The position numbers were made by a program, and so were the translations under genes. A DNA stretch of 64,000 nucleotides, taken from the NCBI RefSeq assembly GCF_964355755.1, contig NC_092674.1, positions 9,982,001 through 10,046,000 on the forward strand, read 5' to 3'. Every line of letters starts with the position of its first letter. Positions within the stretch are counted from its first letter, which is position 1. Source of the stretch: Antedon mediterranea (Eukaryota; Animalia; Echinodermata). Positions 1 to 64,000 of the stretch are shown here, in pieces. The notes under the pieces are model-generated. The model was not told the origin of the DNA and searched no databases. It saw only the letters and a program-made list of their open reading frames with translations.

Positions 1-239
1 CCATGTCCACCAAAGTGACACATGTTTATTATAAAAGCTAAAGAAATTGTTTTGTCAACCACTGCCCTATTTATCATTTTGTTTCTATCCTCTTGTTTAT
101 AATAACTTTACTTTAAAAAAAAGTTTTCACATGTCTTTCTTTATTTTGTCAGATGTGATGAAAATTTAATTTTTTTTTATCGAGTTAAAATCACAGAGTT
201 TATATAATTAATTAACGAATAATTCCAGTGTAATCATAT

Positions 240-473
240 TAAAAAGTGATGGATGGAGAGAGGACCACAGAATATGGCTTCATCACAGTGGCCAATCAGC
301 GAGCCGTGCTGCAAGATTCACTCTCAGTAGATATGAACGTACAGCCAGTGTCAGTGCCATGCTCCACGAACTATCTTATTACTATGTTTTCATTTATGTA
401 CACACCTATAATTATATTATACTGTATAATGCCATTGTTGAATAAATAAATGTTTTTTGAACTTGAACTTGAA
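240..473 (+). mobile_element. Probable 3' end of a non-LTR retroelement (left boundary uncertain)
   Basis: AATAAATAAA followed by a (TTGAAC)n tail at 441-473, the tail style of CR1/L2-clade LINEs and their SINEs. Confidence 0.4.
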
Positions 474-828
474 CCCTGGCTGAAAGACGTCAACTCTCAA
501 GACTATCAATGTTCTACAAGATACACAACAACCTTGTTGCAATTGATATGGACAAATACTTAAGCTCCAAAAACCTCACTGCCCCCTCTCGCACAGAAAA
601 CAGAAAATAATATTCCACGCTCAAGTCGGGACTATCATTGGATGTCCTCCTTTCCCAGAACGTCAAGAGATTGGAACATCCTAGCAGAATCAACTGTAAA
701 GGCACCAACTTTTAAATCATTTAAGGGGGTTCTTTACGAAAACTAACTCACTCGCACCACATCCCACCAAAGTGCTATAGTCTTCAAGTCTGAAGTTTGC
801 ACTAAATTGGAAGAAGAAGGAGAAGAAG
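474..828 (+). mobile_element. Degenerate 3' fragment of a CR1/L2-type LINE (ORF2 C-terminus plus tail)
   Basis: Translates to LAERRQLSRLSMFYKIHNNLVAID...SFPRTSRDWNIL with a stop or frameshift in between. This matches the conserved CR1/L2 ORF2 C-terminal pattern. Ends in a (GAA)n tail at ~810-828. Confidence 0.75.
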
Positions 829-1360
829 TCAATTCCCTAATAGTTATGTACCACTATGAGTCTATGACTGTGTTGCAGCATGTTGAGCGTATCAATGCAA
901 GAATTTATTTGTATGCATAAATTAAAGAAGTTTTAAATAAACAAACATTTATTTTTAGTGGCATTTATTAATTTTAAAACATAATATTTTTTAAAGGCGG
1001 ACATGTTCAGAAGTAACTGCAAACATGCTGATCGCTACCACTAAAAATTAACATTCATAACAATACTTTACACAATGTGACCTGAAAAATCCCTGAAAAT
1101 GTTGAACGTGCTATTTAACCAAATATAGTACGCAGCACAGATTTCACTCTGCAAACCAGTGTATCACACACTTAAAACGTTAACTTATACAGTTACTGAA
1201 ATTACTCGTACATTTAAAAGCTATCGTTAACAAGTATGTCGGTAAAGGAGAATGTTACGAGACGATTTGTAAGACAATGTACAGTAGATAACACTTCGTT
1301 TAAAAGCTTTTTTGTCTTTCAATTCATAAATCAACTTCTTCATTACTCTTCCTGTTTCAG

Positions 1361-1456
1361 GATGAAATTCTAAACGTGATTCGCCGAGTCGATGACAATT
1401 GGGTTGAGGGGAAGAAAGGCGATAAGATCGGTATATTTCCAATTTCGTTTGTAGAG
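1361..1456 (+). CDS. SH3RF1: POSH exon, second half of SH3 domain 2
   Basis: tttcag|[32 protein letters not shown]|gtaaac. Confidence 0.92.
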
Positions 1457-4400
1457 GTAAACTAATCTTTTTATTTTGTTTAGAATACAGTACTTCTAAA
1501 GCTCTGTCTACACTATCAAACTAGTTTGACAAAAAAAAGTGCGATGTGCCCAAATATGGTAGTGATATGCCTAAATATGGTAGTGATAGGACATCATCAT
1601 GTCCATATATGGAAACATCACATTTTTTGTTGCATAAAGTTTGATAGTGTACACGGAGCTTTAGGTTAAATACTATTCATTTAATTAAATTCAATTCAAT
1701 CAGTAAATAACTGTACTATAAAATGAAGAATATAGGCCCATTTCCAATATTTTTTAGGTCATTAGACCACCAATCCTAACTAATCATAATCTATTCCTTA
1801 AATTTGGCAAAAGTTCTAAAAGTTATTGAATAGACATAGGTACCTTGGCATTGCATTGAATGCTACTTCTTTTCTATAGTCCAGATATGAAAATGATACT
1901 AATTGGCCTTTCGTTAAAGTGATAAGTGATTCTAATAGGAGACCAGAAGTCTACAGACCATTGATACCCATAGGTCTTTTAACCTCTAATTTGTAACATC
2001 CCTCTATTAAGGGGACAAAAAATTCCAGCGAAACGAATGGAGGGAAATATTTAACACTATGGCTAACCCCAATTCAGGAGGCACCCCTATTAAGGGGACA
2101 CTTTGTTGGGTCTCAAAGGTGTCCCCTTAATAGGGATTCTAAAATATTGACGTGAATATAATCCATTTTTTTTTAGTTTCCTTTTTATGTCATATCCTAA
2201 AATATATTTTTATAAAGCTTCTGTGGGAAAAATTTGCAATTCATTTTTGTAAACATTTTCAATGTTAATCTTTGTCCTGTTCCAAGAAATCTGGGCGAAG
2301 CTTGTTGATTCCATTGTACAATGATGTCATTGAACTTTGTTAGGATAACGTTTTCCTTCTTGTTTGCGTTCCTAGATGAATTCAACAGCCAAAAGTTTAA
2401 TTGGTCAAACATGGACACGCAAATCCACAACAGAATCTGGCAGTGGGAGTGCAGCCAGTAACGGTAATGGCAGCTTACAGAATGGAGGTGCTACTGCTGA
2501 GGTCACTAGGAGGTAATATTTGTTTTTATTTTATTATTCACCCCTTTCTCCTTCACAAGGAGGTAATATTTATTTTTATTATTCACCCCTTACTATTTCA
2601 CAAGTAGGTAATATTGTACTTTATTATTTTCCCCCTTTTTATTTCACAAGGAGGTAATATTGTTTTATTATTTTCCCCCCTTTCTATTTCACAAGGAGGT
2701 AATATTATTTTTATTTTCCCCTTTTTTCTCAAGAAGACAATTTATTCTTTTTATTACTTATCCCATCACATGGAGCTAATATTCTTTTCATCATTTACAA
2801 TGACGCCGTTTCTCTTCTCCAACTTGTATTACTGTATGTAGCTACTAGTTCATACAGTTAACATTTAAAATGTTTTTTTTTATTGATTGCTATACCGTTA
2901 TAGTACGGTAGGCCAAATTATGTTAATGATGTTTTGGGCATGTGTCCAGATCCTATCGGATTCAATGTGTTTTCTCGTGGCCACAGCACTCTTCTATCCA
3001 GGACTTCTTTTAAAGTTTTGTTGTTATTGCGTTTCAAGTAAATGTGATTATACTGTACTTGAACCATGAAACAAAGTAACCGCCTATTTTTTTGTTTTAT
3101 GCTCTGAGATGACATTTTAGCACAAATAGATTTATATTGTTGTAAATTTTGTTATTTATTTGTTAAATACTAAAACTTTATTTTAATGTGAAGTGAATTG
3201 TTTTGATAGTAATTAATTATACATTATTTTTTAAATGATGTGTATTATTAAATGTTCAATTTAAATTTAAATTTCTTATTTTTTAAACTATATCAATTGA
3301 CTTGAAAGTAATTTAATTTAGCCTCTAGTTAGTCTGTCTAGGTATTGTGTAAATACTGTACTTAAGTTTGTATACTCTCAATTACTTGTCTATATCTATT
3401 CCTGTTGTTCTTTGCAATTTTACAAACCCAGACAAAATAAATGAATTAAAAAAATATTCTCGGATCGAGGTTAGCAAAACGAGGACCGTGTTCTACAAAG
3501 GTTATGCTTATAATGGGAATACTTTGCTAAGTTCATTTTGACGCTCCGTTGCATATTAAACGCATTTACAGCAGGTCTATTTTGCGCAGAAATTTAGATG
3601 TGTTATATATGCTAAAATTATTTTACCAGTTTAAAGGCAAATGTTTTGTAGGAGCAGTCATTAGTATTATTGTTTTTGTATCATCAAAACAAATATAAAA
3701 TTTTGCTTCTTATTGTTAATATGACAGTTACAGTATAAATAACATTTGAAAATACTTCACTATAAATTCTTGGGCTTTGGGAAATTCATCCTGTTCCATT
3801 TGCATAATGAGTTATCGGTGGGGATACTGTAGATAGAGAGAGAGTTTTTGCCCAAGGAATAACAATATAGTATACTGTGAATCCCTATTATAAGGGAAAA
3901 CCTGAAGTAAGTTGGTTAGTATTAAAACATACTTCCCCTTGTACGTTTCACAAGAAATGTGTCCCCTGACTAGGGGTTTCCGGCGGCTAAATAGTATTAT
4001 TATAAAAAAAAGGTTGAAATACTGCATGCAAACAGGTATACAGGTGTCTTAATTTTAAATGTTAAATTTGCTTAAATTTTTTTTTATATAATATTGATTT
4101 AAATTATGTAACTAATTTGAGTATTTGAATAAACTAAAATTTAAAGTAGATCAACTGTTGAAAGTAAAAAACATTAATTGTCTCAGGTAAAAAAATAATC
4201 ATGATACAATGCATTTGAAAGCTGGTGCAATGTCTGCAAAATAGGACAGTTAGCATAGATGTACTGTTTATGAGGTACTTAATAGCCATTATGATTGCTC
4301 ATTGTAAAGGGGACATTCACAACTGTGTAGAAAACTAGCACCTTACATTTACAATTGGATCGTTACGCTATGTTACTATCACCCCAAAAACGGCGAATCT

Positions 4401-7400
4401 CATTGCTGTTTTCGAAATGTGTTCTATTTTTTTATGGCCATATTGTCTGGAAATGTTATGGGCTGTTTGGTATTATAGATAATGGTTTAAGTTTATGTAC
4501 AATTTGTTTTAAAATGTACTGGTTATTTTGTGTGTATGCTGATTACGTATTGAATGAATTCTTTATAGAAGTAGGATGGCAGACAGAGATGTTTGCACAT
4601 AAAGCTTAGGATGTTAAAGTTAAGTCTTCTGGACATTCGTTGACTTGCTGATTGACCTTAGGAATATACTGCTTTTTAACTTTAATTGAGAATCAAATTG
4701 TAATGGTCAAACCAAACATACTGTAATTTTAGTTTTTTTTATGACCTTCGATAAAACCATGCCTTGATTAGATTGCATTTTAAGATGAGTTGTAAATTGG
4801 AAGAAAGGGGAGGTGGATGTTGGTTATGAACAAGAACACTAAATCCCCTTTCCTCTCCCACATGTACAGGCCTGGTTTTGTAATGTGTAAAACAGTAGCA
4901 AATTTTATGCCATATTTTTAATGTACAGTGACTATATTGATTACCTTTTAAAACAAATTGGTGCGTATTTAAAAATTGATACTGTATTATTGAAAAGTTA
5001 TCTAGGGTGGTTTTTATGCTTTTTTTAGAATGGGGAGGTAGGTGTTGTTCATGAAAAAGAGGACTAAATCCCCTTTCCTCTCCTAAATGTACAGGCCTGG
5101 TTTTGTAATGTGTTTCAATGTTCTCTGTGCTATGCACATCATTTCTTCCTCATTAAAATAACATACTGCCTTTATTCTTAGTATGTTATTACAGTGTATT
5201 TATAGAAGATAATGTATCTAAATAGTCTTTGGTAATCTACCATATTTATTTTCAGCTTTGAATTACATGGCTTTTGAAATGTTAGTCAGCTAATATACAT
5301 ATGATAGTTAATACTTTAAGTAGATAAAAAAATGTTAAATAACTTCTTGTAGATTCCATTACAGTGTAATGATCAGTTCGGCAATTTCTGCAATTATGGT
5401 GATCTTGCTCATATTAGAATAGTGTACACTCCTGTATGTAGTGTACAGACTTTGCAATAAAATCTTCTATAATTCCATGCATCATTTATAATTATTTTTC
5501 TCTTTTTCAGACGTGAGAAAACGCAGAAGCGACATTCATTCGGTGCCATCTTAAGTTCGCAGAACAAGTCGCATCGAGATAACCATCATCGTCACTCGAT
5601 GGAAATAGGATCACCCGTGCTACTGAGCTCCAGTAACCCGACTGCAGCAACTCTTATCGACCCTCCTGGACTTGTGTCTTCTATGGGAGCAACAGCGAGT
5701 AGTATATCAACGACCGCAACTAGTTCCAGGAAACCTCAAGCATTACCAACAAATTCTTCTGTACGTCAATTGAATTTATTTTTGTATTGTATTTTAAAAA
5801 TTATAACTACATTTGTTTACTCTTTAACCTGTTTATGCAATTGTTCAGATGCCTTTGTTAGGTAATCATTTTTATTGCAATGACTGCCTCATAAATATAT
5901 ACATTGTAACAAATTAAAATTATATGTTCTTGCAGTAAAAATGTGGAGTTAATGCAGTAACTTCAATATAGATTAATGTTGGAATGATCCCTTAATGTAA
6001 AAACTGATTGTTTGATATATAGCAATAACAATATTTGCCATATATTAGATAAAATAATTTTAAACAGAAGAATTATATATTTGAATTTCTTCCTTTAATT
6101 CGTCAACATCTTTATTCGTAATTTGAACCCACATTACATTAAAAAACATAATAAATTTTCTGATTGGCATGAGTTTTGTCATGTAAAAGATGACTTATAT
6201 TAACTGTGTGAATTTTATTTTCATCTTATAGATTCCAGTTTCTATAGTAACTATGATGCACACACCAAACTCACCAACACTAATGACTGCTGGGACTGCA
6301 GCAGCAGCTGCTGCTCTCAACGGCAATAGGCACTTGAGTGACCAGCCATTTGCAAAATCTCAAGTGGAGGTGTAAGTTTTTTTTGTGAATTAGCATACGG
6401 TTTTTCAAGCTCCGTATACACTATCAAACTAGTTTGACAAAAAAAATTGCGACATGCCCAAATATGGTAGTGATATATACATCATCGTGTCCATATATGG
6501 GCACATCACATTTTTTTGTCACATAAAGTTTGATAGTGTAGACAGATCTTTAGACAATGATGATTCAGAAAATCATCAACACTTTGAAGAGGAGTCATAT
6601 TCACATTGGTTTATGTGAGAGAAATGTATTATACAACATTTACCAAAGAGAGTATATAATTTAACTAGAGGGTCAACTCCCCAATGTAAAAGCCAGTCAC
6701 TGTTTGGAGGAACCACTACCCCTTTGTTGCAGCTTGATATGATCCTCATGCAGAAAAAAAAAGACCTAAATAAATTAATGTCCTGCTCGTATCACTACTG
6801 TAACACTGTCGCCTAACAAATATTCAAATGTCTCAATCTATAGGTACACAGCTGTTTTCTCGTATAAACCTCAAAACCCAGATGAGTTAGAACTTCATAA
6901 AGGTGAATTTTATACTGTCAATGAAAAGTGTCGGGATGGATGGTACAAAGGTCTATCTATCAAAACTGGGCGTATGGGCGTGTTTCCTGGAAATTACGTA
7001 CAAATGTACAAGTAAGTAGAAAAGAAGATAGGTATACAGTAGGATTCCATATAAGAGGACACATGTCTCCTTAAAGTACCCCTGTATAGGGGATGTAGTG
7101 TTTCACCTAGTTTCACTAATAGGGGACCTCCACCGGATATGATCTACTGTATATAATTATTATCGTATATCCTCGGGTATAATCCCACTTCGGGTCTAAT
7201 CCTAGGCATAACCCCAGATATAGTCCCAGTGTTAACTCTTAGTCTGGATGTGGGCCTCTTTCTAGCCAGGTCATTGAGTTTTTACAAGAAATGCTTACCG
7301 TGATAATTTTTTTCCTTAATCAGGGTTTCCCCGCCCGATTCCCAGTGCTGTATCTCCACATAATATCTATTTCCCAGGTATCATAGGAATATTTGGTAAT

Positions 7401-10400
7401 ACAGCATCACATGTGGTATCTGTATTATGTAAGATTAGGTTAAGAATTAGGTTACTATTAGATACATGTGAAACACATGTGATGTTGTATTACCAAGTAT
7501 TCCTATGATACTTCAGAAATAGATTCAGTACCAAGAATCGACTTGTTTCCCCGGGTAGTCCCACCTCCAAAGTCTTTTTGCGTTCTTATTCCTGAACCAA
7601 TTCTTGTATTGTCTAAAAAACAAATAGCATATTTTAAAATTAAATATAACAGTGTTCTACCTGATACAATATTGTGTATAACATATAAAACTTCAATAAG
7701 AAAATAAATTTAGAAATGTTAAATTTTCATATTTTTCTACTACTATGAACTATGAATTATAGAAATTTAAAATTATTCTATTTGTAAATTTCTGTCTCTC
7801 ATAAATCTTAGAGCAAGTTTTATTTTGTCTCTGAAATAAATTTTTATTGCATAGTACTTCGAACCATATGGTAGGTCATCATCTGGTAATGTCTCTCTTT
7901 ATGTTTTAAAAAGTAGAACATGGTAAAGAATTGAATATGATTTTGAGACGGACAGGAAAAATCGGATAAACACTATAGACTTAACTAAATTTGAAATACC
8001 GTAAACCTTATTTTTAGGTTATATTATTTAGGGGACACCTTCCCATGAAATACCAGATGGTCAAATGACGAGACCCAATTGATTCAGGGGACACTCTTAT
8101 TAAGGAGACACTTTCTCATGAAAAAAACTAGGAAAGTATTATGTTTTACCATATGCAAACCTCTATTCAAGGGACACTAGTTTGTAGGTTCTACTGTACA
8201 AGATGAGAACGCTTACTAGTAAAGTTCTATTCATATTTTGCAATTAATTTTCATAAATGATTGATAATTGTTTTTCAGATATGATAAACCTCGTAGATCA
8301 TCAGCAAGTAACACATCTGAAATGAATTCAAATTCCCCAATACCAGTAACTATGGCAACTGTTGTAACGTCTACTGCCACAACCGGTGCCACTTCAATTG
8401 CGCAATCACAACTTGTCACCTCTGTAGCAAACCAATCAGGTGCTAATTTACATATACGAAATACAGGTGTCAGTTCAACAGCTTGCCAAACAATGTCTAT
8501 ATCACAACCAGGTAAAACAGGTGGCCAAGGAATAACAGGTGTCATTTCTGGAAATCCAATTGCGCATCCAGTACTAGAAACCAGAATACAATCTCTTCCA
8601 TCCCATGATGCATCCAAAGTGATTGACTCTCGTACCCAAGCATCAAATCAAAAATTGATATCACAGTCTGAGCGTGCTCAACAGAAACATTCAGCACCTG
8701 GAAATGTTCCATCTCCGGTTGCTAGGCAATCTGTAAACAATTCACCACGTAATTCACCACCTGTGAATCATGCAGTGAAAACAGCTGCAAGCACTCAAAC
8801 AGGTGCACATAGAATGTCAGTACGGACACAACAACCAGTGAGACCAAAACAACCATCTGCTACTTACAGACACGGTTCAGCAAGTCCACCAAATGTGCCA
8901 ATGCAGCCTGCGCAAAATGCTAGATTTGAAAATCAATGTACACAAGGAAATGTTAGTCCTGTTCACACACAGTCAAATGGGAATGTATCAACGCAGTCAA
9001 TGGGAGCAAATGTAAAAATGCGTTCACACAATAAAGTGTGTGTAAATTCACAAACTCAAACTACAACCACTAAAGTGCCAAATAGTGCCATGAATCGTAT
9101 ACAAAATGTACAAAGAACTACTTCGGACCCAGCTAAAGAGGTCCGAAGCAGTTCACCGGGAGCGAGTCCAATGCGTCGTCGGTCAACATCAGCCGGTGCT
9201 AACGACCGACATGCATTACTTCAACCTGGTGCATCTGTAAATAATCAAAGTTCAACTCAATGTGATCGACCTCGTTCACCTCATATTTCGGAAGAACCAC
9301 AACAACCAACTCCGCCAACTAATTACGGACTAAATGTATCACCACATAAAAGTCGTAGACACAGTGAAGGTGAACAAGATAAAAAGCTATCAGTACATAA
9401 ACCTACCAGTCACACTCCACCCCCTGGGTACACACCACCTCCAACGTGTTCCCCACCTGGTTCTCCGCCTCCAGCATATTCTGCAACACCAATGTACTCT
9501 GAATTTGTTCCAAAACCGGTGTATCAAACTGGGCCTGATGGTCTACTGGCTGTGATGGATCCACCGATTACACCTCCAAATAGGACCGTAGCTGATTATG
9601 ATGTCTTCTTTCCAAGTTCAAATGCAGGTGGTTCACCAAAGAATGAAAAGGTATTGTGTTGCTTTTTTATCTTTAATTATTGACCCTCTTGTCTTCCTAA
9701 TGATAATGGGAGCTTTCTATTTCCAACAACCTACAACCTACGTATATTGGCGGGTCATCACCAGGTCCTATTATCCTAGAAAACTATGTCAAAGAATCGA
9801 GAGAGGAAGCCCTGTATGTGCACAATGAATTAACATTAGTGTAAACAGTTCTAAATCCTGCACTGACACAAATAGAAAACTTACTAGTGAAAGAGTCATA
9901 GTATGAAGGTCCAAGACCCAAAAAAAAAAAATCTGTTTTGGAAGTGAAATGCAAAGATTTATAAGCAATTCTGTTCTGATAAAATAAATATTATACTTGT
10001 TCTCTCTTGCAGAAAGAACGTAAGGAAAAAGAACGCTCATCTAGCTTTATGCGCAAATTACGCAAAAGATCAAAATCACCACCAGATGAAAATACACATG
10101 TCAGAACTTCATCATTACCGATTGATGAACAGGCATCTCATGGTGGCAGTAGTCATCATAAATCCAAATCAATGGACAGTACTAGTCGACCCGAAACTGA
10201 GAACGGCACGTCAAATGGAGCGGAACGAAGAGAAAAACCTACAAAAACCCCACCGCTACTCAGAGCTATGTAAGTATTTTCATCATATAATTTATTCTGT
10301 TTTTCAATTTTAGTTAATAGTCGATCCAGACCGCCAATATTTGCACAAAATGATTATTAAAGTTGGAATTCATTTAAACTTGTTTAGCGTGTTACTCTCC

Positions 10401-11160
10401 CGAGTGTTGGAACACACAGACGTGAAGTGTTGCAAGAAGTATCACCGCGTACATATTTTGTTCACAAACTTTGATGATGATGAAGTTGTTGAGCTCAGTT
10501 ATCTTAACTGTGTCGACATAAAGCCTGATTACCCCCTTTCCCTGTTTGAATTTAACAGTAATTATTTCCACATCACCCAACCTGCAAATTGTTTTGTTCC
10601 ATTTTTAGCTACTGTATCCAAAGTTTGAAATTGTTAAAATTGAATTGTCTACACATTAAGCTGTTGGTGATAGATATAAAAGTGTCCTAATAAATCATTT
10701 ATGCACACAATTTAATCTCTTTGAAAAATATCTGCGGAAAAAAGTCACTATATATATTATTGAAGTAATAAATCAAATATGTGATAATATGTTATTCAAA
10801 GACACTCATGCTGTCGACAGCTTTAAAACATACAAATCCAGATGATGAATTTTTGTTATGTTTTTTTATTTTTATTAAACTAAATTTGGAGTTGTTGCAT
10901 TTTCACCACTATTATGATACATTATGTGCTTTTGTAAATTTGAAATTATATAGATTTTGATTACAAGTTATTTGATTTTTTTCAGATATAAAGCAGTGGT
11001 ACCATATCCAGCCAACAGCGATGCCGAATTAAGCCTGAAAATTGGAGATGTTGTATACGTACATAAGAAGCGTGACGACGGTTGGTTCAAAGGAACTTTG
11101 AAGAGTTCAGGTCGATCTGGCTTGTTTCCTGGATCTTTTGTAGAACTGTGTACATCGTAA
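1361..11160 (+). CDS. SH3RF1: POSH / SH3RF1-SH3RF3-like E3 ubiquitin ligase scaffold, 3' part (RING and first SH3 lie upstream of the window)
   Basis: Eight GT-AG exons with consistent phases: 1361-1456, 2376-2512, 5511-5760, 6232-6371, 6844-7011, 8279-9650, 10013-10269, 10986-11160. They encode three SH3 domains (the first one partial) and the POSH-like linker motifs KRHSF and [20 protein letters not shown]. Confidence 0.92.
1499..1661. mobile_element. Small MITE (second copy at 6407-6551)
   Basis: Terminal inverted repeat AAGCTCTGTCTACACTATCAAACT ... AGTTTGATAGTGTACACGGAGCTT. A similar copy lies in another POSH intron. Confidence 0.8.
2376..2512 (+). CDS. SH3RF1: POSH exon, linker after SH3-2
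   Basis: cctag|[16 protein letters not shown]...EVTR-R|gtaata, phase 0 to phase 2. Confidence 0.85.
2506..2735 (+). repeat. ~45-bp tandem repeat (about 5 copies) that includes the exon splice donor
   Basis: Repeated AAGGAGGTAATATT...TTATT...CCCC...TTTCAC units start at the real donor at 2513. Confidence 0.75.
5511..5760 (+). CDS. SH3RF1: POSH exon, conserved KRHSF / RHSMEI linker
   Basis: tttcag|[14 protein letters not shown]...[20 protein letters not shown]...PTNSS|gtacgt. Confidence 0.9.
6232..6371 (+). CDS. SH3RF1: POSH exon
   Basis: ttatag|[15 protein letters not shown]...KSQVE-V|gtaagt, phase compatible with both neighbours. Confidence 0.8.
6407..6551. mobile_element. MITE, same family as 1499-1661
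   Basis: Same TACACTATCAAACT ... AGTTTGATAGTGTA inverted repeat and similar internal sequence. Confidence 0.8.
6844..7011 (+). CDS. SH3RF1: POSH exon, SH3 domain 3
   Basis: [53 protein letters not shown] between AG and GTAAGT. Confidence 0.93.
7366..7523. mobile_element. Palindromic MITE-like element
   Basis: ~50-bp imperfect inverted repeat: TCATAGGAATATTTGGTAATACAGCATCACATGTG versus CACATGTGATGTTGTATTACCAAGTATTCCTATGA. Confidence 0.65.
8279..9650 (+). CDS. SH3RF1: POSH large exon, S/T/P/Q-rich disordered linker
   Basis: Lies inside the 471-aa ORF. Acceptor tttcag ends at 8278, donor AAG|gtattg starts at 9651, and phases match the neighbouring exons. Confidence 0.88.
10013..10269 (+). CDS. 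SH3RF1: POSH exon, basic [16 protein letters not shown] segment
   Basis: ttgcag acceptor, AT|gtaagt donor, open frame. Confidence 0.88.
10986..11160 (+). CDS. SH3RF1: POSH last exon, SH3 domain 4 and stop
   Basis: [57 protein letters not shown]. Confidence 0.93.
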
Positions 11161-11235
11161 TTAAGGGCGTATTTAAAATTCCAGAGCAGTGACGGTTCAG
11201 ATGATATTAAAACCTTGAATTCCAGTATCTATGTT

Positions 11236-11350
11236 TTATACTGCAGTAGTAAATGCTAAAAGCCTGTTCACACATTTATACTGCAGTAGTAAATGCTAAA
11301 AGCCTGTTCACACATTTATACTGCAGTAGTAAAAGCTAAAGGCCTGTTCA
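11236..11350. repeat. 40-bp tandem repeat (about 2.7 copies) in the POSH 3' UTR
   Basis: CTGCAGTAGTAAA at 11241, 11281 and 11321. Confidence 0.85.
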
Positions 11351-14300
11351 TAAATGTCATGATTTCATATCATACCCAAATAGTAGTGGAAATACTGACT
11401 GTGCTTCAAAATACCAGATTAGTGAACGAAACCAATGATATGCAAATCATGCACAAACAATTTCAAGCTTGTGAAATCACCAACCAATCAAATGGTCCAG
11501 AGTGGAAGGAGTCTGAGCTAAACCAATCGACACATCAGTCGTTATAGATTGATGGCAGTTTACCCAACAGATAATGCCAATTCCATTTGTAACAATAAGC
11601 ATAGTTATTAGCTGCTGCCATGTCTGAACAAATTCTAGTTGACATGTGAAAGAACATTCAGTCTGTAGGTGTGAACATGATCTTAGACTACAATGAAAAC
11701 TGTCTATTATTTTGGTGTCAAGATAGTTTCAGGTGTGAAGTCTGGGTTAAAGAACATTAATATATAAACTTGTAAATTACACTGAATCCTACCAAATAAA
11801 TGTACTGTATAACTATAACATAACAATTCGGAAAGAATTACAATTTTATTATCATTAAGGTGACGAAGTTGAAAGGTACAACTGAGAATAACGGATAAAA
11901 AATAATGTTTAATTTAGACAAAAATTGAAAACAATTTTCTTTTATTTCTATAGTATGTACTCATTTTTTTAGTAAATTTTATATTTATAAAATGCATTTA
12001 TTTTTCAAGAAATTTCTTTTCCAAGCAAGAAAGTACTTTTCTACAATATTTCTTTTGGTACCCCTTTGTAGGTTTTGGGAAAATTAACTAAGTACTCAGC
12101 AGAACCCCACCTTTGGGGAACCGTATTCAGGGGACACTACTGTGAAAAAAAACAAATAATGAGCAATATATGTTTTAACACTAATGCCAACCCCTATTCA
12201 AGAGACGCCCCTATTAAAGGGAACTTTGTTGGAACCTGGAGGTGTTCCCTTAATTAGAGTTTTACTGTACCTATCATAGCACCTGTGAGCACACATCAGA
12301 ATATGTAGTAGTAACATTATTGTTATTTCTTTCTTTCTTTATTTTCAATTCATCTTTTGAATTTTCATTTATATTCATGTAGAATTATCATCTATCAGTA
12401 TCTCTTTTTGCTAATCCATCAATCCTTATATTATACCACTGTGACTTTTTCAACTAGGTTTTTTTTTATTGTCATTTTTATTGTTTCTCAATATCATTTT
12501 TAGTGTTCATTTTCAGTAACCCATCTGTTTGTGCTGTATCATTGCACCTATGTTGCTATGGTGAAATTGCTCTTTATACTTTAATGTTTAACTTGTATTA
12601 ATATAATATGATCACTTTGGGAGAGACAACAGCTGCTGAAATGTTTCCTTCTTCAGCAACATTACATTGCAAAATTTACGACCCTGTCCGTCAGTAATCT
12701 TCAAATCTAAAAGCAATGAACTTTATTGATCCCAAGGAGCAATGAAAGTTGCTTTGCTGTGATATCGATGAAATATCCTTCTAATATTTGTTAAAGGCAA
12801 AGAGAAAACTTTTTAACTGCCCAACAAAAATGCTGAAAATAGATCATAACAGCATAATTCTTTGAGTCTAAAGCTAGTGTCTCCAACCAATTTATTTGGA
12901 GGTTTCCAGCTAATGAAACTATGATTTTTAGTATTCTCTTAAAAAAAAATTTTCTGATCTGTAAATTTTTTTTTCTATTTTTTTTAGACAAAATCCAGGT
13001 AATAGGTTTTAGTTATCAAAAAGAATCTCTTGGCAAAGTTTTATGCTGCCTTAAAAAAATATGACAATCAATGTACTGTATGTAGGGATACATGCGCAAT
13101 AAGAAAAATGGTAATTATATATTAATGGTGAAATATAGATGGTAATTATGATAAAAAGTATCTATAGTTAATTTGTTTATCTGATCTACCTTAGGACTTG
13201 ATCATATTGTTTTCCAGTTTAAAATCCTTTAATAGAACTTTAGGGCATGTATTCTTGAAGGAGGACTACTAGGTTAGTACAGGACCAAGGTTAATCTGCC
13301 TTCAAAAATACGGACTTGGTTCGTCGCTTATTTCTAGCATATGCTGCTACCTATTTTTATATATTTATACTAAGATATCAAAATCAGTTGATAAAGATCT
13401 CAAGCCATAAGGGAAAGAAAAGGATTCAAGTTCAAACTGTCAGGACAAAGTTGACCTGTGTAGGTTGTGCAGAGTTGGTTTTTATATGCAAGCTCCCATG
13501 GACATGAATTATGGGCAGTGTCCCACATATAAAGATTGCATTTAATTTTATAAACTATTTCAATTAGTAAACTACAAGATAATTAATATGTTCATAGGAT
13601 GAACACAGATTTTATGACCAAACATGGGCAGTGTTTTAAAACTCCCTAAAAATCCCTTGATATTTTTAATGACTACATTACGCCAAGTGTAATGTTTTTT
13701 TTTACCCACGCGACAGTTTACTGTGGATTTTATTTGAGAAAGTGCATAATTCGTTACAAGTGTTATTTTTAACGCATTTTATTTCCACCGATTATTACGT
13801 TAAAACGTTGATATTGACAGTTAGGTGCTTAAGTGATATTATATTTCATGATTTACATTTTCATTGCGTTGATTCCAACACTTTATGGTGTAAGGATTAC
13901 CATAATTTTGAAAGACATTAATATATAGACTTATAAATACCAAGATATTGTACACATGCTACAAAAAAATTAAGTTTAATTAATAAGTGGATAGGCAGTA
14001 ATTTAAGTGATGCATAGTACAGTATTTTGGTATTTGAGATGCTTGTAGTAATCTCTCAACAGAGGGCAGCATAAAACAATAGTGTATCTTTTCATTTTGT
14101 TATGAACCTATAGATTTATACTTAGTTTTATTTAGTCAGTGGGTTATAAATAAATAATGGTATTCATTCCAGAAATTATAGTTAAGTTTAGAGAATTCAT
14201 TCTTTTTTTTAAATGTTAATGGAAAAGGAATTGTGTGCTAGTACATCTGAATTTTTAAGTGTTTATTAATATTTTCAAATGGATATGATGCTTGGAAGCT

Positions 14301-15181
14301 TGTTTTATCTTCGTTTTTGTTATCATCTATACTTTGTACTTGCCAAAGATTTTAATATGCAAAATTCAAGATATGATTCTGTTCTGTGTTGTACACTGAA
14401 TATCCCCATCGTATATCTAGTTATTCCTGGTTAGATCCCGTATAGCCTGTTAGACCCAGTTTTTTCTGGTTTGATCCAGGATTGTCTAGTTAAACTGGTT
14501 TTATCCAGGTGGACAGTGTTAGTATAGACTGGTTCTATCCAGATACTAAATGTCAACATTGAATTAACAGTAGTTATATGTGTATTGGATAACAAAATCA
14601 TGAAATTCCATCAAATTAACAATTATTATTCAGGTTAATACATAATTTTCTTTATAATTGTGGACATTTATGAATACCTGTACAAACACACAATGCCATA
14701 AACTTATTAACACAGGGATACAATTCTTATCTTAACCTGCTATTATTTATACTATTGCTCAAAATCTTCGTATTAAAATTAGCAGCATAGACAGTAGTAA
14801 ATGAAATTAGAAATGTATTTGGTACATCATTTTCTTTCTTTACTGTTTTTTGTTGTTTTTTTTTTACTGTAGTATTAATTTTTAAAGATCACCTTATATG
14901 TACTGCAATGCGTTTTGCCAACTAATTTTGATATCAGTAAGTTAATAATAACAATTACTTTTGATACTATAATAATATGATAAAAAAAAATCATCTCATG
15001 ATATGAATATATTTAATAAAGAATAATTAAGATATGTAATACACAGTAGTGCCAAGACAACAATTAAATTAAATAGTAAATGTAAAAATGTCAAGATTGT
15101 CAAATATGTGTATGTTTGTGATTGTATAAATTAGTAATTAAGAAATTTAATTGCTTTCATGTTAAAATATTCTTCAAGATA

Positions 15182-15584
15182 ACAGTATAGAACCTCTGTT
15201 AAGGGAACACCTTCAGGACCAAACAATGTATCCTGGGGTGAATATGGGTCATAGTGTTAAAATGTATATTTCCCCCTCATTTGTTCCCGTAATAGAAGTG
15301 GCCCTTCAATAGAATGTCCATTAAATTATTAATTGGGGTGTTCTTTGAATGGGGGTGCCAATTAATTGGAATTTAGTTTAAATAGGGGTGTCCTCTAAAT
15401 AAATAGGGTGTCCCTTAATTGGGGTGTTCTCAAAGAAGGGTTTCCCCTTAATTGGAGTGCTCTCTAAACAGGGGTGTCTTCTAAATAGAAGTGTACCTTA
15501 ATTGGGGTGTTCTCAAAGAGGGGTTTCCCCTTAATTGGAGTGATCTCTAAGTAGGGGTGTCCCCTGAATAGAGGTTCTACTGTA
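15182..15584. mobile_element. Non-autonomous Tc1/mariner-like element with internal GGGGTGTCCC-type repeats (relatives at ~1980-2141, 7035-7151, ~8000-8198, 12093-12269)
   Basis: Ends ACAGTATAGAACCTCT ... AGAGGTTCTACTGTA, i.e. CAGT termini. GGGGACAC/GTGTCCCC motifs recur in the related copies. Confidence 0.6.
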
Positions 15585-16473
15585 ATAGTTTCTCCAAAGC
15601 ATCTCAGAATTGTACTTTTCTATATTTCTTTAAATTTTAAAACGTATATAAGTTGCATATCCATCAAATAATTTATAAATTCATGAGGATACGGTTAAAA
15701 CGCCAATAAGCACAGAAGAATTAAAATTCTGTTGATATTCTTTTATAAATTATGAAAAATACCAAACCAGTATGAGATACTGGATTTATGTTGAACTAAA
15801 ATAAATATTACAACAAAATATATATTTTTAGTTTATTTTTTATTCTTTGTTTATATGATCTTGCATGATCAGGAAAATAGTAGAGATTGCTTTAATAAAA
15901 AAAAATATTCCTATAAAAGCTGTATTACTCAACTAACTTAAAATTGTCATAAAGGTAATACAGTAGTGTACAATTTAGCAATATAATCTCAATTCAATTG
16001 ATCAAATATCTCCAACATTTTACTAATGGATTACTCCCTATTGTTCTATTATCTTTTGTGTTTGCTATTGTTTTAATTCAATTGCAATTTGCTAGTGTAC
16101 AGCAATACATCTTATTGTTGTATGCTTAGGAGATCTTCCAGCTATTTTTAAGTATCATCTTGTGTTTCTTTATTACTTTTACTTTACTGGAGTTATAATG
16201 AAGATCTATGGAATAAAGGTAGGTAACTTATTTTAACTAAACTGCACAGTACATCTTTATAGGGGTTTTAAAGCAAGCATTTTCCACTAGCCAACAAAAG
16301 ATCCTTTTACAAGGAAATGTGTATTGGGTAAATCATCATAATAAACCATTAGGACCCATAATTTCCCTATGTTTATACACATAGAATAGATCGTATTCCC
16401 CCTGTGTATAAACATTTTTGGCATATGTATCATTTTAAACATAGATTAGATTTTGAAAGGAATAAAGATCAGT

Positions 16474-16690
16474 AGTGGAGCTGTAGCTTAGTGGTTAACG
16501 TGCTTGCCTTCCAATTCCAAGGTCCAATGTTCAATCCTGACCTAGTACCAGGGTTGTAACTCACTACTCTTTCAACTCCACTCCCTAAGCCTCAAATGAG
16601 ACTTAGTTTATAAACACGATAAATTATAAAATAGTTTATCCATCCTGTAATTGGTTAGTCGCTGTTGGATGCGTATGAAATAAAAAATTT
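16474..16690 (+). mobile_element. tRNA-derived SINE
   Basis: Pol III A box TAGCTTAGTGGT and B box GTTCAATCC at tRNA-like spacing, then a non-tRNA body and an A-rich tail (GAAATAAAAAA). No complete cloverleaf. Confidence 0.75.
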
Positions 16691-17000
16691 TTAAATAGAA
16701 ATTCGGTAGCCTAGGCCCAATGTGTACAAGATATTAGATTTTGGTTGTCCCCATTACTTACAGCGTACTAGCTAGGCTAGGATTAACTCCTTGGTGGTAC
16801 AGGTAGCTAAAATGATGCTCTTAAGTTGTTTTATAAAATGTGTTCAGATCTACCTATACTAAAATAGGATTGTACAATTTCTGCTATTTTGTATATGGTT
16901 TTATAGTGCTTTTTTATATATATACATAGACATTTTCTTTTCTTTACAATCTATACTCAACATGGTAATTTTCATCATGGTTTACCATTTCCCCCTATTA

Positions 17001-17672
17001 TTTACCTCCGCCAAGGAGGTATATGTAATCGATCGCGTGTGTTTGTCTGTCTGTTTGTTTGTTAGCAGGATTACTCAAAAAGTAATTACAAGGTCTTTAC
17101 CAAAATGAATGTACAGATAGATATGTGGTCAAGGACCATTCCATTAAAATTTGGGACCATTTCAGACCACGGTCCCAATTCTGGACCACTTTTTAGTATA
17201 CTTTTCAGACCTGCTAGTGTTAAAAAGATAGGACAGAATTTGTCAAAAGCCAGCGAGCAGTCTTAAAGTAACAAGTAAACTGAAATTGAATTTTCTCGAA
17301 CTAATTCCAAAAAACTTCATTTTTGTACAAGAGGCAAGAGTTATAATTTGTGATTTGTAATTTTAAAACATAATTTGATTTAATGTGCACGTTTTTGGAT
17401 GCGAGTAGTTTACAAAACCTATTTCTTTTCCAATTCACTCGTTTGATTTTCGCATTGCTGTTCTATTGTTAGTCAACTGAAACTATTGTTAGTTGAAAGG
17501 CTTGTTACATTATTAACCATTACTCCAAACTCGCATACACATGCTTGTAGTGAAATTAGCGTAAATCACAAACAGCATTAAGACACACACAAATATATAT
17601 ATATATTTTTTTACCGGAAAAATCTTATGTAGGAGAATTTTACAGTAGGCGGAGGTATGCACTCTCGGAGTT
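17001..17672 (+). mobile_element. Helentron-associated non-autonomous element (HINE / DINE-1-like)
   Basis: Subterminal inverted repeat ACCTCCGCC (17004) / GGCGGAGGT (17648), a GTCT/GTTT microsatellite near the 5' end, a 3' stem-loop ACTC-TCG-GAGT, and T-rich insertion boundaries. Confidence 0.75.
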
Positions 17673-17819
17673 TTATTGCGTTTTCTCTTTAGTTTCCTCT
17701 TTGTCCACTTGTCCTAATGTTCCTGCTATTATTCCAGCTAGCAGTATCAAACCAATTCGTTTATTGGAACTAAATTTCTTCCAGCAATCATCTGGGTCGT
17801 TAATATCCAGGGTCCATAT
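17673..17819 (-). CDS. COQ2: COQ2 coding exon 7
   Basis: [36 protein letters not shown]...TQ*. Confidence 0.92.
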   Translation of the reverse strand: MWTLDINDPDDCWKKFSSNKRIGLILLAGIIAGTLGQVDKEETKEKTQ

Positions 17820-20800
17820 CTAAATAAAACAAATTTTAGTTAAGAAATCAGTTTTATTGTGGTAGATAATTTGATAAATATTAACGCATACTAATGTTAA
17901 TAGAGACTTTGAAAATTAGGACGGGAATCGCTTGATCGAAATTACTACTAAATTGCAGCAACTTTCACACAGGGCATGCCCCTGTCCACAATGTTCTAGG
18001 ATAGCTACATTAGCCATTCAAATCGTCAGGATTAATCCCAAAGAATTTCTATGAATCTTAAATACTGTACCACAATACAATTCCAATGTAAATTGAAATG
18101 TTTTAATATCTACAATATATTAATATTTTGGTTAAAACAATGAACATTTCTCTACCATAAAGTGGAACAAAATGTCATTTTGAGACAAGGTCTTTGAACT
18201 TCTACTCATGATGCAAACCGATAGAATATAAGATCAACCTTATCCGCATGCATTATTATCAAATTCTTTTATTATTCCTTTATATACATCATCTTCAAAT
18301 GTATATCACATATTGTATTCAAATTGTTATTATTTGGTTCTATTGGTTAAATAAATATTGTTGCAAATACACTCTGATGGATATAGAAACTCTGATGGAT
18401 ATAGAAACTCTGATGGATATAGAAACTCTGTTGGATATAGAAACTCTGTTCATCCGCTTTTCCCACCATGATACTATACCTGCCAACTTAAAAAATCGGC
18501 CCTCATGCGTGAGACTCGCGCATTATGCGAGGGAGTTGGCAGTTGTATGATACGTAAAGTTCCCCTAAGAAATACCAACCTGGCTAGATAAATGCCCTGC
18601 AACTAGTCCCACAGCTAAGTAATATGGTAACGTTTGGTCACACATATAGCCAGCTAACAAAAGGTTTCCAATCATTGTTGTTCCAAAACCACTCAACCAG
18701 TACTTAGTCTTGTCGCCCATTAGAATTGAAGTTGATTTCAAACCAAGAGTTAAATCATCAGACTTGTCCTGAAAAAAAAAATAGATAAATTTATACATAA
18801 TTTAATTATCTGGTTCTAAACAGAAAAAAAAAGTTAACAAAGTCAACCAATCACAATCAATGATGATAGAATTCAACAGGATAAAAACATACCTGATGTC
18901 CATATATGGTATCGTACACAATTGTCCAGCATATACCACTAGCAAACAGAGGTAATACAACTGACCAATCACAGCTTCCTTGGATAGCAGACCAACCAAC
19001 CAAAATTCCCCAATTCATAGCAAGCCCTACAAACATAAACAAATGAATACTGTACAGTAATTGTGTAAAGTGCTGCTTTTTAGTAAATAAATATTGTGGG
19101 TTAATTCCCAATAAATTAAAACTCACCAAGAAATGCTTGAGGCCAAAATGTAATTCTTTTCATTAGTGGGTATGTGACAACAAGAGCCATAGAAGATGCA
19201 CCTATAATAATACTAGGATGAAAATATGGTTAAAACATTTTTTTATCGATCACACATCTAAGGTTAAAGGTCAACTTATATTATGAATTTCCTTATACTG
19301 TAGTAACCAAAAATATAATTTAAACTTTCAATATTTCTGTACCTGTATGTGTTGAAAGTTGATAGTATAGCGAGGGTAGCAGACAGCTGGGCCCCAAGAA
19401 ACACAAGTGCTTGAAATCTGGATATCTGCCCTGATGCAATTGGTCTTGTTCTTGTCCTAGCAACCTAAAACATATACAACCACATTAAAAATAAATATGC
19501 ACATAAAAAAATAGATTTGATATCTTGTTTAATAGTAACTCAGCACATACACATATGAAGTTTGGTGGTTATAATGCTTGGCTACCAATCCCAGTCCTGT
19601 CAGGATTTTTTCTAATGACAACTTTACTCCCAAAGACTTTTATTAAGACTTCGTTTATGTAGAGCATCTTATGTATATGTTTGTCTTGTGAAAGGGATTG
19701 CCACATTTAAGAAGGATAGTGAATGAATTCGCTTATTATCCTTTGCTTTTTGGCTAATAAATAAAAACAAAACAAATACAGTAATCTAATAGGCATGTGG
19801 AAGATATATGTATAACATTTTTTACAATTTTGTTACTATAGTCACATCTTTGTATTGTATGGTAGGTGTAAGAAAGCACCTTAAAGGACAACTTGACCAA
19901 GGACCATATTTTTACAACGTATTAGGGATGTACATATGATTTCAGAACAATCATGAGATTAAGGATATCGCCGCACACACTCGCCGTACAGCCGTCGCCG
20001 TAAATTGCTGTGAAGTCACAGATGCATCGCAAAATCTACTTCCAGATAAGCAAAAGAAACAATAAAAAAAATTAACATTTATATTTTTTACGTGTGTTTA
20101 TTAGAAATTCTTGCGATTTGCCAGAAAACTCATTAGGTAAATTTTGTGATGGACCTGTAAGGTCACATCAATTTACGGCGACGGCTGTCAGCAAACTCGT
20201 GCGGCGATATCCTTAATTTCGCGACGGTTTTGAAATCATATGTACATCCCTAATAAGTTGTTAAAATATGGTCCTCGGTCAAGTTGTCCTTTAGGAAAAG
20301 ATAGAAAACAGTGTTAGATGTTTTTCTAAATATTGTCAGTGTAAAAGTTTTGCATGCTGTGTTAAAAAATTAAACTAATGCCACATAGAGAAAACATAGA
20401 AATGGCAGAAAGAATGTTTATTATATCCAACTTACAGATTTGTCAAAGTCTTTGTCCCACATGTCGTTAATAGTACATCCAGCTCCTCTCATCAATAATG
20501 CACCAAGCCCACACACACCAAGGTAATAGAAACTGGGAAAAGAACCAGGATTGGCCGCCATGGCGATACTCCACGCACAAGGCAAATATATCAACCAAGT
20601 ACCTTAAAAACAGAAAAATTGAGCAGAACAATAGAATTAATCTGACGTACAGACCCGTGAATTGAGTTATTGGAGAGGAAGCTGCGTGTGCTTAGCACTT
20701 AGATTATAAAACACACGTCAACATCATTATGATTGGCGGCCCCTCGCAGAATTTATAGTTGGTATCAGATTTGATTTTCCAAACTTGTCTTGGCATTAAC

Positions 20801-21513
20801 AAAAAAATAAAAAAGAATAGGAGAAATAAACCTTATGCATTGTACACTTCGCGCTAACCAACCAAAAAAAAAGCAATGGGTTAATCTTTGATTAAAACTG
20901 AGATAGATTGCATGCACTAGAATTTTCAAACCAACCAATCAGAACCCGGTTGACATCTTCTCTCTACTTGCAATGTATTTTGCTTTTCATTGTATAAGAA
21001 ATGTTGCACTCCTTTTTGTAACATTAAAGTTCTAATCCCCTTTCTTTTACATGTCAAAAACTTACCAATTGGTTTATCAAAGCGAATAAGCCGTAGGTAA
21101 GGCTGTGTTTTACTAGGCATCGCATCCACAATTGCACTTGAAGTTGTTTTAAAACTAATATTCCTCTCTTGTTGACAACTGTGAACTCCATAACTAAGCC
21201 TCTCTAATTGGTTCCTAAATATTAAAGTTCTGTTAAATTGACTGGAAAATTTGTTCAATTTAAAGTAATTTGAACAATTTTTTAAAAGATAATTGGAACT
21301 GCTTCTTTGTGAAAAAGTATGACAGCTTTGTTTTGTTGTGTGCGAGTAATTTAAACATTTTGTTGGAATGTCACAATCTTTCTTCTTCCTAGTGCTGATG
21401 ACATGTGTAGTAGTACTTCTTGTGTTTGAAATGACATCATTGATGATAGTGAGCAAGATACCTTGAGAACCTTTGTAGTATATCGGAGGGAATCGTTTAC
21501 AGAGTAAATTCAT
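17673..21513 (-). CDS. COQ2: 4-hydroxybenzoate polyprenyltransferase, mitochondrial (UbiA family), complete CDS in 7 exons
   Basis: Exons 21513-21066, 20602-20436, 19464-19343, 19212-19127, 19026-18893, 18768-18580 and 17819-17673 are all GT-AG and in phase. Motifs: [67 protein letters not shown]. Confidence 0.96.
18371..18449. repeat. 18-bp tandem repeat, about 4.3 copies
   Basis: (ACTCTGATGGATATAGAA)n. Confidence 0.9.
18580..18768 (-). CDS. COQ2: COQ2 coding exon 6
   Basis: [25 protein letters not shown]...HLSSQ. Confidence 0.93.
18893..19026 (-). CDS. COQ2: COQ2 coding exon 5
   Basis: [17 protein letters not shown]...[12 protein letters not shown]. Confidence 0.93.
19127..19212 (-). CDS. 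COQ2: COQ2 coding exon 4
   Basis: [28 protein letters not shown]. Confidence 0.93.
19343..19464 (-). CDS. COQ2: COQ2 coding exon 3
   Basis: [40 protein letters not shown]. Confidence 0.93.
19885..20290. mobile_element. Non-autonomous Kolobok-like DNA transposon (long-TIR MITE) in a COQ2 intron
   Basis: ~155-bp imperfect inverted repeats begin AGGACAACTTGACC and end GGTCAAGTTGTCCT, flanked by TTAA / TTAG. A TTAA target with purine-purine termini fits Kolobok. Confidence 0.75.
20436..20602 (-). CDS. COQ2: COQ2 coding exon 2
   Basis: [19 protein letters not shown]...[19 protein letters not shown]. Confidence 0.94.
21066..21513 (-). CDS. COQ2: COQ2 coding exon 1 (basic presequence-like region plus start of the catalytic domain)
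   Basis: ATG at 21513, ends [13 protein letters not shown]|gtaag. Confidence 0.88.
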
Positions 21514-21755
21514 CCTCGCAATCTGTTAAAAGTAAATAACATTGACGTTACTTTTTGGCTTTGTTGGTATACTGTACATGAAATTGGCAAATACACGTTT
21601 TCAAAATAAACTTAATCTGTCAAATTGTTTGTAGTAGTTTTGTAGTAGGCCTAGACATAATTATGTCTTGAGTTGAGGTGATTAAATTATTTTTTAAAAC
21701 CTTTCCAATATAGGCCTAGGCCCTATATTATTCTCTGCGTCTGGTCATGTTGATA

Positions 21756-22858
21756 GGGTGTCACGAAACCTAAGACCACGAAAACTAAGACCCCCTAAGA
21801 CCTAAGATCACGAAAGCTAAGACCCAAGAACTAAGATTACAAATATTTATCACCTGCCTTGTATTTTAACTCCCAACATTTATTCTGAACACCACACCTT
21901 AGAATTAGCACTTTTATGAAAAAGAATCAAATAAAAAGTAACAAATACATTCTTAAATTGATGATTTTACAGACGTTTTTCTCGCACACATACGCTACTG
22001 TTTGCGAATTTCGCATGACTAGCCTAACAGTAGGCCGACCCCATGTTCAATGCTTTTGTTTCTATGGAACGTCAAAAGAGCAAAAATTATATAGAGGGCT
22101 GAAAACTCTGTGGAGTCCATCTACAGTGTGGATAGAACAATGTAAAATTAAAATTGTAATGATAATAGTATAATCATGCTAGTACGAAGAAATAAATACT
22201 CGCAAATAAATTTTAATTTAAAAATCATGATAATAAGTTTTTTTTGTTTCGTTTTCTTTCTGTTTTTATACTTGTACTATTATTTTTGCTCTTTTGGCGC
22301 TCCATAGAAACAAAAACATTGAGCATGGGAGGAGTTACAGTATACAAAGAAACACGTCTGTAAAATCATCAATTCAGAGGATTTATTTATTTGTTTTTAT
22401 GTGTTTCTCCTTCTGAAAGTACTTATAAGTCCTAATTTTAAAGTGTGGTATTCAAGATAAAGTTAGTTAACAAATAGTCAAAATACAAGAAAGGCAGGTA
22501 CGGTGCAAAAGAAAAACATCCTCTGAACCAACACAATGGAGTAAATATATACCAACAAACAACCCGTCAAGTTTGTTTGTTGTAAAGAAAAAATATACAT
22601 TTACTCAACGGGCAAAAATAACGTGAGTTTATCTATGTTTTGCGGTAGTATTTAATTATATTTATGGTAATAAATGAAACCTACTATGTTTAAAATTATG
22701 TATGGATAAACAAGTATTGTTTTTAAGCTGTAGTATATCTTAGAATTTGTAATCTATAGTTCTTGCTTGGGTCTTAGCTTTCGTGATCTTAGGTCTTAGT
22801 TAGGGGGTCTTAGCTTTCGTGGTCTTCTAAGTCTTAGTATTAGGTTTTGTGACAACCC
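21756..22858. mobile_element. Foldback/Mutator-like non-autonomous element, 1.1 kb, 9-bp TSD
   Basis: TSD ATGTTGATA at 21747-21755 and 22859-22867. Outer TIRs of ~90-110 bp are built from CTAAGACC subrepeats. An inner inverted repeat spans ~21880-22090 / ~22260-22470. Confidence 0.9.
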
Positions 22859-23179
22859 ATGTTGATACCACACTACGATACCCAAGCACCACATTAAGGA
22901 ATAATAATAACCAAAGTGAGCGATCGAATGATAAACTAAACGGCCACAAGGGGTTTCGTACGAAACGACTCCGTAAAAAAAAACAGCCGTTCACTGGGCC
23001 CTACTTGGTGGACCGGCGTGAAGTTGGTTACTTATTCCTTATTCGATATTCAATTTTTTTTGTGAAGTTGGATCCTTATTCGACATTCACATTCACATGT
23101 ATGGGGCGCAATATGTGTAATATTTTAATTAAATGATTTTATACTTACGGCTTAGATTAACTAGGGCTATGATTTATAG

Positions 23180-26100
23180 TAGGGCTATAACTTCGTTATA
23201 AACGGCATGGACCGGTATGACGATACATGGGTTGGGGCGAGTAGGGTCCAGTCATTTCAGAAAAATACCTCTTACCCCGGTCCATGCCGTCTAGCTGTCA
23301 TTTTACGCCATTTTAAAACGTTACTACAATTTAAGGTTTTCATAAAAAATGCAAAGTAAACGTATGATGTATAGGGCTATAATTACGTTATAAACGGCAT
23401 GGACCGGGATGACGATACATTGGTTGGGGCTAGTAGGGTCCAGTAGTTTCAGAAAAATACCACTTGACCCGGTCCAGGCCGTCTAGCTGCCATTTCACGC
23501 CATTTTAAAACCTTACTACAATTTAACGTTTTTATAAAAAATGCAATATAACCGGATGAAATATAGGGCTATAATTACGTTATAAACGGCATGGACCGGG
23601 ATGACGATACATGGGTTGGGGCAAGTAGGGTCCAGTCAATTCAGAAAAATACCACTTGCCCCGGTCCATGCCGTCTAGCTATCATTTTACGCCATTTTAA
23701 ACGTTACTACAATTTAATTTTTTTTTTTTTATAAAAAATGCAATATAACCGGATGATATATAGGGCTATAATTACGTTATAAACGGCATGGACCGGGATG
23801 ACGATACATGGGTTGGGGCGAGTAGGGTCCAGTCATTTCAGAAAAATACCACTTGCCCCGGTTCATGCCGTCTAGCTGTCATTTTAAGCCATTTTAAAAC
23901 GTTACCGGTACTACAATTTAATTTTTTTAAATACAAAATGCAATATAACCGAATGATTTATAGGGGTATAATTACGTTATAAACGGCATGGACCGGGATG
24001 ACGATACATGGGTTGGGGCTAGTAGGGTCCAGTCGTTTCAGAAATATACCACTTGCCCCGGTCCATGCCGTCTAGCTGCCATTTCACGCCATTTTAAAAC
24101 CTTACTACAATTTAACGTTTTTATAAAAAATGCAATATAACCGGATGATATATAGGGCTATAATTACGTTATAAACGGCATGGACCGGGATGACGATACA
24201 TGGATTGGGGCGAGTAGGGTCCAGTCATTTCAGAAACATACCTCTTACCCCGGTCCATGCCGTCTAGCTGTCATTTTACGCCATTTTAAAACGTTACCGG
24301 TACTACAATTTAATTTTTTTAAATACAAAATGCAATATAACCGAATGATTTATAGGGGTATAATTACGTTATAAACGGCATGGACCGGCATGACGATACA
24401 TGGGTTGGGGCTAGTAGGGTCCAGTCGTTTCAGAAATATACCACTTGCCCCGGTCCATGCCGTCTAGCTGCCATTTCACGCCATTTTAAAACCTTACTAC
24501 AATTTAACGTTTTTATAAAAAATGCAATATAACCGGATGATATATAGGGCTATAATTACGTTATAAACGGCATGGACCGGGATGACGATACATGGATTGG
24601 GGCGAGTAGGGTCCAGTCATTTCAGAAACATACCTCTTACCCCGGTCCATGCCGTCTAGCTGTCATTTTACGCCATTTTAAAATGTTACTACAATTTAAG
24701 GTTTTCATAAAAAATGATATGTAAACGTATGATTTATAGGCCTATAATTACGTTATAAACGGCATGGACCGGGATGACGATACATGGGTTGGGGCAAGTA
24801 GGGTCCAGTCAATTCAGAAAAATACCACATGCCCCGGTCCATGCCGTCTAGCTATCATTTTACGCCATATTAAAACGTTACTACAATTTAACGTTTTTTT
24901 TTTTTTTTATAAAAAATGCAATATAACCGAATGATTTATAGGGCTATAATTACGTTATAAACGGCATGGACCGGGATGACGATACATGGGTTGGGGCTAG
25001 TAGGGTCCAGTCATTACAGAAAATTATCTCTTGCCCCGGTCCATGCCGTCTAGCTGCCATTTTACGCCATTTTAAAACGTTACTACAATTTACGGTTTTC
25101 TTTAATATAAAATGTAATATAACCGGATGATATATAGGGCTATAATTACGTTATAAACGGCATGGACCGGGATGACGATACATGGGTTGGGGCGAGTAGT
25201 GTCCAGTCATTTCAGAAAAATACCACTTGCCCCGGTCCATGCCGTCTAGCTGTCATTTTACGCCATTTTAAAACGTTACTACAATTTAAGGTTTTTATAA
25301 AAAATGCAATGTAAACGTATGATTTATAGGGCTATGATTACGTTATAAACGGCATGGACCGGGATGACGATACATGGGTTGGGGCTAGTCTGGTCCAGTT
25401 GTTTCAGAAAAATACCACTTGCCCCGGTCCATGCCGTCTAGCTGTCATTTTACGCCATTTTAAAACGTTACTAAAATTTACGTTTTTTTAAATAAAAAAA
25501 TCAATATAACCGGATGATATATAGGGCTATAATTACGTTATAAACGGCATGGACCGGGATGACGATACATGGGTTGGGGCGAGTAGGGTCAAGTAATTAC
25601 AGAAACATACTTCTTGCCCCGGTCCATGCCGTCTAGCAGCCATTTTACGCCATTTTAAAACGTTACTACAATTTACGGTTTTTTTTTATATAAAATGTAA
25701 TATAACCGGATGATATATACGTGATAATTACGTTATAAACGGCATGGACCGGGATGACGATACATGGGTTGGGGCGAGTAGGGTCATTTCAGAAAAATAC
25801 CACTTGCCCCGGTCCATGCCGTCTAGCTGTCATTTTACGCCATTTTAAAACGTTACTACAATTTAAGGTTTTTATAAAAAATGCAATGTAAACGTATGAT
25901 TTATAGGGCTATGATTACGTTATAAACGGCATGGACCGGGATGACGATACATGGGTTGGAGCTAGTCTGGTCCAGTTGTTTCAGAAAAATACCACTTGCT
26001 CCGGTCCATGCCGTCTAGCTGTCATTTTACGCCATTTTAAAACGTTACTAAAATTTACGTTTTTTTAAATAAAAAAATCAATATAACCGGATGATATATA

Positions 26101-29100
26101 GGGCTATAATTACGTTATAAACGGCATGGACCGGGATGACGATACATGGGTTGGGGCGAGTAGGGTCCAGTAATTACAGAAACATACTTCTTGCCCCGGT
26201 CCATGCCGTCTAGCAGCCATTTTACGCCATTTTAAAACGTTACTACAATTTACGGTTTTTTTTTATATAAAATGTAATATAACCGGATGATATATACGTG
26301 ATAATTACGTTATAAACGGCATGGACCGGGATGACGATACATGGGTTGGGGCGAGTAGGGTCATTTCAGAAAAATACCACTTGCCCCGGTCCATGCCGTC
26401 TAGCTGTCATTTTACGCCATTTTAAAACGTTACTACAATTTAAGGTTTTTATAAAAAATGCAATGTAAACGTATGATTTATAGGGCTATGATTACGTTAT
26501 AAACGGCATGGACCGGGATGACGATACATGGGTTGGGGCTAGTCTGGTCCAGTTGTTTCAGAAAAATACCACTTGCTCCGGTCCATGCCGTCTAGCTGTC
26601 ATTTTACGCCATTTTAAAACGTTACTAAAATTTACGTTTTTTTAAATAAAAAATTCAATATAACCGGATGATATATAGGGCTATAATTACGTTATAAACG
26701 GCATGGACCGGGATGACGATACATGGGTTGGGGCTAGTAGGGTCCAGTAGTTTCAGAAAAATACCACTTGACCCGGTCCAGGCCGTCTAGCTGCCATTTC
26801 ACGCCATTTTAAAACCTTACTACAATTTAACGTTTTTATAAAAAATGCAATATAACCGGATGAAATATAGGGCTATAATTACGTTATAAACGGCATGGAC
26901 CGGGATGACGATACATGGGTTGGGGCGAGTAGGGTCCAGTCATTTCAGAAAAATACCACTTGCCCCGGTTCATGCCGTCTAGCTGTCATTTTAAGCCATT
27001 TTAAAACGTTACCGGTACTACAATTTAATTTTTTTAAATACAAAATGCAATATAACCGAATGATTTATAGGGGTATAATTACGTTATAAACGGCATGGAC
27101 CGGGATGACGATACATGGGTTGGGGCTAGTAGGGTCCAGTCGTTTCAGAAATATACCACTTGCCCCGGTCCATGCCGTCTAGCTGCCATTTCACGCCATT
27201 TTAAAACCTTACTACAATTTAACGTTTTTATAAAAAATGCAATATAACCGGATGATATATAGGGCTATAATTACGTTATAAACGGCATGGACCGGGATGA
27301 CGATACATGGATTGGGGCGAGTAGGGTCCAGTCATTTCAGAAACATACCTCTTACCCCGGTCCATGCCGTCTAGCTGTCATTTTACGCCATTTTAAAATG
27401 TTACTACAATTTAAGGTTTTCATAAAAAATGATATGTAAACGTATGATTTATAGGGCTATAATTACGTTATAAACGGCATGGACCGGCATGACGATACAT
27501 GGGTTGGGGCAAGTAGGGTCCAGTCAATTCAGAAAAATACCACATGCCCCGGTCCATGCCGTCTAGCTATCATTTTACGCCATATTAAAACGTTACTACA
27601 ATTTAACGTTTTTTTTTTTTTTATAAAAAATGCAATATAACCGAATGATTTATAGGGCTATAATTACGTTATAAACGGCATGGACCGGGATGACGATACA
27701 TGGGTTGGGGCTAGTAGGGTCCAGTCATTACAGAAAATTATCTCTTGCCCCGGTCCATGCCGTCTAGCTGCCATTTTACGCCATTTTAAAACGTTACTAC
27801 AATTTACGGTTTTCTTTAATATAAAATGTAATATAACCGGATGATATATAGGGCTATAATTACGTTATAAACGGCATGGACCGGGATGACGATACATGGG
27901 TTGGGGCGAGTAGGGTCCAGTCATTTCAGAAAAATACCACTTGCCCCGGTCCATGCCGTCTAGCTGTCATTTTACGCCGTTTTAAAACGTTACTACAATT
28001 TAAGGTTTTTATAAAAAATGCAATGTAAACGTATGATTTATAGGGCTATGATTACGTTATAAACGGCATGGACCGGGATGACGATACATGGGTTGGGGCT
28101 AGTCTGGTCCAGTTGTTTCAGAAAAATACCACTTGCTCCGGTCCATGCCGTCTAGCTGTCATTTTACGCCATTTTAAAACGTTACTAAAATGTACGTTTT
28201 TTTAAATAAAAAATTCAATATAACCGGATGATATATAGGGCTATAATTACGTTATAAACGGCATGGACCGGGATGACGATACATGGGTTGGGGCGAGTAG
28301 GGTCCAGTCATTACAGAAACATACTTCTTGCCCCGGTCCATGCCGTCTAGCTGCCATTTTACGCCATTTTAAAACGTTACTACAATTTACGGTTTTTTTT
28401 TATATAAAATGTAATATAACCGGATGATATATAGGGCTATAATTACGTTATAAACGGCATGGACCGGGATGACGATACATGGATTGGGGCGAGTAGGGTC
28501 ATTTCAGAAAAATACCACTTGCCCCGGTCCATGCCGTCTAGCTGTCATTTTACGCCATTTTAAAACGTTACTACAATTTAAGGTTTTTATAAAAAATGCA
28601 ATGTAAACGTATGATTTATAGGGCTATGATTACGTTATAAACGGCATGGACCGGGATGACGATACATGGGTTGGGGCTAGTCTGGTCCAGTTGTTTCAGA
28701 AAAATACCACTTGCTCCGGTCCATGCCGTCTAGCTGTCATTTTACGCCATTTTAAAAGGTTACTACAATTTACGTTTTTTTAAATAAAAATATCAATATA
28801 ACCGGATGATATATAGGGCTATAATTACGTTATAAACGGCATGGACCGGGATGACGATACATGGGTTGGGGCGAGTAGGGTCCAGTCATTACAGAAACAT
28901 ACTTCTTGCCCCGGTCCATGCCGTCTAGCTGCCATTTTACGCCATTTTAAAACGTTACTACAATTTACGGTTTTTTTTTATATAAAATGTAATATAACCG
29001 GATGATATATAGGACTATAATTACGTTATAAACGGCATGGACCGGGATGACGATACATGGGTTGGGGCGAGTAGGGTCCAGTCATTTCAGAAAAATACCA

Positions 29101-32100
29101 CTTGCCCCGGTCCATGCCGTCTAGCTGTCATTTTACGCCATTTTAAAACGTTACTACAATTTAAGGTTTTCATAAAAAATGCAATGTAAACGTATGATTT
29201 ATAGGGCTATAATTACGTTATAAACGGCATGGACCGGGATAAAGATACATGGGTTGGGGCAAGTAGGGTCCAGTCAATTCAGAAAAATACCACTTGCCCC
29301 GGTCCATGCCGTCTAGCTATCATTTTACGCCATTTTAAAACGTTACTACAATTTAACGGGTTTTTTTTTTTTATAAAAAATGCAATATAACCGAATGATT
29401 TATAGGGCTATAATTACGTTATAAACGGCATGGACCGGGATGACGATACATGGGTTGGGGCTAGTATGGTCCAGTTGTTTCAGAAAAATACCACTTGCCC
29501 CGGTCCATGCCGTCTAGCTGTCATTTTACGCCATTTTAAAACGTTACTAAAATTTACGTTTTTTTAAATAAAAAATACAATATAACCGAATGATTTATAA
29601 GGCTAAAATTACGTTATAAACGGCATGGATCGGGATGACGATACATGGGTTGGGGCAAGTATGGTCCATTCGTTTCAGAAAAATACCACTTGCCCCAGTC
29701 CATGCCGTCTAGCTGTCATTTTACGCCATTTTAAAACGTTACTACAATTTAACGTTTTTAAAATAAAAAATGCAATATAAACGCATGATATAATAGGGCT
29801 ATAATTACGTTATAAACGGCATGGACCGGGATGACGATACATGGGTTGGGGCGAGTAGGGTCCAGTCATTTTAGAAAAATACGACTTGCCCCGGTCCATG
29901 CCGTCTAGCTGTCATTATACGACATTTTAAAACGTTACTACAATTTAAGTTTTTTTAAATAAAAAATGCAATGTAAACCTATGATTTATAGGGCTATAAT
30001 TACGTTATAAACGGCATGGACCGGGATGAAGATACATGGGTTGGGGCAAGTAGTGTCCAGTCAATTCAGAAAAATACCACTTGCCCCGGTCCATGCCGTC
30101 TAGCTGTCATTTTACGCCATTTTAAAACGTTACTACAATTTAGCGTTTTTAAAATAAAAAATGCAATATAAACGCATGATATAATAGGGCTATAATTACG
30201 TTATAAACGGCATGGACCGGGATGACGATACATGGGTTGGGGCGAGTAGGGTCCAGTCATTTCAGAAAAATATGACTTGCCCCGGTCCATGCCGTCTAGC
30301 TGTCATTTTACGACATTTTAAAACGTTACTACAATTTAAGTTTTTTTAAATAAAAAATGCAATATAACCGAATGATTTATAGGGATATAATTACGTTATA
30401 AACGGCATGGACCGGGATGACGATACATGGGTTGGGGCAAGTAGGGTCCAGTCATTTCAGAAAAATACCACTTGCCCCGGTCCATGCCGTATAGCTGTCA
30501 TTTTACGCCATTTTAAAACGTTACTACAATTTAAGGTTTTCATAAAAAATGCAATGTAAACGTATGATTTATAGGGCTATAATTACGTTATAAACGGCAT
30601 GGACCGGGATGAAGATACATGGGTTGGAGTAAGTAGTGTCCAGTCAATTCAGAAAAATACCACTTGCCCCGGTCCATGCCGTCTAGCAATCATTTTACGC
30701 CATTTTAAAACGGTACTACAATTTAACTTTTTTTTTGAATAAAAAATGCAATATAACCGAATGATTTATAGGGCTATAATTACGTTATAAACGGTATGGA
30801 CCGGGATGACGATACATGGGCTGGGGCCAGTATGGTCCAGTTGTTTCAGAAAAATACCACTTGCTCCGGTCCATGCCGTCTAGCTGTCATTTTACGCCAT
30901 TTTAAAACGTTACTAAAATTTACGTTTTTTTAAATAAAAAGTGCAATATAACCGAATGATTTTTAAGGCTATAATTACGTTATAAACGGCATGGACCGGG
31001 ATGACGATACATGGGTTGGGGCGAGTAGGGTCCAGTCATTTTAGAAAAATACCTCTTACCCCGGTCCATGCCATCTAGCTGTCATTTTACGCCATTTTAA
31101 AACGTTACTACAATTTAAGGTTTTCATAAAAATGCAATGTAAACGTATGATGTATAGGGCTATAATTACGTTATAAACGGCATGGACCGGGATGACGATA
31201 CATGGGTTGGGGCAAGTAGGGTCCAGTCAATTCAGAAAAATACCACTTGCCTCGGTCCATGCCGTCTAGCTATCATTTTACGCCATTTTAAACGTTACTA
31301 CAATTTAATTTTTTTTTTTTTTATAAAAAATGCAATATAACCGGATGATATATAGGGCTATAATTACGTTATAAACGGCATGGACCGGGATGACGATACA
31401 TGGGTTGGGGCGAGTACGGTCCAGTCATTTCAGAAAAATACCACTTGCCCCGGTTCATGCCGTCTAGCTGTCATTTTAAGCCATTTTAAAACGTTACCGG
31501 TACTACAATTTAATTTTTTTAAATACAAAATGCAATATAACCGAATGATTTATAGGGGTATAATTACGTTATAAACGGCATGGACCGGGATGACGATACA
31601 TGGGTTGGGGCTAGTAGGGTCCAGTCGTTTCAGAAATATACCACTTGCCCTGGTCCATGCCGTCTAGCTGCCATTTCACGCCATTTTAAAACCTTACTAC
31701 AATTTAACGTTTTTATAAAAAATGCAATATAACCGGATGATATATAGGGCTATAATTACGTTATAAACGGCATGGACCGGGATGACGATACATGGATTGG
31801 GGCGAGTAGGGTCCAGTCATTTCAGAAACATACCTCTTACCCCGGTCCATGCCGTCTAGCTGTCATTTTACGCCATTTTAAAATGTTACTACAATTTAAG
31901 GTTTTCATAAAAAATGCAATGTAAACGTATGATTTATAGGGCTATAATTACGTTATAAACGGCATGGACCGGGATGACGATACATGGGTTGGGGCAAGTA
32001 GGGTCCAGTCAATTCAGAAAAATACCACATGCCCCGGTCCATGCCGTCTAGCTGTCATTTTACGACATTTTAAAACGTTACTACAATTTAAGTTTTTTTA

Positions 32101-33186
32101 AATAAAAAATACAATATAACCGAATGATTTATAAGGCTAAAATTACGTTATAAACGGCATGGACCGGGATGACGATACATGGGTTGGGACGAGTAGCGTC
32201 CAGTCATTTCAGAGAAATACCACTTGCCCCGGTCTATGCCGTCTAGCTGTCATTTTACGCCATTTTAAAACGTTACTACAATTTAAGGTTTTCATAAAAA
32301 ATGCAATGTAAACGTATGATTTATAGGGCTATATTTACGTTATAAACGGCATGGACCGGGATGAAGATACATGGGTTGGGGCAAGTAGGGTCCAGTCAAT
32401 TCAGAAAAATACCACTTGCCCCGGTCCATGCCGTCTAGCTATCATTTTACGCCATTTTAAAACGTTACTAAAATTTACGTTTTTTTAAATAAAAAATGCA
32501 ATATAACCGAATGATTTATAAGGCTATAATTACGTTATAAACGGCATGGACCGAGATGACGATACATGGGTTGGGGCAAGTATGGTCCAGTCAATTCAGA
32601 AAAATACCACTTGCCCCGGTCCATGCCGTCTAGCTGTCATTTTACGCCATTATAAAACGTTACTACAATTTAACGTTTTTAAAATAAAAAATGCAATATA
32701 AACGCATGATATAATAGGGCTATAATTACGTTATAAACGGCATGGACCGGGATGACGAGACATGGGTTGGGGCTAGTAAGGTCCAGTCGTTTCAGTAAAA
32801 TACCACTTGACCCGGTTCATGCCGTCTAGCGGCCATTTCACGCCATTTTAAAACGTTACTACAATTTAACTTTTTTATAAAAAATGCAATATAACCGGAA
32901 GATATAATTATAGGGCTATAATTACGTTATAAACGGCATGGACCGGGATGACGATACATGGGTTGGTGCGAGTAGGGTCCAGTCATTATAGAAAAGTACC
33001 ACTTGCCCTGGTCTATGCCGTCTAGTTGTCATTTTACGCCATTTTAAAACGTTACTACAATGTAACGTTTTTAAAAATAAAAAATGCACTATAAACGTAT
33101 GGTTTATAGGGCTATAATTACGTTATAAACGGCATGGACCGGGATGACGATACATTGATTGGGGTAAGTAGGGTCCAGTCATTTCA
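23180..33186 (+). repeat. Satellite A, left arm, ~192-200-bp monomer, about 52 copies
   Basis: GGCATGGACCGG starts at 23204, 23396, 23588 and onward. Length varies in poly-T/poly-A tracts. Confidence 0.97.
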
Positions 33187-36100
33187 CCCACGTATCGTCT
33201 TCCCGGTCCATGCCGTTTATAACGTAATTATAGCCCTATAAATCATGTGTTTATATTCCATTTTTTAATTTAAAAAACGTTCAATTGTAGTAACGTTTTA
33301 AAATGGCGTAAAATGGCAGCTAGACGGTATGGACAGGGGCAAGTGGTCTTTTTCTATAATGACTGGACCCTACTCGCCCCAACCCATGTATCGTCATCCC
33401 GGTCCATGCCGTTTATAACGTAATTATAGCCCTATATATCATCCGTTTATATTGCATTTTTTATAAAAACGTTAAATTGTAGTAACGTTTTAAAATGTCG
33501 TAAAATCGCAGCTAGACGGCATGGACCGGGGCAAGTGGTATTTTTCTGAAACGACTGGACCCTACTAGCCCCAACCCATTTTTTGTCATCCCGGTCCATG
33601 CCGTTTATTACGTAATAATAGCCCTATAAATCATGTGTTTATATTCCATTTTTTAATTTAAAAAACGTTAAATTGTAGTAACGTTTTAAAATGGCGTAAT
33701 ATGAAAGCTAGACGGCATGGACCGGGGCAAGTGGTATTTTTCCGAAATGACTGGACACTACTCGCCCCAACCCATATATCGTCATCCCTGTCCATGCCGT
33801 TTATAACGTAATTATAGCCCTGTAAATCATATGTTTATATTGCATTTTTTAATTTAAAAATCGTTAAATTGTAGTAACGTTTTAAAATGGCGTAAAATGA
33901 CAGCTAGACGGCATGGACCGGGGCAAGTGGTATTTTTCTGAAATGACTGGACCCTGCTAGCCCCAACCCATGTATCGTCATCCCGGTCCATACCGTTTAT
34001 AACGTAATTATAGCCCTATATATCATCCGGTTATATTGCATTTTTTATAAAAAAAAAATTAAATTGTAGTAACGTTTAAAATGGCGTAAAATGACAGCTA
34101 GACGGCATGGACCGGGGTAAGAGGTATTTTTTTTAAATGACTGGACCCTACTCGTCCCAACCCATGTATCGTCATCCCGGTCCATGCCGTTTATAACGTA
34201 ATTATAGCCCTATATATCATCCGGTTATATTGCATTTTTTATAAAAACGTTAAATTGTAGTAAGGTTTTAAAATGGCGTGAAATGGCAAGTAGACAGCAT
34301 GGACCGGGTAAAGTGGTATTTTTCTGAAACTACTGGACCCTACTAGCCCCAACCCATGTATCGTCATCCCGGTCCATGCCGTTTATAACTTAATTATAGC
34401 CTTATAAATCATTCGGTTATATTGCATTTTTTATTTTTAAAAATTAAATTGTAGTACCGGTAACGTTTTAAAATGGCGTAAAATGACAGCTAGACAGCAT
34501 GGACCGGGAAAAGTGGTATTGTTATGCAATGACTGGACCCTACTCGACCCAACCCATGTATCGTCATCCCGGTCCATGCCGTTTATAACGTAATTATAGC
34601 CCTATATATCATCCTGTTATATTGCATTTTTTATTTTAAAAAACGTTAAATTGTAGTAACGTTTTAAAATGGCGTAAAATGACAGCTAGACGGCATGGAC
34701 CGGGACAAGTGGTATTTTTCTGAAACTACTGGACCCTACTAGCCCCAACCCATGTATTGTCATCCCGGTCCATGCCGTTTATAACGTAATTATAGCCCTA
34801 TAAATCATTCGGTTATATTGCATTTTTTATAAAAAAAACGTTAAATTTTAGTAACGTTTTATAATGGCGTTAAATGATAGCTAGACGGCATAGACCGGGG
34901 CAAGTGGTATTTTTCTGAAATGACTGGACCCTACTCGCCCCAACCCATGTATCGTCATCCCGGTCCATGCCGTTTATAACGTAATTATAGCCCTATATGT
35001 CATCCGGTTATATTCTATTTTTCATTTAAAAAAAACTTAAATTGTAGTAACGTTTTAAAATGGCGTAAAATGGCAGCTAGACAGCATGGACCGGGGCAAG
35101 TGGTATTTTTCTGAAACGACAGGAACCTACTAGCCCCAACCCATGTATCGTCATCCCGGTCCATGCCGTTTATAACGTAATTATAGCCCTCTATATCTTC
35201 CGGTTATATTGCATTTTTTTATAAAAAAAAAACTTAAATTGTAGTAACATTTTAAAATGGCGTAAAATGGCAGCTAGACGGTATGGACCAGGGCAAGTAG
35301 TACTTTTCTATAATGACTGGATGCTACTCGCACCAACCCATGTATCGTCATCCCGGTCCATGCCGTTTATAACGTAATTATAGCCCTATATATCATCCGG
35401 TTATATTGCATTTTTTATAAAAAAGTTAAATTGTAGTAACGTTTTAAAATGGCGTGAAATGGCCGCTAGACGGCATGGACCGGGTCAAGTGGTATTTTTC
35501 TGAAACGACTGGACCCTACTAGCTCCAACCCATGTATCGTCATCTCGGTCCATGCATGCCGTTTATAACGTAATTATAGACCTAAAAATCATTCAGTTAT
35601 ATTGCATTTTTTATATAAAAAAAAACGTTAAATTGTAGTAACGTTTTAAAATGGCGTAAAATGATAGCTAGACGGCATGGACCGGGGCAAGTGGTATTTT
35701 TCTGAATTGACTGGACCCTACTTGACCCAACCCATGTATCGTCATCCCGGTTCATGTCGTTTATAACGTAATCATAGACCTATAAATCATTCGGTTATAT
35801 TGCATTTTTTATAAAAAAAAAAACACGTTAAATTGTAGTAATGTTTTAAAATGGCGTAAAATGATAGCTAGACGGCATGGACCGGGGCAAGTGGTATTTT
35901 TCTGAATTGACTGGACCCTACTTGCCCCAAACCATGTATCGTCATCCCGGTCCATGCCGTTTATAACGTAATTATAGCCCTATAAATCATATGTTTACAT
36001 TGCATTTTTTATGAAAACCTTAAATTGTAGTAACGTTTTAAAATGGCGTAAAATGACAGCTAGACGGCATGGACCGGGGCAAGAGGTATTTTTCTTAAAT

Positions 36101-39100
36101 AACTGGACCCTACTTGCCCCAACCCACGTATCTTCATCCCGGTCCATGCCGTTTATAACGTAATTATAGCCCTATATTTCATCAGGTTCTATTGCATTTT
36201 TTATAAAAACGTTTAAATTGTAGTAAGGTTTTAAAATGGCGTGAAATGGCAGCTAGACGGCATGGACCGGGTCAAGTGGTATTTTTCTGAAACTACTGGA
36301 CCCTACTAGCCTCAACCCATGTATCGTCATCCCGGTCTATGCCGTTTATAACGTAATTATAGCCCTATAAATCATTCGGTTATATTGCATTTTGTATTTA
36401 AAAAAAAATTAAATTGTAGTACCGGTAACGTTTTGAAATGGCGTAAAATGGCAGCTAGACGGCATGGACCGGGGCAAGTGGTATTTTTCTGAAACGACAG
36501 GACCCTACTAGCCCCAACCCATGTATCGTCATCCCGGTCCATGCCGTTTATAACGTAATTATAGCCCTATAAATCATACGGTTATATTGCATTTTTTATA
36601 AAAAAAAAACTTAAATTGTGGTAACGTTTTAAAATGGCGTAAAATGGCAGCTAGACGGCATGGACAGGGACAAGTGGTATATTTCTGAAACGACTGGACC
36701 CTACTAGCCCCAATCCATGTATCGTTATCCCGGTCCATGCCGTTTATAACGTAATTATAGCCCTATAAATCATTCGGTTATATTGCAATTTTTATAAAAA
36801 AAGACGTTAAATTGTATTAATGTTTTAAAATTGCGTAAAATGATAGCTAGACGGCATGGACCGGGGCAAGTGGTATTTTTCTGAATAGACTGGACCCTAC
36901 TTGCCCCAACCCCGTGTATCGTCTTCCCGGTCCATGCTGTTTATAACGTAATTATAGCCCTATAAATCATACGTTTATATTGCATTTTTTATGAAAACCT
37001 TAAATTGTAGTCGCGTTTTAAAATGGCGTAAAATGACAGCTAGACAGCATGGACCGGGGCAAGTGGTATTTTTCGAAAATGACTAGACCCTACTCGTCCC
37101 AACCCATGCATCGTCATCCCGGTCCATGCCGTTTATAACGTAATTATAGCCCTATAAATCATACGTTTATAGTGCATTTTTTATTTTTAAAAACCTTAAA
37201 TTGTAGTAACCTTTTAAAATGGCGTAAAATGACAGCTAGACGGCATGGACCGGGGCAAGTGGTACTTTTCTATTATGACTGGACCCTACTAGCACCAACC
37301 CATGTATCGTCATCCCGGTCCATGCCGTTTATAACGTAATTATAGCCCTATATATCATCCGGTTATGTTGCATTTTTTATAAAAAAAGTTAAATTGTAGT
37401 AACGTTTTAAAATGGCGTGAAATGGCCGCTAGACGGCATGAACCGGGTCAAGTGGTTTTTTCTGAAACAACTGGACCCTACTAGCCTCAACCCATGTATC
37501 GTCATTCCGGTCCATGCCGTTTATAACGTAATTATAGCCCTATAAACCATTCGGTTATATTGCATTTTTTATTTAAAAAAACGTTAAATTGTAGTAACGT
37601 TTTAAAATGGCGTAAAATGATAGCTACACGGCATGGACCGGGGCAAGCGGTATTTTTCTGAATTGACTGGACCCTACTTGCCCCAACCCATGTATCGTCA
37701 TCCCGGTCCATGCCGTTTATAACGTAATTATAGCCCTATAAATCATATGTTTACATTGCATTTTTTATGAAAACCTTAAATTGTAGTAACGTTTTAAAAT
37801 GGCGTATAATGACAGTTAGACGGCATGGACCGGGGTAAGAGGTATTTTTCTTAAATGACTGGACCCTACTCGCCCCAACCCATGTATCGTCATCCCGGTC
37901 CATGCCGTTTATAACGTAATTATAGCCCTATATTTCATCAGGTTATATTGCATTTTTTATAAAAACGTTAAATTGTAGTAAGGTTTTAAAATGGCGTGAA
38001 ATGGCAGCTAGACGGCATGGACCGGGTCAAGTGGTATTTTTCTGAAACTACTGGACCCTACTAGCCCCAACCCATGTATCGTCATCCCGGTCCATGCCGT
38101 TTATAACGTAATTATAGCCCTATAAATCATTCGGTTATATTGCATTTTGTATTTAAAAAAATTAAATTGTAGTAACAGTAACGTTTTAAAATGGCTTAAA
38201 ATGACAGCTAGACGCATGGACCGGGGCAAGTGGTATTTTTCTTAAATGAATGGACCCTATTCGCCCCAACCCATGTATCGTTGTCCCGGTCCATGCCGTT
38301 TATAACGTAATTATAGCCCTATATATCATCTTGTTATATTGCATTTTTTATTTAAAAAAACGTTAAATTGTAGTAACGTTTTGAAATGGCGTAAAATGAT
38401 AGCTAGACGACATGGACCGGGGCAAGTGGTATTTCCTGAATTGACTGGACCCTACTTGCCCCAACCGATGTATCGTCATCCCGGTCCATGCCGTTTATAA
38501 CGTAATTATAGCCCTATAAACCATTCGGTTATATTGCATTTTTTATTTAAAAAAACGTTAAATTGTAGTAACGTTTTAAAATGGCGTAAAATGATAGCTA
38601 GACGGCATGGACCGGGGCAAGTGGTATTTTTCTGAATTGACTGGACCCTACTTGCCCCAACCCATGTATCGTCATCCCGGTCCATGCCGTTTATAACGTA
38701 ATTATAGCCCTATAAATCATATGTTTACATTGCATTTTTTATGAAAACCTTAAATTGTAGTAACGTTTTAAAATGGCGTATAATGACAGCTAGACGGCAT
38801 GGACCGGGGTAAGAGGTATTTTTCTTAAATGACTGGACCCTACTTGCCCCAACCCATGTATCGTCATCCCGGTCCATGCCGTTTATAACGTAATTATAGC
38901 CCTATATTTCATTAGGTTATATTGCATTTTTTTGATAAAAACGTTAAATTGTAGTAAGGTTTTAAAATGGCGTGAAATGGCAGCTAGACGGCATGGACCG
39001 GGTCAAGTGGTATTTTTCTGAAACTACTGGACCCTACTAGCCCCAACCCATGTATCGTCATCCCGGTCCATGCCGTTTATAACGTAATTATAGCCCTATA

Positions 39101-40862
39101 AATCATTTGGTTATATTGCATTTTGTATTTAAAAAAATTAAATTGTAGTAACAGTAACGTTTTAAAATGGCTTAAAATGACAGCTAGACGGCATGGACCG
39201 GGGCAAGTGGTATTTTTCTGAAATGAATGGACCCTACTCGCCCAACCCATGTATCGTTATCTCGGTCCATGCCGTTTATAACGTAATTATAGCCCTATAT
39301 ATCATCCTGTTATATTGCATTTTTTATTTAAAAAAACGTGAAATTGTAGTAACGTTTTGAAATGGCGTAAAATGATAGCTAGACGGCATGGACCGGGGCA
39401 AGTGGTATTTTTCTGAATTGACTGGACCCTACTTGCCCCAACCGATGTATTGTCATCCCGGTCCATGCCGTTTATAACGTAATTATAGCCCTATAAATCA
39501 TTCGGTTATATTGCATCTTTTATATAAAAAAAACGTTAAATTGTAGTAACGTTTTAAAATGGCGTAAAATGATAGCTAGACGGCATGGACCGGGGCAAGT
39601 GGTATTTTTCTGAATTGACTGGACCCTACTTGCCCCAACCCATGTATCGTCATCCCGGTCCATGCCGTTTATAACGTAATTATAGCCCTATACATCATAC
39701 GTTTACATTGCATTTTTTATGAAAACCTTAAATTGTAGTAACGTTTTAAAATGGCGTAAAATGACAGCTAGACGGCATGGACCGGGGTAAGAGGTATTTT
39801 TCTGAAATGACTGGACCCTACTCGCCCCAACCCATGTATCGTCATCCCGGTCCATGCCGTTTATAACGTAATTATAGCCCTATAAATCATACGTTTACAT
39901 TGCATTTTTTATGAAAACCTTAAATTGTAGTAACGTTTTAAAATGGCGTAAAATGACAGCTAGACGGCATGGACCGGGGTAAGAGGTATTTTTCTGAAAT
40001 AACTGGATCCTACTCGCCCCAACCCATGTATCGTCATCCCGGTCCATGCCGTTTATAACGTAATTATAGCCCTATATTTCATCCGGTTATATTGCAATTT
40101 TTATAAAAACGTGAAATTGTAGTAAGGTTTTAAAATGGCGTGAAATGGCAGCTAGACGGCATGGACCGGGGTAAGAGGTATTTTTCTGAAATAACTGGAC
40201 CCTACTAGCCCCAACCCATGTATCGTCATCCCGGTCCATGCCGTTTATAACGTATTTATAGCCCTATAAATCATTCGGTTACATTGCATTTTTTATTTTT
40301 AAAAATTAAATTGTAGGACCGGTAACGTTTTAAAATGGCGTAAAATGACAGCTAGACGGCATGGACCGGGGCAAGTGGTATTTTTCTAAAATGACTGGAC
40401 CCTACTCGCCCCAACCCATGTATCGTCATTCCGGTCCATGCCGTTTATAACGTAATTATACCCCTATATATCATCCTGTTATATTGAATTTTTTATTTAA
40501 AAAAACGTTAAATTGTAGTAACGTTTTAAAATGGCGTAAAATGACAGCTAGTAGACGGCATGGACCGAGGCAAGTGGTATTTTTCTGAAACGACAGGACC
40601 CTACTAGCCCCAACCCATGTATCGTCATACCGGTCCATGCCGTTTATCACGTAATTATAGCCCTATAAATCATCCGGTTATATTGCATTTTTTATTTTAA
40701 AAAACGTTAAATTGTAGTAAGGTTTTAAAATGGCGTAAAATGACAGCTAGACGGCATGGACCGGGGCAAGTGGTATTTTTCTGAAACGACTGGACCCTAC
40801 TAGCCCGAACCCATGTATCGTCATCCCGGTCCATGCCGTTTATAACGAAGTTATAGCCCTAT
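33187..40862 (-). repeat. Satellite A, right arm in reverse orientation, about 40 copies
   Basis: Reverse complement of the same monomer (...CCCAACCCATGTATCGTCATCCCGGTCCATGCCGTTTATAACGTAATTATAGCCC...). Confidence 0.97.
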
Positions 40863-41036
40863 AAATCATAGCCCTAGTTAATCTAAGCCGTAAGTATAAA
40901 ATCATTTAATTAAAATAGTACACATATTGCGCCCCATACATGTGAATGTGAATGTCGAATAAGGATCCAACTTCACAAAAAAAATTGAATATCGAATAAG
41001 GAATAAGTAACCAACTTCACGCCGGTACTTGGTGGC

Positions 41037-41149
41037 AGGCCTAGGCTGAGCTAGCTAGGCCTAGCTAGTTATGCCTTGCCTAGGCCTAGTAAAATAGTAC
41101 TAGGCCCCCTAGTAGGCTAGGCTAGCCTAGCTAGCTAGGAAGTCTAGCC
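41037..41149. repeat. TAGGCCTAG/CTAG-rich low-complexity tract
   Basis: Dense overlapping TAGGCCTA and CTAGCTAG motifs, resuming at 42065-42102 after the inserted element. Confidence 0.7.
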
Positions 41150-42064
41150 GGCGCTAGTTCCGTTTCGCACCTGTCGTTTATTTCGACTCAAAATTGGTTA
41201 AGTAACTTTATCGTGAGTACCACACCTTAGAATTAGGCCTCAAAAATACTTTTACGAAGGAGATCACACAAAAAGTAAAAAATAAATCCTTTAAATTGAT
41301 GAATTTACAGACGTGTTTCTCGCACATCGGTTTGTGAATTTCGCATACTCCATGTTCAATGTTGTTGTTTTTATGGAGCGCCAAAAGAGCAATCATAATA
41401 GAGGGCTAAAAACTCAGTAAATTGCGTATATTTATTGCATTTATTGGTGAAAATTACGTTCAATTTATCATATTTTGTCAATGTCAATGCAACAAAAATA
41501 TTACTGTTGATACTGTACATGGTTTTTGCAGGAACTTTTAGGAATGAAAATCGACAAATTCATCATCATATTACATGTACTGCTGTAGGGGTATACCTGA
41601 TAGTGATACTAATCTAAATAATATTCCTCTTAGTCTAGGCTATAGTCTTACTCTTAGTTAGGCCTAGGGTTGGTTGCTATTTGAAAACAGCAAATTATTA
41701 GCATTAAAATGTTACAGCATTTTTATTGACAAAATATATTATAATTAAACGTGTATTTCAATAATAAATGCATCAAGACGCATTCCACTGAGTTTTTAAC
41801 CATCTATTGTTGTTGCTCTTTTGGCGCTCCATAGAAACGAAAATATTGAACTTCGAGTGTTAGCTAAATTCGCGAACGGTATGCGAGAATCATGTCTGTA
41901 AAATCATCAATTTAAGGATTTATTTGTTACTTTTTATGTGATTCTTCTTCATAAAAGTACTCATGAGGCCCAATTTTAAGGTGTGGTATTCACAATAAGT
42001 TGCTTAACAATTTGGAGTCAAAAGGAAGTCGAAATAAAAACAGGTGCGAAACGGAACTAGCGCC
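41150..42064. mobile_element. Foldback-like non-autonomous element, 0.9 kb, 8-bp TSD
   Basis: TIR GGCGCTAGTTCCGTTTCGCACCTG / CAGGTGCGAAACGGAACTAGCGCC extends imperfectly for ~245 bp. TSD GTCTAGCC at 41142-41149 and 42065-42072. Confidence 0.9.
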
Positions 42065-42298
42065 GTCTAGCCTAGCCTCAAGTATCTAGCCTAGGCCTAG
42101 AGGTCTACCTCTGTTCAGCGTGTGTATTCCCTGCTGTCATTCATAAAATCTATAGAGCGTATACCGCTTGTGTCAAGCTAGCCGACAATAAGCCAGCCCA
42201 CTTTTATTTTTTCCAGCCGACAATAAGTATGAAACGCCGTTTGTGTATTTTTCACATTTTCAGTATTGCTTAAGGTTTTTATAGTATTAGAAATTCAA

Positions 42299-45200
42299 TA
42301 TTTGTGAGAAAATGGCGGATTGCTCCTGGGAGTCACTTGGTGGGATTATACTAGGGGACCTCCTTAATCGTCAAGTATAAGTTAGAGTAGAACCGCTGGT
42401 CCTGTTTACTCAGCCCTCATCTTTGAAATTTGAGTGTAACTCAATTTCGATTTTTAATATTATAGTGAAATTTGATACTGTATTTGTGAGAAAATGGCGG
42501 ATTGCTCCTGGGAGTCACTTTGTGGGATTATACTAGGGTACCTCCTTAGTCGTCCAGTATAAGTTAGGGTGGGACCACTGGTCCCGTTTACTCAGCCCTC
42601 ATCTTTTAAATCTGAGTGTAACTCAATTACGATTTTTAATATTATAGTGAAATTTGATACTGTATTTGTGAGAAAATGGCGGATTGCTCCTGGGAGTCAC
42701 TTGGTGGAATTATACTTGGGTACCTCCTTAGTCGTCCAGTATAAGTTAGAGTAGGACCGCTGGTCCTGTTTACTCAGCCCTCATCTTTTAAATCTGAGTG
42801 TAACTCAATTACGATTTTTAATATTATAGTGAAATTTGATACTGTATTTGTGAGAAAATGGCGGATTGCTCCAGGGAGTCACTTGGTGGGATTATACTAA
42901 GGTACCTCTTTGGTCGTCCAGTATAAGTTAGAGTAGGACCGCTGGTCTTGTTTACTCAGCCCTCATCTTTTAAATCTGAGTGTAACTCAATTACGATTTT
43001 TAATATTATAGTAAAATTTGATACTGTATTTGTGAGAAAATGGCGGATTGCTCCTGTGAGTCACTTGGTTGGATTATACTATAGGGTACCTCCTTAGTCG
43101 TCCAGTATAAGTTAGAGTAGGACCGCTGGTCCTGTTTACTCAGCCCTCATCTTTTTTAATCTGAGTGTAACTCAATTACGATTTTAAATATTATAGTGAA
43201 ATTTGGTACTGTATTTGTGAGAAAACGGCGGATTGCTCCTGGGAGTCACTTGGTGGGATTATACTAGGGGACCTCCTTAATCGTCAAGTATAAGTTAGAG
43301 TAGAACCGCTGGTCCTGTTTACTCAGCCCTCATCTTTGAAATTTGAGTGTAACTCAATTTCGATTTTTAATATTATAGTGAAATTTGATACTGTATTTGT
43401 GAGAAAATGGCGGATTGCTCCTGGGAGTCACTTTGTGGGATTATACTAGGGTACCTCCTTAGTCGTCCAGTATAAGTTAGGGTGGGACCACTGGTCCCGT
43501 TTACTCAGCCCTCATCTTTTAAATCTGAGTGTAACTCAATTACGATTTTTAATATTATAGTGAAATTTGATACTGTATTTGTGAGAAAATGGCGGATTGC
43601 TCCTGGGAGTCACTTGGTGGAATTATACTTGGGTACCTCCTTAGTCGTCCAGTATAAGTTAGAGTAGGACCGCTGGTCCTGTTTACTCAGCCCTCATCTT
43701 TTAAATCTGAGTGTAACTCAATTACGATTTTTAATATTATAGTGAAATTTGATACTGTATTTGTGAGAAAATGGCGGATTGCTCCAGGGAGTCACTTGGT
43801 GGGATTATACTAAGGTACCTCTTTGGTCGTCCAGTATAAGTTAGAGTAGGACCGCTGGTCTTGTTTACTCAGCCCTCATCTTTTAAATCTGAGTGTAACT
43901 CAATTACGATTTTTAATATTATAGTAAAATTTGATACTGTATTTGTGAGAAAATGGCGGATTGCTCCTGTGAGTCACTTGGTTGGATTATACTATAGGGT
44001 ACCTCCTTAGTCGTCCAGTATAAGTTAGAGTAGGACCGCTGGTCCTGTTTACTCAGCCCTCATCTTTTTTAATCTGAGTGTAACTCAATTACGATTTTAA
44101 ATATTATAGTGAAATTTGGTACTGTATTTGTGAGAAAACGGCGGATTGCTCCTGGAAGTCACTCGGTGGGATTATACTAGGGTACCTCCTTAGTCGTCCA
44201 GTATAAGTTAGAGTAGGACCGCAGGTCTTGTTTACTCAGCCCTCATCTTTTAAATCTGAGTGTAACTCAATTACGACTTTTTAATATTATAGTGAAATTT
44301 GATACTGTATTTGTGAGAAAATGGCGGATTGCTCCTGGGAGTCACTTGGTGGGATTATACTAGGGTACCTCCTTAGTCGACCAGTATAAGATAGGGTGGG
44401 ACCACTGGTCCCGTTTACTCAGCCCTCATCTTTTAAATCTGAGTGTAACTCAATTACGATTTTTAATATTATAGTGAAATTTGATACTGTATTTGTGAGA
44501 AAATGGCGGATTGCTTCTGGGGGTCACTTGGTGGGATTATACTAGGGTACCTCCTTAGTCATCCAGTATAAGTTAGAGTAGGACCACTGGTCCTGTTTAC
44601 TCAGCCCTCATCTTTTAAATCTGAGTGTAACTCAATTACGATTTTAAATATTATAGTGAAATTTGGTACTGTATTTGTGAGAAAACGGCGGATTGCTCCT
44701 GGAAGTCACTCGGTGGGATTATACTAGGGTACCTTCTTAGTCGTCCAGTATAAGTTAGAGTAGGACCGCTGGTCTTGTTTACTCAGCCCTCATCTTTGAA
44801 ATCTGAGTGTAACTCAATTACGATTTTTAATATTATAGTGAAATTTGGTACTGTATTTGTGAGAAAACGGCGGATTGCTCCTGGAAGTCACTCGGTGGGA
44901 TTATACTAGGGTACCTCCTTAGTTGTCTAGTATAAGTTAGAGTAGGACCACTGGTCCTGTTTACTCAGCCCTCATCTTTTAAATCTGAGTGTAACTCAAT
45001 TACGATCTTTAATATTATAGTGAAATTTGATACTGTATTTGTTAGAAAATGGTGGATTGCTCCCAGGAGTCACTTGGTGGGATTATACTAGGGGACCTCC
45101 TTAATCATCCAGTGTAAGTTAGAGTATGACCGCTGGTCCCGTTTACTCAGCCCTCATCTTTTAAATCTGAGTGTAACTCAATTACGATTTTTTATATAGT

Positions 45201-48200
45201 GAAATTTGATACTGTATTTGTGAGAAAATGGCGGATTGCTCCTGGGAGTCACTTGGTGAGATTATACTAGGGTACCTCCTTAGTCGACCAGTATAAGTTA
45301 GGGTAGGACCGCTGGTCTTGTTTACTCAGCCCTCATCTTTTTAAATCTGAGTGTAACTCAATTACGATTTTAAATATTATAGTGAAATTTGGTACTGTAT
45401 TTGTGAGAAAACAGCGGATTGCTCCTGGAAGTCACTCGGTGGGATTATACTAGGGTACCTCCTTAGTCGTCCAGTATAAGTTAGAGTAGGACCGCTGGTC
45501 TTGTTTACTCAGCCCTCATATTTTAATCTGAGTGTAACTCAATTACGATTTTTAATATTATAGGGAAATTTGGTACTGTATTTGTGAGAAAACGGCGAAT
45601 TGCTCCTGGAAGTCACTCGGTGGGATTATACTAGGGTACCTCCTTAGTTGTCCAGTATTTAAGTGAGAGTAGGACCGCTGGTTATGTTTACTCAGCCCTC
45701 ATCTTTTAAATCTGAGTGTAACTCAATTACGATCTTTATTATTATAGTGAAATTTGATACTGTATTTGTGAGAAAATGGCGGATTGCTCCTGGGAGTCAC
45801 TTGGTGGGATTATACTAGGGGACCTCCTTAATCGTCCAGTATAAGATAGAGTAGGACCGCTGGTCCCGTTTACTCAGCCCTCATCTTTTAAATCTGAGTG
45901 TAACTCAATTACGATTTTTTATATAGTGAAATTTGATACTGTATTTGTAAGAAAATGGCGGATTGCTCCTGGGTGTCACTTGGTGGGATTATACTAGGGG
46001 ATCTCCTTAATCGTCCAGTATAAGTTAGAGTAGGACCGCTGGTCCCGTTTACTCAGCCCTCATCTTTTAAATCTGAGTGTAACTCAATTACAATTTTTTA
46101 TATAGTGAAATTTGATACTGTATTTGTGAGAAAATGGCGGATTGCTCCTGGGAGTCACTTGGTGAGATTATACTAGGGTACCTCCTTAGTCGTCCAGTAT
46201 AAGTTAGAGTAGGACCGCTGGTCTTGTTTACTCAGCCCTCATCTTTTAAATCTGAGTGTAACTCAATTACGATTTTAAATATTATAGTGAAATTTGGTAC
46301 TGTATTTGTGAGAAAACGGCGGATTGCTCCTGGAAGTCACTCGGTGGGATTATACTAGGGTACCTCTTTAGTTGTCCAGTATCAGTTAGAGTAGGACCGC
46401 TGGTCCTGTTTACTCAGCCCTCATCTTTTAAATCTGAGTGTAACTCAATTACGATTTTTAATATTATAGTGAAATTTGATACTGTATTTGTGAGAAAATG
46501 GCGGATTGCTCCTGGGAGTCACTTGGTGGGATTATACTAAGGTACCTCTTTGGTCGTCCAGTATAAGTTAGAGTAGGACCGCTGGTCTTGTTTACTCAGC
46601 CCTCATCTTTTAAATCTGAGTGTAACTCAATTACGATTTTTAATATTATAGTAAAATTTGATACTGTATTTGTGAGAAAATGGCGGATTGCTCCTGTGAG
46701 TCACTTGGTTGGATTATACTAGGGTACCTCCTTAGTCGTCCAGTATAAGTTAGAGTAGGACCGCTAGTCCTGTTTACTCAGCCCTCATCTTTTTAAATCT
46801 GAGTGTAACTCAATTACGATTTTAAATATTATAGTGAAATTTGGTACTGTATTTGTGAGAAAACGGCGGATTGCTCCTGGAAGTCACTCGGTGGGATTAT
46901 ACTAGGGTACCTCCTTAGTCGTCCAGTATAAGTTAGAGTAGGACCGCAGGTCTTGTTTACTCAGCCCTCATCTTTTAAATCTGAGTGTAACTCAATTACG
47001 ACTTTTTAATATTATAGTGAAATTTGATACTGTATTTGTGAGAAAATGGCGGATTGCTCCTGGGAGTCACTTGGTGGGATTATACTAGGGTACCTCCTTA
47101 GTCGTTCAGTATAAGTTAGGGTGGGACCACTGGTCCCGTTTACTCAGCCCTCATCTTTTAAATCTGAGTGTAACTCAATTACGATTTTTAATATTATAGT
47201 GAAATTTGATACTGTATTTGTGAGAAAATGGCGGATTGCTCCCAGGAGTCACTTGGTGGGATTATACTAGGGGACCTCCTTAATCGTCCAGTATAAGTTA
47301 GAGTTGGACCGCTGGTTCCGTTTACTCAGCCCTCATCTTTTAAATCTGAGTGTAACTCAATTACAATTTTTTATATAGTGAAATTTGATACTGTATTTGT
47401 GAGAAAATGGCGGATTGCTCCTGGGAGTCACTTGGTGGGATTATACTAGGGTACCTCCTTAGTCGTCCAGTATAAGTTAGAGTAGGACCGCTGGTCCTGT
47501 TTACTCAGCCCTCATCTTTTAAATCTGAGTGTAACTCAATTACGATTTTAAATATTAAAGTGAAATTTGGTACTGTATTTGTGAGAAAACGGCGGATTGC
47601 TCCTGGAAGTCACTCGGTGGGATTATACTAGGGTACCTCCTTAGTTGTCCAGTATCAGTTAGAGTTGGACCGCTGGTCTTGTTTACTCAGCCCTCATCTT
47701 TTAAATCTGAGTGTAACTCAATTACGATTTTTAATATTATAGTGAAATTTGATACCGGTACTGTATTTGTGAGAAAATGGCGGATTGCTCCTGGGAGACA
47801 CTTGGTGGGATTATACTTAGGGTACCTCCTTAGTCGTCCAGTATAAGATAGGGTGGGACCACTGGTCCCGTTTACTCAGCCCTCATCTTTTAAATCTGAG
47901 TGTAACTCAATTACGATTTTTAATATTATAGTGAAATTTGATACTGTATTTGTGAGAAAATGGCGGATTGCTTCTGGGGGTCACTTGGTGGGATTATACT
48001 AGGGTACCTCCTTAGTCATCCAGTATAAGTTAGAGTAGGACCACTGGTCCTGTTTACTCAGCCCTCATCTTTTAAATCTGAGTGTAACTCAATTACGATT
48101 TTAAATATTATAGTGAAATTTGGTACTGTATTTGTGAGAAAACGGCGGATTGCTCCTGGAAGTCACTCGGTGGGATTATACTAGGGTACCTTCTTAGTCG

Positions 48201-51200
48201 TCCAGTATAAGTTACAGTAGGGCCGCTGGTCTTGTTTACTCAGCCCTCTTCTTTGAAATCTGAGTGTAACTCAATTACGATGTTTAATATTATAGTGAAA
48301 TTTGGTACTGTATTTGTGAGAAAACGGCGGATTGCTCCTGGAAGTCACTCGGTGGGATTATACTAGGGTACCTCCTTAGTTTTCCAGTATAAGTTAGAGT
48401 AGGACCACTGGTCCTGTTTACTCAGCCCTCATCTTTTAAATCTGAGTGTAACTCAATTACGATCTTTAATATTATAGTGAAATTTGATACTGTATTTGTT
48501 AGAAAATGGCGGATTGCTCCTGGGAGTCACTTGGTGGGATTATACTAGGGGACCTCCTTAATCATCCAGTGTAAGTTAGAGTATGACCGCTGGTCCCGTT
48601 TACTCAGCCCTCATCTTTTAAATCTGAGTGTAACTCAATTACGATTTTTTATATAGTGAAATTTGATACTGTATTTGTGAGAAAATGGCGGATTGCTCCT
48701 GGGAGTCACTTGGTGAGATTATACTAGGGTACCTCTTTAGTCGACCAGTATAAGTTAGGGTAGGACCGCTGGTCCTGTTTACTCAGCCCTCATCTTTTTA
48801 AATCTGAGTGTAACTCAATTACGATTTTAAATATTATAGTGAAATTTGGTACTGTATTTGTGAGAAAACAGCGGATTGCTCCTGGAAGTCACTCGGTGGG
48901 ATTATACTAGGGTACCTCCTTAGTCGTCCAGTATAAGTTAGAGTAGGACCGCTGGTCTTGTTTACTCAGCCCTCATATTTTAATCTGAGTGTAACTCAAT
49001 TACGATTTTAATATTATAGGGAAATTTGGTACTGTATTTGTGAGAAAACGGCGAATTGCTCCTGGAAGTCACTCGGTGGGATTATACTAGGGTACCTCCT
49101 TAGTTGTCCAGTATAAGTGAGAGTAGGACCGCTGGTTATGTTTACTCAGCCCTCATCTTTTAAATCTGAGTGTAACTCAATTACGATCTTTATTATTATA
49201 GTGAAATTTGATACTGTATTTGTGAGAAAATGGCGGATTGCTCCTGGGAGTCACTTGGTGGGATTATACTAGGGGACCTCCTTAATCGTCCAGTATAAGT
49301 TAGAGTAGGACCGCTGGTCCCGTTTACTCAGCCCTCATCTTTTAAATCTGAGTGTAACTCAATTACGATTTTTTATATAGTGAAATTTGATACTGTATTT
49401 GTAAGAAAATGGCGGATTGCTCCTGGGTGTCACTTGGTGGGATTATACTAAGGTACCTCCTTAGTCGTCCAGTATAAGTTAGAGTAGGACCGCTGGTCCT
49501 GTTTACCCAGCCCTCATCTTTTTAAATCTGAGTGTAACTCAATTACGATTTTTAATATTATAGTGATATTTGGTACTGTATTTGTGAGAAAACGGCGGAT
49601 TGCTCCTGGAAGTCACTCGGTGGGATTATACTAGGGTACCTCCTTAGTCGTCCAGTATAAGTTAGAGTAGGACCGCTGGTCTTGTTTACTCAGCCCTCAT
49701 CTTTGAAATCTGAGTGTAACTCAATTACGATTTTTAATATTATAGTGAAATTTGGTACTGTATTTGTAAGAAAACGGCGGATTGCTCCTGGAAGTCACTC
49801 GGTGGGATTATACTAGGGTACCTCCTCTTAGTTGTCCAGTATAAGTTAGAGTAGGACCACTGGTCTTGTTTACTCAGCCCTCATCTTTTAAATCTGAGTG
49901 TAACTCAATTACGATCTTTAATATTATAGTAAAATTTGATACTGTATTTGTGAGAAAATGGCGGATTGCTCCTGGGAGTCACTTGGTGGGATTATACTAG
50001 GGGACCTCCTTAATCGTCCAGCGTAAGTTAGAGTAGGACCGCTGGTCCTGTTTACTCAGCCCTCATCTTTTAAATCTGAGTGTAACTCAATTACGATTTT
50101 TAATATTATAGTAAAATTTGATACTGTATTTGTGAGAAAATGGCGGATTGCTCCTGTGAGTCACTTGGTTGGATTATACTAGGGTACCTCCTTAGTCTTC
50201 CAGTGCAGTATAAGTTAGAGTAGGACCGCTGGTCCTGTTTACTCAGCCCTCATCTTTTTAAATCTGAGTGTAACTCAATTACGATTTTAAATATTATAGT
50301 GAAATTTGGTACTGTATTTGTGAGAAAACGGCGGATTGCTCCTGGAAGTCACTCGGTGGGATTATACTAGGGTACCTCCTTAGTCGTCCAGTATAAGTTA
50401 GAGTAGGACCGCAGGTCTTGTTTACTCAGCCCTCATCTTTTAAATCTGAGTGTAACTCAATTACGACTTTTTAATATTATAGTGAAATTTGATACTGTAT
50501 TTTTGAGAAAATGGCGGATTGCTCCTGGGAGTCATTTGGTGGGATTATACTAGGGTACCTCCTTAGTCGTCCAGTATAAGTTAGGGTGGGACCACTGGTC
50601 CCGTTTACTCAGCCCTCATCTTTTAAATCTGAGTGTAACTCAATTACGATTTTTAATATTATAGTGAAATTTGATACTGTATTTGTGAGAAAATGGCGGA
50701 TTGCTCCCAGGAGTCACTTGGTGGGATTATACTAGGGGATCTCCTTAATCGTCCAGTATAAGTTAGAGTAGGACCGCTGGTCCCGTTTACTCAGCCCTCA
50801 TCTTTTAAATCTGAGTGTAACTCAATTACAATTTTTTATATAGTGAAATTTGATACTGTATTTGTGAGAAAATGGCGGATTGCTCCTGGGATTCACTTGG
50901 TGGGATTATACTAGGGTACCTCCTTAGTCGTCCAGTATAAGTTAGAGTAGGACCGCTGGTCTTGTTTACTCAGCCCTCATCTTTTAAATCTGAGTGTAAC
51001 TCAATTACGATTTTAAATATTATAGTGAAATTTGGTACTGTATTTGTGAGAAAACGGCGGATTGCTCCTGGAAGTCACTCGGTGGGATTATACTAGGGTA
51101 CCTCTTTAGTTGTCCAGTATCAGTTAGAGTAGGACCGCTGGTCTTGTTTACTCAGCCCTCATCTTTTAAATCTGAGTGTAACTCAATTACGATTTTTAAT

Positions 51201-54200
51201 ATTATAGTGAAATTTGATACTGTATTTGTGAGAAAATGGCGGATTGCTCCTGGGAGACACTTGGTGGGATTATACTAGGGTACCTCCTTAGTCGTCCAGT
51301 ATAAGATAGGGTGGGACCACTGGTCCCGTTTACTCAGCCCTCATCTTTTAAATCTGAGTGTAACTCAATTACGATTTTTAATATTATAGTGAAATTTGAT
51401 ACTGTATTTGTGAGAAAATGGCGGATTAATCCTGGGGGTCACTTGGTGGGATTATACTAGGGTACCTCCTTAGTCATCCAGTATAAGTTAGAGTAGGACC
51501 ACTGGTCCTGTTTACTCAGCCCTCATCTTTTAAATCTGAGTGTAACTCAATTACGATTTTAAATATTATAGTGAAATTTGGTACTGTATTTGTGAGAAAA
51601 TGGCGGATTGCTCCTGGGAGTCACTTGGTGGGATTATACTAGGGTACCTCCTTAGTCGTCCAGTATAAGTTAGAGTATGACCGCTGGTCCCGTTTACTCA
51701 GCCCTCTTCTTTTAAATCTGAGTGTAACTCAATTACGATTTTTTATATAGTGAAATTTGATACTGTATTTGTGAGAAAATGGCGGATTGCTCCTGAGATT
51801 CACTTGGTGAAATTATACTAGGGTACCTCCTTAGTCGACCAGTATAAGTTAGAGTAGGACCGCTGGTTCTGTTTACTCAGCCCTCGTTTTTTTAAATCTG
51901 AGTGTAACTCAATTACGATTTTAAATATTATAGTGAAATTTGGTACTGTATTTGTGAGAAAACGGCGGATTGCTCCTGGAAGTCACTCGGTGGGATTATA
52001 CTAGGGTACCTCCTTAGTCGTCCAGTATAAGTTAGAGTAAGACCGCTGGTCTTGTTGACTCAGCCCTCATATTTTAAATCTGAGTGTAACTCAATTACGA
52101 TTTTTAATATTATAGGGAAATTTGGTACTGTATTTGTGAGAAAACGGCGAATTGCTCATGGAAGTCACTCGGTGGGATTATACTAGGGTACCTCTTTAGT
52201 TGTCCAGTATAAGTGAGAGTAGGACCGCTGGTTATGTTTACTCAGCCCTCATCTTTTAAATCTGAGTGTAACTCAATTACGATCTTTAATATTATAGTGA
52301 AATTTGATACTGTATTTGTGAGAAAATGGCGGATTGCTCCTGGGATTCACTTGGTGGGATTTTACTAGGGGACCTCCTTAATCGTCCAGTATAAGTTAGA
52401 GTAGGACCGCTGGTCCCGTTTACTCAGCCCTCATCTTTTAAATCTGAGTGTAACTCAATTACGATTTTTTATATAGTGAAATTTGATACTGTATTTGTGA
52501 GAAAATGGCGGATTGCTCCTGGGTGTCACTTGGTGGGATTATACTAGGGTACCTCCTTAGTCGTCCAGTATAAGTTAGAGTAGGACCGCTGGTCCTGTTT
52601 ACTCAGCCCTCATCTTTTTAAATCTGAGTGTAACTCAATTACGATTTTAAATATTATAGTGAAATTTGGTACTGTATTTGTGAGAAAACGGCGGATTGCT
52701 CCTGGAAGTCACTCGGTGGGATTATACTAGGGTACCACCTTAGTCGTCCAGTATAAGTTAGAGTAGGACCGCTGGTCTTGTTTACTCAGCCCTCATCTTT
52801 GAAATCTGAGTGTAACTCAATTACGATTTTTAATAATATAGTGAAATTTGGTACTGTATTTGTGAGAAAACGGCGGATTGCTCCTGGAAGTCACTCGGTG
52901 CGATTATACTAGGGTACCTCCTCTTAGTTGTCCAGTATAAGTTAGAGTAGGACCACTGGTCCTGTTTACTCAGCCCTCATCTTTTAAATCTGAGTGTAAC
53001 TCAATTACGATCTTTAATATTATAGTGAAATTTGATACTGTATTTGTGAGAAAATGGCGGATTGCTCCTGGGAGTCACTTGGTGGGATTATACTAGGGGA
53101 CCTCCCTAATCGTCCAGTGTAAGTTAGAGTAGGACCGCTGGTCCCGTTTACTCAGCCCTCATCTTTTATATCTGAGTGTAACTCAATAACGATTTTTTAT
53201 ATAGTGAAATTTGATACTGTATTTGTGAGAAAATGGCGGATTGCTCCTGAGAGTCACTTGGTGAGATTATACTAAGGTACCTCCTTAGTCGTCCAGTTTA
53301 AGTTAGGGTGGGACCACTGGTCCCGTTTACTCAGCCCTCATCTTTTAAATCTGAGTGTAACTCAATTACGATTTTAAATATTATAGTGAAATTTGGTACT
53401 GTATTTGTGAGAAAACGGCGGATTGCTCCTGGAAGTCACTCGGTGGGATTATACTAGGGTACCTCCTTAGTCGTCCAGTATAAGTTAGAGTAGGACCGCT
53501 GGTTTTGTTTACTCAGCCCTCATATTTTAAATCTGAGTGTAACTCAATTACGATTTTTAATATTATAGGAAAATTTGGTACTGTATTTGTGAGAAAACGG
53601 CGAATTGCTCCTGGAAGTCACTCGGTGGGATTATACTAGGGTACCTCCTTAGTTAGTTGTCCAGTATAAGTAAAGAGTAGGACCGCTGGTTATGTTTACT
53701 CAGCCCTCATCTTTTAAATCTGAGTGTAACTCAATTACGATTTTTAATATTATAGTGAAATTTGATACTGTATTTGTGAGAAAATGGCGGATTGCTCCTG
53801 GGAGTCACTTGGTGGGATTATACTAGGGTACCTCCTTAGTCGTCCAGTATAAGTTAGAGTAGGACCGCTTGTCCTGTTTACTCAGCCCTCATCTTTTTAA
53901 ATCTGAGTGTAACTCAATTACGATTTTAAATATTATAGTGAAATTTGGTACTGTATTTGTGAGAAAACGGCGGATTGCTCCTGGAAGTCACTCGGTGGGA
54001 TTATACTAGGGTACCTCCTTAGTCGTCCAGTATAAGTTAGAGTAGGACCGCTGGTCTTGTTTACTCAGCCCTCATCTTTTAAATCTGAGTGTAACTCAAT
54101 TACGATTTTTAATATTATAGTGAAATTTGGTACTGTATTTGTGAGAAAACGGCGGATTGCTCCTGGAAGTCACTCGGTGGGATTATACTAGGGTACCTCC

Positions 54201-54415
54201 GTAGTCGTCCAGTATAAGTTAGGGTGGGACCACTGGTCCCGTTTACTCAGCCCTCATCTTTTAAATCTGAGTGTAACTCAATTACGATTTTTTATATAGT
54301 GAAATTTGAAACTGTATTTGTGAGAAAATGGCGAATTGCTCCTGGGAGTCACTTGGTGGGATTATACTAGGGTACCTCCTTAGTCGTCCAGTATAAGTTA
54401 GAGTAGGACCACTGG
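42299..54415 (+). repeat. Satellite B, ~180-184-bp monomer, about 66 copies
   Basis: TTTGTGAGAAAATGGCGGATTGCTCC at 42301, 42483 and onward. No visible similarity to satellite A beyond a short motif. Confidence 0.97.
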
Positions 54416-54677
54416 ACAACTAAGGAGGTACCCTAGTATAATCCCACCGAGAGTGACTTCCAGGAGCAATCCGCCGTTTTCTCACAAATACAGTACCAAA
54501 TTTCACTATAATATTTAAAATCGTAATTGAGTTACACTCAGATTTAAAAAGATGAGGGCTGCTGAGTAAACAGGACCAGCGGTCCTACTCTAACTTATAC
54601 TGGACGACTAAGGAGGTACCCTAGTATAATCCCACCAAGTGACTCCCAGGAGCAATCCGCCATTTTCTCACAAATAT
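54411..54677 (-). repeat. Satellite B, inverted arm, about 1.4 monomers
   Basis: Reverse-complement monomer runs directly into the right outer TIR. Confidence 0.92.
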
Positions 54678-55369
54678 TGAATTTCTAATACTATAAAAAC
54701 CTTAAGTAATACTGAAAATGTGAAAAATACACAAACGGCGTTTCATAGTTATTGTCGGCTGGAAAAAATAAAAGTGGGCTGGCTTATTGTCGGCTGGCTT
54801 ATTGTCGGCTAGCTTGACACAAGCGCGTATACTCATGTTTTTTCGTTCAGAAGGAAGGAAGGAAGCATGCAGCAGCTCCATATATGGTTTTATTTGAATA
54901 CTGCCATCTATAGTTTCTCAGAGTGGTTTGCTTGCATCATCAGTGGGTGGAGAGGAGGTGGTAGGTGGTACTGGTGGTTATTTAAGGGGCGCATTTGATA
55001 ATCGTGCCAAAACTAGCTGTGATATTATAAAAAAAGATATGTTTTTCGATCTCTACTTAATTAAATACATTATTAACAATTGTAGGGGTTTACCGTCGAA
55101 AATTGATGGGACCATAATGTTCACTGCATCATCTCAATCATCATAGATATACAAATTACTCATTATCATGATCACTATCCTCATCACCAAATTATTTGGG
55201 GAACAATGATTATTGAGTAACTTGTATACCTCCACGATCTAGTTTTAATAATTACCTTTTTAGGCCTAACCACATCACAAAAACTGAATCAGCTTGACTG
55301 GAATCTTGTTTATTCGTTCATCGTATGTGTAATCGTAATTCCATCAAATGAAATGTGTATGGCATAGTG

Positions 55370-56430
55370 TTTCATTTGTATGTCTGTACATGCTACCTTG
55401 GTATGGAACGGTGTTTCGTCTGTCTGTCGGTATGCTCCTACCGTATTTGTATTGAACAGTCTTTCGTCTGTGTTCTCATTTGATATGTCATGAAACAATT
55501 GTTTCTTCTGTCTTTCCATATGCTCCAACTTGTATAGAACAGTCTTTCGTCTGTATGTATTCCTTTGGTACGACATCATGACAGAATAATTGTTTTGTCT
55601 GTCTGTCCGTATGCTCCTGTTTGTATGGAACAATCTTACGTCTGTCTGTGTGCTCCTTTGGTACGTCATGAGATTAATTGTTTTGTCTGTCTGTCCGTAT
55701 GCTCCTATTTGTATGGAACAGTCTTTCGTCTGTCTGTGTTCTCCTTTGGTACGTCATGAGAGAATTGTTTCGTCTGTCTGTCCATGCTCCTATTTGTATG
55801 GATAAGTCTTTCGTCTGTCTGTGTTCACCTTTGGTACGTCGTGAGAGAATTGTTTCGTCTGTCTGTCCGTATGCTCCTATTTGTATGGAACAGTCTTTCG
55901 TCTGTGTCCGTATGCTCATATTTGTATGGAACAGTCTTTCGTCTGTCTGTGTGCTCCTTTGGTACGTCATGACAGAATTGTTTCGTCTGTCTGTCCGTAT
56001 GCTCCTATTTGTATGGAACAGTCTTTCGTCTGTCTGTGTGCTCTTTTGGTACGTCATGACAGAATTGTTTCGTCTGTCTGTCTGTATGCTCCTATTTGTA
56101 TGGAACAGTCTTTCGTCTGTCTGTGTGCTCTTTTGTACGTCATGAGAGAATTTTTCGTCTGTCTCTCCGTATGCTCCTATTTGTATTAAACAGTTTTTCG
56201 TCTGTCTGTGTGCTCCTTTAATTCATGACAGAATTGTTTCGTCTGTCTGTCCATATGCTCCTATTTGTGTGGAGCAGTCTTTTGTCTGTCTGTGTGCTCC
56301 TTTATTTAATTTATGACAGAATTCATCTCGTCTGTCTGTCCGTATGCTCCTATTTGTATGGACCAGTCTTTCGTCTGTCTGTGTGCTCCTTTGGTACGTC
56401 ATGATAATTGTTTTGTCGGTCTGTCTTTCC
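55370..56430. repeat. ~87-bp minisatellite with GTCT subrepeats, about 11-12 copies
   Basis: Unit ATGACAGAATTGTTTCGTCTGTCTGTCCGTATGCTCCTATTTGTATGGAACAGTCTTTCGTCTGTCTGTGTGCTCCTTTGGTACGTC, degenerate at both edges. Confidence 0.9.
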
Positions 56431-56784
56431 ATGGAGGTATAACATTTCTAATTTTATACCTCCATGGTCTTTCTCTGCGTATGCACATTTGGCATAAAAT
56501 GAGAGAACAATGTCGTTTCGTCTGTATGTCCGCCGTATTCCGGTGTGGCTTAACATTAAATAAAACTAGATAAGCAAACATTTCTATTTCATGTGTATCA
56601 TTTTTATTAGTTAACCATGGTAGAAACAAAAGTAAATCTACACTGTTTTAAAACATATTAATACATAAACTAAATACAGTAGTCCTAAACAATATTTATA
56701 ATAATGAATTATATCTTACTAGTACGACTAAGTTTTTCATCGAAAAATTATAGAATGTTGATGCAGCCAGTAAAAGAAATTCTG

Positions 56785-57292
56785 AAATAGAGGACATCTC
56801 ATGTGACGGTTTGTATATGATGAGACCCCAGATTACATCTATCAGAGTACATTAATAAATAGAGGGCATCTCATGTGACGGTTTGTATATGATGAGACCC
56901 CAGATTACATCTATCAGAGTACATTAATAAATAGAGGGCATCTCATGTGACGGTTTGTATATGATGAGACCCCAGATTACATCTATCAGAGTACATTAAT
57001 AAATAGAGGGCATCTCATGTGACGGTTTGTATATGATGAGACCCCAGATTACATCTATCAGAGTACATTAATAAATAGAGGGTATCTCATGTGACGGTTT
57101 GTATATGATGAGACCCCAGATTACATCTATCAGAGTACATTAATAAATAGAGGGCATCTCATGTGACGGTTTGTATATGATGAGACCCCAGATTACATCT
57201 ATCAGAGTACATTAATAAATAGAGGGCATCTCATGTGACGGTTTGTATATGATGAGACCCCAGATTACATCTATCAGAGTACATTAATAAAT
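56785..57292. repeat. 72-bp tandem repeat, 7 nearly identical copies
   Basis: AAATAGAGGGCATCTCATGTGACGG... at 56785, 56857, 56929, 57001, 57073, 57145 and 57217. Confidence 0.95.
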
Positions 57293-58235
57293 ATTTTGTT
57301 TACAAATAAAATGAGAACAAATAGTAATGACCATTTTGAATATAAATTAATCATTACAAAGAGTAATAAAAACAAATGCATTTATCAGATACATACAACA
57401 TAAAAACAGTATATAGCTTTACTTCAACCGTTTATTTGTATATTCTAGTAGATACATTAAGATAAGGCCATATTGTAGCCTACTATACGGTAATATACTG
57501 TATGCATTACAACTTCTTTACCGATACTATAGCCACCTACTCTGTCGTTTTGTATACAATGATCATTCAAAATACCTTCACCAAAATACAGTAAACCGAT
57601 AAGTATAATAATTAAACAGTCTTTCTAAATACGTATCATCTTGCGTAGATGCGTACCAAAATATGTGCAGCAGCACAAATTCTGGATAATTCACTTATTA
57701 ATTAACTGTGGGCTTATTTTGATTACCACGTTTTGGACTGTTGGGATAAGAATCAATTTGATAGTTTGGATGAAAATGTGTCGTAACGTCACAAAAAAAA
57801 CATAACTTGACGACGACAAACTGTAACGTATAATTGTGATTCCACCCCACCCCATTTATCAGCATGTTTACATGTGGTTTTTTTTCACTGGTTATCGCCA
57901 TGAACATCAGATCATACGTTTCTCTTCATTCTTAATAATATAGCCTATAAGTCTGTCTCGTTCACTAAAAATAAGAATTTCTGCCAGTAATTTAGGTCAC
58001 TGAAATAATTTAATTTGGGACTCATAATACTAGTCAAACTAATGCTAGGCATTATAGTCATGTTTAGCTTGTTGGTGATTGATCTGTATAATTATACAAA
58101 CACATGCAGAGTAAGCAAAAAAATAATGAAAAACTTAAATCAAAACTCTGATCATAAAGAAACTATTCACATCATTCATCTGATGGGACTCTTTTACTAT
58201 TTTAATGAAGCACAATATGCCTATAATCAAATTAT

Positions 58236-58554
58236 TTACATTAACTGATACCGTAGCTTGCAATTCTGCATGTGAAGTGTTTGCAACTTAGGTGCCTTTT
58301 TCAAGAAGGTGACCAGTAAAGTAGCATTAATGTCACCTAAATCATTATTGCCAATATAAAGTTCTTGTATACGCTATCATCATTTCATTCATTACGTCAC
58401 CTGATAGTTTGCAACCATTCATACCAAGTAAAGTACCATCAATGTCACTGATACAATTACCCCAAATAGAAAGTTCTTGTAGTGCCAACTCATTTACTCC
58501 ATACACTCTCATCATTTCATTCATTACGTCACCTGATATGTTGCAACTGTTCAT
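58236..58554 (-). pseudogene. Out-of-frame, decayed LRR tail of the NLR gene
   Basis: After the premature stop, LRR sequence continues in other frames (MNSCNISGD...ELSIWGNCISDIDGTLLG, then IQELYIGNNDLGDINATLLVTFLKKAPKLQTLHMQNCKL) with internal deletions. Confidence 0.75.
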
Positions 58555-60480
58555 TCCAATTTAAGCCGCTTAGGACACTTACTCAGAAAAGTACCAAGTA
58601 TAGTACCATCAATGTCACTGATACAATTACCACAAATAGAAAGTTCTTGTAGTGTTAACTCATTTACTCCATACACTTTCATCATTTCATTCATTACGTC
58701 ACCTGATATGTTGCAACTGGTCATGCTAAGTTTAAGCAGCTTAGGACACTTACTCAGAAAAGTACCAAGTAAATTACCATTAATGTCACCGAAACAATTA
58801 CCCGCAATATAAAGTACTTGTAGTGCTAACTCAGCTTTTCCATACACTCTCATTATTTCATTCATTACGTCACCTGATATGTTGCAACTGCTCATGTAAA
58901 GTTTAAGCAGCTTAGGACACTTACTCAGAAAAGTACCAAGTAAAGTACCATCAATGTCACTGATACAATTACCCCTAATAGAAAGTTCTTGTAGTGTTAA
59001 CTCATTTACTCCATACAGTTTCATCATTTCATTCATTACGTCACCTGATATGTTGCAACTGTTCATGTCAAGTTTAAGCAGCTTAGGACACTTACTCAGA
59101 AAAGTACCAAGTAAAGTACCATCAATGTCACTGATACAATTACCACTAATAGAAAGTTCTTGTAGTGCTAACTCATTTACTCCATACAGTTTCATCATTT
59201 CATTCATTACTTCACCTGATATGTTGCAACTCCTCATGTAAAGTTTAAGCAGCTTAGGACACTTACTCAGAAAAGTACCAAGTAAAGTACCATCAATGTC
59301 ACCGATACAATTACCCCTAATAAAAAGTTCTTGTAGTGTTAACTCATTTACTCCATACACTTTCATCATTTCTTTCATTACGTCACCTGATATGTTGCAA
59401 CTGTTCATGCCAAGTTTAAGCAGCTTAGGACACTTACTCAGAAAAGTACCAAGTAAAGTACCATCAATGTCACTGATACAATTACCCCAAATAGAAAGTT
59501 CTTGTAGTGCTAACTCATTTACTCCATACACTCTCATCATTTCATTCATTACGACACCTGATATGTTGCAACTGTTCATGTAAAGTTTAAGCAGCTTAGG
59601 ACACCTACTCAGAAAAGTACCAAGTAAAGTACCATCAATGTCACTGATACAATTACCCCAAATAGAAAGTTCTTGTAGTGTTAACTCATTTACTCCATAC
59701 AGTTTCATCATTTCATTCATTACGTCACCTGATATGTTGCAACTGTCCATGTCAAGTTTAATCAGCTTAGGGCACTTACTCAGAAATGTACCAAGTAAAG
59801 TACCATCAATGTCACTGATACAATTACCCAAAATAGAAAGTTCTTGTAGTGCTAACTCAGCTTTTCCATACACTTTCATCATTTCATTCATTACGTCACC
59901 TGATATGTTGCAACTGTTCATGTCAAGTTCAAGCAGCTTAGGGCACTTACTCAGAAAAGTACCAAGTAAAGTACCATCAATGTCACTGATACAATTACCA
60001 CGAATAAAAAGTTCTTGTAGTGTTAACTCATTTACTCCATACACTCTCATTATTTTATTCATTACGTCACCTGATATGTTGCAACTGTTCATGTAAAGTT
60101 TAAGCAGCTTAGGACACTTACTCAGAAAATTACCAAGTAAAGTACCATCAATGTCACTGATACAATTACCCCTAATAGAAAGTTCTTGTAGTGTTAACTC
60201 ATTTACTCCATACACTTTCATCATTTCATTCATTACGTCACCTGATATGTTGCAACTGTTCATGTCAAGTTTAAGCAGCTTAGGGCACTTACTCAGAAAT
60301 GTACCAAGTAAAGTACCATTAATGTCACCGAAACAATTACCCGCAATATAAAGTACTTGTAGTGCTAACTCAGCTTTTCCATACACTCTCATTATTTCAT
60401 TCATTACGTCACCTGATATGTTGCAATTAATCATAGAAAGTACAACCAATTTAGGAAACGTATTCAAGAAAGTACCCAGT
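58430..60480 (-). repeat. Coding 171-bp tandem repeat (57-aa double LRR unit), about 12 units
   Basis: Period of 171 bp is visible directly in the DNA. Each unit is a pair of 28/29-residue ribonuclease-inhibitor-type LRRs. Confidence 0.95.
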
Positions 60481-62419
60481 GAAGTACCATCAATGTCCCC
60501 AAGATCATTATCATTGATACTGAGTACAACTAAATTTGGTATAGCTCCTTCATTACACTCATTTATATCATGTATAACTTTTCCGGATAGATTACACTCA
60601 TTCATCTCAAATGAAAGATAAACAACCGATATCATCATTAACCAATGTAGTAAAGAGGCATCAATATTTCTGAGATTATTATTACTTATGTTGAAACTGA
60701 GTAAGGCCATAGTACCACCTATTTTTTTTAACTCTCTAATCATATCATTCATTTCTTCACCTGATAGATTGCAATTACCTAAATCAAGGTGAATGGCCAA
60801 AAGGTATACAATGTGTGCAAGAATGTTTCCTTTACCATCAGGTGATAATGTTTTACAAAAGGTACTAAAATCAAATCCATTAAGAATCAAGCTATGAACT
60901 TGCCACAGAAGGTCTATAAAATGCTCCCCCTCAACTGAATTTGAATTATTGTACTTAATTAACATCTTTAATGACTTTGATATATCATTGTGTTGGTCTA
61001 GGTTTTTGCTGACCATGTGCGTTTTTAAGGCACTGGTCACAGTATCACGATGTTGATTTTTAACACATTTGAAGTAAACATTTATGAAAGTACGATAGAT
61101 TGATAAATTGTTTGAAAGCCAATGCTTTAAGAATTTACCTGCATCAGCACCAAAAAATCCAACAGCATGCATATTTGCTCCTGTTAAAAATTGTCCTGTT
61201 ATTGCCGTCGATTCGTTCGTGCCTTCTCTTTCACAAAGTTTGTATAGATAAAATCCTGCTAATGCTTCTTGTATCAAGATGTGTGTAGGCATGTATACCT
61301 CAATTTTTGAATCAGACCTTGAACCTGATGCTTGTTCATCAACAAATCCTAGTTTAATTGCCAAGTTAACTAGACTTTTATCTTCGTTAGCTTCCAAATC
61401 TTTTTTGTTAATTGAAAATTGATTTTTTTTCAAGCTTTTATACATACACTTTCCTAAGAAAGTCATAGCATTTACATATTTTTCTGGGATGTCTTCAAAT
61501 TTCAAAAATGGTTTGTCTCCTGTGTTATATTTTACACAGTAATGATTCAAAATACATCGAAAAAGTTCCTTGAAAAGATCAGCAAGATTAGAAGGAAGAC
61601 TTTGTTCTTTGTCTTCATAAATAATACAAATTGAAAGAAGTAGCATTGGCTTTTTGCATAATTCATACGCTAAAATGTTCTTGGTCTCTTTTATTTCTTG
61701 CTGAAGGTCATTCCCAAGTTTAGGCTTATTAAATATTTGGAAATAATTGTCAATGTACTTTTCGATACTATCTTGATTAAATCCTTCAACTTTCACGTGT
61801 ATATCACACATTCTTATAAACTCATCTATGTTTTCTGACCGTGAAGTGAGTAGCACAGCGCTCTTTTCTAATGTGGTTTTCTTAAAAAGACTTATCAAGC
61901 TTTTATTCCTAAAGCGTACTTCATCTAACCCATCTAATAATAATACAATTTTATTGTCATGATTGTTAATAAATCTCTTTATTAACATTGTATCTCCTGG
62001 GAGATATGTTTTGAAATTGAAATCTTCTTTATCCAGTTGTTTTTCAATCAGATCATAGATACTCTTGCCTTCTTCTAAATCTCTTAACTCCAATAAAAAA
62101 ACAATTTTACCTTCAAACGCCATTGGTTTGCTAATGGTTGTGCTGTATGCTAAATACTTTAATAGAGTTGTTTTACCAATACCAGCCTCACCAGAAATAA
62201 GAACTCTACATCCAGCTGTGGATTTGATATTATCTAATAATTCTGGTAATGTTGTTGGATGACTGTTCTTCCTCTGATTATCTTCTATGACAAGGTTTAA
62301 TTCAGTGAAAATTTCAATATTTAAATATGATTGGCTATCCATTATCGATGGCGTAAATCGTTCATTATTTGTATGGCACAATCTTTGTTGTCTATCACGC
62401 AGGTAGTTTTCTATTATTT
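58551..62419 (-). CDS. NLR-family (NACHT-LRR) innate immune receptor, large exon; N-terminal effector domain not seen in the window
   Basis: Walker A GEAGIGKTT, Walker B VLLLDGLDE, sensor-1 LLTSR and winged-helix THILIQEALAG, followed by RI-type LRRs. The frame stays open back to a ttttacag acceptor at 62420-62421, so the ORF-track start at 62381 (TTG) is not the real start. Confidence 0.92.
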
Positions 62420-63049
62420 CTGTAAAATAAGCAAAATAATTCGATCAACCAATATCATTTATAAAAAGCCTTTTTTTGGACATAATATGATATGTATACT
62501 CTAAAAAGACTAACAGGAAGTTGACCAAATATAACTGTAAATATGGACATCTGTTTAAACAATGATGATAATCAAGAACCCCTGTGCGTAATGTTTGTTT
62601 AGCAACCATTCACAGAATATCGTTTGGGAGGAAGGAATTACTTTTCTTTGATGATACAAAGCCTCCCGGATCAATTGCACATGTATAACTATGCCTACGG
62701 TTCATTATAAACAAAGAGAAAAAAATACCCTAATACGCAAAAATACATATGTTCAATTTTAGATAATAATTTATTTAAAATTCATAAATACCAATGCCAT
62801 AAACTTATGTTTAACCAATATACCAAATGAATTCTATATTTAACACTTTTACTCTCAGTACCGGTACTATCCACATGGCGTTATTTTATGCAATATGATA
62901 TAGATAAATTCACATTTGTATCACATGTATCTCCAATATTATAAAAGCTTAGATTACTATTTGGTTAATACTAAAAGGGTCGATAAACGGATGTAAAAGA
63001 TGTTGCATCACACATTTGACACTATACTAGACAAATTGTAGATACCACT

Positions 63050-63485
63050 GATCTGATTGATTGATTGATTTATTATGGAGAAATACGATACATATACACT
63101 TATTTCTCATGATAGTAGCCTACTGAGAATCTGGATGTTCAGAGTTGGTTGATAGATGCAGGTGTAAGTTGATCAGTCTATTTCGTGCCTGCTTACCTGG
63201 ATAAACCGTCAATATAGCCTCTCTCTCCGAAGAGAGGATACAATTTACGAAAAAGAAAAATCCGTATATATAACATAGCACCCCTATCGGATAATGCACG
63301 CATCCGTAACCACGCCCTCAAGAGGGAGCCATCCAACGTAGTAGCGTCAACATTTCTTTTCGTACTGCCATTGTGTTCATACGTGATACAAAGAACCCGA
63401 TAGAATTCCAGGAATTCAGAGAATACAAGCCGAAGCTAAGTTCCTTTGTTCAGTCAATATAGTGATTAGACAGGCTTAGTCATTC
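63050..63485 (-). mobile_element. Probable 3' UTR and tail of a non-LTR retroelement
   Basis: The minus strand ends AATAAA(TCAA)3 at ~63075-63055 and contains hairpins CTCTC-TTCG-GAGAG and CCCTC-TT-GAGGG. Confidence 0.5.
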
Positions 63486-63487
63486 CT

Positions 63488-64000
63488 GTTAAGCAACTTG
63501 TTGCTCAGAAAATCACAGAAAAACGTGTTAGCAAATCTATTGAAATTGCAAACAAAGGTGGTAAATCTTGTAAAGACTTTTGGAAAGTGCTAAAAGGCAA
63601 TACAAATAACAGTAAAAATATTCAATGTATTAAATCAAGAGACTCTGGTGAAAACATTGTCGAAAAAGGGAAAATGAATGAGGTTGTAAAAGATTACTGG
63701 GAAAATCTTGGCAAAGCCAATATGAATCTTAATGATTGCGGTACTTACCTTACAAGTCGTTTTGTTAATAATATTAGAAATCAAACAAAAACAAATTGTA
63801 CATATGATAAAGATGTTGACGAAAATTGTTTGTATGATGTTAAGATAGATTATGATATTGTAAAAGAGGCTATACTAATGGCAAAGAATAATAAGTCACC
63901 AGGTCTAGATAATATAACAAATGAATTAATTAAGAATGGTGGCAACAAATTAATCAGATCTATATTAGACCTATTTTTACAAATTTTAAAACTAGAACAA
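63488..64000 (+). mobile_element. LINE ORF2 fragment (region leading into the reverse transcriptase), running off the window
   Basis: Stop-free frame ...CKDFWKVLKG...VVKDYWENL...IVKEAILMAKNNKSPGLDNITNELIKNGGNKLIRSILDLFLQIL. KSPGxDxI is the conserved motif before non-LTR RT domains. Confidence 0.88.

Follow-up and report, generated by a model that had tools for sequence, protein, structure and literature searches.

An 18-kb block of satellite DNA in the crinoid Antedon mediterranea, here called element A, is read as a young foldback DNA transposon that has no gene of its own and was mobilised by a transposase from elsewhere, probably a Mutator/Rehavkus-type enzyme; most of the satellite would already have been part of the element when it arrived. 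We give this reading a probability of about 0.7. It builds on direct observations of the ends, the target-site duplication, the inward-running arrays, the lack of a gene, a uniform outer arm present in many copies, a branch point of the contigs and a unit diversity that exceeds the divergence of the ends.

Structure of element A and its surroundings

Element A extends from position 23012 to 41026 (18,015 bp) of the window, the 64,000-nucleotide stretch of DNA that was analysed, and 98% of it is satellite. Both ends are directly abutted by ACTTGGTGG, on the left at 23003–23011 and on the right at 41027–41035 (both plus strand), which is an exact 9-bp direct repeat and was taken as the target-site duplication. 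From the base composition, the chance that two fixed positions match over 9 bases is about 7e-6. The 9-mer has 31 further forward matches and one reverse match in the neighbouring 182-bp satellite; these are a coincidence and leave the two copies flanking element A unaffected. The outer arms, which are the non-satellite part of the inverted repeat, lie at 23012–23187 (plus strand) and at 40854–41026 (minus strand). When they were compared as an inverted repeat, 164 of the first 165 bases were identical, and the left arm carries a 3-base insertion directly after these 165 bases. In the whole window, the boundary variant CTTCGTTATA is present at exactly two places, in the outermost unit of each arm (23191 forward, 40841 reverse). 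An earlier note on this DNA had claimed a perfect 9-bp duplication at both ends, inverted ends of about 165 bp with one substitution and a 3-bp insertion, and a monomer boundary variant in both outermost units, all of which was confirmed here.

Inside the left outer arm, a 10-mer (23018 and 23062) and a 9-mer (23038 and 23075) form short direct repeats. Each of them occurs only 2 + 2 times and is absent from the satellite units, and they are candidate binding sites of a transposase. A copy of the element tip within the satellite unit was also considered and was unsupported, the best match being 11/20.

Behind the outer arms, TRF and the parsing of units showed two arrays that run inwards. The left array (23188–33185, plus strand) consists of 51 full units and one 71-bp partial unit in forward orientation, the right array (33186–40853, minus strand) of 39 full units and one 45-bp partial unit in reverse orientation; the TRF copy numbers were 51.4 and 39.3. 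The full units measure 187–202 bp, typically about 195 bp, and contain an internal inverted repeat of about 15 bp. Folding of a single unit did not go beyond that of shuffled sequences, neither for the unit of element A (z -1.5) nor for that of the neighbouring element B (z -0.5). At the central junction (33185/33186) the window sequence has two truncated units in opposite orientation that share one base, without a spacer between them. The inner and middle domains, as they are drawn for the foldback element Tetris, are absent and the arrays abut, from which element A would be a deletion derivative. The longest stop-free frame has 72 aa and lies within the repeat, and no gene or transposase was found in the element. 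The earlier count of about 52 forward and 40 reverse monomers without a transposase or a middle domain agrees with these data.

To the left of element A lies a COQ2/UbiA-type gene on the minus strand, in which two downstream frames, read as exons, have Pfam UbiA matches below the curated cut-off. From a COQ2 motif we take 20929–21525 (minus strand) to be the probable first coding exon of this COQ2-like (UbiA prenyltransferase) gene. The first Met, at 21513, is probably the start codon and would place the start of the gene 1,499 bp away from element A, in line with the earlier description of an element beside a gene. Two older inverted-repeat elements of about 1 kb, which belong to one family, are found one on each side of element A. 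The window also encodes a NACHT-LRR protein, for which the best 21 of 32 matches were from the feather stars Antedon mediterranea and Anneissia japonica with 38–54% identity, in keeping with a crinoid host. A protein search with an SH3-gene exon gave no match.

Element B, which the earlier note did not mention, was delimited by sequence and TRF at 42165–54825. It is 12.7 kb long, is located 1.1 kb from element A and has the same build. Its outer arms (42165–42299 and 54676–54825) are identical at 133 of 135 aligned bases, with an additional 15-bp duplication on the right. The arrays are made of the 182-bp satellite (42300–54415), with 66 full forward units and about 1.4 reverse units, and meet at a 5-base microhomology at 54411–54415. 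The flanking duplication is 7 bp when exact (42158–42164 and 54826–54832), or 8/9 when read at 9 bp. Elements A and B are alike in that short repeated motifs occur only in the outer arm, that the arrays run inwards and that the centre is free of a spacer. No sequence link was detected among element A, element B and the neighbouring inverted-repeat elements of about 1 kb (best BLAST E 0.2). The simplest common origin of both designs is that the middle of a longer element was deleted.

Contig evidence at the left junction

Ten public runs contain part of the stretch, and four of them (X2, X4, X7 and X8) were compared over 22400–23300, which covers the left junction. X7 and X8 come from the same sample, from which the window itself may have been derived, and are not independent. 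In X7, a flank contig of 241 nt with a depth of 287.5 showed no differences and stopped at 23011, where the duplication ends. In X8, a contig of 380 nt (depth 38.5) matched 22770–23011 without differences and then ran on into 138 letters that disagree with the sequence of the stretch, such that the flank contigs of both runs diverge exactly at 23011. The X8 continuation is what an allele lacking element A would be expected to show, and it is likely such an empty allele; alternatively, it may come from a second locus that shares the same flank. In the animal that was sequenced, element A is likely missing from the other haplotype, and this haplotype could carry either the pre-insertion site or the product of a precise excision, since more than 90% of the excisions of the foldback Muta1 in yeast were precise and left one copy of the duplication (PMC5499845).

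The outer arm was recovered as one unbranched 171-nt contig with a depth of 7582 in X7 and of 833 in X8, which is 26 and 22 times the depth of the flank, respectively. Contig depth is a crude measure of copy number, and if the flank depth represents both haplotypes, this corresponds very roughly to two dozen elements per diploid genome. The summed depth of the unit contigs was left out of the estimate because overlapping short contigs inflate it. In X7, the outer-arm contig continues into the first unit and does not have the 3-base insertion. The first 40 bases or so of the element showed a depth about five times above that of the rest of the outer arm, and contigs left the element sequence at 23051, four in X7 and three in X8. 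The extra depth and the branching suggest that sister families likely share the tip, and the partner transposase may be among them.

In X2, which has a different organism label, a contig matched 23012–23047 with one difference and carried 204 other letters outside. This independently fixes the boundary of the element, and the tip recurs there beside another flank. The satellite unit had a depth of 134 in X2, compared with 2–7 for the other listed pieces of this run. X4 covered only the flanking repeat and none of element A, and exact scans of metagenome contigs with the 22-base tip and with a 30-base motif of the unit found 0 loci each. The multi-copy and nearly uniform outer arm, the branch at the duplication and the tip found elsewhere in X2 support the view of the earlier note that the element is a young, non-autonomous foldback.

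A plain satellite with a switch of orientation would have neither arms nor a duplication, whereas element A has both. The inversion could also be an artefact of the assembly, or it could be a fold-back duplication in an ordinary satellite that is flanked by the 9-mer by chance. Assemblers have difficulty with long inverted arrays, the contig data are from the left junction, and spacer-free orientation switches are common in the centromere satellites of Tribolium (PMC12581902). However, the two arms are not mirror copies of each other. Mirrored units were 8.7% apart when paired from either end, as compared to 8.7% with random pairing (p ~0.57), and the longest exact match between the arms was 140 bp. 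Short runs of variant order are shared, with four units at ≤5%. That the arms are not mirrored argues against a fold-back chimera and against a single palindromic duplication. Together with the non-satellite outer arms, the exact duplication with its low chance of about 7e-6, the branch at its last base in two runs, the tip in another organism and the same build of element B, this makes an artefact highly improbable.

Diversity and age of the satellite units

The unit types were clustered by single linkage from the 90 full units, with the 2 partial units dropped, whereas the partial units were included for the mean distances. The units differ on average by 8.0% within the left arm, by 8.9% within the right arm and by 8.6% between the arms. 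The full units fall into 63 groups at 1.1% and into 41 groups at 3.1%, which would amount to some 12 kb and 8 kb of sequence. The 39 units of the right arm gave 36 groups at 1.1%, 23 of the 39 were more than 3% away from every other unit and the median distance to the nearest unit was 4.1%. The two ends of element A differ by only 0.6%, and the flank contig had 0/241 differences (upper bound of about 1.2% by the rule of three). Since the diversity of the units is far above the divergence of the ends and the flank, most of it is likely older than the insertion, and the greater part of the array probably arrived with the element.

In the left arm, 34 of the 51 units have a twin within 1.1%, arranged in blocks of three to six units, and block duplications were seen between units 7–12 and 21–26 (0–1.5%) and between units 11–15 and 14–18. 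Later growth could account for about 27 units of the left arm, or about 5 kb, and recombination with other arrays could also have brought in units once the element had inserted. According to the model developed for Tetris, a small foldback would have inserted first and its arrays would then have grown in place or taken in units by recombination. The recent block duplications of the left arm and its three-unit repeats are in favour of this, as are the unequal lengths of the arms in element A (52 versus 40) and in element B (66 versus 1.4). In addition, allelic copies of Tetris are one repeat apart, and large arrays were suggested to disrupt transposition (PMC4079207). Growth from a few units, however, predicts units that are nearly identical, whereas the observed mean pairwise distance is 8–9%, and the 36 types among the 39 right-arm units stand against ends with a single difference in 165 bases and a flank with none. 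Growth in place is therefore an unlikely origin of the array. The earlier note had left it at an element that either moves as a satellite cassette or grows in place; the unit diversity favours movement together with the array, and part of the left arm is possibly later growth. No other full-length copy was seen, and mobility at full size is thus based on one locus.

Proposed mechanism, comparable elements and significance

The ancestor of element A would have consisted of an outer arm, a repeat array, a middle with the transposase, a second array and a second outer arm. The middle would have been lost through a deletion that joined two truncated units, and unequal exchange and the duplication of blocks would have made the arrays longer over an extended period and in many copies. 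A transposase from elsewhere would bind the tip of about 40 bp as well as the short direct repeats within the outer arm, and would pair the ends. The whole unit would then be cut and pasted with a 9-base stagger, leaving the 9-base duplication, and the arrays would be passengers whose length drifts through unequal exchange.

Element A has the long inverted termini, the tandem units behind a non-satellite outer arm and the duplication within 8–10 bp that characterise foldbacks. Ends of more than 100 bp and a duplication within 8–11 bp correspond to the Mutator/MULE type, and the 9-bp duplication with subterminal tandem repeats corresponds to Rehavkus; membership in Mutator would be a purely structural assignment. 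The target-site duplication of the P superfamily is 7–8 bp long, with 7 bp for Galileo. The 9 bp of element A lie outside this range, while element B can be read with 7 or 9 bp. The exact 7-bp duplication of element B has the length of Galileo, and element A provides a single duplication, so the mover could also be a non-Mutator enzyme such as a P/Galileo, Merlin or hAT transposase. Foldback structures arise in more than one superfamily (PMC4079207, PMC5499845). The exact 9 bp of element A, however, is the Rehavkus value and falls within the 8–10 or 8–11 bp given for MULEs (PMC5499845, PMC6446971), and the duplication of element B can also be taken as a 9-bp repeat with a single mismatch. We regard a non-Mutator mover as quite improbable and keep to a transposase that is probably of the Mutator/Rehavkus type.

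In the FB element of Drosophila melanogaster and the TU element of the sea urchin, the inverted arms are long and modular and contain tandem repeats whose number varies. These elements are a few kb long with repeats of tens of bases, and TU is an echinoderm precedent. Going by their description, element A resembles them in its modular inverted arms with variable tandem repeats.

Rehavkus elements have 9-bp duplications and encode a PHD-finger transposase, and the hosts listed in the available part of the source are arthropods and annelids (PMC6446971). Rehavkus-1_TC is 9.5 kb long with 164-bp units (PMC10218199). Rehavkus-3_TC of Tribolium castaneum has up to 50 repeats in its inverted termini, an ortholog has a 167-bp unit and a related repeat forms arrays of up to 80.5 kb (PMC12581902). 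Like these, element A has a terminal inverted repeat that is followed at both termini by a variable number of subterminal repeats of satellite length (164–167 bp in Rehavkus), and a 9-bp duplication. The Rehavkus copies differ in that they retain the central part, whereas the arrays of element A meet directly. Their listed hosts are also not echinoderms, and the likeness is one of structural description. The size that the earlier note had considered far beyond known foldbacks is real (18,015 bp), but it is less exceptional in view of the up to 50 repeats of Rehavkus-3_TC (PMC12581902).

Tetris of D. virilis is non-autonomous, has 8–10-bp duplications and tandem repeats of about 220 bp (TIR-220), and no transposase was found for it (PMC4079207). 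In complete copies the arms reach at most 1,735 bp, and inner and middle domains are present. The long arrays have up to 66 units, are homogeneous (~94%) and are thought to be past transposition, and long TIR-220 arrays between two outer domains were seen on DNA fibres (PMC4079207). The order of the domains, with an outer domain followed by tandem repeats in each arm, is the same as in element A, and the duplication of 8–10 bp fits too. In contrast to Tetris, the arms of element A are 8–10 kb each, both its ends and its duplication are preserved intact, and it seems to have inserted recently.

Long ends and 8–10-bp duplications are features of MULEs (PMC5499845). Muta1 of Aedes aegypti is an autonomous Mutator-type foldback of 3.2 kb with 8–9-bp duplications, and its 145-bp ends contain 12-bp repeats that are bound by the transposase (PMC5499845). 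Element A is similar to Muta1 in having a terminal motif and repeated subterminal motifs. A transposase-binding role is known for the 12-bp repeats of Muta1 but not for the 195-bp unit. Since the short repeats of the outer arm are absent from the units, the finding for Muta1 that excision benefits from additional subterminal repeats does not necessarily extend to element A. The centromeric macro-dyads of Tribolium freemani likewise consist of two inverted subarrays of different length, in which truncated units abut directly at the junction; they differ in being centromeric, and terminal arms or duplications are not reported in the available part of the source (PMC12581902). An intact satellite-only foldback of this size is not described in the available parts of two reviews (PMC12628747, PMC6431247), and no crinoid case was found in the literature searched, which excludes subscription journals and Repbase Reports. 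Judged by its structure, element A behaves like a Tetris/Rehavkus foldback and would fit into Mutator or Rehavkus.

The architecture has already been published and is no new class. What is new is the satellite-only body together with the signs of recent insertion at such a size. How kilobase-long satellite arrays reach new places is an open question, and element A suggests one route. The authors of the Tetris study proposed that foldbacks seed satellites and that long arrays may stop movement (PMC4079207); element A points in the opposite direction. An intact 18-kb element with diverse units, seemingly absent from the other haplotype, argues against long arrays blocking movement. A single jump could bring at least 8–12 kb of satellite to a place 1.5 kb from a gene start. 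The succession of unit variants serves as a barcode by which transport and local growth can be distinguished across the copies of a long-read assembly.

Element A is intact and probably polymorphic, with an independent twin design adjacent to it, and two unrelated families side by side suggest that the design is common in this genome. We propose tentatively, at somewhat less than even odds, that several unrelated and currently active families of satellite-only foldbacks jump as 10–20-kb units in this crinoid genome. Most copies of such satellites would then reside inside intact transposons, would be spread by them and would still be presence/absence alleles beside genes, and the satellite would be the element itself and not its decayed remnant.

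Genes and tandem arrays near element A

A NACHT-LRR (NLR) gene of 1,297 aa in a single frame is located on the minus strand at 58551-62444, and its LRRs are encoded by 12 tandemly arranged copies of a 171-bp unit. In the protein search its nearest relatives were crinoid NLRs, which made up the best 21 of 32 matches. The exons of a multi-SH3 gene with one SH3 Pfam match, probably SH3RF/POSH-like, were found on the plus strand at 5473-11228. Further tandem arrays have degenerate 43/87-bp units (55412-56425) and a 72-bp unit with 7 copies at 99% (56785-57293).

Elements flanking element A

Element A, the putative satellite-filled foldback transposon at 23012-41026, has an inverted-repeat element of ~1 kb on each side (21755-22860 on the left, 41040-42110 on the right); these two are 70-79% alike and belong to a single family. 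The left one had a very high contig depth in the public sequencing runs X7 and X8, which points to a very abundant, MITE-like family.

A second satellite-filled foldback, element B, was observed at 42165-54825, 1.1 kb from element A and unrelated to it in sequence. Its 182-bp units (66 forward and about 1.4 reverse) have a higher-order period of 19 units. The TSD can be read as 7 or 9 bp, and the centre has a 5-base microhomology.

Units, outer arm and tip of element A

Each ~195-bp unit (23188-40853) contains a ~15-bp internal inverted repeat with a ~58-bp spacer, and the folding of the whole unit showed no excess over shuffled sequences. One outer-arm variant in X8 (depth 27.1) lacked 41 bases at 23056-23098, approximately one internal sub-repeat of the arm. 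In the run contigs, the ~40 bases of the tip (23012-23051) also occurred in elements of higher abundance, whose sequences depart from that of element A at 23051. These are candidates for sister families or an autonomous partner.

Follow-up and report, generated by a model that had tools for sequence, protein, structure and literature searches.

The window analysed here, a stretch of 64,000 nucleotides of the feather star (crinoid) Antedon mediterranea without a single N base, carries a foldback element of 12,661 bp at positions 42165-54825. Its left outer domain (42165-42298, forward strand; 134 bp of terminal inverted repeat, TIR) leads into a left arm (42299-54415, forward strand) composed of 66 whole 182-bp monomers and a further 101 nt, or 66.6 copies at a period of 182. 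The right arm (54411-54676, reverse strand) comprises one 186-nt monomer and 80 nt in inverted orientation, about 1.4 copies, and is followed by the right outer domain (54677-54825, reverse strand; 149 bp), which has one additional 15-mer. The core of this subrepeat, AGCCGACAATAAG, occurs twice in the left outer domain, at 42180 and 42215, and three times in the right, at 54810, 54795 and 54760; when the extra right-hand 15-mer is excluded, the two outer domains differ by 2 substitutions in 134 bp (1.5%). Copies of CGTATAC adjoin the element at 42158-42164 and 54826-54832 (both on the forward strand), constituting the target-site duplication (TSD) in its 7-bp reading. The anatomy reported by the initial annotation, namely the boundaries, the 66.6 versus 1.4 monomers, the inverted outer TIRs and a 15-bp subrepeat with one extra copy on the right, is entirely present in the sequence.

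The left arm is non-coding, its longest stop-free run being 63 codons, and an Rfam search of 41900-43000, which covers the outer domain and the first monomers, returned no matches at E values up to 1. Long inverted termini in which a unique outer domain gives way to tandem repeats place the element in the Tetris-like foldback class; because no transposase is linked to its ends, a point against the transposon reading developed below, this classification is by structure alone. An origin of the monomer within the outer domain, on the pattern of Tetris, was considered and rejected, as the alignment scores were reached by 285 of 500 and 258 of 500 shuffles. A hairpin-type monomer was likewise rejected, the folding energy of -14.4 being unremarkable against a shuffled mean of -13.1 (sd 3.0). 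Furthermore, the AA/TT/TA periodicity of about 10 bp in the 182-bp monomer is weak (p 0.034), and the earlier description of the repeats as nucleosome-sized holds for monomer length only.

A foldback of another family occupies 23012-41026, 1.1 kb from the first. It measures 18,015 bp, has arms of ~51 and ~39 monomers of ~192-196 bp, is flanked by a perfect 9-bp duplication, ACTTGGTGG, and is likewise without a middle domain. Comparison of the outer domains and monomers of the two elements revealed no meaningful similarity (best E 0.05), which upholds the previous claim that they represent two separate families. The monomer of the 18-kb element folds better (-25.1 versus -16.1 when shuffled, sd 3.4), and the AA/TT/TA periodicity of about 10 bp is absent from it (p 0.40). 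No sign was seen that the whole arms of this element had been copied as mirror images; the longest exact match between left and right is 140 bp, whereas the left arm by itself contains one of 534 bp. Elsewhere in the window, an NLR reading frame lies at 58551-62444 on the reverse strand; over the 480 residues searched it is 100% identical to a protein attributed to Antedon mediterranea in NCBI/UniRef.

Copies of the element ends in public contigs

Contigs from 4 of 13 public runs (X9, X13, X1 and X7) were placed on 41900-42470, which comprises the left end and the first monomers. X13 and X1 carry other organism labels; X9 is possibly the source sample of the window and hence not independent; and in X7 only two contigs matched. 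A single X9 contig with a depth of 266 spans the left junction (42040-42192) with no differences. With boundary bins excluded, summed contig depth in X9, which does not represent copy number, amounted to 2.8e4-1.4e5 across the five bins that contain outer domain only and to 1.8-3.7e6 across the eight monomer bins. The outer domain is at least 100-fold deeper than the unique flank in this run, roughly two orders of magnitude, and such a gap is hard to reconcile with a single-copy end.

The X13 and X1 contigs contain diverged versions of both the outer end and the monomer, together with additional variant subrepeats, and tandem monomer joints are present in the X13 contigs. Four X13 contigs exit the element at its tip (42166) into different flanks. 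Together with the depth gap in X9, these exits provide indirect evidence that the ends are dispersed, multi-copy and bordered by differing flanks; neither a second full copy nor an empty site was seen. Among the matches listed, one contig of X13 contains left-flank sequence from about 42112 onward. The median monomer-to-end depth ratio was about 25 in X9 (range 13-132), about 1.6 in X13 (0.7-8.8) and about 3.3 in X1 (1.7-6.4), the latter two being values that divergence from the query may lower.

Fifteen of the 23 monomer variants listed were compared with the left array, and most agree in direction. Disagreement with the array was found for 42425 A (45% of X9 depth versus 0 of 66 array monomers), 42361 C (20% versus 0 of 66) and 42430 C (30% versus 64 of 66). 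Moreover, the outer end of this element carries a G at 42219, which is the minority base, A accounting for 75% of X9 depth. Given these three monomer variants and the minority base at the end, the family likely comprises at least two subfamilies. An exact 18-mer scan of JGI metagenomes yielded matches at five loci, all of 48-59% GC and none extending past 29 bases of the end, which were dismissed as chance.

Target-site duplication and superfamily assignment

At this one insertion, CGTATAC abuts both tips of the element as a perfect 7-bp repeat when the tip is placed at 42165. With the tip at 42166, a 9-bp reading pairs GCGTATACC (42157-42165) with GCGTATACT (54825-54833) at the cost of one mismatch, and an 8-bp reading, judged by eye from the sequence, also fits with a one-base indel. 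When flank positions were paired at random 200,000 times, 0.02% of the pairs gave a comparable repeat with a fixed tip, 0.11% when the tip was allowed to move by 2 bases either way and 0.26% when repeats of 9-12 bp with one mismatch were allowed as well. A direct repeat of 7-9 bp thus lies directly at both tips with a chance of at most 0.003, and the flanking CGTATAC repeat described initially stands, at a chance of about 0.001-0.003.

Within the transposon reading, we consider a Mutator-type element (8-9 bp duplication) fairly probable, a P/Galileo-type element (7 bp) possible but somewhat doubtful, and any other superfamily, for example hAT, improbable. The Mutator type is favoured over P/Galileo because the TSDs of Mutator-like elements (MULEs) are given as 8-11 bp, with 9 bp in Rehavkus (PMC6446971), because 10 of the 12 long-TIR MULE families described from Aedes have subterminal repeats of 9-15 bp (PMC5225508), because the neighbouring element has a perfect 9-mer, and because four X13 contigs start at 42166 rather than 42165, although a substitution of the tip base in that organism would have the same effect. 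Long TIRs with 15-bp subrepeats match a MULE trait, albeit one that is not exclusive to MULEs. Against the Mutator type, the perfect reading of the duplication, at 7 bp, falls outside the range of 8-11 bp. The P/Galileo type, conversely, is supported by a 7-mer that needs no mutation and by the 7-bp TSDs and unequal numbers of ~210-bp repeats in the two TIRs of Galileo, and is opposed by the misfit of the target: at this single site, CGTATAC agrees with the Galileo motif GTANTAC at 3 of its 6 fixed positions, whichever strand is read. CGTATAC is also asymmetric about its centre. With no coding middle, this copy encodes neither the MULE-type DDE transposase nor the THAP-domain transposase that mark the Mutator and P superfamilies. 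P-type transposon ends begin with CA, and Buster-type hATs favour a central TA in the target. If the duplication were truly 7 bp, the locus would represent a deuterostome foldback of the P/Galileo type whose arms reach satellite length, of which we found no example in the literature searched.

The centre of the element

Every base between 42299 and 54676 falls within a monomer match, so the element lacks a middle domain. Both arms stop mid-monomer, at offsets of 101 and 80, and meet at 54411-54415 in a 5-bp microhomology, ACTGG, that is common to the two. The right arm is most similar to the inner left monomers 29-30, with 5 differences in 260 positions, compared with 18 in 260 for the left tip and 21 in 257 for the adjacent monomers 66-67. 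Because it is nearer to the inner pair than to either of the others, the centre joins two pre-existing arms and not an arm to its own fold-back copy, and the junction probably formed by microhomology-mediated deletion of the middle. An in-register cruciform at the centre was considered and rejected. The offsets of the two arms differ by 21 nt in this element and by 27 nt in the 18-kb element, nearly the same monomer phase; a difference of 21 nt or less is expected for 30% of all 5-bp inverted microhomologies that could have been used, and because the joint chance for both elements is about 0.07, the matching phase was not counted as evidence.

The initial annotation had raised one contrary case, in which the TIR is single-copy, the flank repeat is a chance match and the structure is a local inverted duplication. 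Under such a scenario, fold-back repair would have inverted the edge of a satellite without any transposon. The 5-bp inverted microhomology and 16-nt loop at the centre do have the geometry of fold-back priming, and no transposase is in view. However, the right arm should then mirror monomers 67 and 66 or the left tip and is instead closest to the inner pair; the inverted copy finishes right at the edge of the repeat, where a direct repeat adjoins it (p of at most 0.003); and the end is high-copy with other flanks. With contig depth, the chance level of the flank repeat and the right-arm matches all opposed to it, we reject this explanation as extremely improbable.

Block duplications in the left arm

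The left-arm monomers differ from one another by 6.0% on average, and many are related in blocks. Monomers 1-5 and 6-10 form a very recent tandem duplication of five monomers, 913 bp in length (42299-44124, forward strand), with one difference between the copies. An older block duplication spanning 44308-49395 (forward strand) pairs monomers 12-20 (44308-45941) with monomers 31-39 (47764-49395) at 0-4 differences each, and smaller blocks relate monomers 9-12 to 24-27, 26-29 to 45-48 and 21-23 to 47-49. In all, 25 monomer pairs lie in collinear runs, compared with a mean of 0.4 and a maximum of 6 in 500 shuffles of monomer order. Block duplication has enlarged the left arm, with unequal exchange or slippage as its probable cause. 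It nevertheless falls short of the whole arm, because linking monomers at 3 or fewer differences leaves 31 groups and because monomer diversity (6%) exceeds the divergence of the ends (1.5%). This same disparity between monomers and outer domains suggests that the array was already varied before the insertion and that the short arm has been truncated, with the dating resting on the 2 differences in 134 bp that make up the 1.5%.

The near identity of monomers 1-5 and 6-10, which differ at 1 of 913 bases, also bears on whether the asymmetry is an assembly artefact in which the right arm was collapsed or the left one inflated. Long palindromes are difficult to sequence, contig confirmation reaches the left junction only, and the 913-bp duplication, as part of the evidence for left-arm growth, could itself be an assembly error. 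Conversely, no N gap interrupts the element, the monomers outside the 1-10 block are individually distinct with few identical pairs, the microhomology at the centre is clean and contigs show the same left junction; we therefore regard such an artefact as quite improbable.

One-sided expansion and central deletion had been proposed as alternatives for the asymmetry. Both have left traces, the former in the block duplications and the latter in the mid-monomer ends and the microhomology, so the proposal holds for each process but not for their mutual exclusion. In this copy, which the initial annotation saw as a possible step from transposon to plain satellite, the array is still bracketed by two intact ends. 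In its strictest form, one-sided growth would begin with an insertion bearing about 2-3 monomers per arm, after which the left arm expanded about 25-fold in place and the central deletion removed the middle only. Duplicated blocks of 3-9 monomers are present, as this account expects; the low monomer-to-end ratios in X13 (about 1.6) and X1 (about 3.3) suggest short ancestral arms; and the absence from all 66 monomers here of 42425 A and 42361 C, which are common in X9, is what local homogenisation would produce. Yet the recent collinear blocks amount to just 25 monomer pairs, with 31 groups left at 3 or fewer differences, the monomers are more diverse than the ends, and the X9 ratio of about 25 monomers per end (13-132) makes long arms seem normal in the species. 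Two subfamilies would explain the missing variants equally well, since the outer end too has the minority G at 42219. Growth on one side alone is therefore conceivable but, in our judgement, rather doubtful.

We regard as unlikely a further scenario, in which the element was already lopsided at transposition and a middle-less, asymmetric 12-kb donor moved whole, with neither deletion nor growth at this site. Tips and target duplication are intact on both sides, the neighbouring family is also without a middle, and Tribolium elements with arms longer than 11 kb are argued, in the account given in PMC12581902, to spread by transposition. In contrast, no second copy sharing the same centre was seen in the public contigs, and none of the six joints listed there changes strand, a weak point because several bases distinguish the query monomer from the monomers at the centre.

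A model for the asymmetric element

The locus is best explained, with a probability of roughly 0.8, as a non-autonomous foldback DNA transposon that lost its middle and probably much of its right arm through a microhomology-joined deletion, and whose left arm carries block duplications. A transposase encoded elsewhere would have inserted the element here, presumably by cut-and-paste, duplicating the target. The element would have arrived with varied, fairly long arms; its middle and most of the right arm would subsequently have been lost in a deletion joined at ACTGG, and the left arm would have gone on growing by duplication of monomer blocks. By analogy with Muta1, the 15-bp subrepeats are putative transposase-binding sites. 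Several points weigh against parts of this model. The contig support concerns the left end, and X9 is perhaps the same sample. Arrival with long arms depends on the two differences behind the 1.5%, and most of the left arm may have grown after insertion; moreover, should short arms, as suggested by the X13 and X1 ratios, be the ancestral state, the right arm may have been short from the outset.

The element represents a real family of a known kind, a well-preserved non-autonomous foldback that we have not found described; the literature searched, which did not extend to Repbase or most subscription papers, held no description of repeat families in Antedon. The general class of satellite-carrying transposons envisaged by the initial annotation is a real design but not a new one, having been published for Drosophila (Tetris) and Tribolium (Rehavkus), and genomes with more than one such foldback family, in which arrays grow into satellite, are likewise already on record in those two genera. 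The origin of satellite DNA from transposon-borne repeats is an active question, with direct cases known mainly from Drosophila and Tribolium. To these the present locus adds an echinoderm case that retains two intact ends and an intact target duplication and has two unrelated families close together, along with a hint of array growth specific to a lineage. On its own, it supports the known route from transposon to satellite and opens no new one. A bolder and, on present evidence, improbable extension is that the 182-bp satellite in this lineage lies mostly inside transposon ends and that the mobile units are palindromes of 10-20 kb without a middle, drawn from two or more unrelated families. 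By the depth ratios, an end in X9 goes with about 25 monomers, and an end under related organism labels with about 2-3. If this extension were true, the satellite would spread via cut-and-paste of giant non-coding hairpins.

Comparison with known systems

Among elements with subterminal repeats, the foldback MULEs Muta1 and Muta5 of Aedes aegypti are described as having a short terminal motif followed by such repeats, 15 bp long in Muta5 (PMC5225508, PMC5499845), and a natural Muta1 derivative carries 3 at one end and 7 at the other (PMC5499845). The subterminal repeats of Muta1 strengthen transposase binding and excision, as reported for repeats of 12 bp and not of 180 bp (PMC5499845, PMC5225508), work that offers an experimental reason why ends of this type can tolerate additional repeats. 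The Antedon element shares with them the short subterminal repeats in unequal numbers at the two ends; however, the Muta1 and Muta5 TIRs are just ~150 bp, with TSDs of 8-9 bp and, in these accounts, without a long satellite array.

Galileo, of the P superfamily, has foldback-like TIRs and a TSD of 7 bp, sometimes 8, and contains internal tandem repeats of ~210 bp whose number is unequal between the TIRs of one copy; derivatives consisting of two TIRs only are described as frequent (PMC3573991, PMC4168063). The unequal repeat numbers, the absence of a middle in the derivatives and the 7-bp reading of the duplication all recall the Antedon element. Galileo, however, is reported to carry 0-3 repeats, whereas the Antedon left arm has tens, and its target consensus GTANTAC is set within a palindrome, whereas CGTATAC departs from it at half of the fixed positions.

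Tetris of Drosophila virilis, as presented in PMC4079207, is a non-coding foldback with a unique flanking domain and a variable number of ~220-bp tandem repeats, the arrays reaching 66 copies at ~94% identity and having expanded inside the element. That report records no autonomous copy and assigns Tetris to Mutator from its TSD only. The combination of an outer unique domain and a long tandem array in a non-coding foldback recurs in Antedon. The TSD of Tetris is 8-10 bp, compared with 7-9 bp as read here; its complete copies are described with inner and middle domains, whereas the Antedon element has no middle; and 37 bp are common to its repeat and its flanking domain, whereas similarity between outer domain and monomer does not exceed that of shuffles here.

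Rehavkus is defined by a transposase with a PHD finger and by a 9-bp TSD, and the table in PMC6446971 lists it for arthropods and annelids only; the Antedon copy, without a coding middle, is compared with it by structure alone. In Tribolium, a single genome is described as harbouring several families of Rehavkus and Rehavkus-like elements whose inverted termini contain satellite repeats. The repeats number 6-8 in one species and as many as 50 in its sibling, arms can exceed 11 kb and, in one case, a repeat has grown into an 80.5-kb array (PMC12581902 and preprint). With two families side by side and a lower monomer-to-end ratio in related organisms, the Antedon locus is closely paralleled by these Tribolium elements.

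The neighbourhood of the 12.7-kb foldback

The neighbouring 18-kb foldback (23012-41026; 18,015 bp), which belongs to another family, is flanked by a perfect 9-bp duplication, ACTTGGTGG, and its outer ends, which carry 10-bp subrepeats, are near-identical to each other. A middle domain is absent from this element; the monomer order of its left and right arms is not mirror-image, and each arm contains a separate set of block duplications.

Between this element and the 12.7-kb foldback (42165-54825) lies a MITE-like element of ~1 kb (41117-42100), a degenerate palindrome whose arms are 78% alike and which is high-copy in contigs of X9 and X13, two public sequencing runs, the latter under another organism label. 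A relative of it (21879-22494) was located left of the 18-kb foldback, flanked by inverted ends of ~15-bp subrepeats (21772-22826) in which 34 nt are 100% complementary, and 21772-22826 is possibly a third, small foldback. Other small inverted-repeat, MITE-like elements were found at 1495-1664, 6407-6554, 7365-7524 and 19882-20293.

In X9 contigs, some 182-bp monomers from elsewhere carry a 38-nt self-complementary insert, bracketed by 7 repeated bases, at the position corresponding to 42336-42342 within the first left-arm monomer of the 12.7-kb foldback. Its depth is ~4x that of the unique flank left of this foldback, and it may represent a tiny inverted-repeat insertion within the satellite.

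Exon fragments on the minus strand (18857-21525), ~1.5 kb from the start of the 18-kb foldback, look like a UbiA/COQ2-type prenyltransferase; the Pfam UbiA match was weak (E 0.00035, below the cut-off) and confined to 18860-19159. Right of the 12.7-kb foldback are a modular minisatellite of ~43/87 bp (55412-56425) and a 72-bp array of 7.1 copies, 99% identical (56785-57293). A minus-strand NACHT-LRR (NLR) gene occupies 58551-62444, its LRR region being a 171-bp tandem array (12.1 copies, 91% identity); this gene is a member of a large crinoid NLR family.

Follow-up and report, generated by a model that had tools for sequence, protein, structure and literature searches.

The locus described here raises the question of how an invertebrate receptor might come by new specificities. 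Few ligands are known for the large NLR families that marine invertebrates carry. In a 64,000-nucleotide stretch of the crinoid Antedon mediterranea (hereafter the window), nearly identical leucine-rich repeat (LRR) units are arranged in tandem within an NLR gene. A preliminary description of this DNA proposed that exchange of such repeats within one exon, with variation on ligand-facing residues, may act as a system of receptor diversification.

Gene model and the 171-bp array

The array belongs to an unbroken minus-strand frame of 1297 codons (62444-58551), and the interval first assigned to it (58430..60480) is mostly the 3' part of this frame. The frame is 100% identical, over 99% of its length, to P0002, a 1521-aa NACHT-LRR protein labelled Antedon mediterranea by NCBI, and the next 41 matches among the 63 hits of the protein search are all from Antedon or Anneissia japonica. 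A splice acceptor, TTTTACAG (62421-62420), lies just ahead of the last coding exon, which runs without a break through the NACHT domain and all repeats. No upstream exons of the gene were found within the 64-kb window, and they lie beyond it. The features of the gene, with coordinates in the window, are as follows:

58551..62419, minus strand: last coding exon of the NLR, with NACHT, helical domains, LRR array and stop (residues 233-1521 of P0002)
61737..62204, minus strand: NACHT domain (Pfam PF05729, 72.7 bits, cut-off 26.7)
62192-62169, minus strand: Walker A motif of the NACHT domain, GEAGIGKT
61943-61920, minus strand: Walker B motif of the NACHT domain, LLLDGLDE
60438..60800 (boundary approximate), minus strand: older LRRs that have diverged, preceding the array (upstream of 60500, lag-171 identity drops to 5-20/30)
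58557..60437, minus strand: eleven in-frame 171-bp units, each of two RI-type LRRs (28+29 aa), from TRF with phasing from 60437
58551..58560, minus strand: 1-bp deletion and resulting stop (protein end CPKRLKLE, the same as in P0002)
58250..58550, minus strand: untranslated sequence left from unit 12 and from the terminal LRRs (the relic), delineated by alignment and carrying deletions of 39 bp and 20 bp

The gene is an animal NLR (NACHT-LRR), as had been proposed from the sequence: its NACHT domain retains both Walker motifs, and its C-terminal LRRs score above the Pfam cut-offs for LRR_4, LRR_1 and LRR_6. Pfam gave no match to WD40 or HET domains in the protein. At the N terminus, residues 12-77 of P0002, encoded by exons outside the window, match DED weakly (E 3.5e-5; 24.4 bits, below the cut-off of 35.9).

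TRF delimits the array at 58422-60497, with 12.1 copies of 171 bp, 91% matches and 0% indels, and phasing from 60437 gives 11 units of exactly 57 codons each. Units are numbered so that column 1 is the C of CNISG, which places the most variable codons (hereafter hot codons) in columns 26, 28, 54 and 56. As a mean of all unit pairs, units differ by 12.7 per 168 nt (~92% identity) and are 84% identical at the protein level, so the description of about 11 near-identical in-frame units was borne out. At lag 57 the protein identity is 0.90 over 110 aa, above the level of more than 85% over at least 100 aa that marks the repeats of NLRs with high internal conservation (PMC4986451). The alternating 28- and 29-aa repeats, the strands 28 and 29 residues apart and the 57-aa unit are traits of RI-type LRRs. 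All units adjoin each other in one open frame, rather than following the one-exon-per-module layout of vertebrate NLRP. The residues read at the variable positions also recur in the translated units: before GN stand A, R, R, L, W, W, R, S, R, A and C with the codons listed, the first x of L-x-I-x-GN is Y, S or F, and L-x-M-x-SC carries D/Y/G/S and N/D/R/S/T, to which I in the border unit 1 is to be added.

The frame does not remain open throughout the interval that had been taken as coding. The loss of a single base between 58560 and 58559 makes the protein stop at a TGA (58553-58551) inside unit 11, and 58430-58550 is part of a decayed relic. The deletion cut the array by about two units. Further deletions lie in the relic, of 39 bp at 58423/58422 and of 20 bp at about 58370; two further deletions thus fall in the 310-bp relic, while the 1881-bp array has none (probability by length about 0.02). 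Decay of the relic while the array and NACHT stayed open suggests that the shortened gene is still kept, and it is likely still in use despite its truncation.

Other samples were consulted as contigs of sequencing runs, which drop variants and whose depth is not a copy number. Run X1 is probably the source sample, while X5 carries the same organism label from another sample and study and is guessed to be RNA. Contigs of X1 and X3 span the 20-bp deletion with zero differences; no contig among those listed for X1 spans the 1-bp deletion. An X5 contig matches up to the acceptor at 62421 and continues with 108 letters that could not be placed, whereas X6 contigs run across the acceptor, so the X5 contig is probably a spliced transcript.

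Replacement changes and the predicted binding face

A model of units 4-8 built on a 20-row alignment (pLDDT 95.3) shows a regular strand-helix solenoid; it superseded a single-sequence model with a pLDDT of 57. Its best matches include ribonuclease inhibitor, NOD2 and NLRP3 (TM 0.70-0.77), with values of 0.70-0.75 for ribonuclease inhibitor. Columns 24-26 and 52-54 form strands in the model, while columns 28 and 56 start the following loop. Columns 26, 28, 54 and 56 are predicted to point outward, on the concave face and its C-terminal edge, the direction being taken from the LxLx alternation described in the available part of PMC2747839.

Changes between units were counted as the least number per codon column, with no tree and with ties assigned to silent changes, in 56 of the 57 columns; column 53 was excluded owing to the deletion. 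Units 2-11 differ by at least 39 replacement changes on 133.7 sites and at least 2 silent changes on 34.3 sites. The ten codons of the xxLxLxx strands, set a priori from LRR structure, hold 19 of these 39 replacement changes where 18% are expected (p = 1.5e-5), and columns 26, 28, 54 and 56, picked post hoc, hold 16. Across all 11 units the figures are 22 of 42 on the ten strand codons and 18 of 42 on the four hot columns; for the eight most alike units only, the count is 12 of 26 replacement changes. All four top columns fall among the ten predefined ones (p = 6e-4). Variation does concentrate on the strand-face codons, as proposed, but it is not confined to the four hot ones. Of the 39 replacement changes in units 2-11, 20 fall on the remaining 46 codons, and many of these 20 stem from a divergent unit type that occurs twice, in units 1 and 10.

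Pairwise pN/pS is 2.3 for all units and 3.6 for units 2-11. The comparison of models M1a and M2a, made with our own code and naive posterior values and of a kind inflated by recombination between units, gave 2dL of 50.2 on a tree and 59.2 on a star, and put 6% of sites at omega about 28. The posterior exceeds 0.9 on both tree and star for columns 28, 54 and 56, and on the star tree only for column 26. The expected dN/dS above 1 with very low dS is borne out by the site model, with omega about 28 at three codons, and by the 2 silent changes. Outside the ten strand codons, the remaining 46 give no sign of purifying selection when units are compared (20 replacement and 2 silent changes; fitted background class omega = 1), which is how a neutral or dying array would behave. 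As far as the available part of PMC5120217 goes, young protein repeats evolve under relaxed purifying plus positive selection, a pattern that fits the neutral-looking scaffold of the NLR units.

Local mutability was considered with two controls. In the 17 codons around the strands, about 20 replacement changes stand beside 0 counted silent changes on 10.5 silent sites (p about 0.01), although one Arg codon pair could conceal a silent step. When the four-column mask is placed on three non-coding tandem arrays of the window, it attains the share seen in the NLR in 1 of 38,800 placements. For the ten-column mask this happens in 18 of 38,800, and for the four best columns in 3 of 315 windows, which overlap. 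Among windows of the 192-bp satellites, 6 of 99 and 11 of 45 contain triplets with at least 7 alleles, against 0 of 162 for the 182-bp satellite. The four hot codons themselves hold only 2.2 silent sites, which leaves room for single-base hotspots. At the level of the sequence, the pattern is real, statistically solid and family-wide, and it allows candidate specificity codons to be named, three or four per unit.

Signs of exchange between units, and the paralogous arrays

The units also bear signs of exchange. The four-gamete test fails in 40 of 105 pairs of informative sites among the focal units, and the longest identical tract between units lies nine units apart:

60314..60426, minus strand: 113-bp tract in unit 1, a unit of the divergent type
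58775..58887, minus strand: identical 113-bp partner tract in unit 10, nine units downstream

Part of this divergent tract is also carried by unit 4. Recurrent mutation could explain some of the four-gamete failures but hardly the 113-bp tract. Together with mosaic units in one frame, these signs agree with the proposal of repeat exchange within one exon.

Paralogues were compared as proteins only, dN/dS covering the focal gene alone. The unit comparison used 44 of the 63 protein hits (P0002-P0045), omitting weak, mostly microbial NACHT-only hits, and the cluster analysis covered 37 crinoid NLR genes with at least 3 units each, 257 units altogether. The nearest unit lies in the same gene for 153 of the 257 units, where 8.4 are expected. 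All 11 focal units form one clade, and the best unit from any other gene is 69% identical; at this level (0.69), no exchange of units with other genes was seen for the focal gene, whose units have evidently evolved in concert. Some Anneissia models, which may be alleles, have units in common at 0.94-1.0. In 36 of the 37 genes, conservation is lower at face positions than elsewhere in the unit, as expected of any LRR, and the hottest face columns vary by gene, columns 56 and 28 ranking 12th and 13th in 21 paralogues.

The closest paralogue, P0068 (Antedon, 3951 aa), has about 49 repeat anchors, and 43 of its 57-aa units were analysed, of which 29 are distinct. Identical units recur at lags 5 and 8 (7 and 6 pairs), which points to block duplications of 5 and 8 units. 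Its units are 75% alike among themselves and 59% alike to the focal units, and its repeat number far exceeds one turn of an RI-like solenoid. A search for shorter homologues returned 3 Antedon proteins. In P0013, P0008, P0022 and P0028 of Anneissia, an OTU protease or TIR-like domain stands ahead of NACHT, and the arrays have longer higher-order units of about 116-150 aa.

Similar arrays reach beyond crinoids, as 62 of the 199 fetched proteins have at least 75% periodic identity over 110 aa, and the 8 named among 20 non-crinoid-looking ones include proteins of an annelid, a brittle star, fishes and a frog. NACHT was found in 7 of the 8 non-crinoid array proteins scanned. P0112 (annelid) and P0122 (brittle star) are NACHT proteins with independent, near-identical 56/57-aa LRR arrays; the greatest variation in the annelid array likewise falls just after the strand. 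The P0112 model also has MULE and FLYWCH domains and is perhaps a gene-model fusion. Judged by these alignments, the array design is family-wide among crinoid NLRs and not restricted to crinoids.

Variation between samples was sought in the contigs. The sole listed X5 contig over columns 54-56 (111 nt) has five listed substitutions and one inserted base, and these agree with the unit 9/10 junction, a version seen in 1 of the 11 assembled junctions. X1 shows several versions at this site, and its contigs repeat the unit-specific codons. The X5 contig is a weak hint of a differently composed array in another animal; its depth of 188, against 13-18 in the NACHT part, was not taken as a count. X5 differs at 34 of 1001 positions in 60476-61482 (6 of them gap letters) and at 11 of 840 in 61459-62298 (p = 0.004), a comparison in which contigs could mix alleles or a close copy. 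In X1, markers of units 8 and 11 have depths of 256 and 275, similar to the 266-320 of unique flanks, which gives no sign of a second array allele in that sample. A 153-nt X1 contig with 2 differences from assembled unit 1 and 8 from unit 10 is either a graph chimaera or a real second haplotype, the two being indistinguishable. Coverage gaps were not used as evidence, such as the part of the divergent unit type for which X5 offers no contig at 92%. Under another organism label (share 0.06), X6 and X8 match NACHT pieces at 94-98% and an array piece at 85%, with gaps at 92%.

Comparable systems and competing explanations

The closest parallel is with fungi, as the preliminary description suggested: repeat identity, few hypervariable codons and concerted evolution are all found in the crinoid gene. 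In the available parts of PMC4986451 and PMC13449251, the fungal NLRs with high internal conservation (Podospora het-e/het-d with WD40 repeats; others with ANK or TPR) likewise combine a NACHT sensor with near-identical repeats, about four positively selected hypervariable positions on a predicted binding face, and concerted evolution by unequal exchange. In HNWD genes the repeats are 80-100% identical and carry four hypervariable positions, unequal crossing-over being the presumed mode of their evolution (PMC13449251); ANK and TPR NLRs behave like the WD40 type, and the part of PMC4986451 available reports no LRR in fungal NLRs. The focal gene differs in its RI-type LRRs, its animal host and its DED-like N terminus (a weak match). 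Moreover, length polymorphism and function are demonstrated in the fungal systems, whereas the focal gene is known from sequence and length polymorphism is only hinted at. By analogy, it would work like the Podospora HNWD family; it is not a member, as it has LRRs and is without WD40 or HET. A survey of ANK, TPR, WD40 and LRR proteins places such NLRs also in animals, plants and bacteria, and its Figure 8 or supplements may contain an animal LRR example (PMC13449251). A literature search, which missed most subscription papers and supplements, returned no published study of crinoid NLR repeat arrays. What is new is thus the LRR-based, intronless animal variant, the evolutionary principle being already known and its occurrence in animals already in print.

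Other systems share single features, as far as the available parts of the sources describe them. Rice Xa1 alleles have 4-6 near-perfect 93-aa LRR units and different resistance spectra, and these CTR-NLRs resemble the focal gene in being NLRs whose LRR domain consists of nearly perfect tandem units; they differ in unit length, in their BED and NB domains and in their restriction to grasses, and the unit sequences are non-homologous (PMC7748011). The focal protein, with its 57-aa unit and NACHT rather than a plant NB domain, falls outside the Gramineae CTR-NLRs. PRDM9 likewise has, in animals, a coding tandem array whose contact positions are under positive selection, and its between-repeat dN/dS of 2.7 compares with the pN/pS of 2.3-3.6 in the focal array (PMC5120217); yet it is a single gene of DNA-binding zinc fingers acting in meiosis, whereas the focal NLR belongs to a multigene receptor family. 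The same 171-bp module (28+29 aa) and fold class occur in vertebrate NLRP and RI-type LRRs, but each module of NLRP3 is a separate exon that varies via splicing or exon duplication (PMC6642158), while the focal modules all lie in one exon and have probably been selected apart. The LRRs of zebrafish NLR-B30.2 are described as not particularly variable (PMC4852459). Ectocarpus ROCO-LRR and NB-ARC-TPR proteins are, like the focal gene, candidate immune receptors with shuffled repeats and diversifying selection, and a somatic hypothesis has been raised for them; they differ in having one exon per repeat, a brown-algal host and a different NTPase (PMC3341825).

The observations are probably best explained by a crinoid NACHT-LRR gene whose intronless 171-bp array undergoes unequal exchange in the germline, with diversifying selection at three or four predicted face codons, which would yield a fast-changing intracellular sensor. 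Tandem 171-bp units would mispair, and unequal crossing-over or conversion would copy whole and partial units, alter their number and order and erase silent differences. The scaffold would be kept uniform while exchange reshuffles units in the germline, and new residues at the face codons would be retained as they change the binding of the solenoid. In NLRs, ligand binding frees the NACHT domain, which leads to a signal via a death-fold-like domain; binding by the focal NLR would similarly release NACHT and signal through its death-fold-like N terminus. We infer exchange as the cause of mosaicism, selection over base hotspots, germline timing, ligand sensing and death-fold-like signalling. A bolder version is unlikely but deserves mention: a crinoid-wide receptor generator in a basal deuterostome, with dozens of NLR genes carrying intronless LRR minisatellites (3 to >40 units) and unequal exchange so fast that individuals, perhaps even coelomocyte clones, differ in binding surface, giving a PRDM9-like anticipatory repertoire for pathogen or allo-recognition.

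Near-neutral drift is an improbable account. It holds that a young array grew by slippage-like unequal exchange and varies at tolerant exposed codons and a few fast-mutating bases, with no selection for diversity. The background omega of about 1, the G-run at column 28 and the 7-8 alleles reached at one triplet in some windows of the neighbouring satellites all agree with it. However, neutrality limits omega to 1, while 16 replacement changes fall on the 9.8 sites of the hot codons and silent changes number only 2 on 34.3 sites; adjoining silent positions are invariant, and the four top columns would all have to fall among the predefined ten. It is unlikely that the pattern is a fossil, in which selection built the array and the frameshift then killed the copy, leaving a transcribed pseudogene. 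The 1-bp deletion, the lost terminal LRRs and an L-to-R change at a core position three codons before the break would suit such a history, but the 3.87 kb exon is open with intact Walker motifs while the relic gained two more deletions, a second sample holds a probable spliced contig, and paralogues too lack a long cap, although most of them end after a helix.

Somatic assembly of receptors has a precedent in an LRR system. Lamprey VLRs are extracellular, have a surface of LRR modules with variable concave residues, and are assembled somatically from flanking cassettes into an incomplete gene. The focal gene shares the LRR-module surface and, by prediction, the variable concave residues. Rearrangement or conversion of units in immune cells, giving clonal receptors, is nevertheless very unlikely: only the modular design speaks for it, mosaic units fitting any exchange process, while the gene is complete as assembled, its NACHT architecture is cytoplasmic and unit markers have single-locus depth in the probable source sample. 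No LRR cassettes were found outside 58200-62500 in the window, which extends to 64000, with the 5' side of the gene beyond it, and the idea of VLR-style cassettes finds no support within that span. That the array or its variants are assembly artefacts is extremely unlikely. Tandem arrays are prone to assembly errors in general, and the 1-bp deletion is unspanned by the listed X1 contigs; yet the 171-bp period is exact and without indels, unit-specific codons recur in X1 short-read contigs, and like arrays exist in many paralogues of two crinoid species.

Under the favoured reading of germline exchange with selection at face codons, the fungal scheme of identical repeats with few hot residues would extend to animal LRR receptors, by an intronless route unlike the exon modules of vertebrates. 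As the 171-bp module lies in one exon within the span of a single long amplicon and occurs family-wide, tests of allele turnover, of germline against somatic change and of swapped units are feasible.

Several other elements occupy the window. An 18-kb foldback-like element (23010-41028) has long terminal inverted repeats and two head-to-head arrays of 192-bp units with a turning point at 33186, and TACTTGGT at both ends is a likely 8-bp target-site duplication. In a second such element of 12.7 kb (42165-54825), one arm holds a 182-bp unit repeated about 66 times and the inverted arm is short; CGTATAC (8 bp with the adjoining G) recurs on both flanks. Both may be non-autonomous DNA transposons whose arms have grown into satellites. 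Downstream of the NLR, minisatellites with 87/88-bp and 72-bp units (the latter 99% identical, 7 copies) lie at 55412-56425 and 56785-57293. On the plus strand, an open frame of 471 codons at 8268-9683 is rich in Ser/Pro/Gln and has PPxY-like motifs towards its end; it lacks a Pfam match and is probably an exon of an unrelated gene. Another plus-strand open frame without a Pfam match lies in the NLR intron (63470-64000) and presumably resembles the region ahead of the reverse transcriptase of non-LTR retrotransposons.
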